In this document: piece after piece, positions 1 to 64,000 of the stretch | How the letters are laid out: each line of letters begins with the position of its first letter | Position numbering within the stretch: position 1 is the first letter of the stretch | Assembly (NCBI GenBank): GCA_036172245.1 | Contig: JAYWIR010000023.1 | Span: 1,116,001-1,180,000, forward strand | DNA length: 64,000 nucleotides | Direction of reading: 5' to 3' | DNA from: Raillietiella orientalis | Taxonomy: Eukaryota | The notes under the pieces: model-generated | Told to the model about the DNA's origin: nothing | The model's input: the letters and a program-made list of their open reading frames with translations, nothing else | Databases searched by the model: none | Translations under genes and position numbers: made by a program

Positions 1-1949
1 GCTAATTTCACAGTCGGCTCACTTATGCTGAATTATGAAGTAGTTAAATAGTGGAATCATTTCACTTTTCAAACAGTTCGTTCCGCATTGGACTCGCATG
101 TGCATCGTTAATCACCATGGGAACGCTGGAGGTAAGCCGATCGCGGGATCTCGCGGATCGAGGCTCGGGGACGTTGCCGGAGAAGAAGCCGTTGTCGTTG
201 ACGTTTTGCTGCTGCTGTTGTTGTTTTTCTGGCCAGAGCCTCCGGTTTATCTCGGGCGTGGAGCGATTCGTCCCGGGCGACGAGCACGGTGGTGGTACGG
301 AGGCTGGGTCCTCGCAGGGGAGCGCGGTGCCTTCTCACGGAAACCTTCCTCGGAGATCCCGGACTCGCCCCGGTGGCCCCGGCAAAGGCAGAGGTGGCTG
401 CAGTCGGGCCGTGCGAGAAAACAAAGTGGGGTGCCACCCCAGGTTCGTCGGCCACGAGCCCCGTCCGAGAGGTGTCGCATCTCCCCCCCTCCCTCCCACC
501 CACTGAAACTCGGGGATGCGCGATCCCATCTCCCTGAGCAGGTAGGGCAGATGCTTGAGACCGGTCGGGGAAAGGAGGTGGTGGGCAAGACGACTACGGC
601 ACTCGCCACGCAGTCATACGAGGCGAATCTGGAGGCTGTTCTTCCTGGAAATCCGCGAGTACCTTCGGAAATTGCTCCTCCGGGAACTGGGGCGACACAC
701 GGAGCCAGAGCTGCACGCCGCTGCGGATTCCCCGGCCGTCCGCGGAGGTGCAGCAGCCGTTGCCAGGAGCTCGCCGCGTCGCCTCTCGTTGCCGCGTCGC
801 TCGCGGTGCCTCCCGGTGGCTCCGGTGATGAGCTGCGACCGTGAGGGTCCCGGTCCGATCGCGAAGGCAGGGGGTGGGGCCGCTCGACCCGACGCCAACT
901 CGCCGCCTAGGAAGGGAAGCCGGAAAGCAGGCTCGGAAGGGTGAAGGGGAGGGGTAACGAGGCCCCGATCGACGTGCTCGAGGCGCTCCGAAAACCGGGT
1001 GAAAATCGAGGAGCTCCAATATCACACGGAAGCGCTTGATCACGTGATGCACCAGCCGCACGAACGCGGGAACCAAAAAAAGAAAAAAAAAGGGGGGGAT
1101 TACCCCGGCGATGAGAAGCGCTGGAGACGTCTTGCCGAACACGAGACGCAGCTCTTGCTGCCGCCGGGAGCGAAGCGAAATGAGAGGGAAGCGTTGCTCC
1201 TGAGGACGGTGGCTCCCTGGGAATTCAAGCCACCCCCTTCCCGTCTCTCCGTTCCCGTGAGTTGCAGGAGAGAGCGCCGCTTGCAGGATCCGAGGGAAGC
1301 GCAATCCCGACAGCTTCCTGGACGCTTCCGAGCGGCGCAGTTTTAGGCGCCTTCCGGAGAGAGGGAAGCGGGGCAACCCAGAGGAAAAATCGCTCGGGTC
1401 AGCCCAGTCCTCCCTAAAGGAGGAGAAAGCGGTCTCTCCGCCGACTGCGAAGGGCAGCCAAAAAAAAAAAAAGGTGGTACTTGCTCTTTGCGGTAGCAGC
1501 TACGTTCTCTTTTCTTGTTTCTCGTGCTTTGGGGTTCTGGAAAATCTCCCTCCCTCCCCTCCCCGCCTTCATTTTCCCGAGCGACCTGTTTCGCAACGCT
1601 TCGGCGGCTCTTGTGGCGCGCTTTCGCGACAACGGCGGGGGATCCCCGAGGCAGTTTTTCTGGAAGGGGCGTGCTGGAGGGCCTGACTTGGAAAAGCAGG
1701 CTCCTCCCCCCCTCCGTTGCAGGCGTGACGTCAGCGCCCCACTCCGGATCCGCTACCAACGAGTTGCGCGCTCTCTCCGCCCAGCGCCCGCACGCACCGT
1801 GGACTCTGCTTCGTCTTCTCCCGCATCGCTCGCTCCAGCTGAACGCCCGCCGGAAGGGGAACGTAGGGGGTCCTCCTCCTCCTCGGGACGAGACAGAACA
1901 TGCTAATCCGAATGAAAGAGGTGAGAGGGTCCTCGAGTCGGTGTTTCGC

Positions 1950-2450
1950 GGACGGCGCGGTAGCGATCGCATGCCCCATCGCTCTTTGACGAGGAAGAAC
2001 CCCGCGCCGGTGGTGAGGGCGGCGGCGGGCTGCACATCCGGCTCGTTCCGAGGGTTTCGGTCTGCAGCTTAGATTGCTCGCGCCTCAGGGGGTAAGACTC
2101 TCTCGAGGCACATCAGGATCCCTGGCGTCGCGCTAGGAACAGCCTTGCGATCCTTCGGGTGACGAGTCTTGGCTTCTTGCAGCCGGCCCGCTTTCGTGAG
2201 CACGCTAAGAAGCGATTGCTCATCCTTCCAGTCCCGTCGTCCAGAGATCACGTAGTGTGCGCATCTCTCTCTCCTCTTTTTTTCATTTTCCCCTCTGTGC
2301 TGGCCGCGGAGGTCAACCATCCCACGAAGTTCCTCGTCAAACTAGGACATTTTCTTATTCCTGGACTCGTCGTGCTCCAGCCTTCCTTCACTAAGGAAAC
2401 AAAGCTCGACGGATACAGGAGATGGGAGGAGCGGAAGAAATCTCTTTCCT
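1950..2450 (-). mobile_element. Highly decayed LINE reverse-transcriptase fragment
   Basis: Minus-strand SPGIRK followed by DWKDEQSLLSVLTKAG...PSATPGILMCLERVL resembles the RT N-terminal PGxD / WK...K.G...YRPI...K.LER blocks. Many disruptions. Confidence 0.3.
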
Positions 2451-4306
2451 TTCCATCCTTCCGTGGATCACAGATTTTCTTTCTTTTTTTCCGATTCGCT
2501 AAGCGCTTAAGAGCCGTTCTCCTGGTGGCTCACGAAGCTCTTTAGCTCTGCCCACGCCACTCGAGGGCGCGTGTAGTAGCTCTTCAAGAGAGGATACTGC
2601 CCTGTGAATCCAGGAAGGGATCCCGAGAAAGGACTCCGTTCCTCTCACGCTTGGAAGAGAACCCCGAAGGGAACTGGGCTCGCCCTGATTCTTGGGAGGA
2701 CATCGGAGGGTGCACTTGCAATTACGGCCAGCCAACGGGGCACCTGGATGCTCCTGGCTTCTGCCAGTGCCGCGTCTAAAGTCCAACCAGCGCTGTCTTG
2801 CGGGGAAAACTCGGAACCACGACTCCCCCATTTCTCTGGGATCGATCCTCCACGTGGGGATTCGAACCTGCAAAGCCACGCGGGGAGGCAGCCGCAGCCA
2901 CGCGGCCTCCGTGGATCTCAGGCACCCTGAATGGAACGCGAAGAGAAGTCGCGCATGCCGCGAGCCCACCGCTCAGAACGGAGTGCGAAGGACCCCGGCA
3001 CTGTGACGTTCCGTTCTTTCACTTTTTCGCTGTTCCGCAGCGCAGGCGCAGCCTGCTTTCGTCCAGGGAACCCGTGAGCCTCCTCCTCCTCCTCGCAGAC
3101 CGATCCCTCGACCTTTGTCGTGCCGGAATGGAATTTTCGCACCTGCGCAAGAGGGACTCCCATCTGCTTCAGGGAGGCGTCATGCTCGGCTCGCTGCTCG
3201 CTGGACACAAGGGAAAGAAGTGGAGGGGGAAGGGGAGAGATGGAGGAGTCGCGGTAGGCGATCAGGGTCGACACTCGCGCGGACGAAGCGTGGCCACTTT
3301 TCCCTGGAGGGGATCTCCCGCAGAGAGACTCACGTCCTCGGTGCTGACGACGGGGGGGTCTCGTGGAAGTTTTATCGTACTTTCCTTTGCGGCACACCGT
3401 CTCGGCGTTCACGTGACCTTGAGAAAAGGTCCATGTCTCGGCTGTTCGCTCTTATGACGGACTGCATCCAGGGCGACGGAACAGAAGGAAGAAGGGAGAA
3501 TCCCAGTGAAGAACTTCAAGAGCTGTTTGACGAACCGGAATCCTGAGGAACCCTGGCTGAGGAGCTTGATGAGGACTGTGTGGAGCGAATTTCTTGCAGC
3601 GGAGGTGCTTCCTCCCCCCTCCCTTAAGAAAAAAAAAAAAATGATGTGCCGTTGAGCTGTGGGACTTCGTGCACTCCTGACGTCGTCCAGCGCAGCTCTT
3701 ACTCGGTCCCATGTCTTCCGCTGATGTGGAGAGGAAGATTCGCATCGAGATGCGGAATGGCCTCATTATTGGAATTTCGCGCTGCATGCACGTTGGTGGA
3801 CACGGCTGCAGCTGCCGAGCGCGCGACTCTTCGCAACAGCGATGGAGAGGAACCGGTAGTGGACACATCTAAAGTCGAAGTTCTTGTCGGTTTTTTAAAC
3901 AACACGCGCGCGCCTGAAACTGGACGATATGTGTTCGGGAGAGAGGGGGGAGATACGTCACGGTTTCCGCTGCGGGAGTCCTCGAGGTCCATGCACTTGG
4001 ATGCTTTGGGCTCTTCCGCGAACGAACCGTATACTTTCAGGATGCGGAGGAGCGGATAGGAGGGGTTTCCTGCAAACTCCCATCTTCTCTTCCGTCTGTC
4101 CAGGTTCGTTCGCGCGTCGAGGAAGGGCTCGCGGGAAGGGACAGGAGGGTCCCCCCTAGTCTGATGGAAGTCTTGGAAGAAGGCTCCGCCGACTTGCGGT
4201 TCGAACCCGCAGTCTCGCGCTCGACGCTCCCGCTGCTGTGGCAAGCCTGCTCGGTGCCGCGCGCGGCTGCGGCTGAAAGCGTCCTCTTCTGTTGCTCCCC
4301 CCCCAC

Positions 4307-5328
4307 TTCGACCTGAGCACCTGGTTTCTGGAAGGGAGCCCCCTGCCAGCTGGAGGCGTGCAATCGGTGTCTCTCGATTGTGTCGGAGGTCCGACGACAT
4401 CTGCTCCGCCCCTTCAGAAGTGCTCGGGAAGGAAAGGAGAAGCCTGCTGCCTCCCTGCAAACAAAGAAGGCTGGCTCCCTACTAGTTCGTTCGTTACTTG
4501 GAGTCACGGCATCCCCGAAATCAAGTGGCAGCGAGAGTACCAGAGATACCAAGCCGACACCTCGACAAAATCAGGCGCCTTGTGGTTGCCCCACCCAACA
4601 TCCAGCGCAGCCGCGATGCACGCTGGACCCGTAGAGGAGGGCATCCTCCCGACGGAAGTTTACGCTCAAAGAGAATCCGGACCGACATCAGCGGACGTAG
4701 AAGGAGGTTTCTTGGAAGTGATTCCATAACCTTTCATGCGCATGAGGAGGGGTTGCGAGGACCCCCTCCTTACGCTCCGCAGACAGTGTCCTTCCGGATC
4801 CAGCAGGGGCATCATGTTGGTCAGGATCCCAGGATCTCCGTGGTCCGGCGACGGTCACGCGGCCTGACGTCTGAGGGCGGAAGAGCGAGCCTGAGGCTAC
4901 CGCGTTCTCTCCTTTTCTCGCGCGAGCGATAGAGGAAGATTCTTCGCGCGCGCCAGCACATCCACAGAACGCTCGGCGAAAACAGTCCGCCTCCTTCCCC
5001 CCCCTCCGGAAAGAGGCGGCCTGCACACTCTCCCTCTTTCCCTGCTTCGGCCATGCTCCTCCGGCATCTTCCGCTGGTATCCTCCACGCGGGCTACGTGG
5101 GTTCCGCTTCCGTCAGAAGAGACCACGACGACGACCGGGGATGCCGAACTGCAACCATCCTACGTTCAGCTGTGGTCTCCATTCGCCCCCCAGTCCTCGC
5201 TGCCAGTTCTGGTGCTCCCCACCTTCGTTGACCTGCACGCCTGGTTTCTGGAAAGGCATCCCCTGCTAGTCGGAGGCGTCCAGTGGGTGTCTCTCGACTG
5301 TGTCGGAAGTTGGACATCTGCTTCGCCC
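4307..5328. repeat. Diverged ~105-bp direct duplication (4307-4410 and 5223-5328)
   Basis: Shared core cctggtttctggaa...ggaggcgt...ggtgtctctcga(t/c)tgtgtcgga...gacatctgct(c/t)cgccc in both copies. Confidence 0.8.
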
Positions 5329-8300
5329 CGAAAAAAGGCGACCCGCCTGGAGATGAGCGGCAGAGTCGTTAACATCCACTCGCGAGGTCAACCCGAGTGC
5401 AAGATAGCGGGCTCCTCCATCAGTCGAGACGCTCAGCCACTCCCCGATCGCCCTGCCCCTCCCTCCGCTGCAACTTGCGAACGGGGGGCGCCGCGAGCTG
5501 TGAGGGATCCGGGTAGACGAGCCCATCCTTTACCAAAAGTGGGGAGGCGCGCGCCTTCTGAGGAGGCGTGGGACTTTCTCCCTCCCTTGGCCCCTTTATT
5601 GCTGTTGTTGCCGTCGTTGTTGTTTCACGAGCGCGTTGGGCTATCGGTGCGTTTGAGACTTGCGACCGGTGGCGCTCCGCATCCTTTTTTTCGGTTCAGA
5701 GGATGCGCCTCGGAAGAACCACCAGCCAGCCGTATCCATAGTTACACCTGCGTTTCGCAACGAGCACTCTGGCAACCCGTTATCATTCAGGAACGGCGGG
5801 TCGTGTTGAGCGGGTGGCGGCGACCACATGCACGGGTGTTGGATTTGGATTCCGGATGACGGCGGGCGGCTGACGTCGCCGGCCGAAGGAGTCAGGGAGG
5901 CGGAAAGGGAACGAGGGCCACCTCCCCTCTCTCTCGAGAGAAGCCCGTCCCAGGGAGGTTCGGGATAAGGCCGAGAGGCGAAGCCGGGAGGTGACGGAAA
6001 CGCCGCCGCGGGACTCCTGCGTGCCTCGGAGCGCGTGCACTGGGCTACTGGAGGAGAGTCCCGTCCGTCGTCCGAAAGAGGCCGAGCGCATCGCACGTCC
6101 CGGAGGGTGAACTGCCCGGTGGTGGGCGGTCCGGGTGACTGGTTGGTTCGGGGAAGGGATTCCCCGTTGAACCAAGCCCCCCCCCCAGCTCGAGTTTCGG
6201 TGTTGCCACGGGACCGAAAGGTCACCTCAAGACGACTGACCGGGCATGCCGCGTTGCCGTCGATATGAGCGGCCGAAACGGCCTTCTACTTCGTGCAGAG
6301 AATCTTTTCCATGCTGCTGCTGCTCCAAAGCCAGTAAACGGCAACCGGGATGCGTCGATCTTCGTGGTTACCTCTGGTCACGAAATTTCCTCTTGTGAGC
6401 GCGCTGTCCAGGCTGTTATTCGTGGATGTGAGAGATTTGAATTGCAAGAAAGAAAAAAAAAATCTTGTGCCACTTGTAAGGATGAGCGAGCACCAGTGTG
6501 AAAGACATCGAGTGTTCGTGTTCAAAGTAGGTTCCTTTTGCTCTGCTCCCCCATTATGAAAAGGCACGCGGGAAGTTATTTTTTTTGTTGGTTTTTTTTT
6601 TCTTTTTTGCGGCCAGTCAGAGTGGCCCACGCGCGCGACAGATCGCGGGACTGATCTAGAAAAAGTCTCGTGTCGGGCGGGCACCTCGAAGCGGGCGGGA
6701 AAACTGGAGCAGATAAACCGAGGTGCCTCCTACTGCGGATAGCAGACCTCAGGAGAGTTTTTCCCGCTCGGGGGGGGGGGGGACTCTCTTTTTCTTCTTG
6801 CAGTCCCCATTGGTTTCCAAGTAACGACCGGCGCCGGTGGCTTTTTACACTCGGAGCTGCTTGCCAGCAGTTCCGAGTGCAAAGAGCCGGCCGCCTTGTT
6901 TTCGGGCGAAGGGGAGGAGGAGGGAGGGAAAAAAAGGAAAATCAAGCGGCGAGGGACGTCCAGCTGTTCACTCCAAGGCGGAACCCTGCCCGCTACTACG
7001 CCACTTCTGGAGCCTCCTTTCTCACCAAACCGCTCTCTTGACCGCTGCCATGCGGAATGCATCGTTCCGTTCATCGTGGTCCGGAGGGCTTCTGCAACGC
7101 CGCCCAGTAACCTCTCGAACCGGTGACCGGGAAGAGAGATGGTAGTCCACTACCACGACTCCACTACCACTCCCTGAAGCGGCGCTCCTTCTTTTCCTCC
7201 TTCCTTACTCTTTCCATTCCGTATCCCCCTCCCTTTCCCTCTTTCTTTTCCCGCCTGGTGACCTTCGGGAGAAAGGACGCGGAGGCTCTGGCTGTGGGAA
7301 TCGGAAACGTCCTGTAGCGCAGCTGCGGATGGAGTTCCGAGGTCGCTGCTACGATCCTCTCAAGTCTTCCTTCCTTCCCGGGATCCGGAGCGGCGCGTCC
7401 CTCCTCTCTGAGATTAGTTTGGGAAGCTCCCAGGAGAGGGAAGCAGAGCCCTTACGACCCCACCTGGAGGGGTTTGCGGCCGCGTGAGGCCCCACTTCGT
7501 CTCTCGGGCGACGGTGCGGCCGGCCGCCGGAGCCGAAGATTCGACCGCCCGGAGGATGTCCGTCACCCGTGGTGCAGGCTCTGGGGAGTCGCGCCCTGTC
7601 CACCCTTTTGCCTCGCCTGGAATCCCGTTGGCTCCTCCTTCGGATCTGCTCTGGACCGCAGCTGGAAGCAGCACTCATGCCCACCTCGCGCGCGCATCTT
7701 TCCATCGCTGGGAACGAGACCCCTTTCGGCACCCGAAAGGAAAGGGGGGAGAGAACTTTAGACCGACTCCCTCTCAGGAGCGATTCGGCTTCGACATCGT
7801 TCCGACTCCATACCGAGGACTTTTCCGGGAGCAGGTCCATTTCGTTTCCCTCCCCTCCTTTCCCTTTTGAGGGGGCAGAGCAGAAGCCGAGCCGGAAGAG
7901 GGCCCTCGGGATGTGCGCCCGCCGCGCTGCTGCACTGGAGAGGGACGCGAATGCCAGATCGCCTGCGACCGGTCGCACATCTTGCCGGTTCCAGGCGAGG
8001 GTGGACTTGGCCCACAGCCCGTTCTCCAGAGGTAACCCTGACTCGGCTCTGTCCTGCTGCACCCTTCCCTCCGCTTCTCCCGGGAGCCGCGTCCTCTGGA
8101 GGGAGGCGGCGTTCGCCCCTCCAATGCCCCTGTCCGGAGACGCCTGTCCGTCCGCATAGAAGTAAAAACGGAAGAGACAGGAGAGGAAGGGGAGGAGGAG
8201 GCACTCCGGGAGGGGGAGGAGGAAGAAGGAAAGGCTCGGGCGGGCAGGGTTCCTCCCTTCCGTTTATGAGCCTTCCTGGGGCTTACCGAGTGCTCTCCTC

Positions 8301-8781
8301 CTATCTGGACAGAGCCAGAGGGCGTTTCGTCTGCGAAGGAAGACGGCAGCAAAGGACGTCTCCCCGAGTCGCCCCTCCGACTTGTCCCAGACTCTTAGCA
8401 CAGCTGAGGGGACCGCGCTGCCAGGAAGTCGGAGGGGCATTCCTTCCCCCTCCCTCCCGGCTCGCCCGGCTGGTGAAAGGGCCCTCGTCCGAATCGCCGG
8501 GACAGGAGATCCTAGTGCGCGCCTGGGAGGCGAGGACACTCCTTTTTTCCCTCTCTTCGCTGCCAGAGAGGCCGGGAACAGTCCTCCCTACGGGGAGGAG
8601 GAATCCGTGAAGGGACGAACGGACTCCTTGCGGGAGCGGAAGGAGGGACACTTCCTTCGTCCCTCCTCCCCAATGGTCAATCCCCTGCTCGCCTCTGAAA
8701 TAACACGCCCCGAAGGATCAGGGGCTGAGAGGGACGGGGAAGGGCGTCACGTGACCCTTCTCACCAGTCTTCTTCTTGCAG

Positions 8782-10566
8782 CTGTTCGCCATGGCGGTGC
8801 TGACCTTTGCCTGCGCCCTCGGGAAGCCTCGGTTCCCTGGGCAGGCCGGAGACTGCTGCGGGGTTCCCTGGAGGGCGATGATCGCCGTCACCGACGTCGG
8901 CGGTGGGCGCGTGGTGGGAGTGCCGTTTGCGGGTGACCCGGCAGTGGCCTCCGCCGTGCTCCCTCCGCTGCAGCAGCAGCAGCCGCAACACATAGGCAGC
9001 GGCGTTGGGGAAGTTATCGATGCCAGTGGCATTGGAGGCGGCCCGGTCTACCAGGCGGACGAGGCCATCTTCACGGAGCACTTCGAGAGAGGTCAAGGCG
9101 GCTCCCCGGCAGCAGCGCTGGGGCTGCTGCAGCCCCCCAGTGGCAGCAGTGGCGCCAACGGCGGACGGGGACAGCGGAGGGAGCGCCCGTTCCCGCTGGA
9201 GGCTGCGGGTGGTTCCTCGGAGAGCCATCCCAAGAAAAGCCCCTTCGTCCGGTTCTCGCCCCTGGGGAGTCTCCCTGAGGAGCACAGCAACGCCTTTTCC
9301 TTCATCACCGACCTGGGCGGAGCCGACGGTGGTGCCGACGGGCAGAGCCACCACCCCAACACCATCATCATCTCTCCCGGGGAGATCGCAGCCTCTGAGG
9401 ACCAGGAGGGTGACCTCTTCTCTTTCCTTCCTGACGTCTCGGAGGTCGCCGGCGTTTCTGAACCCTCCTCGCAGGATGACTCTCGCCGCCAGTTTTTCCT
9501 CCTCCAGGAACCTGGCGCACTCCCGAACCGCCTCCTTGCCACCAGAGGAGAGGAGTCGCTCGGCAACCTGCACTCCTCCTTTCTGCAGTCACTGGACCAC
9601 GAAGGCTTCTCCGCCTCAGCCGACGGCCAGGTCTTCCCAGAGGTGGCGGCGGGAGGCGCCAGTGGCGGCTCCGCTACCGCGTGGGACGACGCCCGCCCGC
9701 CTTCCGCCTCCCTGCTGCATTTCGGCGGCGGGAGCGGGAAGGACAAGAATGAGGGATCGCTCCGGCCACCTCCGCCGCCGAGGGCTCAGGAGACCAACTC
9801 CGTGATCGTTGCCCCCCCACCGGAGTCGCAGCAGCAGCGGCAGAAGCAGCGCGAAGTCGCGACCTCTTCGCACCCGAAGCCCAAGCTGGTCATCTCCGGG
9901 GGTGGAGAGCCCGCCTCTCCCGGAGAACTGACGGTTCCCTCGGGGCACCTTCCTCCTCTCCCCTTCGAGGTGTCCGTGCAGCCCCCAGTACTCCTCTCCG
10001 AGGGCCAACCCTCCAAGATCCGGTCGTCTCCGGCCAGCGAGCCCTCCCTCCTCCCGCCGGAGGGCGCCAAAAATGAGAGGCCCCAGGAGACGGGAGTGAA
10101 GATCATCTCGGTCAGAGACAGGGACCCTCCCTACCGCTCCCAGGAGTCAGACCCCCAGACCCCTGCCTCTGCGGTCCTCGACCACGCCTTTGAGGAGGCC
10201 ACCAACACCGCCGTCTTCGAGCGAGACCTGCAGAACGCCGCCTCGGGCGACATCCATAAGCACGTGTTTGCCTTCGTCGCTCAGGACGAGCCCCAGGGGG
10301 AAGTCATCCGGGTCAAGGGACCACCTTCCGAGAGGGAAGTTCACTACAAGATCCTCTTCATCAAGCCTCCCGCGCCTGCGACCCCGCAGCTGTCCCTGCC
10401 CGAAATTCCCCCAGGTCCTGAGGTTCGTACCATCGTGTACGTCCTGCAGTCCCGTCCCCAACCCCTGAGGGTTCCCACCATCCGCACCGCGGCCACCGCC
10501 AAGCCTCTCCCGCCCCAGGTGTTCTTCGTGAAGTATCCCTCCAGAAATGGGAGGCTGGCGACGTAG
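8782..10566 (+). CDS. Tweedle-family (DUF243) cuticular protein, main coding exon; a short upstream exon is probably missing from this model
   Basis: 596-aa ORF. Its C-terminus has the four Tweedle/DUF243 blocks in order: IHKHVFAFV, HYKILFIKPP, VRTIVYVL, PQVFFVKY (10252-10536). It begins with a signal-peptide-like LFAMAVLTFACALG right after the acceptor tcttcttcttgcag (ends 8781). Confidence 0.85.
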   Translation: MFAMAVLTFACALGKPRFPGQAGDCCGVPWRAMIAVTDVGGGRVVGVPFAGDPAVASAVLPPLQQQQPQHIGSGVGEVIDASGIGGGPVYQADEAIFTEHFERGQGGSPAAALGLLQPPSGSSGANGGRGQRRERPFPLEAAGGSSESHPKKSPFVRFSPLGSLPEEHSNAFSFITDLGGADGGADGQSHHPNTIIISPGEIAASEDQEGDLFSFLPDVSEVAGVSEPSSQDDSRRQFFLLQEPGALPNRLLATRGEESLGNLHSSFLQSLDHEGFSASADGQVFPEVAAGGASGGSATAWDDARPPSASLLHFGGGSGKDKNEGSLRPPPPPRAQETNSVIVAPPPESQQQRQKQREVATSSHPKPKLVISGGGEPASPGELTVPSGHLPPLPFEVSVQPPVLLSEGQPSKIRSSPASEPSLLPPEGAKNERPQETGVKIISVRDRDPPYRSQESDPQTPASAVLDHAFEEATNTAVFERDLQNAASGDIHKHVFAFVAQDEPQGEVIRVKGPPSEREVHYKILFIKPPAPATPQLSLPEIPPGPEVRTIVYVLQSRPQPLRVPTIRTAATAKPLPPQVFFVKYPSRNGRLAT

Positions 10567-12099
10567 CGCCGGGAGGAAGAGGACGCACACGAGGTCATTG
10601 GAAGGTCAAGGAAGCCCCCCTCCCTCCCGCCCGCCCGTTCGTCATATTTCCGAGGGATGAAGGGTGTGGGCGAGGAGGCGAAGATGTCAGCCCCGTCCCA
10701 GCTTCCTTTCTTTCCCCCAACCCACGGAGGCCCTCGGAGCGAGCTGACTCGAGAGCTGAGCGCACCCGAAGGAGGGCGTCCGGCTCAGGCGGCCCCGCCG
10801 TCCCGCGTCCTTAAGAAGTTCTGGAAAATAAAAGGAGGGGAAGCGGAGGCTCTATTCCAGCCCCAACCGGGGGAAGGTGGAGGCTGGGGGGAGGGGATGA
10901 GAAGGCGAGAGTTCCATCCAGCTTCGCTTCTCTATGGGAACTCCTTCCGGGCAGAAGGAGGTGTCCGGAGAGGACCCCACCTCCAGATCCCTTCCCCCGC
11001 GCCTCACCTGAGACAACCAGGAGTGGCCGCACTCTGACCCTTTCGGTTCTCCCTCTCTCCCTCCGAGGCGATGGGGCCACTCCCGAGGGCAGGCGAGGAA
11101 GGAACGACAGGAGCCTCTCCCTGAAGAGAGAGGGAAGGAAGGGGGCACCAGGGTCTCCCTCTGGGAAGTCCCTTGACGCCGTATGTCGTCATCCTTAACG
11201 TCCCCCTTTCTGAGCGCCCTCCTGCAAGGGAGGGCTCCACAATCAGGAGGTTCGGGGTGAGAGTCGTTGCCATTTCCCTTCCCTCTTTCCTGTCTTCCCG
11301 CCGCCGCCTCCCGCCCTCTGAGACCTCCTTTCCAGGGAGAATGCCCTGTGGTGGCAAGAGGAAGGAGGGCCCCCTGGTGACGAGAAGAAAAAGACGATCC
11401 TCCCCGCCAGTTCCACTCTAGAAAGGACGACGGGCAAGGATCATCCACGTGGAGGAAGCATCTTCTGCAGGGGAAAAGGAAGAGCTTCATTCCCGGATCT
11501 TGGTCTGGGAGAGGACACAAAAGGCACCAGGATGCCACCCACGCCTACGGCAATCAAGAGGAGGAGGCGGTGGTGGACACCATCCTGTTTGATTCATGTC
11601 CTGGTCTCAACGTACTCCTTCGTGCACCAGACGTGTGTGGGGAGGGGGGGGGGGAAGAGAGTGCACGACCCACACTCCCATGAGAGGAGAAAGAGGGATG
11701 CACCACCAGTCCGTGGTGGAGCTGCCAAAGATACCGAGGAAGTGCGCGACCACGGCCAAGGCTCAAACCCGCAGAGGAGGTCACAGAATGGGGACGAGTG
11801 CCACGGCCTCCACGGCGTCGTCGTCTTTGCCTCCCAGCGACTGCCTCAAGATTGAGGGAGGCCCCAGTTTCCAAGGTGAACCGCAGGAGCTGCCGGACGC
11901 CACATTCGATCCAAGCCCCGGGGTCGCTTCGCAAAGGAGCCGGCTCCTAGGGACCACAGCGCGCAAGGAAGGAGAAGGACGCGGGACGGGGAGTCCCCAA
12001 GGTGCCGCAGACTCGAAAACAGACCCTGAAGAGGAAGACGAGGTGGAACAGAAGTGGGATGCTCCGTGTGGATGGGCGAGCAGGAGGAGTCCTTGGAGA

Positions 12100-12960
12100 G
12101 AAGGCTCCCTACATCCGGACGCGGAGTTCCTGCACAGGGATAAGGATCAGCTTCCGGCGGAGTTCCAGAGGCATCGTCAAGGGAACTTCCGAGAACATCT
12201 TTCTCCTGGAGAGGGAGGAATCCCTTTGGATTCGATTCCGAGAACGTGGGAGTATTCTGGAGTTCCGAAGGTGCTCTGCTGGAGGCCCACGGAATCCGTG
12301 CTCTCCGTTGGAAGGAGACCTAGCAACGAGCGAGTCGATTCCGATTCCCCGAGCGAGTATCGGGCTGCCCGCGGGATGGAGGGAGAAGGAACGTGCCTTG
12401 CGCTGAAAGGCACATCTGCTTCGTTCAAGGTTTTTTGGAGGCTTAGAAGCTGCGGACCGAATCCGAGACTGATGCGACCACGTAGGACCCGGTCGCTGCC
12501 GGGATCTCTTAATACTCGACCGCACCCCTACTGGACAGCACAGTTGGGTCCGATCTCCCGAAGGCCATCTGAGTGGAGCGTCTTCCGCGGTCCTGAGCTG
12601 TCCCGGCAAGGTGGTCCCAAGTGAGAACGACTGCTATCTGCTTGCCGAGCACTACCTAATCCTCCTATTCGACGGTATGGCGAAAGGGGAGCGCAGAAGT
12701 GGGCTGGAGAAGGGAGAAGCCGCGAGGCTGAAGATGCTCTTGGCGTCGGTGGAGGGAGCAGCTGTGAGACTGAAGATGCTCTTGGAATTGGCACGAAGAT
12801 ACTCCATTCCTTTCTCACAATCACTTTGCCATGGACCTTGGGCTATTCGGAAACGCTTTTCCCAAGCATCCCGAAAAATCGCCAGTCTCATAAGAATTCT
12901 TGGGAATCTTTCTCTTTGCAGCTCATCTGCGCCGCCCATCTGCAAGTTCCCTTCCTGACA
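12100..12960 (+). mobile_element. Possible decayed LINE RT fragment
   Basis: SFRRSSRGIVKGTSENIFLL...ILEFRRC resembles the GFR..RGT.D.IF.L...DF.KAFD block; the later CYLLAEHYLILLFD is weakly RT-like. Confidence 0.22.
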
Positions 12961-15900
12961 GCCTCGCCTCCGCACGTGGGTGGCGCTTTCACCTGCGAAG
13001 TGCTCGCACGATGTATCAGCATCTCCACTGTTGCCATTCGCCGCGTTCAGAAGGGCCCGGCCTGCCCTCTAAACGCGTGGGTCTTCTCCGGCCCGCGAGC
13101 TCCGCACTCCCAGTGGTTGCCGCTTTCCGGTGTCTGGAGCGAGGGACGGAGACCCACTTCCCCTTTCATCCAAAGCGGAAGGAGGCGGAACAGGGAATCG
13201 ATCAGCGCTCGTAGCGTTCCCGAACAGCCTCCTGGGTGAGCTCGCGGGGGTCCCTCGTTCCCAGCGGGGCAGACGGAAGAATCCGCTTGTCCAAAAGCGC
13301 GCAAAGATTCTCCTAAGGAAGCTGAATTTTCGGTCTCCACGGGGAACCATGAGTCGGCGAAGATGGAAGAATCGGCCATCTCCGTTTCCCCGAAATCGAA
13401 AAAGAAGAATGAAACGAAGATGGAGGTCCTTTATTTTTTTCTTAAAAAAATCCTTATTGTCATTACAGTCACTGAGATTACCATTATTGTTTTTTTTGTA
13501 ACTGAAGCTGCAGCCTCAGATCGCGACTGAGGAGAACCCATGGAGCAGCTGGTGCACGGCAGCAGCAAAGAGTAAGGCGATGAGACTCCTAGCAACGGTA
13601 GCCAAAAATGGGACTGATGTCGAAAAATCAGCAAACGAGGATGAGCGAGGGAGCTTTCTTGAGCAACCGAGAGGGGTGGAGGAGAGCAGGCTAACAGAAT
13701 TCAGGGGGGGCACAGGCAGCGCTCTGGTGCTAAGGTGCGGTCATCGGCACGAGGGTTGAACGGGTTGCACCGCTTACGGATAGCATCTATCAGTGCTTAC
13801 TGATAGACCGCCTCTGGCTCTGCATGCAGCACGTGGACAGTCCGGACCAGGAGGGCCGCAGAGGGAACACGACATGGAAGAGAGGGACAGAAACTCCCGG
13901 ATTGCTCACAGGGAAGGAGGTGAAGTTCGCCGAATCCTGGATGAGGGAGCTCCACCGCAAGCCGCTTCCCGAGGCTTGCAGCGGCCGCTGGGGGGGGCAG
14001 GGATGTAGGAGATCTCTCAGGTAGCTCCAGGAGGGCCATCCTCCCTTTCCAGCAACACAGTCAACTCCGGAGCGTGTTCCCAGATCTTCCGTGAGGGAAT
14101 GACTTTGGTGGAGAGCGAGAAGACCGGCGTGGGCAGTCCTCTCGGGAGAGCAAGACGAGATGACGACCCGGTGCTGACCGAGGGACTTCGCTCCCCAGAG
14201 ACGCCCTTTCGCCCTCTTGGACGCGTACTTCATGCTGGTGAAATTTTACCTCTATCCTTCTTCCCCTCCCTCCCTTCGAGGAAAACTTTCCCTCCAGGGG
14301 AGAGGGAAACCAATCTCTCAAAGTCCTCAAAGAATCGCCTGCCGGAACAACGGAGCATGGAGACGGGCGGTCCAGCCCAAGCGCCAATTCTCTGCCGCTT
14401 TCACCTTCACAAGTCTTCCGCGGAGGAATTTCGAGGATGGAGCCCCACCGAAGGCAGCAGCACCTGAAAAGAAGGTTCCGGAGGAAACGATGCGAGAGGT
14501 CTCCCTCGGGTCGCTCCCGCAGGCGGGCGGGAAACATCGCGAAGGGTGTCTGCGCGTCCGCTGGACCATAAAACGAGAGCCCTTCCTCCGCATTCCTCCG
14601 ATCGGGAACGAACGCGAGACCTCGACAGGCTTTTCGAACCTTCACGCCGCCCGGCTTCACCGCGGCAAGTGCTTCAGTCGACCTCTCTCTTCTGTCCTTA
14701 GCAACGGGGATCGACTCGACGGACTCCGCTTCTGGAAGATCCCTCGAGGCGGGAATTCAGAGGGATGTGGCCGGTTCCGAGAACCATCTCCCCCTCCCAC
14801 ATACCTGGATTCAATCTTCCGAGATCCCGGAAGGCTTCGACTGCTTGCTCCGTCTTCCCAAAGTACCCTTTCTCCTTTCTCGCTGTCCTGAGTAGGCCAG
14901 CTTACCGATGCGAAAAGCGTCCAGGGAGAACGTCCGCATTGCTCGAGAAGCCGCGCACCCGTTTGAGGAACGGACGGCACGGCGCCCGTGGCTCTGTCAG
15001 CATCCAGAAGGGGGATCCACCTGCTCCATGAGAGCGGCCCCTCGCAGGTCCTCCGTGCGCGCGCGCACCAGCCGGCGGACCCTCAGCGTCTCTAATTCCG
15101 GATCCAACCCGCGCCTTTCGCGAAAGAGGGAGGAACTCCAGCCAGATCCGGTTCTTTGAACGCTTGATATAGCCTCCTGGGGTTCCACGCAGCTTTTCTT
15201 GGTCCCCAGGTCTTTCAGACAGCTGCCTGCGATCCAGCCGATCGAGGCTCACCTCACTGGACGTACTTATCTCAAGAGATTCCAGGTGTCCCAGAAAACG
15301 ATCCTGTGGACGACTTCCCGTTTGTGTGCAACTCTTGATTCCATACGGACGACTTGGACCCCGGGCGCTTGCGATTGTTAGCCCGACCTCAAGAAGAGTC
15401 CTTAAACCTGGTTCAACGCATTCATCCCGTCATTTCGCCGAGCATCAAAAAGCGGGAGGATGAAGCCACAGATGCTGGAAGTCAGCGTTGGGAGACTCTC
15501 GACCCTCGGAGTCTTCCCATAAAGTGGCTACAGTTGGCGATGCCGATTCTGCCTCGGGACCTCCCTATTTAACACCCGGTTGCCCAGGGGCGTTTCCTTA
15601 CCCGAAGAGAAAAATGGACAAACGAAGGTACACGACTTCTACTACCACGTGCCGATGGCCAAGTGCCACTTGGTCTTACTGTCCTACGAGCTCAGCATGC
15701 TGAGGACTTCCATCAAGGACTTGGTGAAGCTCGGCTTTGCCTTTGACCCCCAGAAGCTGCAAGTCATGATAACGGAAGCGAAGATTTCGTCCAGCACGGG
15801 AACAGCGAGTACCGACTGCTCGTCGTTGAGGAGATAAAAGAAGCGCTGAAAGTGCCGCGGCCAAGGATTCCTAGCGAACAAGAGGAGGGTTGAAGGAGTA

Positions 15901-17149
15901 CCTGAACAAGCTCAGGAACTATCACTTCCTCCTGAAGCACGATCTGGACCATACGACTGGACGAAAGACGAGGAAGGAAAATGGAACCCTCCCTGAATGT
16001 GAAGCTGAGTCCGGGGTCAGCCTGACTCAGGACATTGTGACCAAGGATCTCTGGCCGGCTGCCACCGATACGAAATAAACAAACAAAGGAGGGCATCAGT
16101 CCTACGAGACTTTTCGAGTTCATGAAGGGGAGGTGGGGTCGCAAGTCGGGTGCACGCAAGGACAGCAGCCTCTGCAGCTTGCTTGCAACGCAGAGGTCGC
16201 GAAGCCCCGACGTGACTTTCTCTTGTTATGAAGACGAGGTCATTCCCCTGCATTCACCCTCGTACGGCCCTTGGTCCTTGCTGGGGCGCCTCTTGAGTGC
16301 ACTGGAGTGCCACGATCCTCCTGGCAGTGAAGCGGAGACGCATCTCCTAGAGGGTTGCATTGTTCCCTGGCCAATGCGGGGACGTTTTTCGACAGCCCTC
16401 CAGTCCGACCAGTGGACAGTCCCAGTAATGTTGGCAAGAGCCTCTTCGTGAGGAAAGCACCGCCCCCTGCCGCCGCAATTGCAGCCCTCTGCTGCGTCCT
16501 CGGCCTGGTCGCGGCACGTGGCGGCTCCGAAAGAGCACGCGACGGCAGGAAAGCCGTCCACTCTGAGATCCTCTTTCTGAGGATTGTGACGGAAAGGACC
16601 CAAGTCGGGAAGTCACAAAGAGAAACTTGCCGGCATCCTACACAGGACAGTGATTTCACCCTATCCTTCCATAGAGCCAATTTTTTCATTTATCATTTCT
16701 CCCCTCCCTTCAACTTCCCTCTTGGGCCATTCCCATGGGATCTCTGGAACTGGGGGACTGATTCTTATATCTGGATGTGTTTGTTGTCGTCGTTATTTCT
16801 GCGATAGGCTCCCCGGAATACTCTCAGTCCAGATTGCTGGGTCATCTATTCAAAACAGGGAAGCAAATCCAAACAAACAGTTTGTGACCGACATGTGTCG
16901 AACCGTACCAAAGGGATTGCTCCCAACGCGGGCAGAGCTAAGGAGGAATGGAGGGAGGACAAGTATCAACAGCAAATGAATAGGGAATGAAATGGAGGAT
17001 GGATGAGATAGTGAAACTCAGCATAATTCCCGAGGGTCTGCGTCCGATGGAGGAGGGATGAGAGGAAGTAAAGGGTGAGCTCGCCATTATAGGGCCAGCC
17101 TGCCCACAATTGTCCGAAGGCTACGCTCACATCCCAGAGTGCGTCATCT

Positions 17150-17620
17150 TGCCACCTCTCGCATGTAGACGGTGGGGATCTCACACACCATTCTCCGGGA
17201 TAAGGCGGTCATGCCCTTCCGCCATTTTGGTGGTCTCGCGGTAGAGATTCGCCGGCGAGGAGGTAATGGACAAGCATACGGAGGCACACATTTCTTTAAG
17301 CAGTTCCTGAGGGGAAGGAATTGTTTCAGCGATGCGCTCCCACCATCTCTGGACCAGCCTTCCACGGACATGTGCAGAAGTGTCTCCACCATACTGCAGT
17401 GGGTGCACTCCTTAGGAGAGTCCAGTAACCACCCATTCTCTTTTTCACCTTCCATAGACGTCTTAAGGATGTGTGGAGTCTTGAATGGTGTCGCTCTGGG
17501 TTCAGAGATGTAGGGGAGCACTCTGAGACGTCTCGCTGAAGGAAACGTTTCCCACGGCGAGATGCTGGACGCGACCGATTGAAAACACTCAGCGTCTTCT
17601 TGCAATGTCCGCTAGACTTT
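17150..17620 (-). mobile_element. LINE ORF2 C-terminal zinc-binding (zf-RVT-like) remnant
   Basis: HILKT...WLLDSPKECTHCSMVETLLHMS, then LVQRWWERI in a shifted frame. This fits the C-x2-C-x3-ET-x2-H-x4-C...W pattern with the last Cys lost. Confidence 0.4.
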
Positions 17621-18429
17621 GATCGACGCTGACCCCTCTGTTAGGACACACTCGCTCCCGTGAATCCAGCACCTCTAGCGCCTCCGGCTTCACAGCGAAA
17701 ATTCATCCCGAGTCGCTTCCGCGCGCCTGCCACCTCCGCACGCCATGAGCGAGTTTCAAGCTGACCGCGGACGGCCACGTGGAAGAAGCCGTCGTCGTGG
17801 ACCTCTCCCCTTCGTTGTCTCCTTCCCTGCGGTTTCCTGCGCGCAAACCATTTCCCCTCCCCCCCCATTCGCGCACCGCGAACGAAAACCATTCGGCGCG
17901 TCGGGCAAGCTGACCGGCGGCAGTCGAACGCCGCGCGAAAGGCAGCGCGCGTGGCGAGGCCTCTCTTCCTCCTCTGGCCACGGGTCGCAAAGCCGTGCAG
18001 GTGGAGCTGGAAACGGCGGATTGCTGTGGTCTCGCACCGAGGGCTTCCCGACTGCGAGCGAGCGCTCCGCTCGTTGTTGCTTAAGGAAAGGAGTGGCTTC
18101 TTCGGTCGCCTGGATTCGCGACCCTCGGTGCGAATCCAGGCGACCGAACATCTTTCTCGAGTACCTGGCTTCGAGCCCGCGCCCGGTACTCGAGAAAGAT
18201 GGCGTCGCTATGAAGCCGCGCGAAGAAGGAAGAGACCGACGCACGCATTGCGGCGCATTTCTTGAACGGACCGCGTCCGGCCGCGCGTTCCCGGGGCGGA
18301 ATACGCGGCCCTCTGCGACAGGCACGTTGCCCGACGCCGCTCGAATCGGTGGATCGATGGAATTCGTTGCGATGCCAGCTGGTGCTCAGCTGAGCCACCG
18401 GAAATCTCATTCTCTCTCTCACTGCCGTG

Positions 18430-19480
18430 TGAAGACAGGCGTCAGCAACGAGTCCCCTGGCGTTTGGAGATCGGCTGTTGCTGGCTGTGTTGCTGCCGAC
18501 GAAGAACCCCAAACTGAAACTGTACCATGGTTACGCAGCGAGGAATCGAGGGGCTCTGCAAGCGATCATCCGCTCTTGCATTGGCGGTTCGTGAATGAAT
18601 CTCGAACTCACCTGACAACTGGGTGCGCCATTTTGACCGTGCAAGATGATGCAGCGAGTATGAAAATCCTCACGGCGAGATGATGGCTGCGACAAGCATC
18701 TGGGTCTGCTGGAAGGGAGGCGTCCTCTTGCCTTCTTGCATGTTGCACCTCCCGGAGCTGCTATTGGCGGCCGGAAGAAGCATGCGACGAAAGCTCACAT
18801 CTTGTGACGTCTCGTCGTCCCGATGTAAGCATGAATGGCATTTTCGAGAAAACCACCAGGCAGGACCACCTCTTGAGTCGGACCGGGTCGAACGTTTGGA
18901 CAATTCCGAACTTCTTACTTCTTCGAGTCATCCCTGTTGCCACTCATCTCGCCTTGGTCTCCTGTCCATGAAGAAATAGGAGAAGATGCCTCGTTCGGGA
19001 TGCCGCATATACTCAACCACTGCATCCGGTGTTCTCGTCTGCACTGCAGGAGACGCGGTGACGATTCCTGGAGCCCCCACCATGGAGGCAATCCATAGAA
19101 AAAGAGAAACGGTACTCCGTGATCAGCCGATTCCGGGGGTTCAGCTGACCCTGAAGCCAGGTCTGGTGTCGCGTCAAGAAAATCGGATCAGCGTCTTCGA
19201 CGTGTGTGCCGTCCGTTCGAAAATGCTGCAGCGCGGTTCCGAGCAGCTGTATTTGTCAAAGAGACCGCCTGCACTGCATCTAACGCCATCCTGGATGGCC
19301 ATGCGTCACTGAGTCACGTTCATTCTGTAGACTCAACAAAATCTTCAGATGATTTCGGCATGCGTGAGTCGGCTCGAAGGTGGCATCTCGCTGCAAGTCA
19401 GTTGAAGTCGACCGTGCTCGCTGCCTGATGTGCCTTGGAAAGTCTGCAAGCAAGCAAGCACGTTCATCTGCCAGAACAAT
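18430..19480 (+). mobile_element. Decayed RLE-type (R2/NeSL-like) non-LTR retrotransposon, 3' portion
   Basis: Motifs in the expected order across frameshifts: HSSRLGLL, knuckle half PHILNHC (from 19003), LKPGLVSRQENRISVFDV (from 19151), PFENAAARFRAAVFVKE (from 19213). These match the RLE PD..D..PFEN...K signature. Confidence 0.6.
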
Positions 19481-21479
19481 GTCTAAGAGCCTGATATCCT
19501 CTGGGCTCCATCATCATTTTAGCTTGTGGTGATCTACTTTAATGCTCTCATTAAAAGAAAATGTCCCTTTTCTCTGGAGACGAAGAATCATCTGGATGAA
19601 CTAAATCAACATGTGTCAGCAACCATGGCACTTTCCACAAGTATCTGTTGGTGATCGCTTCTAGGAGAATGAATGGGAAAGCGATGCATGGGGGTTGCTG
19701 AAGAAAACAGGGAATGTCCAGATGGCATCGTTTGCTCTTCGGAGAAAAGGAGGTCTGGGAACTTTTCTCTTTTTTCGTTCCGGAACGCGAGAGCATTTTA
19801 TTTATCTCAGAAGAGCAGCATACTTTGCTGCGCCGTCCGACTAAGGTTGCTGTAGAATCTGCTTGGCAGCGTTCTCAGTCGCTGCAAATTACCGAAGCCA
19901 CGCCGATGAGACTGGCAACGTGGTTCTGCCGAAAGCAACGAGAACGTCGGTCAAACCATAAACTGAAAGTTGCCTCCGGTGTCAGCTACGGGGCTTCGTG
20001 GTTCTCCGTTCATGTGACCACGGAAGGACCACGGTCTCTTGTCTCTCAACAAGGGAAAGTCTTATCCGGTAGCATTCGTTTGGTGTAAGCGCGGCGTGCA
20101 ACTGCTTCCTCCATCCGCGTCCAAGGAATTTGATCACAAAAACGAGCGCATCATTAGGCGCACATGCAGCTCCACACAGTCAATCGGCGACTCTGATAAG
20201 AGCTTTGACATCATTAAAACGGAATTGCTCTTGGCGGGTTTCACACACACAAAAAAATCTATTAGTCACCTGAGCTAATGATGTCACTTTGAGAAATCAC
20301 GTGCATCTTCTTAATGAATTTTCTTTTGTTTTTTTTTCTTAGCCAGTTATTTTTCTCTTCTTCTTCCTCTGTCTGTTTTTTCTTTTTCGATGAAAACAAT
20401 TGATAAACAGTGTCTCTCTCTTCCTCCTCTCTCCTGTGCTTTTACGAAGTGCATGTCAACGTTTTCTGGTAAGTCATCCTCTGGCAGGGCTCACGGGTCG
20501 TGAAAGTGAAACCTTCGCTCAAGAACGACTTGGTCTTTGCGCGACCTTTCCGGAAAACCTCCGGCTTCCCGCCGGAGCATCCTCGCTGGAAGTGCGCTGG
20601 TGCTGCTGGGAATCCTTCTGGAGCCGGTTCTCAGAGGGACCCGTTTTCCTCCGAGCATCATCCACCAGATGTGACGTCATCATGGGACCGAACTCGCCGA
20701 CCGTTGATCTGAACTCTTTCCAATGAGATCTTGGCTGCGGCTTCGGGCTGTTCCTCTGCTTCCCAGCTACTAGAAGTTCTTCGGAAATTCGCAGTTCCCA
20801 TCTAGCTGATCTCCGAAGACTGCGCGGCGCCCGTCCCCCTTCACCTTCTAGCGACTTCGGTTAGCCGTCCGCGTTCTCCCCCCTCCCCCCGATCCTGGAA
20901 GGAACTCCCCAGACTCGCAGGACGTCCCATGGTCTCAATGAATGGGAACGCGCAAATCCTTGCCGAGTGTCCAATACTCACTCTCCTTGCCCTTGGCTGG
21001 GATTCCCTACTTCGTCTCCTCGGCATCGAACCTTCACTATCAAATGGACAGTGCTTCAAGTCCTGCATCTCGGTCTCCTTCGCACTCTTGCTTGCCTGGG
21101 CCAGGAAATTGCAAGATTTCCAAGATCCTCTGATTGGCCCGCTTGGGTAGGAGATTCATTCCTCTCTCGAATCGTCTCTTCTCTTTCCCAAGAACGTGAT
21201 CTCTCCTGCGGGATCCCTACGAGCGATCGCTACTCTTGTTCCTCCCGATGCCATCCGGCCACTCTTCATGAAAGAGCTAATCTCTGCCCTATTGGTGAAT
21301 GAGAGGAGATACAGGATGATGAGTGCAACTGGAGACCACCCATCCGGCGTCGAACGCGACCAAACTCGTGCGAGTCGAAAGCTTCATTGGAGTCTCGAGG
21401 GCTCTTCTCCGCTGACCAGGTGTGGCGGTGCCGTGGGCGTGACGTTTACCTAGCGATCGTCACGTCCACGAGTCGGTGA

Positions 21480-22820
21480 GTACGGGAGGGCGTGATGGCT
21501 CCCGATTCCGGTAGAGGGGGGGTCGTGAACAGAGGCTGATAAAGCTTAGAAGTAGCAAGAGACATTCTGGGAGCTAGCCAACCCCTCCGGGAAGTCCTCC
21601 CGGTTGCCAGCATGGGAACGCTACGTCTTCCTCTTCTGTGTGGCTGATCTGTTCCGTGGTCGAGGTCCGCGTGATCTGTGCTGGAGCAAATCGCGCCGGC
21701 CTCAACCTGACTTATTTTATCCCATCCGGTGACCCACCTCGAGTCCCGTTCTTCACCCCTACAAAAAAGGAGACGAGAAAAAAGAAAGGAAGAGAGAGAG
21801 GAGGGTTGCGCGGTCCACATCAACAGAGTGTTGAGGCAGGTGATGAAAGTCGGGAAATGTCAAGAAAGACCATGGCTGGCGGCTTCGCGAACGAAGCCCT
21901 CGAGCACATCGCTGTAGGAGCGCCCCGTTTGTTGTGGCGACCGCCTCCACAGCCCGCCACAGCTTCCCTGGAGATCGGCCAAGTCCTCCTTCCCGGAAGG
22001 AACGAAAGCGGTGACCAAGTGACACGCGATCTGGAAGAGAGCGCCGTGCAGTCTTCACTGTCTCGTCCACGCGAAAAAAGACTCTCTGGTGCCCCTGCTC
22101 TCGTAGCATCGCTTCGGCTGCGCGGACACGCCAGGATCCACCACGAGAAGGATTGGCAGGCATGGTCGCCGGAGATACCAGTGGACCCCTCCTCCACCGG
22201 AAAGTTCCCTGTACATGGGATGTTTGTCTGGCCCCTGAATCGAAAGCGCTCGTGCTTTCAGGCCGGTGTCACGTGGTCAGTAAGAGAGACGCGTAGATCT
22301 TCCCCGCGTCCCTCTCGCTTGTATCGTCCACTCGTGTTTCTCTCCCACCTCCCTTTCCAGTCAGCCTCATCCTCTGCTCAAAGCATCAAAGGAAGCTCCC
22401 CTTCTGTCCATTTCCCGATGTGGCGGTCCAAATGCAGCCGCCACGTGCCCACCCTCTCGGCCGCTCCCACGTCGCAAGGAAGGCTAACGGAGGCTTGCAG
22501 TTGGTTCAGCCAGCCTCTTTCCCTCTTCCAACACGTCTTCTCGTGAGCGCCGTTCCCCATCCGCCCTGACACGCTTCCTGCCTCTCTGAGAACTTTCCAG
22601 ATTTACTTGAACCTCGATCAAGAGTGGATTCCTCCACCTTTCTTTCTTTCCTCCTTCCGCTGCATCCACAGAGCACCTCTGACTGGAAGGACCCGATTTC
22701 TGAGGCAACCGCCGGATGCGACGTTGGGAGCGGCTCGCGCAGAGCAGACTCCGGTCGTGCCGGATCGCGTACTCCCTGAATTCCCCGCGGGGGACGCAGG
22801 GAAGAGGAGGACGTCGCGTT
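21480..22820 (-). mobile_element. Decayed LINE with RT and RNase H remnants (copy A)
   Basis: Minus-strand EFREYAIRHDRSLL, RRLPQKSGPS and TWRLHLDRHIG are RT-like, followed by the RNase H-like tail DHADLDHGTDQ. Bases 21640-21748 are homologous to 23979-24085. Confidence 0.4.
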
Positions 22821-23824
22821 CCGGAGAGCGAGGATATGAAAACGAGGCGAGCCGGCGACGAACGAGCTGCTGGAGAAGCGTGGTGCGTCCCGCCGCGGTC
22901 TCCGCTGCTGCTACCTGGTTGCGGACGGTTGCCCGTCGCTGCCTGCTGAAGGAAGCGGCTTCGGCAGCCGTTTCCCGTGGAATCGCCTCGCCTTCCGCAG
23001 GGAACTGGGAAACTTCCCTCCTCCCCGGAGCCTTCGTCGTCCACACGCCAACTCCCGGATCTCCGAAAGTGGAAGGGGTCTGAGCTGGCCCCCGGGGCCC
23101 TAGACGAGCGTCTCCGCGCTGGCGATTCGTGTCCGTCCAGACCGCGGGATCTCCAGCCTGAACGACCGCAGGGAAAGCTCGTGGGGAACATAAGAGAACG
23201 CTGAGCGGCGGCTGCCGTATCAGGTGGGACCGGTCGCTCGCGCGGCAGCGGCCGAACCGCTTTTGCTGCCCCGGAGGCATAGGTTCTCTTAAGCAAAGAG
23301 AAAGTTCCTCCAGGAAGGGGCTTCCTCCGTTCCACATGAGAGCGGTGATGATGCTTGCATACCAATCCCTCCTCCTCCTCCTCCTCCTCCTCCCATTCCT
23401 GTCTAGGAAAGAATCCTCTCGCCTGCTTCTCTCTCCCCCCCCCTTCACATCTTCCCACTTTCCCCCGTATTCTTCGTGACCCGCGATGAGTCGCGCGCCT
23501 GCACGGGCAGCACTTTCACGCAGTAGCACGACGGTGCCCTCCGCCATCTCCGGCACCGATTTTCCGCAAGCTGCTGCTCCCCCGTGGTCACCTGGGGAAG
23601 GGGAGAAAGCGAAGGCTGAAAAGAAAAAGAAGAAAGACGTCGGATGCCTCCGCCTCATCGGACGGTCGGAGGGTACCCGCGACCCGGCAGGAAACCAGCG
23701 AGTGGCTCGACTCGTGTCCGCTGAAGCGTCCCTGCTGTTCGCCCACGCGGGTCTGAGGCTGTGTTCCCCCGCTCCTGCTTTTCCCGAAGGCCCGAATCCC
23801 CGAAGGCGCTCTCCCGGTTGTTCT

Positions 23825-24450
23825 CAGAGATGGAAGCTCGGAGTGGGCAAACCCCTGGGAGGTAGCCGAACCTCGCTTCATAGAGCTGGGCACGCGCCAC
23901 TTGTGCTGGGGTAGGGATTGGAAGATTATCAGGTGAGGCAAGACTCCTTCTGCTCGGCAGGATCGCTTCTTCTGGGCAGGCTGATCATTTCCGTGGTCGA
24001 GACCCGTGTGACCTTTGATGAAGCAAAGAGCGGTGACCTCAACCTGAGCTACCTTCATCCTATCCGATGACCCAACTCGCATCCTTCATCCTACTCTTTG
24101 CCTTACCTGATTATCTTCCAATCCCTACCCCAGCACAAGTGGCGCGTGCCCAGCCCTATGAAGCGTCCAGAATTTAGGCGCTTCCAGCCCTGTAAAGCGC
24201 TCAGAGTTCGGGAGCTTCCCAGTCCTATACAGCAATACGGCCGACTGCCTCGAGCATTGAATTTCTTCGCATAAACTTCAACACCTCTCGAGAGACTCGC
24301 GTATACTACTGTTCTGACAGTACATGCAGATATGTACGGTAAAACTTCCCAGCAACCGAACCTCTCTAAACTGGGTCGGGACGAATCTCCATCCACGGCG
24401 GTATCCCGTAGGCTTCGCCTCTTCCATGACGAAGGAGGCGGTCCCACCCG
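23825..24450 (-). mobile_element. Decayed LINE RNase H domain (copy B)
   Basis: AVDGDSS, TVVYASL, LGSSRTLSALQ and LCFIKGHTGLDHGNDQ correspond to the RNase H blocks TDGS, AEL, SDS.SAL and WIPGH.GI.GNE. Confidence 0.5.
23874..24165. repeat. 68-bp inverted repeat (23874-23941 / 24098-24165), 3 mismatches, 156-bp spacer
   Basis: Left arm cgcttcatagagctgggcacgcgccacttgtgctggggtagggattggaagattatcaggtgaggcaa compared directly with the reverse complement of the right arm. Confidence 0.95.
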
Positions 24451-26419
24451 CAATGAGAGGGCGCGGTTCGCCCATATTTACTCGCCTTTGTTCATCTGCT
24501 TTGCTCCTTGAACCCCAAATGCATCCCCAACCACCCCTGTCGGCCTTCGCGGTCTCCTGCTCAGCTGGCCCGCGGGTCGCTGGTTCGCCGCCGCCTTTTT
24601 CCCCCTCTTGGACTCCCGGAGTCCCGAAGGAAGGTTTCCACCGCTTCGCGCGTTTGTTTGTTCATCTCCCTGACGCATGCCCGGCGTCCCGACCTCGACG
24701 CAGCTCTTCTCGGTTGAGAGGGAAGTCGCCCGGGCGGTCCCCAGAGTCTGAACTCGCGACCCGGTGGAATCCTGGAGTCCTGCTTCCCCTCCTCGATTGA
24801 GACCCCTCCTGCGGCCGTCTGTCTCCCGCGCGACGCGCGCGCGGACGCGGTTTTTCCGACGGAGGATGCGCGGCAGACTCTGCGCGCGCGCGCGACGGGG
24901 ATCGGCGGGGGAGGAAGTCGGGCGAAATGCCGGTTTCTTTCTTTCCCGCCCGCCCGCTTTCGGGCGATCACCATTTTGGCGGCGTTAAAAATAGATTCCG
25001 GATGACCGAGTGCCGGGAGGCGGGTGGCCGCGGAGGAAGCACACCTGTGAGCAGCGGAACACCTCTTTCTCGGAGCCTCCCTGCAGAGGCGCGCCGCCCC
25101 CCAGGCAGTTTGTTTGCGATGCGCGCCGCACGGAGCCGCCCCAAACAGGGAGGAGGTTGGACTCCGCACCGAGAGCAGAGGGATGCAGCTCGCGTAATCC
25201 GACAAAGGCATTCCGGTCACAGTATCTCCCCTCCCCTTTCCCCTCCCTTAAGGAAAGGAAGAAGGGAGGGAAGATGGGGATTTGAGGTTAAAAGGTCAGC
25301 CGGGGTGCAGCAGCACGTCTTCCGACTGTTCCTCACAGTGGGAAGATTTCACGAAGAGATCGATTGTTGGATGTTTTTTTTCCTACCGGCTGCGTGACGC
25401 GGCTTCGCTCGGGAAGTGCCGGGGGCGGGGAATTCTTTCCGAAGTGAGCCCTGTGTTGCAGCGCCGCCCCCCTCCCTCCCTCCATACTTAGCCCCCTTCT
25501 TGTCCCCTTTCGCGCTGCGCACTTCTACCGCTGAGCCGCCGCCGGCGCCCTCCGCCTGCGGGACCGACTGGCATCGACGAGGTTTTGGCGGCCGCCGCCC
25601 AAAGGCAGTGGGCAGCCCCGCTCTCTCGAAGGGCGACCTCTCCGCGCCGCAGGGACCTTCCCGTCCGTCCACCACGAAACCTGGCGCAGCACATCTGTTC
25701 CCGTGGGTCGGCCCCTCTGCACGCGCTTCAGGTGCCGAGGGCGCGCGTTATTGCCCCCCAGGGAACGGAGGGACTTCGAGCCCGGCTGGCCCAGAGATGG
25801 CTCCTAGGGTCCATGAGGTTTCGCCTCCAGGAACAAGTGACCGCGAGGACTTGGCTCAGGACCGCAGAAGAGCTCGTTGAACACTTCCGGGTTACCCGGG
25901 AGAGCTGCAGGAGAGTCACCGGCGAATCGGCTCGCTCGGAGCAAACAAACGGCTGCGCGCCTTCCCCCGGCTCCACTCCGCCCCCCGAGGGCGCTGCCTG
26001 TTCCCAAGAGAACACTCGTCCGTAATTTGGGGGGAGCATGCACGACTTTCTGGTGGTGGTCGCTGCTCTGATTCGCTCCAAAATACCGTCATCTGCGCGA
26101 GGCGGCTCCCGATTGTGCGCAAGCAGGGTCTCTTGTTGGTCCACGTTAATTGGCGGGTGATGCTGCGCCCCGCAGATATCATCTCTCTTGCTGCCGGTGC
26201 GATACACTTTTCCCGGATTCTTTCGTTACCCCCCTGGAGTGGCTACGGCTCCTGCTATTTTCAGAACATCGCAGCGGAACCGGAATGCTTTCCTTGCCCG
26301 CGGCGGCTTTTGACCTCCAAGATCCATGACTCCGCCGAGAGAGAACGAATCTGGAGACGCAGCGCCCTTCGGCCGCCACTCTCGGTAGCACGGCGAGTGC
26401 CTCTTTCCCTTGTAGAGGG

Positions 26420-27190
26420 ATAGCTGTGGCCGAGGCGTACAAGAACTGGTCGCTCAGGGAGCCCCTAGTAAGCAAGCAAATGCCTTCCGGGCTGCTGGAG
26501 AGGCTCGCCGAACTCGAGAGCTGCAAGCGAGCGCACCGCAAGCGCCTCAGCACGCAGAGCGAGCAACTCAAAAGAGAAGCGTCGGAGACGACTCCGAGCT
26601 CCCTACTTTCTATCGCAACTGCAGCGGGGTCATCTGCGTCAGATGGAGGCGGAGTTGTAGGGTCGCTGATGGCGACAAAACCCCGGTGGGGGTGACGCAA
26701 AGTTCCACTGAGGTGTCGGGAAGCGCCTGGGCGAAGACCGCCCGCAGTCGCAAGCGGCTCGGTATCTGTTCGAGGCATCCAGGGTCATCCTCAAGGGATG
26801 ATCGCCTCTTCCCAAGGCAGACGACCCGAAGCGCCACCGAGGGGCAAGGAGCTAAGGACGAAGAGTCAGTCTTAATGGATTCCTCACTGGCCCGCTCCGG
26901 GTGCGTCGGAGGCCCACAGGCGAAGATGCGCGAACGCCGGCCTAGCAAGAGGTTGGGGTGGCGGGGAAGACGCGCGCGGGGTCCGACCTCCAGGGCATCG
27001 TCCGCGATGCTCTCATAAAAGGAGGAAAATTGTCGGGGAGAGGTCAGCAACCGATGCTACAGCATTGCCGTCTGTTTATTGTTTCGGTCTCGAGCTCAGA
27101 GGAAGATGTCGGTCGTCAAGGAAGTAGACCCTGATGGTGGGCACCCCTGCCGTCCTGCTGCTGCAGAAGCTTCGCCACCGTCCTACAGTA
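26420..27190 (-). mobile_element. Possible decayed DIRS-type (tyrosine recombinase) retrotransposon remnant
   Basis: IRVYFLDD (RT YLDD-like), then SLAPCPSVALRV (LCPV.AL-like) and LALRAEALAVRSLAALEFGEPLQQ (HS.RA...G.PL..I-like), in RT-then-YR order. Confidence 0.3.
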
Positions 27191-28099
27191 CCTTCCACAG
27201 GTCGCCATCTTCAGCGGGAGCTGAAACCGGAAGCTGAGGGGGACAATTCCGGGGAATCCTTCGGAGAACGGCGGCCTTAAGAAGGATCTGAAAGGGGGAC
27301 CAAAGGGTCCCAGCGGGGGGGAAGGAACCGGGTCCCGGAAAGGACCCTGGAGGTCGAGGGACCCGCCTGAGGGTCTTAGCGGAAAGGTTCCGGGAAGATT
27401 CTGAGGGGTTTGAAACCCTCCGGGAAAGAGAAGATGGAAACGCGACAGGAGATTAAGGAACGCGAGTCTCCCAGAAACGGTTTAAGAGAGGAACCGCACA
27501 CTGCCGGGCACGGGGTCTCCCTGTCTAGCTTCTGCACGAAAGTCACTTGAGAAGAGGGTCACAGAGCCTCGCGGACATCCCTGCATCCTCGGAGACGAGG
27601 AGGTTCCCTTGGATTTCTCTTAGGGCTCTTCCCTCGATGCTTCCGTCTCCGACCCCGGACACCACCATGAACACCAGAGCTTAGGGCTTCCTGATGACGG
27701 GGAACACTTTGGCTCCTCGACGGGTGGGACTCCCTCAGGAATGGGAGAGTAGCGCCGCCCGCGGAGCGCGCCTTCCGCCTGCGGCGTTGACGGGAGGTCG
27801 TCGAGCGCACCTGGTGCTGGTGGTGGTGTTCCCGCGAGACCTCAAGCAGAGAAGGGCTGCTGATGGCTTCCTCTTCGTCCCTAACAGCCTCTTCCCCTCG
27901 CCAATCCATACAGCTTCTGGCTCCCATCCACGAAGAGCCGCGTCGAAGTGACTCTGGCGGGTGGGGGCTCGGAAAGACTCCTCAGGGCAGCAGTGTCAAG
28001 TTAAGGAGCCGTTCCCGGTGGGAGAACGTCAGCAGTAGGCGGCCGGTCGGTGTTCTATTTTTTGAGACCCGCTCAGTTACCCCCCTCCTACACACATGC

Positions 28100-28440
28100 A
28101 CACACCAGATTTCTCCTTACACACCGCGACCTTTGACCCCATGCATGAACGTAAGACTGAGGTCGAACTCTTGCACGCAATTTTTTCGAAAAAACTGTCT
28201 CGGGGCATCCAGAGCGAAGTGTTGCTGACCCCGACGGCTGACCTGCTCCAATGGCGCGAAAAGACTTGCTATCTTTCCGAGCCCTCGAGAAGGTTAGGAA
28301 AGCTGCATGGAAGGCTGCAGAAGTGTGGAGATGGCGAATCTTTTCGATGACCTGGGATAAACGGATATTCCACCGAGTGTACGCAAGGTGTCACGCTGGA
28401 ACAGGCCGCCAATTGCCGTCCCTGTCCGGAAAGCGGAGAC
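28100..28440 (+). mobile_element. Possible Ty3/gypsy gag remnant
   Basis: ELLHAIFSKKLSRGIQSEVLLTPTADLLQW and the later QAANCRPC resemble gypsy Gag LL..IFL..LP..IQ..L and the A..C..PC knuckle. Confidence 0.3.
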
Positions 28441-30165
28441 TGTGATTGAGGGTTGACCCGACCTGGCCGAAGAAGCAGTATCTTGTCGGCAGCCTGGGTC
28501 TACGAGTTGTCCCGAACAGCAGCGAAAATTCGGAGGAAGGAGCTGGCCGCGATGATGCTAATTTCTTAAGCGTCCCAGGTTCCACCCGAGCGACGACGAA
28601 GAAAGGAGGGAAAGGATGAAGAGAAGGAGGAAAGCGACCAGCAATATTAATTCCCGAATTTTCCCCAGTCTTCACCCAGTGCGTCAACTCTATACGAAAA
28701 CTGCTCTGAACTGTGGTGCGCTGGAACTCACATCAAAGGTGTTTTGATTGTTAAGTTGCTACGTCTTGAACTTTGACCTTATTTTGCGTTGTTAGATCAT
28801 CCTGGGTTATTCGGGAATAAAATTCCTCTTTCCCTTCTAGCTCTGCTCGGCTCGGAAAAAATCTCAAAACCAGGAATTTCATGCAGGCAGCATTGGGAGA
28901 CTTTTCTGGCTCGGCACGGGAGGGGAGTAGGGAGTTTCGGGTGAGGAGAGTGAGCAGCGCTGCGGGTACCTCCGAGGTGTGGGCACCCTCTTGGCAGCTT
29001 CTTCTTGCAGCGGAGAATGGCAGCGCCGCGCGGGAGAGGAGGGAGTACTGCAGGGTCAGGAGGGAGGGCACCGTCGACGTCGGGAAACCGGGAGGAAGGA
29101 GGGGATGTCCTCCGGAAGCTGCGATCCGCCGTCCCTGGACGGGCGCGGGGCGCGTTATGGGATTCACAGGCACGGGACGCTGAGCTGCGCCGCATGCTCA
29201 CGGGGGGCGCACAACGAGCGCCGGTTCGGGCGATTCGCAAAAGACCATGCGACCCGCGGGATGGCCTTTCTTCGAGACCAGAGATGGGCCTGAAGAGACG
29301 AGGAAGGGAGCAGTAAGCAGCGCCTTCCCTCGCTGCCTACTGCTCCCTTCCTCGCCGCTTCCGGTTCGGCGTTCCCCTGAGTGATGGCACAAGCACTCTT
29401 CTTGGCCACTAAGCGGCGGGAGAGCAGAAAGCGGAAACAACAATCCAGCCGTCTCCATGGCTCCCCCTCGAGAACGGAAAGAAAGAAATCCAGCGGAGAA
29501 CAAACTGCCTTCGGAGCCAAATCGACCAGAGTTGTTTGGCTGGCTCCCCTGGACGCCTGACTGAGGCCACCCGCCCCGTAAGTGGGAGCAATGCTCGCGC
29601 CCAGCGCCTTTCGGCAGTCCCGCGTACGGCGCGACGCGGAGCTCCGACCCTTGGAGGGATCGGCCGCCCCTGGGACTGCCTCTCCTCCAGGAAGGGCAGC
29701 TCCCGCCGTCTCCCTCTTCCCTCCCTCCGTCCCACCTTCGGACAGCGAAAGGGGGAGCGCGCCAGCGCGGCTCAGGACACCTCTGAAGGACAACGTATCC
29801 AATACTCCCGAGGACGCGAACCAGTCCTCTTACGAGGAAGCCGCTACACGGAGCTCAGCCGGGAGACGAACATCCCGGCAGACCTCCGAGTGTCCCGGGT
29901 ACGGTGCTCCAGGGAAGGGGAGGAGATCGGCTGCTCCCCTCGCCGGTCCTGCAGAGCCAGAAGCTAAAGGAGGGAAAGGACGGGTTCGATCTCTCACCAC
30001 CGAGGTCTGCCTGGATGTCTTCACGACGACGGGGACGGAAGGATGTGCGTTTCCCCTTCGCTCCTCCTCCTCCTTTTCCTCTCCGCTTTCCCGCAGGCTC
30101 CCGTCGCGGCCGCGGCGCGCAAAGTCGCTCACAGCATCCTCAGCCGCAGGCGTGTCAGTTTCCAG

Positions 30166-33100
30166 ATGAAGGCCTGCGCTCTGGCTGCCGTCGTCTCCCT
30201 CCTCCTCCTCCAGGAGAAAGCATCCTGCTTCCCGGCCGCGTTCCTGGTAGGACCCGAGGAGTACAAGGTGCTGACGAGGGAGCTGTGGGCGGAGGAGCTC
30301 AGGAAGAACTTCGGGGCGGAGCTCAGCACCAGCATCGGGAGCCAAACCTTCGACCAGTAAGCAGGGGACCTTGTGGGCACCTTAGCAGGGTCCGCGTGTG
30401 GGCCGCGAAGCTTCCAAGCCTCCCTCCCTGGGAGCCGGATCGTTCTCCTCCTGGCACCTCCTAGGCCGCGCTCGGGATCCCAGGCGAGGGCAGGCACCGC
30501 TCGGGAAGAGCAGGAGCTGACCTCAACCTCCCGCTAGAGACGATGCTCCTCCTCCCTTTTTCTTTCTTCCCCTTCCCTGAGGATGAGCCCAAGAGGGCAT
30601 CCGGGATGACCAGAGGGAGATGGGCCGCCCGACCCTTCTGCTCACCGCTGGTGTCCCTCTGCTCGAAGACCCTGTTCTCCTGGGAGCACTGGGAAGGCAC
30701 TATGAGAATACCGAACGAGGGAATGCACTGGCCTCGGCACCACCGCCTCAGGGAGTTTTGTGGAGATTCTCCCGGCATGCTCACCAGCGCCCGAGAGCTC
30801 TCTATAGGTACCGAATTCGAAAGGGGATAAAAAAACACGAAGTGGTGGAGACCTCTCTCCCCCCCCTCAGACTCCCCTCATCTGGGCAGAACTTCGACTA
30901 GTCCTCCCAAGCGCCGCTCCTCTCATGCCGGCACACCTCTCATGCTGACCACGCAGGGGATTCCTGGAGAATCGCACTCGGGCTCCACCACACTCCTTCT
31001 CCCCCTTTCCCCTTCATCTCCTTCTGCGAGGCCGCTGTGCCCCTGCCGAAGCCTCCGTGCCGGTGTTGAGTGAGATATGCCCGAAACAAGTCCAGCAGGA
31101 GAGCTGCAGACCTTGCCACGCGCGCTCCCGTTGCGGCGGGGAACAAGTGCCCGAGCACGCACCGGTACCGAGGTCCGCGGCGCGACGGTGGCGCGGTGGA
31201 CGGGAAGCGGCGAGGAACCCCCCTCTGTGGACCTATGAAGGGCGTTCCGTGGGCGCAGAGGTTTCAGTTCTCAGGACCCAGAGGCCACCTCCTCACCTGA
31301 GGGCGAGCTGGCAAGCGGGTCCTGCGCATAGGGCGCGAAAAATCGAAAACGAAAACAAAATGCCCTCTTAACCAGCGTTCTCGCGCTGCGGATTTCCCAC
31401 GGAAGCGGTCCCACGCCAGTATGGGAATCTGGACATGGTTCGCCCTTTCCGGGAACGACTCCCGAGCCGCCGCATCCCACCCTGTCTGAGAGCAGCGCTC
31501 TCTCGTCGGCATGCCTGGCAGCAGAGAGAATCTCGCGTTTCCCGGGGCGACGAAGCGCTCGGGGTAGGTCTTCCAAATTCCAGAAGGTCGCCCGAGAAAG
31601 GGACGGTTCCGGGAACCTCCGGGGCTTTTTAGGACCTGAGCAAAAAGTTTCCACTTCGGTTCGATCAAGCACCCAAAGGGGCTGCCCTTCCTCTTTTCTT
31701 CCTCCTCCCTTCCTCTTCCTCCTGTTCTCCCAGCTGTACCTTTGAAGACTCCTACGCTGCCACGAAACGAGCAGTTACGCGCTCGTTTGGAGCCGGTGTG
31801 TAGGCCCTTGTGTATACATGGACTCCCCACAGTTGTGCATGGATTCGACAAGAGTGAGGGGCTGCCCGACTAGCCCGACGCTTCCCAGCCCTCTTTCTTT
31901 CGCTTCCGAAACGCCGGTGACCCATCTGCGCACGCAGGTGAAGCGCGCGTGCAAGCACACATAACAAATGGGTCCGTTCGCAGTGTACGCTCACGTACTG
32001 CAAAAACAGGCTGATGAGAATGAGCTCCTGGCCAGGCCGATCCAAATGATGAAGTTCACTCTTCCATTAACCCAAATTCACGTGGATGCAGCACGGCAGC
32101 CATGGCGTGCCACAACATGAAGCCCTGCCGCTCGCCCGTCATGGCGGAGTTTCTTCTGCATGAGGAAATACGAAGCGCGAGCTCAGTTTCATTCATAAAA
32201 TGAATATCTGATTTTCATTCATGATGATACCGAGGAAGAAGTTTGATCCCTAAGGTTTCGAGAATCTAAGGGAAGAACCTTTCGAACACGTGCTATTAAT
32301 CCCTTATTCTCTCGGTGCCTTTCTGGTAGCAGAGGAGTCCGTCCATCGCTTGCCACAACAACTGCATCTGACATGACTGCTACACACTAAAGTTCTGCAA
32401 CCAATTGCTGCAATCCACAAGAAGCATCAGGGAGCTATGTGATCAAATGGCTAGTCCAAATGCTGGTGCGATGCAAAACATTTTTCCTTTTTCCCAGGGA
32501 ACGGAGCAAGTGCCTCCTGTGCTACTGCCTGTCTCAGTAGCAAGAACTGACGGTGTGTGTGCTAACCTGCACCATTCTTCTGCCTACTGACACGCACGTT
32601 GCTGCACATTTATAGGCTTCTAAGCTTCAACATTTTTGCGAAATTTCCCAAACGTGCTCACAGAGCAACTCTGGTCCACTGACTTGCTTTGCAGCACTCT
32701 CCCCTTCTCCTTCCGTCTCCCCTCTTCTACTTCCAGTTTGCATTCTTTAATCACCTTAGCCACAGAGAACGGGGTCTCTTCACCAGTGTAAGGGTAAGCT
32801 CTTCTCTTGCAAATCGCTGCTCGATCACGAGCAAAGTTGAAAGCAGTGTTTGCGGGTGGTGACAGTGGGTCTTTCTCGACTTGAATCAGATGTCAACAAC
32901 CAACCCGTGCGTGTTTCATCTTCGACACTTCGGAACGGTCTCGGTCGCATGTTCGGAAAAGACTCATTAGCAGCCTTCTTGAGCATTCTCAAACCATTCT
33001 GAACCACAAAGCGTAACAAACAAATTCTTGAGCATTTCCGGTATACCGAAATCTTTGGCAGCTTCTTTTGCGTGTCTTCGCTTCCTTTGTCCACTTTTTT

Positions 33101-36100
33101 TTTTGCCTGAACGAAACGAGAGCACCCCTAAGAGCTTCTCGAGACTTCCAGTTGTTCTACGTATCCAACACTTCACTCTGAAACCAACCTTCATTTCTAT
33201 TGTTCCATCGCTGAGTAAAAATGCTACTGCATTTAATACTGGATCTTTAATCACTTTCTTTTTCTTCTTTTAATGTTAATGTTATACAAAGTTCAGCGGT
33301 AAAGACTACTATAGTTTCTCCAGATGCAAAGAGTATATGAAAGGGAAGCTGAAGCAGTTGGCAGAGCACGAGTTTTTGCAAAGACTCTAGAGAAAAAGCA
33401 TGATAAGATTATTGTACTAAACAAATATAGAGAGTAAATAGAAGTGGCAAATAAAAATTGTATCATCGTCGATGATATAGTTGATTCTGGTGGAACATCA
33501 TGCAATGCAGCTCTTGCTTTCAAAAGTCACGTGGCAGAGTCTGTAATTTCATGCATTACACATGATGTGCTTTCAGGAAATGCAGTTGAAAAAATCTCTT
33601 TCTCTTCTTTAGATAAATTAGTGATATCTAACATAAGATTGGAGTAGCTTTAGCTTCTTTCCGCGCCTGCAGCGCAGCTTACAGCCTTTCGGCTTCAGCC
33701 GGTAGTGGAGTTGAGTCTTTGTAGCATATTGGCCAATTCAATAACTTTTGGCTCCTTTTAGAAGAATATCCATGTGATTTTGCTAACCTATTAGCTTTTC
33801 TCCCTATTGAACATGAGTAATGCTTACAGCAGCAGTAATACGAGTAAACTAGAAAAATTACTAACTTTTCTGAGGATCAGTTTAACGTAGATTCCGATGT
33901 GGACCAAGAAAGTGTTGATATTCAGGATGACGAGGTAGAAACCGAAATAGAGTCTCATCTCTAGAGAGGTGAATGGTAGAGGAACTCGTTCGCTCTTCGA
34001 CCAGTACCAAGCATCAGAACATCAGAACAGGGTCGAAAGCATCCCTCTGCTCCTGTTGGCCTCTGAAAACAAAACGGGAACGGAGACATCCGGCTTGCAA
34101 ATTCTGTCCAGAACACAAGAGACCCAACCAAAGTTTAGATCTCGAGAGATATCAGTGTTGCTAGGATTTCAGGAAAATCAAGAGAAGTAGGAGTGTGCAC
34201 GGCGACATCAGAGACGGCAGGAAAACGATCTCGGATGTGGTGACTGGAGAGCTAGCCAGATCCTCATCCCAGCTCCATCGCCCTGCCACATAGCCATGGG
34301 GCGTAAAACAATCTGCACGGATGCCGGACGCCATCTTTGACAATTAGCAAATCTCCACATGTTCTCGAATCTTGGAATTTTTTCAGGTTTTCGAAAAGGA
34401 TGCTCTCTATAGCAACATCCGGAAGACTGGTACACAAAACTCCCTGCAAGAGACGCACGGCTGCGTCCCATCACGCCGATTTCCGAGGAGTTTTCGGCTA
34501 AGAGAGAGAGAAGACATTTAATGGGAAGATCTGTGCTGAGCGTCGCGGAACGATCGATCTCTGTTTCCGTGGTGAAGTCGCGGCTGCTGAAAACTGCTCT
34601 CAATCGTGAGCACGGTAAAGAAAACTGAAGGAAGATGCACCCTCTCGCCCACGAGGTGGAAAAAACTCGTCCAGTAGCTCACTGAGATTTGTTGCTTGGG
34701 CAACCTGCAACTCAGAGTACTTTTTAACGTAACTGGCTTCAACGTAATCCTTACTGTGCGAACAAGTCCCAGAGGAGCATTCCAAAACGCAGCTAACAGC
34801 ACAGCTGCCGACTAGGCTGTTTCTATCACATTGATGGTCATGCTTGTAGACGCGGCATCTGACATAGCTGATTTTTTTTTAACCGTTCCGCATTCTCACA
34901 TCGATCTTTGTGAATTTCTCATTTGTATTTGCCGTGAGGTTCGAAAAAGCCACAGAGGAGTTCACCTAGGATTTCGAAATAAAAAAGAAGCTGGCAGTGG
35001 TATTTCCGCATCCAAACCTCAGCAATGCTCATATGTTTCTTTCGATCTTACCATTTCGAATGGACTCTTCAGCGGACACGGTTTTCCTCATCGTATTGGC
35101 TCTCCTTTTTCATGACCTTCAGTTACGAAATGGATGACCGGGGTCTGTTGACAGCCGGTGAGCAAGACGCTTTGTCAAGACTCTTTTGCAATAGGAAATT
35201 CCTTTCTAGACAGACATCGGGTGGGGGGAGGGACATTTGTTTTCCTCTCCTATTTTACCGCGCGTTCGCTACCGCATGGATGCTCCATGGACGACTTCCA
35301 GGAACACAAAGTTCAACCCAGTTCGCCTCACTCCAGTGGAACAGCGCGCTCCAAACTTCCGAACGATCGCACACGCTGGTGTAAGGAAAGCAGCTAGAAA
35401 CCGAACCAGCAGGGCAGAAACCTCCGGTTCGATCCCCAGCTGGCCCTATCTAGCATGTAACCGTGGAGATCCGACACTGAACGCACCGATGTCCGGAAAG
35501 AGCAGTTCAGCACACACACGAGGCCGCGGGAATGGATCCGATGCGAGCAGCGCCCTATTCCCTCTTCGTTTGGTTTATCGGCCTCCATCCGGAGATGAAG
35601 AAGGCGCTCGTCCTCAGAGGCCTCTTCATTCACCCGCCGACGGATGGTCAAGCTAACAGAAGCAATCCGGGGACCGCGAAACGTCAACCGCCATCGGGGG
35701 ATTTGGCGCGTGCAGCTTCATGCCGTGAGCTCAATTGAGGACGCGCGGATGCAAAATGGATGAGTCACTTTCACGATTCATGCGAACCTGCCTGCTTGGC
35801 TATCTTCCCGTGGAGTTCGGCTGGAAGAGTCCCCACCGACCTTTCTCTGCGCGACTCCGAGGCGGGCGGATGCCAACATGAAGATTTGCTCGAGGAGTTC
35901 CGCGTCATGAGCTTTTGTCTCTCTCATAGGTTCGTCTCCAGGAAGCCGACGTCGGAATACATAAATTCCACCTGGGTGAAGACCTTCATCAGGCTGCTAG
36001 AAGAGCAAAGGCCTGAATTGGAAGAGGAATGCCTGAACCATTTCAGTAATACGGAAATTTTCGAGATAATGAAACGCTTCCTGGTTCGAAAAGGTGAGTT

Positions 36101-39100
36101 CGCATCTGTCGTTCAGGTGAGCCCTGTCGGTCTATCGGTTCCTACGGGAATGCATACCCTCGCCGGCAGGCGCGGCCGTCAGCCCACTGGTAGCCACTTT
36201 CAACTGGCTGTGAGACTCCTCTAGATTTTCGATGAGGACCGGCTCTGATCGAGCTTTCGTCCGCTTCCATCCCTTCACCGTTCGTCGACCGTTCTCCTGG
36301 AATGCCGGGACTCCTTATTTCAAAACTCTTCATCCAGTCTCTGGAACGGCTTTTTACCAACCGGGGGAGCATCTGAGAGATGGGATCTTGTTTGCCCTTG
36401 TACCGTACCGTCCGACTGTCTCCAGAGGGGACGATTCCGGCTCTGCCTGCTTGCACCTGAGGTCGTGCTCGAAGCTGCGGGCGGAGCCCTCTGTACCTCT
36501 CTGATTGCTGTCCGGGCACTCCATTGCTGCTTCCTTCCTTTGCTTCCTGACCGACGCTGCTGAAGTTTGCCTTCCTCTGCAAGCAGTGATTGCATCCTCT
36601 TCCTATCTGAACACTCTAGCATCCTCTTGCTCTTTGCGGATGTTCTCGTATAGGATGGAGAGAGAAAATGTATTTTTTTTTTTTTGCAGTGAAACAAAAA
36701 CAGACACGCAGCTCAGCTGGGGGGAGTCTGGAAACGTGAGCGGAACACACGCGTACTTAGAGCACATCAGGGTCAGAGCCCATTTTGTCTGTTGTCCAGG
36801 GAATAACTGTTCATCTCATCATCTTTCACCTTACCGGACTAACGAGAAATTTTTTTTTATTATTATCCAACTCCTCATCCACACGCTCTGACAAAAAGGA
36901 TAAATGAGTTTCCCTTGCCTTTGGAGAGCTGAGAAGTGATCATGAGATCGATCAATCGGAACGCTCCCCCGTACGATGTTTGGAGATGGAGGCTTAACAG
37001 GCCTCCCGCACTGCATCCCCAACAAGGAGACCGATGCTCGGATACGGCCTCCGAAATTCCTAAGATGGCACTCAAAAAGGCTCGACAACCTCCTTGTTTC
37101 CAACTCGTAAGGGAATCAGGACTCTTCAGAATTGGTTCGCTCCCGGTGGAGCAGCACGGGGCGGCTGCCGCTCGCCGAGTTCGTCGGAAACCGGGAACCA
37201 AAGTAAAGAGGATCTCGAAGATGAAAGATGATCGAATCGAAGATTTTTTTCTTGAAGGACTGAACACCCAGAATCTCGTAGAATCCGAGGGATGAAAGGA
37301 AATGCTGGCTTGGTGCACTGTCGAGATTCCCGAAGAGGAATCAGGGGGCGTCTACTGTCTTCCCGTGGAGCTCGGAGCTCAGAAAACTCTCCTGAACTCG
37401 GTTACCTCTGCTTTCCATGTTACTCACTTCGGTAAGCGTCGGGGAATCTATAGATTCCTCGTCTGCATCGTGCTGCTTGGACCTCCAAAGAAAAGCCATC
37501 GACAAGGTTCTGTTCCTTCACTCTCACAAGGCTACGGCTACGTGCTAGTCTCCCCAACTTCCTCTAAGTGAGAAGAAATCTGCAAAACGGACGGCTTCTC
37601 TCCTCCTCCCCTCCTCCTTCCGAAAGAAAAAAAAGAAGTTCGCTTTATGGATGGGGCACTTCGTGACTTGAACCATCCAATCAGCTCATGCCTTAGTAGC
37701 ACAATCATTGGTGCTACGGACTAACGGCAGCGACAAGCAGAGAAGGAAGCAGCAGATCCCTCCATGAGCTAGCCCTCACGTGAAACGTCCGACATACGAA
37801 GTGCAGGTGCTGCAGAACAGAAACGAATGCGTTTCAAAGCTACGCTGGTCATCAGCAGGAAGTGCAGATGATTCACAAACCGACAGCAAAAGACCCCTAG
37901 GTAATCTACTTCAAATGGGAAGAGCTCCGCTGACCGATTGCTACTCATGAAACCAGAGGCACCGGTCACGCGGGAAACTCCTCCGGAGAAAAGAGAAAGG
38001 CTTTACTGGGAACCGCGCGAAAAGATAAACAAGGAATCTCTCCGTAGGCAAACGTGTGGGTCGCGACCTCCTGAGGAGTCGTGGGTGAAATTCCGGAAGA
38101 TCGCAAAACTTCAGTCCTCTTTTCTTTGTCAAGTCATTCGAATCAAGCGAGTAATTTGTTCTTTCATTTAACTGCAGCTGCTCTCAACGTGATTGTCCTG
38201 TACACATGAGAAGGTGTGTGAAAAGCCATTCCGAGCAGCAAAAACAACGGGATTCTCATTGTGTTAGCATGGTACGAAAATGCGTTGGAAAAAGATGAAG
38301 AGTTCGTGTATAATGCGCTTTCGAAAAAGAGACCGTGGTTGGATAACTTTCATTCACACTGTAGTTTCCGGTTTTAACGATCGAGTGCATCAAAGGGCTC
38401 ATCACTTAGTCAGATGCGCTTAGTTGCCACGTCACCCCCCTCTCCCCCAAGCACACACACCAAGCACACACTTCAAACTTGAGATAAAAGTCAAATATTT
38501 CCTAATGCCATTGACATCGGGATTGTTACAAGGAGCTGCAGATCCAGGCTTACCTAACCTGATGCGTCTCGCAAATCTGGTGCAATGAAGGAAACCCTAG
38601 GAATCGGTGATGGCCTCCATAAAGCAGCCTCCTTCGTTGCATAAAATAAAGTAGCTGTTACAACCAAGTAATAGGGTCTGCTGATCCTTCGCTCTCTTGT
38701 CTTCGCACGCCTGAAACGAGCAAGCAGATGGCTTTGGGTAAATCCTCCTGCTCCCTGTATCTGTCACCCCGATTCGTTTGCCCGCTGCCTCAATCCCAAT
38801 TCTTCAGTGTTCAGGAGACCAACCTCTTTAACGGATAGAGCGAAACCCGTGCCTGGCAAGCCAGCAGAGAGAGGCAGCATCGTCTGAATCGACGAGCGCC
38901 CCGCCTTCCAAGTGCTCCTGGGACGGATCCGTCTTTCTTCCATCTTCCTTCCATGCGTGTTTGTGCGTGTTTGGAACTACACGTTGAGTCGTTGCAGTCT
39001 CGAAGGGGGAGCACAGAAAAATCGCTTCAAAGATCTGCTAGGAGAGGAGATACCAAGGAAGATAGCTGCGTGCATTCAAGAAAAGTAGGAGGATGGATAA

Positions 39101-42100
39101 GCTCAGAGACAGAAGATGCTGGAGACAGAAGATCCTGTCTCCATACGCATGCCTTTGGAAACAACAGTACTAACGTCGAATGCATTTGCGAGACTTTAAC
39201 GACTGGATGAAGATGGATGTTGGATGCATCATTCCTCCGACTATGGAGAATTCCATTCCATTCTATCTCAATTTAGCTGTAGGCCCCTTTGATCTTCTGT
39301 CCTTTCATCCTTCTAAAGAAACCTGTGTCAGGCTAATTTCTTGAAGATGGAAATCAGAGACCTCAGTTACCTATTTTATCCCTTTAGCTGGATCCCCAAG
39401 GCTGGTTCATTCACCTCTTAAATACAAAAATTTCAAAGTGTGTGGTTTTCGATCTTCCAAGGAAGTGATATTTGAATCACAACACCAACTTCCATACCAG
39501 TATCCGGTGAGTTCTGGGGTATGGAATTTAATATCGAGATTCCATACCAAAGATTCGGGATTGCATAAAGATGGAAGGAATTTTCCACTAAATGAGCATC
39601 GCTGGCCTACTGAGTAAGGTTCTTCTCTACTCTTTTTCTGTTTCAAGGTGAACTTGTTTCCATGCTCCAACGGCTCTTACGCGGAGCTTTCAGTCTCCAC
39701 CTTGTCAAGGTATCGTAAAGCATTGCCACAGCTCGTGGCACCGATTTTACGACATCTGCCTTGCATGTGCATTATGGAGACCTTGCGATCCGAGTGCTTT
39801 CAGTTTCAGCATTCCTATTCACTCATTTACAGATTTATGGTGTTTGGTTTTCCCTCTAAAGGTAAAAAAAGGGAAAATTTCCTAACCCACTTGGAAACGC
39901 TGTTTCAAATTGTCCTTCCAGTGTGAAAACTTACATTAACGCACACAGTTAAGCGTGAGGGGAGTGAAAGACTTTGCCTAAATTTTTCGTCTGCTATTTT
40001 CTTCTTCTCCAGCTTTAGCGCACCTATTTTGGGAGGAAAGGAAGGAGGAGTTCTCTTGCTTTTTAATGAGTTTAGCACCTCTCGAGGATGGTTTTCTTTC
40101 TATAAGCTACTCCTCAGAGAGATCTGTTAATCTTTTGGTGCCAGTGGTCTTACAAACGCGAAGAGTATGAAGGAAGATACTCCTATTTGATGCTTAATAC
40201 GCACGCACACGTGCGTGTTTATTAAGTGTGTGTGTGTTACGTGACGTGTGCGTGAAGATCAGCTGAGTTCACCACAGACGGCCCTAAATTCATTTCTTGA
40301 GCACTTACTTCCTCACGATTCCATCAAATCATGGTTTGCAACTGAAATAGTGTATACTTATTGTATACGAATCAACTAGTCATTCATGATTTTTTCCTTC
40401 CAGGGATGACAATCGAAGAGATTCGGAAAGTCTTTAGGACCCTCTGGTTTACTTCTACTTACAAGGGTGAGGAGAGACCAAAAAGTACCGGCTTCAAGCA
40501 CGTTTTCCAAGGAGAAAACCAAGCAAGGAGCGTGCAAGGGTTTCACAATTGGATAAGATTCTATTTAGAGGCAACTCTTGGAAACATCCAACACATCCAA
40601 GTATTACACATTGATACGCTTTCAACGGTAACAATCTCAAGCATTTTCTTCATCTATCTGTGCTTCTGGACCTCGAATTCATGAATATTGAGAAAGATGG
40701 GAGCTCGTTCAAATTGAATTCCTAACAGATTCATAATTAACCCTAAAACTCAGTTCGCCTCTTTTTAACATTCGTATTTAGAAATAAAACTTTTGATTCA
40801 GAATTTTATCGCGACTCATGAGGGCAAATGCAATAACGGGTTCAAAATGTTTCCAGTGTTTCTTGTAAGAATGGAAAGAATAGCTCTCAGATTGCAAGTA
40901 AAGCTTAAAATGACTATTGTGTCGCAGATTGGAATCGATTAGATTCTAATAAAGGAACTGGAAGCATCACTCACTTTATTCGAGCTTTCATAGAAGCCTT
41001 CATTAAAAGAAGGTTGTGTACGCGACTCGTTCGTTCGTTCTTGAATCTTTCGAAGTTTTGAAAAAAAAAATAGCGTTTATCAATGTCAAAAAATAATCTG
41101 TCCATTATACCTGTCCAATAATAAATTACAAAAAAATTACCAGTTATCAAAAAGCAATGTCAAGTGTATCGAAGCAAGTTTGTTTTGCTGCTTTTCTTTC
41201 TGAGAAGGCAATGAAAAAGCCCTTTAACTTAGTCAAAGACCTCAGTTTTCAGGCATTTCGATACATTCTTTGCCATTAGAAACGATTCTATAAATATCCA
41301 ACAGATTGTGGCTTTGAGCAATTCACTTTACCGTTGAGCTTTTTCGCAGGACCAATTTCTCTGGCAAACGCGTTTTCCACACACGGAAACCCTTATTCCT
41401 CCTCCAAACCGAAGCTCTTCGAGCTTCCACTGCTTCGACGGTCGCTCCCCTTTGGCTAGCTCGGGTCTGCGCGGATGCTGCGGAAACCCTAAAAATTCAA
41501 GCTTGTTATTCTACTCGCTCTTTTTTTTTTCTTTTTTTCTATAACCTTCCCCACGTTTGCTCCTGAGACACTTCCCCGATATAAGTAAAATATGTAGTTT
41601 TTCCTTGTAGTTATAATAAAAAATAATCAAGGATTCTCTCGTGAATGGCATATCTTTTATACATTCAACGTGATGTGTTGATGTCCATGAAAACGGTACA
41701 CGTCACATGTCCGTCTCACACACATCCATTCGTACTACCCTGTGATATTTGCTTCGTGTTCTGCCATGCCGGTACGGAATGAAGATGAGATGTTTTCCGG
41801 TAAAAGTATCATGGCATTCCAAAAACGAAAACAGTGTCATTATTCATTCACCGAAATCACCGAAGAAATATAATAGGATATGTAAATGAGGGAATTACTT
41901 ATGCATGCTGTTACTTCTTGACCGTATACTTCTTAATTGTATAATTGCCAGATTTTCCTTTCCTCCCAAGATGACTTTTCCTCAAGAGTATCTGTATTTC
42001 GCTTTTAATATAAAAGGGATTGGGCAATTGAGGGATCATAAGATGAAAGCAACTATCTAGGTGGGGGGGGGGGGAAATACATTCCCACCTTCTAACTAAT

Positions 42101-44122
42101 TCTGTAATGGAATTTCAAAAGAAAAGATATGAACCAGCGAATAAACAACTCTTAAAGCAGTAATTTAAACAAAACAGGAATAGGTTTATAGGTTTTTTTT
42201 TTATTGTTTTTCCGTTAAAAGAATACTTGATACTCAAATACAGAAACCTTTGTGATTACCAAATTAGTTGTCAGATGAGTTTCAATTTATGAAATGCATT
42301 CAGTGCGGTTCCATCGTAATTTTTCTCCAGCAGTTAATTATCTCGAAGCGCTAATAAGGAAGGTATTTTAGCGAAAGTGATAGTTGGGTATTGCTACTGA
42401 GATTTTCTTCATATCAATAAACAACAATTACATTTAGACCCGATACAGTCTTAGATGATGAGATAATTAGATATGATTTGTTAGAACGTGTCAGATACAG
42501 TGTCATTTCATCAGCAACATCGCATCGGTAACCTTCTCGTTGTTTCTTGGCAAACTTTGTGCCTATGTTTTCCTTTAATTGCCACCGATATTTTTTTTTT
42601 CCAAAGGAAAAAGATCAACATGAACCAAAGAAACCCAGATTACAAAAAGCACACTCTTCTAAGGCCAAGAAAAGCATTGGGAAGTCCCGAAACGTAACAA
42701 ATGCAAACGTTGTATGGTAACCGGCATAAAAATTTACTTGGAATCAGACCCTATATTTTGAACGGCTCTACAGTCTATGGAAGACTTTTAAAAACAATGT
42801 CAGCACTATTTAAGCAAGGAGAAAATCTCTCTTCAGGGTTGTGCAGAAATCCCGTAGCATTCCGTCCCACAGAAGTAACGCACATGCCTTTGTCCTAGCA
42901 GCTCCGTGAACTCTCGAGATCACCGTAGAATTAGTGTTATGTACTACTTTTATCCTTTTTTGCACGCACTTGGTAGAACATTACGAAATCGACTTGGTCG
43001 GACGATTTATTGATGAATCGAAAATTGCCGACGTTGTAGCCACGGAAAACACGAACGGGTGTCTGGCAACCCCCTTTCTCTGAACGAACATACTGGGATG
43101 TAGCAGGCGAACCATGACGATTCGCGTTAAGAGTGAAAATGTAGTCAATGTCCGACCTTAAATTGTAAGAAATGAAAACAATTTTTGAAATTTGATTGAT
43201 TCTCGTGTGTTTGGGGCAAGCATTTCTTTGTTTCGAAAAGATCGATTCAAATATCTGCACTAATGAAATCAAAGTGAATAATGAATTGAAAAGGGGTGCC
43301 AACTTTCTAGTCACGTACATCGGCTCGAAACTGGTATGGGTGTTTGCCTAAAATGAAATGAGCTCTAGCCACAGAAAAACCGGTGTAATATTCTAAAAAT
43401 TAATAGGTAGCTAATCCTGAGGCACCACAGTTATTATCGCATGGGGGAATCCAACACGATCATTGCACCGAATGTGAAGTCACTCATCTACAGTATTGCT
43501 CACTGATTCAAATTCCATTCGTTTCGTTGCATGTGCCACTCTAATAAAACACTCTTGAGAGTGCAATCAGTATTTTAAAGAACCATTGATGAAAAGTTGT
43601 ATTGCCAGCAAATTTAAATTCAGCAAATTAGCAGAGTCAACTACCAAACATTTTATTCACAATCATGTTCACTAATTGATACGTAAAGTTGGGAATCCAC
43701 TTTGGAATTCCACATCGGACTCAATCGTTTCAAAATATTCAGCTGCTTGCTGGCAATTTCTACACATTCTTATTTCTAAAATCACGATGAGCTCTTGCAA
43801 CTCCATTCTCCAAAATGAGTAGTTTGGTTTTCATACTGTGGTAACAGAATTCATTGCTTTGCAGACAACGAACAAATACTTCGTTAAGATGAAGTTCCTA
43901 TGGAAATCAATGGAAAAAACGATGTCGAGCATGTTCTTTGGAACCACTCCTGAATATGAGCTGGCCATATACACTCTTTGTGCTTATATTTATCCTGGAC
44001 CAACTTGCAAAGTATCGTGCGGACCTTACGACGTTACCATAAATTCAATAACTGCAATACGCGATGGTTTTGATTTGCTGACCACCTCATATCCTACAGA
44101 AGCCAGGTTAACACGCTCGTAA
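30166..44122 (+). CDS. EndoU: Secreted EndoU/XendoU-family poly(U)-specific endoribonuclease, 4 exons: 30166-30356, 35930-36093, 40404-40627, 43865-44122 (278 aa)
   Basis: All three introns are GT-AG with matching phases (2, 1, 0); spliced length is 837 nt. Motifs: signal peptide MKACALAAVVSLLLLQEKASC, TWVKTFIRLL, IMKRFLVRKG, TLWF, GFKHVFQGE, GFHNWIRFYLE, KTMSSMFFGTTPEYELAIYTLC. Confidence 0.88.
33305..33647 (+). pseudogene. prs: Disabled C-terminal fragment of a bacterial-type ribose-phosphate pyrophosphokinase (Wolbachia/Rickettsiales-like), inside EndoU intron 1
   Basis: Translation: TTIVSPD / frameshift / AVGRARVFAKTLEKKHDKIIVLNKYRE*IEVANKNCIIVDDIVDSGGTSCNAALAFKSHVAESVISCITHDVLSGNAVEKISFSSLDKLVISNI. 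It includes the PRPP-binding motif IIVDDIVDSGGT and an in-frame TAA at 33435-33437. The segment is intronless and AT-rich. Confidence 0.85.
35270..35750 (+). mobile_element. Ty3/gypsy integrase core remnant in EndoU intron 1
   Basis: IHPPTDGQANRSN (His codon at 35631) matches the integrase YHPQTDGQ.ER.N motif; a degenerate SD motif lies upstream. Confidence 0.45.
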
Positions 44123-44542
44123 TAACCAACTACGGAATCATTGAGCAGACTACAAGGTCTTAATCCCTTTAAGAGGAAAATGAAGATTTTGTGCAACTTG
44201 GTTATTTTGGTCATCCATGATTTCAGAAAGATCATGAACTCTTTGATAATTATTTTGCACTATTTTGGATATCTATTTGGGTACGCATCAAAGCTGCTTT
44301 GAAGTAATGAGCCTCAAATGTACAGAAAAATTCCTTATCAACAATCCTACATGAAAGTTCAGAAAATGTACATAGACCCTGCTTTAGTTCTGAATGTTCT
44401 AATTGAGGAAAACATGGGAATAAAAACAATAAAAAAATGCAATATCCATCATGAGGAGGAGGATGTTTATTTCTTTTGAAACTCCACCATGGAATTCAAA
44501 GTACATTTATTTCATGAACATTCTGATTTGTATGTTTAAACT

Positions 44543-45133
44543 TCAGTTTTCTTTTTTGAAAACTTCACGCACTCTGCAATTCAGACCTCTTTTGCATCGA
44601 GCTAATTCAATTGCATAAAACTGGATTCTAGGCACCACAATGGAATTATCTGGTGTATAAGGGAGGTGGCTATCTAATCTTAACAGAGTTCCCATGTTGA
44701 AATCAGGCACAAGCGTACTATAATTCTCACAAAAACTTCTCCATTCCTAATAAACAGAAGCTGTCATATAAGACAAATCAATAATAGTACCTTTTTGGCT
44801 TCCTCATTTTTCAGATCATCTTCATTAAGCACATCCACTTCAAGATTAGGAAAATGTTCGCAAAACTGCTTATAGATCTGACTATCATAAGGGGTCAATT
44901 TGAGAGTAGTGGAATCCACTGAACTTATAATCTGAAAGCAAATAGTCATCATAACTGACTATTTGGCATAAACTAACATCAAAATATGTGTCAGCGTGGT
45001 CACCTGCAGATCTGGCCCATAATTCCTCCACTTGAGACTACAAATGATTGTTTCTCTGGATTAAACATGAATCACAACTTACATCATTAATAAATTCTTC
45101 TGCTGGTCTGGAGAGAAGTGTATTAATATCCAT
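44543..45133 (-). CDS. PBDC1: PBDC1 (polysaccharide biosynthesis domain-containing protein 1), 4 exons: 45133-45083, 45037-44978, 44931-44791, 44746-44543
   Basis: Spliced protein MDINTLLSRPAEEFIND-SQVEELWARSAGDHADTYFD-IISSVDSTTLKLTPYDSQIYKQFCEHFPNL...DDLKNEEAKK-EWRSFCENY...DFNMGTLLRLD...NSIVVPRIQFYAIELARCKRGLN. GT-AG introns of 45, 46 and 44 nt. Confidence 0.9.
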
Positions 45134-45229
45134 GCCTGTACCCTGCTTACAAATAATTTGAGTGAAATTTTGCATAGATGGAGTTGTGGTCATTTATGAA
45201 TGTCAGATTGACTCCCACAGTCAGCATGA

Positions 45230-47605
45230 TTATTTATTACCATATTTGAAAGCACTGTGTGGTCTGAATACCAACTTCCCCGGAAATCTCAAACCTCTTT
45301 GCCTCACTGAGAAGGGCAATAAAGATGGAATGCGCACATTGATGCCTCGAGACTTTGGTGTGTGAACTCTGAAGATGCATGTCAGATCAGGTGCACCAGT
45401 AACTGATATCCATCCTGTCAAATAAATCAATTGACCTAAAGTTAGATATCCTTTCAGACTTTTACCAGCTGAACTGAGCTGTATGTCTGCACAGCTTTGG
45501 AACCAAGAGCTGCATGTTATTTTCACTTCTTTGGGCATTAATCCTGGCCAATCATGTAGGCGTTTGCCAGCCACTGGCACCCTCAGCAAAGATTTTCCAA
45601 GAAAATCTTTATAAAAATCATCAGCAAATTCAGTGTCCAAGATGCTTACTGGAAGTTTACTGGAGCTGAAAATTGTGACACTGACAGAAATAATTTAATG
45701 GAAGAGACAGTAGTGCTCACATAAGGTAGGAAGGTGCCACTGGTCCTTCCAGAACATCGACTCGAGCTAATCCAGCTAAGAAAAGTGACCAACCTTTTCT
45801 TATAATGAAAGAGCGTGGCTGGATGACTTCTTTGGGAATAACTAGCATTAGTTCTTGCACAGTCAACAAATCTAATATTTGCTCCTGATGCAAGGTACCA
45901 GGAGTGTCATAACACCAATGACTTCGTAGAAAAGCTGGATGACTGAGGTCAACAGTTAGCTGTTTGCTTTGAATTTGAGGCAAATGATTCAAATTAATCA
46001 GTGGCAGTTCATCTCTTTGTTCTTGTTTAAATTTGAATGTCTGCCCAACATAACCTGGATTTCACTTAGAAAGTCACTCAACTGAAATGATCCTTTACCA
46101 ATTAATTGCTTGTAACGATTCTCTCTTATGCTTTGCTGCTCATTCAATTCCTTTTCTTTCAAATATTGTTCATAAGATTTTCTTAATCGCATCTTGCGTT
46201 CAACATAACGAATACTGTTCATTCTCAAAATAGGAAACTGGTACAAGTCTCATTAAAAAAATATACAATGCATCTCTTACTTTGAGCAAATTAAGTGTGG
46301 TACCAGGCCATGGGGAAACTGTAGCCCTTTGAAGAATATCTGCTGCCTGACTTTTACACAAATCTGATTGTAGAAACACATTAAACAAGGAAGATTTTCC
46401 AACATTTGTGCAACCCATCAGATATATGTCTCCTGCATTTATATTGGTCAAGTGGTTTTAGTTCTCTAATTTACCTTTGGTTCCCCAATATTTATGAACA
46501 GCACCAATGAGTTCTTCCACACCAAAACCTGTCTTTGCACTCACTAAACATACATGAATAATATTTGCATGCTGGAGATAAGAATTCTTAGCATACTGTA
46601 ACAGATTGGACCGAATGCGTTCAAGCCAACCTTCTGAATCTTGTGGAAGCAAATCTACCTTGTTGCCAACAAGCAAAATAGGTATATCAGTACCTGGAGA
46701 CAAAATTGCTATAACTGTACCCTGACCTTACATTTCTTACCAATAACTTCTGTGAGCTTTGGCCATATACTACAGGGTGTATCTAGGATGTCCACCATTA
46801 ACATGATCAGGGCTTGTTTATCTCGGATACGCGATATCATTTTAGAATAATCATCAGGAGACACTTGCACCGATAAAGTCACATTGTATTCACGAAGAAC
46901 GAAACACCGCTGGCAAATTGTTTGTTTTAACTGAGTCTCATTCAAACGTTGAAATTTTTCATGGGGGATAAACCCTGGTAATCCAGAATCACGGCAGTGT
47001 AGTAAAGCACCGCATCCTCCACAAGGTACTGAGCTCTCAGGAACTGACGGATCAGCTGTGCCATAAGAAATCTCACATAAGTCCCTCTCATAGTCCGTCA
47101 TCATTTCAAGCTTATCAGGAATTTCTACTTCCAACGGAACATCTAGTGGGCTGAAGGAAGAAACTGACACTTTTTTCTTAAGTGACTCAAGAATGTTCAT
47201 CTTGAGGTTTTCTTCATCTGAAGCTACCATTTTCACATCCTGAACAGTTTGAAACGGATATTTCACGGGGACAGAATCGGGGTTTAACTTCGCAAGATTC
47301 TCCTCCTTGCTTTGCTTTATTTGCACGGCCAACATGGACAATGGTGCAGTTGCACTATCACGTATGTGCTGTTTTAAAATCCTCTGTTTCACTTTTTGGG
47401 GGATGCAGTATTTCATTAGATGCTGTTCAAAAACCTTTGAATTGAAACGCAAACGGTAGCATTCTTCAAGATGTTCACGATCCCAGTCACATTCGGCCTC
47501 ATTATTTATTCCATGCGAGTTCCTAAGAGGTAGTGCTAACGTCCTCACCAAAATATTCGGATTAAATATGCGATAAAAAGATTTTGAACGAAGCAAGCAA
47601 GGCAT
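45230..47605 (-). CDS. NOA1: Nitric oxide-associated protein 1 (mitochondrial circularly permuted YqeH-like GTPase), 7 exons: 47605-46741, 46693-46475, 46432-46281, 46237-46099, 46054-45721, 45680-45466, 45414-45230
   Basis: Zn-finger CGGCGA...CQRC; G4 GNKVDLLP and G5 VSAKTG precede G1 GCTNVGKSS, then G2 PGTT and G3 YDTPG; C-terminal [10 protein letters not shown] and SSAGWISVT. Six GT-AG introns of 47, 42, 43, 44, 40 and 51 nt. Confidence 0.93.
45233..45238 (-). promoter_or_regulatory. Candidate AATAAA polyadenylation signal formed by the last two NOA1 codons
   Basis: Minus strand reads GGT AAT AAA TAA (G-N-K-stop). Confidence 0.4.
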
Positions 47606-49169
47606 TTATAAGTTCCCAACAAAACCATGAAAACGTAATATCCCTTTTCTATGTACAAAGCACATGCATCGAGACTCACGGTGATCCAGGATTCCACAAG
47701 GGATCTCAGGCTAATCACAGTACCAAAAATGTGTTCCTTTGCTAGTATGTTCAAATTTTATTGTTCATGGTGTGGAAAATGTCAAAAGATGCAAAAAAAA
47801 AAAAAAAAGTGATATAGTTCATCACAGGCGCAAATTGTCTAAAGCTAACAAATTGCATTTACATGTAATAACAGAGATAAATTTGGAAATACTCTTTGCT
47901 TCTGAGCTATTATTAAAAGAATTTAATTTTGGCTCATATACTTATCTTTCTGGAAAAAATCAGGCAAAAACAGCTAAAAACAAAATTTTACTGTTTAATA
48001 TGTATGTGTTCTTAAGAGAAAGGGCAGTTTGCGATTTCCTTCTTATTGCTCTTTCTCTTGAGAGAAATTATTTTTACTTTGAATTAGAGTTGGTTCAATC
48101 CAAAAACAAGCTGGTTAAGATGGTTGAAAGATTATTATTGTCATCAGCTACTATGTTTTTCTTTAAACTTGCCTATTTTTTTCTGATAGATTGAAACTGT
48201 TTTTTTTGTCTCATTAGGTATCTCTCAATACTTTTTCCATTCTTTTTTAATCTTTCAAAAATATCGAACAATTTGGAACCAAAATAGAATTGAAAAAAAT
48301 CATTAAAAAAAGAGAAGATCGAATGCGAGGGTAAATATCAAAAATCATCATGAATAAACAGTGAAAATACAAAAAGGATTCAAACTGCAAAGAGAAGAGA
48401 CAAATGAATAAGTTACGTAAATAAAGTATGTCATTCAAATATTGAACATTACATGAATGTTGCATTATCAGGACGGAAATAAATAAACGAAGATGCTGAA
48501 CAATTTGCTCTTATTCAATCAAAAACAAACACTGCATATATTTATTGATCATTTATCCTCTTCCAACTTTAATTGACATTTAATTTCTTGTTTATTACAA
48601 TTTCTTATTTCTCTAGAAAAGTAGGGTTTCCAATATGATTTCTTATCGATACATTCAAAACTCCCTTATCTTGTGAAGACAGAAATGAACAAATACTTTC
48701 AAAGTTTTTTGCTGAGGAAAGATGTTTCTCCGTTTATTATTCATTGCTTCATTTTCACAATACTGATTTAGCAAATCTTCTTAAGCCACTCTTCACATGT
48801 TGATCAAAATAACTTTACCGCTATATTCCTTCAGACTTCATTTTCTGTGCAACATGAAAACGGAACGAAGCCAAATCATCAAAAGGAGGACAAAGAAAAA
48901 TTGTTAATCATAGCAATAATGCATTAAATTGCAAAACGGTATTAGTACTGAAAAACGGAATAAAAATCCCTTGAATATAAATGCTAGGTGTGTATTTACG
49001 ACTACAGAATTGTGCACCATCACTGCTCTAAAGAAAGCATCATTTTAATGAATGATGAACGAAGAAATAAGGGTAGAGTTGTTCAGTTATTTATCTGTAA
49101 GTCTTCATAAATGTCATTGTTATCATATATGATATCATATTTTCCAAATAAGTACAGTCTTACACTAAT

Positions 49170-51400
49170 GCTGTTGATCTTCACAGGCAAAGTCTAGTCT
49201 TCTTAGATCTTAATATTTTTATAATTCGACTTATATAATTTATCTCTTAGTGAGGAGCTGTTGAAAATCAATTGATTTTCACGCTAAGATACTTTACGCG
49301 TGTTAAAGTGACCGAGTAACATTACAACGCAGTCCTTTCTGCTCTAAACATCAGGAAATCTCTTTCAATAAAGTCTAAAATTGACCTGGAAAATTTTTGA
49401 AATTCTCAGAATCTTATTAAAACCTATGGGATATCCACATTCAGGAAGTCTCTTTTGGAAAATCACTCGAAACACTGCTAAAAGTTGACAAGAAATCATC
49501 TCAAAAGGCGAATAAATTCTTAATAAGTGGTCCCAAATTTATGAATTAGGGTGTGTAACTATGGACTTTCTAGAAAGAATTAATGAGAACACCAAATCAT
49601 CTGAGAGTACGGAAATATTCTTGATTAAAAACCACAATGAAGAAAATGAATCTAGCAATACGAAGTGAATTATAAGGTCCTATCCTGACAATGTCGAGGT
49701 CAAAATTGTCCAAATCAGCAAAAGATAGCAATTGTAATGCAATGAAATTGATACATCATTTTCTTTTGTCTTTTTTTTTTTTTTTTTTTTCTTCATCTGT
49801 CAAAGATTATCCGAAACAGCGCAGATTTGGTGGGAACTGTTTTCGATAAGACGGTTTCAGTGCTTTCCTATGTAAGGACAATCACTGTTTAAAGCTCTCT
49901 CCAAACAAGGCTACCAGCTGAGTTCCAAACGGCTGAGAAGGAAACCGGAGAAAAAAAGTCTGCCAACTCCTACGGTAATGGTAGTGCTGATAGAAGATGT
50001 AATTTCTAGAGGAAACATTAGTTCGCGAAAGAACTTCGTTGGCGAGTCACTCAGCCACAGTCCAACTTCACTAAAGAGAGAACAACGAACTTTGATATAC
50101 GCTGTCTAGTCTGCAAAAGCTCCTTTCTTATGCGCTTGAACCAAGTCTAACAGAAAGGAATACGCAAATTTGCCTTTTGTTGCCATGGTGAAAGAAGACC
50201 ACATGCTAATTTGAGGCTAATGGAAACTCTAGCAAAACTTCGCTGCACTTGTCTTAAAACTTAGTTCTATCAGACTATCTCTTCGATCAAATGAAAAATA
50301 TCATTCGGACATGAAAGATGCTGATGGGATGAAAACATGGTTCTGACAGACTTCAAAGAACTTTTTATCGAACACAAAGGTTAATAAAAGAATACAAAAC
50401 CTTGTTTAACTACGGTAAAAATTCACAGAGAAAAATGCGTTAAATGTAACTAAGATATGACGGTTCTTAAACCAAAGTTTAGCTCGTTGGGGGTATTTTT
50501 AATAGATAAAAAAAATAAGGGGTTTAAATCTTTTAAGTGATCTGGTATCGCTTTAATGTCGGTTTTCATTCTAAGGAAATCTTGTCACATAGAAAATTTC
50601 CCCCAGAAGAAAAGAATGCAAACGAGCATGGTAGTCGTTTATACACATCCCCAGAATCGAGTTTTCTGAGCATTTAATTTATTTAGTAGTCCCATGCTAG
50701 AGGAAAAATCCGATGCAAGTGTGGAGTATGAAGTCGTCTCGTTTACGGAAACTCTCGGAAGAAACTTGAACGAATGTTTCCGATAGATAAACAGAAAGTA
50801 TATGTACAGTGTAATTCATGCCTCCAAAGAATTGAAGAATGCTACATAGGTTGACATAATTGACATAAAAAAGAAAGAAAGAAAAACTATAGAGAAGTAG
50901 TTTGCAAATGATACGTCTTGAAATATCAGAACAATAACTCCCTAGTTCAAACACAAGAGGTTGATGACAGAAAAAATATCTATTCATACATGCCAATTAC
51001 TTATGTTGCCGATGTTAGCAGACGAAGTTTTTTTTACTTCTCAGGGAGTGTGCATTCACCACAAATACCATATCTCTATCTTGAGTGAAGCAAAAGGAAT
51101 GAACCTGATTGGGATGGGAGCTCAGTATGATATACTCGTAGATTAATGTTCCAATACGCAATAAAGACCAAAAATCTGGTCGAAAAATAGCTGTGGACTT
51201 TTGCAAAATCAGAAATATCAAAACGAAGAAAATGGCAACGATGTGATCTACCTTTTATAGAATGTTCATCTGTGAATCGAACTCAGTACTATACGGAAAA
51301 CAGTGAACACATCTAGCTAAAATGTTTGGCCAACCTTAAAGCATTTTTTCTAATCAAAGCTATAAAATGATTAAATTTTTGGAGGAGAAGATGAGGAACT
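49170..51400 (+). mobile_element. Scattered Penelope-like retroelement remnants (49170-49500 RT thumb-like; 51240-51340 GIY-YIG-like)
   Basis: SLVFLDLNI and PMGYP resemble LPFLDI and NGYP; VIYL / IECSS...QYYTE resembles GIY-YIG VIY.I.C...Y.G. Very degenerate. Confidence 0.25.
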
Positions 51401-52899
51401 AATGCTCCCCCTCAACACGAATGCGAGTAGTTTTGTGGGTAAGAAACCGCTGCAATTTCTTAAAATCAGAAGATAATAAAGATAACCGCGTAAATTTTGA
51501 TTCAAGAATTTGGCATCCAAATTCCAAACACCAGCTAAGTCACTTTATTTGGAATCAAAATATACACGGCCTGATTTTTCTCCCAATTCGAACCTACAAA
51601 CTCTCATTATTACTCATTTCATTCCTCTTAGCAAGTTCCTCTCATATTTAAACTTACCATAAATGATCCAAAACTAAACATAAGGCAAACCAAGAAATTA
51701 CCTACGATGTCACAGATCACCATTCAAATCACATACAACATAATTAATTTTTATAACTATAAATCCAAGATCTTTTAAATCCGTCATATGAGCCCGGAGA
51801 AGGCATCTACACCGTCTCCGGGTTAGTACAGTATCCTACGGCCACCTCCCAGAAATGTAACCATCCATGAACATCACCATGTACATTTTTATACCAATTA
51901 ATCCCGTATGCATGATTTTGCGCGATCAACTCCAACATCCCGTGAACAAAACATATTAAACAAACACGTAATCATAATGAAACTTCCTGCGTTGAATTTA
52001 TACCATCTTTTAAATATATAGATCTCTTTAATCCCTCGCACACTACAGCCAACAAACTGGAAGATGCATTCATTAGCCACCATACTCACAACTCAATCGT
52101 TCCCAGTTCACCAGTCACTAACTTTCCATCAGTAATCGCTCATATAGCTCACTGAATAAACCATATTAAGTTTGTAATCGACTTGCAGACAACACATCCC
52201 CTTAATTACATCAACCACAACACTAATCCTAAACATCAGCACCCTGTCGGTAACTCTTTTAAACCTCTGACTCTGATGCACCTATTAACCACAACATCTA
52301 CAACAGGAATCAGAAAGAACACATAAAACACAAAAGCAACTCGAAAATGTATGCAAAAGTTGACTCCAGCATAATCAGCATTACCATATATATTAATTCT
52401 CCATTCCTCAAATCAAACCTGCCTTGCAGCTTAATAAAGAATAACTATTAGTGGCAAATAATAGCTTATCCCATCGATTATTCTTCTAAAAAACTGCTCT
52501 GAGCTTGCACCTCGTCATCTGTAAGAGCATTACTCTTCAACATCAAGTTCCGATTATCCATCTACCTCTATCTAACCATTTACTATATTTATGTATCAAA
52601 AACATCTGTTTTTTTTTTTTTTTCAATACCCAAGTAACAACATACTCAACAAAAATAATGGAAACAACCCTGGAGCTAATTTTATCTAAATATCTATGAA
52701 TAAGCATGCCATAATGCAAACAAAGTAACACAATCAACATAATCTCTCTTCTCTCACACGGATTCTAGATAGAAAAGAATTAACATCTCGTAAACATATT
52801 CCCCTCTCACCTCTTACACACAAAAAAAAAGACACCTTGACCTACAAATCACTGTCAATTGCAACCACAGCCATCTCTTCCAAAATGTATCCCTCGTTA

Positions 52900-53700
52900 A
52901 TGCAAAACCTTCAGAAACTCAAATAAAACGTAATCATACCTACTTCAGTAATGATTAGCTCTAGTATAATATTGGTGTTCTATACCCTGTCGCAAGCTCT
53001 CACAATGAATTAATTACTAATCCCCCTTGTATGCTCGTCACCTCACCATCTACCGTATTCTGCTCTCACTCCAACCCCATGATTACAACTGTCCTGTATC
53101 TTACCGCCTTCTTATTAGCCAATGTCACAGTGAGACCAGAAGAAAACCCTGCTCATTAGCTATATTCATTAGTTCCTTATCTTGTTGGCATCCAATCCTC
53201 TATTTTGTCTCTGTGGGAGGGATCTGCATCATATCATTGTATATAAGCCCTTTATTCTATTAGGAAATTTCTTTCTGTAGCCCAAAACCTCTCATTATAA
53301 TCCCCTAATCATCCTGCGATCTACTATTTCTGCTGATCTCCGATCACCTAAACCAAAAATGCACCTCACATCCTCCAATATTCCCGTCTTCATTCTTCAT
53401 GTCATACTTCATAAAAGAGCTCACAATCACGCCACATACGATTCTCTCCAGCTGCAACTCAGTCCCGACTTTGCAACACTGAGAAATCCCACCTAAAAAA
53501 GCATTCCCACACATTAACAAGGTATGAGCTCCAATGTCTTTGGAAACATAGAATGCTTTTGATAATGCTTAACATGACTTCTTTCAGTCACCAAATGAAA
53601 AACAGGAATCATCATCTTTGTACCACCTTCACACCAAAGAAATATCCTTAACTCGCCTGCACTTATATTTTAATATTATGTTTGCATTATCTTCCAAAAA
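52900..53700 (-). mobile_element. Decayed LINE RT fragment
   Basis: Minus-strand LSKAFY (~53560) followed about 80 nt later by GGISQCCKVG (DLSKAFD- and GIPQG-like). Confidence 0.3.
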
Positions 53701-54966
53701 CATGATCTAATTATCTACTTCTACTTTTATGATCTAATGTGTAAGCTCGAAATATTTGTCTTATATTTGAAATTTAGGCTATTCTTGTACCTAGGAAGCC
53801 AGAAGATAGAAGATATAAAGATGAATCTCAAGCCAATTCCACTTGTAGTACTTCATGAAGCTATAAATGCTGAGATTTTGGGGGCACCGTACAAAAAAGG
53901 GCCAACTCAAGATCATGACCATCAAGGTAGTCACGTAATTGAAACCGTTTGACAACTAAAAGGTGAGACGCACGAAGATTTTTAATACAGTCGAGTAGCA
54001 GATGGTACGCCAATTACAGATAATTGTAAAACTTCTTTGGATGTTTAGAGAATCCTTTCAAGGTATAAAAAATTACATGTGGCCACAAGACGTACTTTAA
54101 GCAAGAGTTTAACCCGGAAAATGACCTAAAGGATGAGACTCCCAATTGCACTTATATTCACAAGATAAGTAACATGAATTTAACTGCTGACTATATATTT
54201 GGAGTCCTCCCATTTCGACCTTTCCACAGTAAGGAGTGGATGAAGTTCAGAATTGTTAGATGTTTAGAATGTCGCCAAATCATGCAGTTTTAATACACCT
54301 TATGTGGATGTCCAACCATCGATCTTGTGCCACAGAGATTCTCAACCAACGACGAGACTGTGATTTGATTTTCTTTACTAAGTACAACAAAGACATACGA
54401 TGGCGTGACCAAGTTTCGCTGTCAAGTTATGGGTGGGTCCTGTCAATCCACCCCGCCCACCAACCCACAGAAACACGATAACAACCTACCTTCATCCCTG
54501 TAAATACCATCCGTAGCACTGTAAATTAAAGGGATTTTCTAATGTGCGATGTACACCATCATTACTTTCAAAGATGTGCCAATTTCAGCTAATAAGTCCG
54601 TACTCCATTTATGATTCATCTTTTTGGACTCCCCATCCTGTTTCAGCTTGGCGGACGGGCAGTATCCTAATCGTGGACGGAAACTACGATGGGATCACTG
54701 TTAGTTGAAAATCTACTTTTCTATCAATAGTTGGCCTCAGTTCCTCTGTTTCAATCTCCACAACTAACTGACTGATACTACGCTCGGAACAGAAATGAAG
54801 CTCATGCCATTATGTTCCATCATCCCCGAATACCCTTCGCCCCGGGCGTACCCGGGTGACATCCCCAAACATCCTTTGTTCCACTAATTCTACAAGAACG
54901 TTCTTCTTATTTCAATCAGCAGCATCAACCCTGTTCTTTTTAATTCCCCCTTTTTAAACCATTTCC

Positions 54967-55016
54967 AATCCAAACTACTATCCCTTTCCCATCCAAACTA
55001 CTATCCCTTTCCCATC
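54967..55016. repeat. Two-copy ~23-bp tandem repeat (atccaaactactatccctt(t)tccc)
   Basis: Directly visible duplicated unit differing by one T. Confidence 0.85.
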
Positions 55017-55099
55017 CATCAGATTAATCACAACCCTAAAATTGGGAATGATCCCATGCCATTAAAACGATAAATCATTATGAATAACATATCGAGCAC

Positions 55100-56570
55100 T
55101 TATCCTGCTAACATGACGAAATTAATTCCCATTTATGAAATTTTTTTTTTTCTTTTTATGCATCACCGTCTTCACTACTTAGGGACATCATCTCCTCCAC
55201 GACAGTTCTATCAGTTCCATCAAGTTCCTATTTGATCAATAATAAACTCTTCATGAGTCTCCTGATTAGCATGAATAACCTCCATCAGAACTCATCTAAA
55301 AAACTCTATGGTTAACATAAGTATTTATTAATTCTAAGCAGAGCAATCATTCTTTATGTTATTCTCCTTCAACACCTTTTCTTCGGCCTTTATTCTCATC
55401 TCAAACCTTTGAGGAGTACCACTAATCTCAAATGAATATCCTTAGAGGCTCTTTCTACTCCTACATCAATTATCCCCATTGCATCTTTAATTTCATACAT
55501 TATCTATCGTAGGATCAAATTACCAAAACTTTCACTTCTTTCCCTTAATAAAGCTACGTCTTCATACTCCACATCGCTATCTCCAATCTTCATCACATTC
55601 TTTTCCTATTACCTTCGCTATTCCATCTTTCCATCTGACATTTAAATCCAGTTATTCAAAAAAGTTGCAATCTAGCATCACCACTCACTCCGTTTAAAAG
55701 AGATTAAATCATTAGGAAATTTACAATTATGTCCTTTCTCAGGCTGCTGACTTACAAATTACTTAGAGCATATCCCTCAGATTCAAATTCTAGGTGGTGT
55801 TATAAGTTAGACAGTTAAAAAAACTACTTTAGCTCTTTAACTGTTTAACTCTTAACATCAGTTTCAAAAATTCAAAATGTTATGGGCGTTATGCAACAGA
55901 GACTCGGATACAAACTACAAAGACACTAGCACAATGTTCACCTTAAAGAGTGTGAACTAGCATCCCAGGAATCTTTCAAAGATTTATCATTCTCCTAGAA
56001 TTCTCCCAGCATGATGCTTTCATTAATCATAATGAACTTCATATCATCACAGCTCGCTCCCTAACCATGACCTTCTTCCTAATTGTGTTAGACTTAACAG
56101 GGTGACACTGCACAATTAACCAACCCCACTCTTATTAGGTTTACCAGATAGAACACTTCCTCAATTAAACAATATCAGATTTTGAAGCCCTTTCAGACAC
56201 ACTTTTATAACACATTAATAATCAATAGCCTTAGAACATTCTTCTTTAAAAGACCAAGAGTTGGATGAAGTCTTTACTCAAAAGGTCCTATTTAACTTAT
56301 CCACAAGAACTTAGCCAGTTTCTTACTCTGCTGAGCAAACATCTCCTAAGGGCCATCAACTTCACCACCACCATCCCTAACATATACACTACAAACATTG
56401 CTATTCCAAAGATTCACCATCCTTTCATGATCCAGAATTTTTACTTCTACCTTACTATTCTTTGCATTACCCTTTTGGCAGACAGGAACTACACCACCCT
56501 TCAACCAAAACTTCAATACATCATATTTCAGCACCACAGAAGCAGGGGATTCTGTGCTGTTCTGAGACTA
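55100..56570 (-). mobile_element. Decayed LINE with APE endonuclease and RT remnants
   Basis: Minus-strand KGGVVPV...NVCSVY...KDF (APE-like), then AKVVF, VVMLD and GTPQR (RT-like) in the expected order. Confidence 0.35.
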
Positions 56571-57183
56571 CCGTGATTTTTCGGTAATCGTGAACACCCC
56601 AATCTTCCAGGATTAAGAATCACATCAAATGTCACATCACAACCAACAAATACCTCTGAAAACTTACGTGAGTTTACAAATATACTGTGCACTGATACTG
56701 ATTATATCGCTTGAGTTATAGAATTCTTTCTTGAATGTACACATTATTGCTAAACAATGGATTAAGTTATAGGCAGCCATGGATTATGATAACAGAGAAA
56801 ACAGAATACACCATTTAACACATGCATCCATGCATGAAACTGCTACGAATTAAACATTGAGCTATCACTGAATTCAAATATATATTCACAATTATATAGT
56901 GCCATTGGGAGTCATTTCTTATCTTGACATTAATTACACTTGAATACTTATTATCACAATGATTACTGCATTGATCTATAGTAATAGTTATTGACAATTA
57001 CTATGCCACTTTGATTAATGACCTGTACATGCTGCATTAACAATACAACTGCATGAAAAATTGGAAGCTCTACTTCAAACAAGAATTCGTTACAACAAGA
57101 CCTCAGAATAAATAATTTCTATTTCATGTATTTTACTGTGCAAATATATATATACAAAAGAATCTTATGTGAAAGTAAAAAAA

Positions 57184-60100
57184 CTAGACAGCTTCAGCTG
57201 GACTTTGAAATTCACTTAGTGCTTTGATTGGTTGTATTGTTCTCTTCTGGCTGCTCTTCCGAATTTTTGAGCGAACTTCCTCTGGCTTTTCACGTCTGAC
57301 CAAAGGTTTTTTTTCAGGTGCCTTCATTTTCCAAATAACTATTGGAGACTGAACTCCTGAAGCATGGCGAGGATATTTTGTGCTTGCTACATAACATGCT
57401 TTCACAGTTAAAACCACAGCATTCATCAAGTTTTTAGCAGCTTGTATGAGTGATGTTGCAGAATCTAAACCTGATACGATTAATTCTCCACTTACATTCT
57501 GCACATCTGCTTTCACTTTGGATGTAATATTTAACTGATGGCAATACAAAGCTATACGCTGCAGATATGCCAGCAAATCTTTCTTTGTGCTTGATTCTGG
57601 ACACTGTTCCACAATCTGTCCCGCTAGCCTATCTAATTTTGTGCCAGCTTCTGAAATTTTCTTTGCAGCATTTATTACGTCCATTGTTGTTTTTAGAGGT
57701 CCACGCCCTCTTGTAAAATCCGTCATTTCCATCATAATCATGCACATATGCTTTGCCAGAACAATAATGTCATTTCCTGTATCATCCCATTTGGCTACTT
57801 CCATATCAAACTTCATTTTCTCTGTTCGAAAATGTTCGACTTGCTGGGCTATTTTTTGCTTGTCTTCTTCACGAAGACGTCTCATAGCATCACGTGCAGT
57901 GGTGACTCCACTGACATCTGGATATTCATCAATTAATTCTGTGGTATGAGCACTTGATTTGCTGCGAGTATCATATGTATACTGTTCATCTAAGACAACT
58001 TCCTCTGGATCAAGCTCATCATCATCCTAATAAATGAACATGTTACAGATATCATAAATTACAAATGTGTACAATACCCTGTTCATCAATACAGCACGAC
58101 GTATTTCTCGCACACCATCATATACCAGGCGTGATGCATCAATGAAATCATTTTCATCAATATCACGAGGTGGTCGACAACTCAAACCATCAACAGCCAC
58201 CTCTACACGTTGTGCGAAATTGGGCATGACCTGATCACGAAGAACTTTTACAGCTTCTAAAACACGCTCTGTGTAGATGCCTGGCTCATAATTATCCATT
58301 TCAGCAGAGACAACATTTGCAACACGAGCAGCACGACCACGTATTGCACCTGCAGTTCTGTCTAATATATCTGCATCACCCTCTTGAAGAGCATCAACAC
58401 ATTTGTTTACATCATCCAGAATGTGGCTTTCTGTTAACACACGTAAGCATAAAGAATCATGATGTTAAGCTACTTGCCAGATACTGCCAGAAAATCATCA
58501 ATAGTAGTAATATCATCAACTGCTTCTGTTAGAATTCGAACTTGATTCTCCCAAGCATCTTTAAATGCATCCATATTTTCTTGTGCACAACGCTGTTCAT
58601 ATTTTGCAGCAAGAACACGTGCCGCATTAATTACTTGTGGGCAAAGTGCCTCAATGTGAGCTGCTGCATGGCGAACCATTTTGACTCCATCTTCTACATT
58701 AGACATGGAGCATGCTAAATTCGCTACTTCAACTAATTTGTTGGCATGCTCAGTGAACACTTTTGCATATTCTTCAACTTCTTCTTTTTTCCCTTTTTTT
58801 GCTGCTTCAACAAGAACAAGCAAAGGAACATTTGTTTCCAAAAAGCTATCTGATACATGATCCATCACTGCTTTACGCAGCTGTCGTCTCAAATCACGTG
58901 TTTTTCTGCACATGTGATCAATGGCACAATCCAAGGATTCCACTGGTTCTTTTTTCCCAACCTGATGTCAAAATGTTTGAGAGAAGACAATAAGTATCCA
59001 CTTACACTTGCCATGTATTCACTGAGAAGATCTTGCAGTGCCTGACGCACTGCATTACATTCAGCCACAATACGATCACGGCGTTCATCCCGAGTGCAAC
59101 TGGAGTCTGCCATCAAAGCTGCCCCACTAATTATGGATTCTAGACGCTCCTCCAAAGAGGGGCGCGTACGCACTTCATTGTATGCCAATGGGTCCATGAA
59201 GACAAGTTTATCAAAATCATCCAAAGCTGCCGCTAATTCACCAGGACCTTCATAAGCATTCTGAGATGTGCTGCCTGATGCTTTGCCTTGGGCAACTTGA
59301 GAAATTGTATTGACAGCCTCGCAAACTTGCTTGAGAATATACTCTCGGTTTGCAGCGGCAGCTGCTAACTCTGGATAACGAACAAATGCCTGCAAACTAT
59401 TAAAAAAGAAGCATCAAGGTCTCGCATTGTACCTTAGATGCTGTTAGCAGCATCATTGAATTCTTTTTCAGAATAGCACGTGCTGCAGCCAGATCATCTC
59501 TTAATTTTGGATCCTTCAATTCCTGCTGACGTTTTGCAGCAGCCTGAATTAATTCCGATGCATTCCTTCCAAATTTTCGAAAACATTCCAATATTTCTGC
59601 TTGACTTTGTGCTTTTTTCAGATGTTCCAAATCATCTTCGACAACTTGCAAACTTTTAAGCAACCGATGGACATCAACCATATCAGCAAGAATAAGTAAA
59701 CGGGTAACAGATGATAGAAGATTTCGTGCAGCTCGAACCATGTCACCACGTTTTGCTGAAGAGCATGGATCATCTGCAAACTCCCTTGATGAACGTCCCA
59801 TATTATCCCCTAGAAATGTTTCAAATGCAATTAAAAATTTCCTCACTTGATAAAAATTAACGTATGGCTCACAATAATTTCATCTAGAACTAAATAATTT
59901 CATTTCCCAATTTGTATGACATATGAAAATCCAAATATACATTACTGAGATATCCTACATTTTAACAAAACATTTAAAACAAAAACCATGTAGTAGATAA
60001 TTTTGTAATCACAAGAACAATAAACCATCACTGGTCTATCAATTAAGTTTTATTTCACAAGATACCTGTTTTTTTGACTTCTTCAACTGCTGATAGCATT

Positions 60101-62313
60101 TCATTCTGAATGTCCGGGTTTTCTTTGGCTATCTGCTCGCCCTTGGTAATGAAATTAACGGTTGCCTTGTCAACTGCTGCTACTAGCACATGTGCTCTTT
60201 TAGAACGACCCTTTTTTTTGCGTGACGGAACTTTCGAGTTAACTAAAGTTGTGACCTGCATCACAATTAGATAAAAATAGATACCAAAACAAGGGTTTTT
60301 CACGACAATTTCAAAGCTAATAAACTTAAACAATGGACTTTCTTTTGTCTCAGCTTCATTTTTTGTTGATCACTACCTTTTGTAAATACAACTTTCGTAA
60401 CTATTTACAACAGATGTTCAGATTAACTTTAGAAATTCGTTGCTTCAAAAAAGAAAAGTTTACAAGCTTAAAAAAACAAGCAAGGAACAAAATGCAAAAC
60501 AAAGTCACAATTCATCACAATTAGCAGTAAGCTAATCATGTTAATTCACCTGTAGCACTCAATTGAGAATCAACACTGAGAATAAAAATAGAAAAAAAGA
60601 TATTTTTAGAAATCACTGAGAAAATTATTAACATTATGAGGAAGAAATGCAAACTAGGGAATCCAGATAATGATAATCAATGCTTTTGTAATTCAAGATT
60701 CTTTCTGCTAAAGCAATCATGAGAAAGAAAAAAGTTAAGCTTAAATCCAGTTAAATCAAAAACTAACTATATAAACAGCTTTAACTAGGCTATAAAAAAA
60801 AAAAAAAAACTGGAATTCATAAAGGATTTCTATTAATTCACTGACCACTAAAGCACTTGCACAAATATCTGTGTGTTCCAAGCAATCATGCAAGAAAATT
60901 TCAGAACAACACAGGGTTTTTAGATATAGGGTCTACTTTCAAAGCAAAGCTTCGAAAATACTTTCTTGCAAATACCATAATGAAAACCAACTCCAATTTT
61001 TAGAAATTTAAAATAGTTTAATTAAAACTTCCTTAATACATTAGCATGCATGATAATAAATGAAAAAGTGATTTCCTTGAATGAAAGATTGAGAACATAC
61101 ATTGTGCTCGCCTTTAAAGCTCACTTAAATTTGAAGTGGAAAATAAAACAACGGCATTGGGATTGTTCTTAAGCTTGGAATATGTGAGATTTCCTAATTG
61201 GTGTTCTAACAGCTGCAAAAACAATACATTCAACTATTGAATATAATTTCAATCACATGATACAATCTTCTTCCATGAACTGTTGTGAAGATTGGTAAAT
61301 CCTAAAGCACATCATAAACAAACTCTCATAAAATACCAAGATAAACAACAAAATCAACAGAAAGTCTCATACAACCTAAAAACACAAAATTTGATTTTCG
61401 AAGATGCAATCAACATGAAAGATGAATAAAATATATAGTTAACTATAATAACTGAACAGATTACTACATCTATATATCTACTTATGAGGAAATTACATAT
61501 TATGATGATAAATCTATGTGACATTTATACATGATGAGACCTCATATATAAATGTCAAATTTATCTGTTACATAAAAAGCATAAAAGATAACACAATAAA
61601 AGACAAGACACTTGGAATCTACATTGTTGAAAGTGCATATAACGAAAATTAAATCAACAGATTTCATGGAACTTCTGTAATTAAAAGACAAACATGATTC
61701 TTGATTTCCTTTATTGAAATATCTAAGATCCTGTAACACATATCCAAAAAAACAAAAGAATACCTAGTTTACAAGAATGAATCTTGTCAAATGCATATTA
61801 TATTTTGACTAGATTCATTCCACATTTATACACCTACAATTTTCTTCAGAATTAGAAAAAGCATGTGGTTTAATATAGAACAAAAACGAAATTTGTGATT
61901 CAATTAAGAAACTATACATCAAAGAAACAAAATTCTGTTTCCAGTTTGTTGCAGATCCGTAAAAGTTTATGAAGATTTGATTCACAATCTAAGAGATATA
62001 ACATATCTTGAAAAATTCATAAGAGATCTGATGGAAACTTTGAAGTTGGGAATTTTGTAAATTAATTTGCAAAATCTTCGAAACAAAAAAATTGCTTATC
62101 GACTTATAACAATGTATGCTTATATGAATACAGTCTATGCTGACAACTTAGTTTTCCAAACTACTTTCCATTCGTTTACTAATTCACCTGTAGCACCAAG
62201 GGCTTCAAAGTTGCTTCTACACTTCGTGTTCGAATTTCTAAATTTGAAGGATCCCACTTGAAGAAAATTCGGTTTTCTTTTCCAGGAGGGTTTGAAATTT
62301 TATTTGTATTCAT
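57184..62313 (-). CDS. alpha-Cat: Alpha-catenin, 7 coding exons: 62313-62188, 60255-60066, 59809-59433, 59389-59006, 58961-58478, 58430-58078, 58026-57184 (918 aa)
   Basis: Highly conserved motifs: KWDPSNLEIRTRSVEATLKPLVLQ, VTTLVNSK, MVRAARNLLSSVTRLLILADM, RPSLEERLESIISGAALMADS, WDDTGNDIIVLAKHMCMIMMEMTDFTRGRGPLK, WKMKAPEKKPLVRRE. Spliced length is 2757 nt, in frame, with one GC-AG intron. Confidence 0.97.
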
Positions 62314-64000
62314 TGGAATATTTTAATTAAGACTACAATAGGCTAAGTCAATACAATATTACTCTGAAAGAAAGCATGCATATTAACAACAAATTATGTT
62401 ACGAAAGTATTTACATTAAACATTGTTATATGACAAATTATGAAACACATGCTTGTAAGAAATGCATTGGATTACCTAAATACGTAATAATTTTCAACAC
62501 AATATAAGTTCAGGGATCAATTTTTAATATTGACAAATAATTCGTAACTCTGCAAATTGTGTAACCAAATTTATTTTTTGGTTGTTGCAAGTCAACATGG
62601 CTAATTATATCAACAAATAGTAACTTTAGACCTTTTAAAACAAGAGGAAGTTAATTGTCCATTACAAAACACGTTTCCTTAACTAAATTTACCTGTATTA
62701 CAAAAATATATAGTTTTTCATATAGGTAGCTATAAACTTTTTGAATCCCATTGTGTACTGATCGCTGAAATTAGCTTGAAGCACAACGGAATTTAGTCAA
62801 ACAATCTCAAAGATGAGCCCAGCCCAGAGATGAGTAACACAGATAATCCGACAGATGACATCACAAAACAAGGAATCAACCTCTACCGAATTATAAAAGA
62901 TTCTTATGTGAAAGACTGTAACAGATTTCTTTACTAATGGAACAATAACTCGTCACGGATGAATTAAAAATTTTTTGCTCATATTAACTGGTCATTCATT
63001 ATCATGAAATTTAAATGAAAGAATTTGATAACGTGATTACTTGAAAGCAACGAGTGGACACATTTGAATTAAGTATGTTAATAATAGTTGCTATAAATTT
63101 GAATAATTTTGAACTGTTGTTTGCTGGACAATAAATTCTTTTAAATGATTCATATTAGAACATGCATACATATCTTGGAAATGCAAATGCTGTTTTTTCC
63201 ATGATTACAATTTTCAAGTTTTTGGTGTTGTCAATACTCAACCCATTTGAGAATTGTGGTTTCTGTTTGTATTCGAGACTTAAATTGAACAATTAACCAA
63301 AAATCAGTTCATATATAATTTAAGACTGAGACATTCTTAATCGGGTAAACCACCGATACCGATACATTGGATATTAGTTTCCAAGCATTTAGAAATAATG
63401 TCCCTTTTTATAAGTTGCAAAAAGTGCAGTTCGGAAACCTCTTATTATTGTATTAACTGGTAAAATTTTCATCTAATTTTCATTCTACTATCATGAATTA
63501 GAAAATAAATTTTGGAATGGGAAGAAAGAAAACTGGGAATAATGATACGAATCGTACAATCTGGATATGATAATTAACTTAATTATGAAATGCATCATCG
63601 TTATGAATAAATAAATAAATTGCTCATGATTGATTTCACAGCTTATATTAAACATTGCTGACGAGGCCATTTAATCTTAATTGTATCATTTTTTGATAAA
63701 ATAACTTTTAATGCACATAATTTAGCGTGTACACTTGTAAATCATTAACCACTGCATATTCCGCGTTTTTTTTAAATATCTCTGTTTAGTGGTCAAGGCA
63801 GTCGTTATATCCCCCTCTTCCTGTGCTTGCATTACGAAATAAAAAAGCGAATCATTTGCCATGTAATATCCTTACTTCACAACTCAATCTTATTCAACAT
63901 TCTTACTAATTAAAACATTATTTCACATAAATTATTATTAATTAAATTCCATTCATATAATACCTTAAAAATTAACATTAATTTAGTGTTAAAACCCCAT

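Follow-up and report, generated by a model that had tools for sequence, protein, structure and literature searches.

Organelle DNA that reaches the nucleus can form mosaic insertions (NUMTs and NUPTs), in which non-adjacent donor pieces are concatenated and scrambled by end joining, with short overlaps or filler at the joints, and which then decay neutrally. Nuclear Wolbachia transfers (NUWTs) have an endosymbiotic bacterium as donor. The available part of the work on Brugia malayi nuwts (PMC3849323) describes short Wolbachia-derived pieces in the chromosomes of a filarial nematode host, with junctions mostly outside coding sequence. The portions at hand of the studies on Wolbachia "genomic fossils" in Dictyocaulus viviparus (PMC4046930) and on filarial NUWTs (PMC12693587) describe sequences set apart from living Wolbachia by insertions and deletions, by frameshifts and by nonsense codons; these sequences were judged non-functional and used as a record of past infection, with whole genomes covered, hundreds of fragments recovered and donors placed by phylogeny.

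We regard positions 33216-33951 of the window (the whole 64-kb stretch of DNA that was analysed, to which all positions refer) as very probably a decayed NUWT that entered through the germline, was joined into a chromosome break and is now functionless, which would make it a routine instance of a phenomenon already well described. At 736 bp, this Wolbachia-derived mosaic is bigger than the prs feature originally noted there. It resembles the Brugia nuwts in its short pieces and in junctions mostly outside coding sequence and differs from them in its arthropod host, in the packing of six tiles into 736 bp and in an rpoZ fragment split by three other tiles. Its lesions are of the kinds seen in the Dictyocaulus and filarial sequences, whereas here a single locus is at issue and its donor is only loosely placed. 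The arrangement resembles that of NUMT and NUPT mosaics, with the difference that the donor there is an organelle.

Table 1 Features of the mosaic and of the neighbouring EndoU gene, in window coordinates
Feature	Position	Strand	Evidence
Fragment A, Wolbachia Mrp/Mnh cation-proton antiporter gene junction	33216..33326	-	blastn, tblastn, Pfam
rpoZ (RNA polymerase omega) 5' piece, 27 nt, encodes RCKEYMKG	33321..33347	+	blastn, tblastn
prs (ribose-phosphate diphosphokinase) fragment	33350..33633	+	tblastn, blastn, Pfam, NCBIfam
Second prs deletion, 15 nt	between 33400 and 33401	+	alignments
In-frame TAA in prs fragment	33435..33437	+	alignment
30-nt deletion in prs, removes KAGTSQVMNIIG loop	33439/33440, directly after TAA	+	alignments
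Fragment D, non-coding Wolbachia sequence	33624..33716	+	82-84% identity to two Wolbachia loci (L100, L101)
Fragment E, internal piece of IS4-family (DDE_Tnp_1) transposase gene (RKANRLAKSHGYSSKRSQKLLNW)	33726..33801	-	blastn, ORF context, Pfam
rpoZ 3' part (NMSNAYSSSNTSKLEKLL..., then frame-shifted)	33809..33951	+	blastn, tblastn
ORF with XendoU exon (Pfam profile positions 115-174)	40346..40681	+	Pfam E 2.9e-15, tblastn, own HMM
ORF with last XendoU exon (profile positions 183-262)	43823..44119	+	Pfam E 7e-19, tblastn, own HMM

The six tiles (27-284 bp, prs being the largest) are all partial or disabled, and database comparison assigns every one of them firmly to Wolbachia (Table 1). They derive from at least four separate loci, namely the mnh-rpoZ neighbourhood, prs, the end of an IS200-type element and an IS4-family transposase gene, and stand in scrambled, partly inverted order. 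Fragment A runs from the 3' terminus of a gene for an MbhD/MbhE-type subunit into the 5' end of MnhB (Pfam names taken from the Wolbachia ORFs), is 89-94% identical by blastn to four Wolbachia loci, and yields GETIVVFTAELCITLTLKEEKESD and VIKDPVLNAVAFLL by tblastn. The 27-nt rpoZ piece is 96% identical to positions 1519-1545 of one of these loci (L105), of which positions 1543-1683 match window 33809-33951; the contiguity of the two pieces in Wolbachia was also seen in two genomes (G042 and G008) and by tblastn. The 3' part of rpoZ, at 81-91% identity to three of the same loci, was recovered by tblastn in two frames. A further tblastn match to rpoZ, TY*LFSLL at 33786, lacks DNA support and was rejected because that stretch is IS4-derived at the DNA level. 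The Wolbachia counterpart of Fragment D follows an IS200-like transposase gene (Pfam Y1_Tnp, E 9.6e-36) at a distance of about 55 nt on its 3' side, and the tile is probably the right end of an IS200-like element; this GC-richer tile gave no Rfam match at E<=1 and no tRNA. Fragment E stems from a gene that is multi-copy in Wolbachia, with 90% identity to at least six copies in one genome (G026) and 77-89% to others.

The rpoZ gene of Wolbachia is uninterrupted, with mnh about 1.1 kb away on the same strand; in the window rpoZ is split by a 461-bp block (prs with Fragments D and E), and mnh has changed both side and orientation. A single Wolbachia neighbourhood of about 1.3 kb accounts for Fragment A and the two rpoZ pieces; prs is 118-276 kb distant from it in complete Wolbachia genomes. 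Tiles meet at joints where 0-6 bp are shared or 7-9 bp of filler intervene. Wolbachia DNA would have reached the nucleus of germline cells in an arthropod host, and we infer from these short overlaps and fillers that loose pieces were stitched by end joining into a chromosome break; after insertion, the mosaic would have decayed without function and presumably does nothing now. The time and manner of stitching are read solely from the joints, and that it occurred at or near the time of insertion has, in our judgement, slightly better than an even chance of being correct.

Five Wolbachia Prs proteins aligned by tblastn through residues 169-276/279 of 306-308 to window 33354-33632/33641 (E 1e-35 to 5e-38), and at the DNA level the fragment is 77-78% identical to Wolbachia over 321 aligned columns and 90% over an ungapped 186 nt. 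Pfam Pribosyltran and Pribosyl_synth and the NCBIfam ribose-phosphate diphosphokinase models match at profile positions ~201-292 only; the N-terminal half and the C-terminal ~30 residues are absent, and Pfam, which finds C-terminal domains only, detected no Pribosyltran_N domain in the fragment. Several lesions that had been recorded in the first-pass annotation were recovered by alignment: the in-frame TAA, a deletion between KYRE and EVANKN (30 nt, right after the stop), and two substitutions, GGTL to GGTS (codon 33498-33500) and THG to THD (THGV to THDV; codon 33564-33566). The longer deletion removes a loop that lies between the two Prs domains in Wolbachia and that we take to be the catalytic flexible loop. 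The PRPP-binding loop DDIVDSGGT, shared with functional Wolbachia class I Prs, and the surrounding C-terminal-domain sequence are kept at about 80% identity. With an incomplete ORF, a deleted loop and altered GGTL and THG motifs, the fragment falls outside what defines a functional class I PRPP synthase. As judged from its sequence, it is a dead gene, and no enzyme can be encoded, given that the N-terminal domain, KAGTSQVMNIIG and the C-terminus are missing and the frame is interrupted by a stop. Where the fragment departs from the closest prs sequences, the changes are evenly distributed among the three codon positions (3-4, 3-5, 6-7), compared with 23:15:62% among Wolbachia pairs, and its end branch in the protein tree has a length of 0.25, the median being 0.053.

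A frameshift that had also been ascribed to prs proved to be a joint between different fragments. The upstream piece once read as prs consists of the mnh/mrp gene junction, which lies on the opposite strand and shows 91-94% DNA identity to Wolbachia, and then of 27 nt of rpoZ. The only Prs-like match upstream of 33350, TIVSPDAKSI at 33311-33337, scored E=10 against Prs (as IVSPDAKSI) and was rejected because the DNA there is mnh. At the other end, the tail ISNIRLE* (from ~33624) belongs by DNA match to Fragment D and was likewise set aside as prs. Taken as a whole, the initial observation stands as to a Wolbachia prs remnant with lesions, fails as to the frameshift and as to EndoU exons on both sides, and missed the five other tiles.

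The mosaic is embedded in GC-richer DNA (0.43-0.53 in the flanks against 0.34-0.36 in 33200-33599, in agreement with the description of the prs fragment as AT-rich) that has no Wolbachia match and is contiguous with arthropod genes: a DUF243/Tweedle-type gene at 8755-10563 on one side, then XendoU, PBDC1 and alpha-catenin. Every match of window 26001-46000 to five close Wolbachia genomes was confined to the mosaic, and elsewhere in the window, which contains no Ns, Wolbachia similarity amounted to a 35-bp poly-T match (49759-49793). No convincing target-site duplication or flanking repeat was seen at the mosaic, a 30-nt word spanning the rpoZ/prs junction had 0 matches in metagenome contigs, and no Pfam match to transposon proteins was obtained in 111 ORFs of 30.5-41 kb. 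The prs fragment had been placed between EndoU exons 1 and 2, a position that Pfam, tblastn and HMM searches do not bear out. Both detectable XendoU exons, at ~40.4 kb (likely acceptor near 40403, donor near 40600) and 43.9 kb (likely acceptor near 43865), lie downstream, the first of them about 6.45 kb from the mosaic. Upstream, none of 120 plus-strand ORFs of 28.8-37.9 kb contained an EndoU exon by Pfam, and the N-terminal parts of 60 homologues gave by tblastn a best E of 0.011, off-target; the best weak match, 35739-36221 (E ~1-2), was rejected. Neither tblastn with 73 homologues nor our own 29-sequence HMM, run against 2609 ORFs of the whole window, added to the two downstream exons, and the N-terminal half of the gene was found nowhere in the window. 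The homologues were supplied by a full-library search with the last exon; of the 185 candidates from a word search with the 40.4-kb exon, none reached significance. The mosaic may lie in a 5' intron of the EndoU gene or in intergenic DNA. Of the original argument for integration, the gap-free stretch between non-Wolbachia DNA with arthropod genes holds and the EndoU intron does not; with host DNA on both sides within one assembled molecule, chromosomal integration appears better argued, at the assembly level, from mosaic structure, disabling lesions and host flanks than from EndoU context.

Could the prs piece have come from a host PRPS gene, or from a non-Wolbachia member of the Rickettsiales? 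The protein tree leaves some room for the latter: forcing the fragment basal to all 31 Wolbachia rows, with prs protein alone, gave a tree that was kept (p-AU 0.438). The prs protein alone is insufficient to nest the donor inside sampled Wolbachia, and the nesting is argued from DNA distances; per 186 nt, the fragment differs from Wolbachia at 14-29 positions, within the range among Wolbachia pairs (1-33). The prs ORF (33438-33644, 69 aa) was 72-83% identical to at least 109 proteins, every source-named match listed being a Wolbachia Prs, and among the matches listed the next 11 fell to 58-68%. In the scan of species genomes, the best two loci (81% and 77%) belonged to the Wolbachia genus set, one of them bearing the name Wolbachia itself, and the other 78 loci listed reached 52-63%, with Anaplasma, Rickettsia and other alphaproteobacterial loci at no more than 63% among them. 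Bit scores were 31-35 for human PRPS1/2 chains, 45-61 for bacterial Prs chains and 98-102 for Wolbachia, in keeping with the earlier reading of the fragment as Wolbachia-type rather than animal PRPS. In the protein tree the fragment falls inside the Wolbachia clade (89/89). Furthermore, 59 of 60 Wolbachia genus genomes match window 33100-34100 (DNA E-values down to 1.4e-76 per genome), and the best DNA identities are 94% for mnh, 96% for the 27-nt rpoZ piece, 90% for the 186 nt of prs, 84% for Fragment D, 90% for Fragment E and 91% for the rpoZ 3' part, which places the five other tiles at 84-96%. A source outside Wolbachia is accordingly barely credible.

A different history of the same DNA, in which a once larger contiguous Wolbachia insert was scrambled later by deletions, inversion and secondary insertion, is possible although we think it rather unlikely. 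NUWTs reach near-whole-genome size in the available part of one filarial study (PMC12693587), Fragment A and the rpoZ pieces come from a single neighbourhood, and the clean break in rpoZ, with prs, D and E between its halves, fits a second event at the same site. Set against this are the location of prs and the two IS pieces far from rpoZ in complete Wolbachia genomes, so that several independent captures or long-range joins would still be needed, the survival of no further Wolbachia DNA in 26001-46000, and joints with short overlap or short filler, as expected for end joining of loose fragments. That reads of a resident Wolbachia were misjoined into the host contig is improbable. Wolbachia contamination is common in arthropod sequencing, but a living Wolbachia would have intact prs, rpoZ and mnh, whereas no tile here is complete and prs has a stop as well as two deletions; the tiles differ by 6-16% from the best match among 60 genus genomes; and seven false joints would have to fall within 736 bp, well inside a 64-kb stretch free of gaps. 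Even less probable is that the host has co-opted the insert, which might, for instance, serve the EndoU gene downstream as an exon, UTR or regulatory piece. The mosaic lies upstream on the same strand side as that gene, whose N-terminal half is missing from the window, and transcription is known for some NUWTs; the transcribed fragments were nonetheless judged non-functional in the parts of those reports at hand (PMC3849323, PMC4046930). Moreover, tile orientations are mixed, no open frame longer than 77 aa runs across the mosaic, and within it we found no Pfam match beyond the prs remnant and no RNA family (Rfam) match.

Read as a NUWT, the locus would point to a past or continuing Wolbachia infection of this arthropod lineage and to the passage of bacterial DNA into its germline, and the compact mosaic with its readable joints would offer a small natural example of how loose bacterial fragments come to be joined into a chromosome of an animal. 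Annotators should mask 33216-33951 as pseudogene DNA of bacterial origin and should call it neither a host prs gene nor contamination. The Prs tree suggests a non-group-B clade (97/95) for the fragment, nearest to Candidatus W. massiliensis, a pseudoscorpion strain and filarial strains. With prs protein alone, forcing it into the 14-row group-B-type cluster gave a tree that was kept as well (p-AU 0.165), and we therefore claim no donor supergroup. It is a doubtful, speculative suggestion that the mosaic is an infection fossil of a Wolbachia that does not belong to the common group-B-type cluster of arthropods, and that its host comes from an arthropod lineage with little database coverage; if true, such a donor would add to what is known of the hosts that these rarer Wolbachia lineages have had. 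Among the matches listed, none exceeds 85-86% identity to the host alpha-catenin, which falls outside the sampled hexapod cluster.

The Wolbachia-derived DNA at 33216–33951 is a mosaic of six tiles that together cover the entire interval, and the prs remnant is not a lone piece within it. This tiling was obtained by genome searches (two Wolbachia genomes, then 60 of the genus, of which 59 match the insert DNA, and then five close genomes) and local blastn, with gene names taken from Wolbachia ORFs and Pfam. The order of the tiles is not bacterial. The two rpoZ pieces are contiguous in Wolbachia (1519–1545 and 1543–1683 of locus L105) and are set 461 bp apart in the insert by prs, D and E; mnh and rpoZ share a strand in Wolbachia, about 1.1 kb apart, but mnh is inverted here; and prs is 118–276 kb distant in complete Wolbachia genomes. 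Three joints (A/rpoZ, rpoZ/prs, prs/D) share 0–6 bases, and the remaining two (D/E, E/rpoZ) hold 7–9 bases of filler. Tile E comes from an IS4-family element with at least six near-identical copies in one Wolbachia genome, G026 (locus L102, G026:C1:1150100-1153200, and elsewhere), and diverged copies in others, which illustrates how heavily some strains are loaded with IS elements.

Wolbachia-derived tiles and host genes in the window
Feature	Position	Strand	Content	Best identity to Wolbachia
DUF243 (Tweedle-type cuticle) protein	8755–10563	+	603-aa open frame, complete domain at end, E 1.2e-12	
Tile A	33216–33326	- (coding sense)	junction of MbhD/MbhE-type gene and MnhB	94%
rpoZ 5' tile	33321–33347		27 nt of rpoZ	96%
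prs tile	33350–33633	+	prs remnant	90% over 186 nt
Tile D	33624–33716		just 3' of IS200-like transposase gene	84%
Tile E	33726–33801	- (sense)	within multi-copy IS4-family transposase gene	90%
rpoZ 3' tile	33809–33951		remainder of rpoZ fragment	91%
EndoU-like gene, C-terminal half	40346–44119	+	XendoU ORFs 40346–40681 (profile positions 115–174) and 43823–44119 (183–262)	
PBDC1	44546–44958	-	two exons	
GTPase	46203–47605	-	MMR_HSR1 / GTP_EFTU matches	
Alpha-catenin	57187–60369	-	six Vinculin-family exons	

The prs tile is the remnant of a ribose-phosphate diphosphokinase (Prs) gene. Its stop-to-stop ORF at 33438–33644 (69 aa) has Pfam matches to Pribosyltran (E 1.5e-10) and Pribosyl_synth, and matches NCBIfam ribose-phosphate diphosphokinase models at model positions about 201–292 only; by tblastn with five Wolbachia Prs proteins, residues 169–276/279 of 306–308 align to 33354–33632/33641 (identity 65–68% counting gaps, E 1e-35 to 5e-38). 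The first-pass annotation had described an AT-rich, frameshifted prs pseudogene with a stop, a deletion and two substitutions, and much of this holds: GC is 0.34–0.36 versus 0.43–0.53 in the flanks, and the alignments place an in-frame TAA at 33435–33437, directly followed by a 30-nt deletion that takes out KAGTSQVMNIIG, along with GGTL>GGTS and THG>THD. They add a second deletion, of 15 nt, between 33400 and 33401. The frameshift does not survive, because DNA tiling by Wolbachia genomes assigns the upstream piece TIVSPDAKSI (Prs similarity E=10) to tile A, of which the wrong strand had been read; the tail ISNIRLE, ending in a stop, was likewise rejected as prs and is part of tile D. Differences from the nearest prs sequences fall evenly on the three codon positions (3–4, 3–5, 6–7), as expected for lost constraint, versus a 23:15:62% split between Wolbachia prs pairs.

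Protein search, species scan and bit scores agree that the piece is Wolbachia-type Prs rather than animal PRPS, as had been proposed. A word-indexed protein search retained 229 of 253 candidates at E<=0.001; among the best 120 of these, the first 109 show 72–83% identity, with every source-named one a Wolbachia Prs, and the last 11, which carry no source name, show 58–68%. A one-genome-per-species scan confirmed 573 of 600 candidate stretches, and the 80 kept are headed by two loci at 81% and 77% identity (one titled Wolbachia, the other a MAG of the same genus set), with the remaining 78, among them Bartonella, Rhizobiales, Anaplasma and Rickettsia, lying at 52–63%. Wolbachia proteins score 98–102 bits, versus 45–61 for solved-structure chains of bacterial Prs and 31–35 for those of human PRPS1/2, which excludes host PRPS as the origin. 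In a 47-row maximum-likelihood tree the fragment falls inside the Wolbachia clade (support 89/89), on an end branch of 0.25 (median 0.053), within an 11-row clade (97/95) containing Candidatus W. massiliensis, the Atemnus strain, filarial strains and wCfeJ. Its position within the tree is not firm: neither a grouping with a 14-row cluster of mostly "group B"-labelled proteins (p-AU 0.165) nor a position basal to every Wolbachia sampled (p-AU 0.438) is rejected. DNA distances, at 14–29 differing sites per ungapped 186 nt from 13 distinct Wolbachia sequences and 1–33 (median 21) between Wolbachia pairs, argue for nesting within Wolbachia.

A chimeric assembly joining contaminant Wolbachia to a host contig appears very unlikely, on indirect evidence from the sequence. 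A living contaminant should carry intact genes; instead, all tiles are partial, prs is disabled and has the codon-position evenness of lost constraint, and the tiles are 4–16% diverged from the best of 60 Wolbachia-genus genomes. The window contains no N, arthropod genes flank the insert on the left (DUF243) and right (XendoU, PBDC1, GTPase, alpha-catenin), and no Wolbachia match other than a 35-bp poly-T run was found outside the insert in 1–8100, 8001–28000, 26001–46000 (checked against the five close genomes) or 44001–64000. A junction word had no match in metagenome contigs.

The first-pass placement of the insert between phase-matched EndoU exons 1 and 2 is not supported. The observation and the interpretation of that annotation each stand in part. 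Pfam recognises XendoU in only two ORFs, both with plausible splice sites and both downstream. No N-terminal exon was found by Pfam in 120 plus-strand ORFs of 28.8–37.9 kb, by tblastn with 73 homologues or, for 60 of these, their N-terminal parts, or by a profile of 29 single-domain homologues run on 1242 ORFs and later on 2609 from the whole 64-kb window. The first EndoU exon that can be recognised thus starts about 6.45 kb downstream of the insert, whose position may be a long 5' intron or intergenic DNA. The gene may be truncated, or its 5' part may be very distant or very divergent.

The analyses thus show an insert of Wolbachia ancestry, scrambled, disabled and flanked by host sequence, for which mosaic organelle inserts are an analogue. 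Lysed Wolbachia would have released chromosome fragments that reached the germline nucleus, where end joining would have ligated them into a chromosome break, with neutral decay thereafter. Because a three-tile block cleanly splits rpoZ, the stitching can be read in two ways: we lean towards shattered DNA joined in one step, and consider it less likely that the site was altered again later, by a second capture or a rearrangement. The insert belongs to a known kind, the nuclear Wolbachia transfers (NUWTs), and is a real but ordinary feature, mildly unusual only in its compact build of six tiles and in a donor that may lie outside group B. NUWTs are well described, at sizes between a few hundred bp and nearly complete genomes, and are mostly pseudogenised (PMC12693587), an account of Brugia malayi reports neighbouring nuwts drawn from separate Wolbachia genome regions (PMC3849323), and past infection has been inferred from degraded "fossil" pieces that carry frameshifts and stops (PMC4046930).

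GC changes sharply, with no gap, from 0.51–0.67 in 1–32000, which holds the DUF243 frame, to 0.27–0.42 in 39000–64000, the mosaic lying in the intermediate zone at 32–39 kb; since arthropod genes occur in both halves, this looks like strong host compositional domains, not a chimera. GC skew is strongly negative (-0.20 to -0.45 per kb) in 52000–57000, where no large tandem array explaining it was found, only a 23-bp repeat (2.5 copies, 54962–55018). The host is an arthropod with no close counterpart among the named proteins: its alpha-catenin exon reaches no more than 85% identity to those of hexapods, crustaceans and myriapods and, in a quick tree, sits outside the sampled hexapod cluster.
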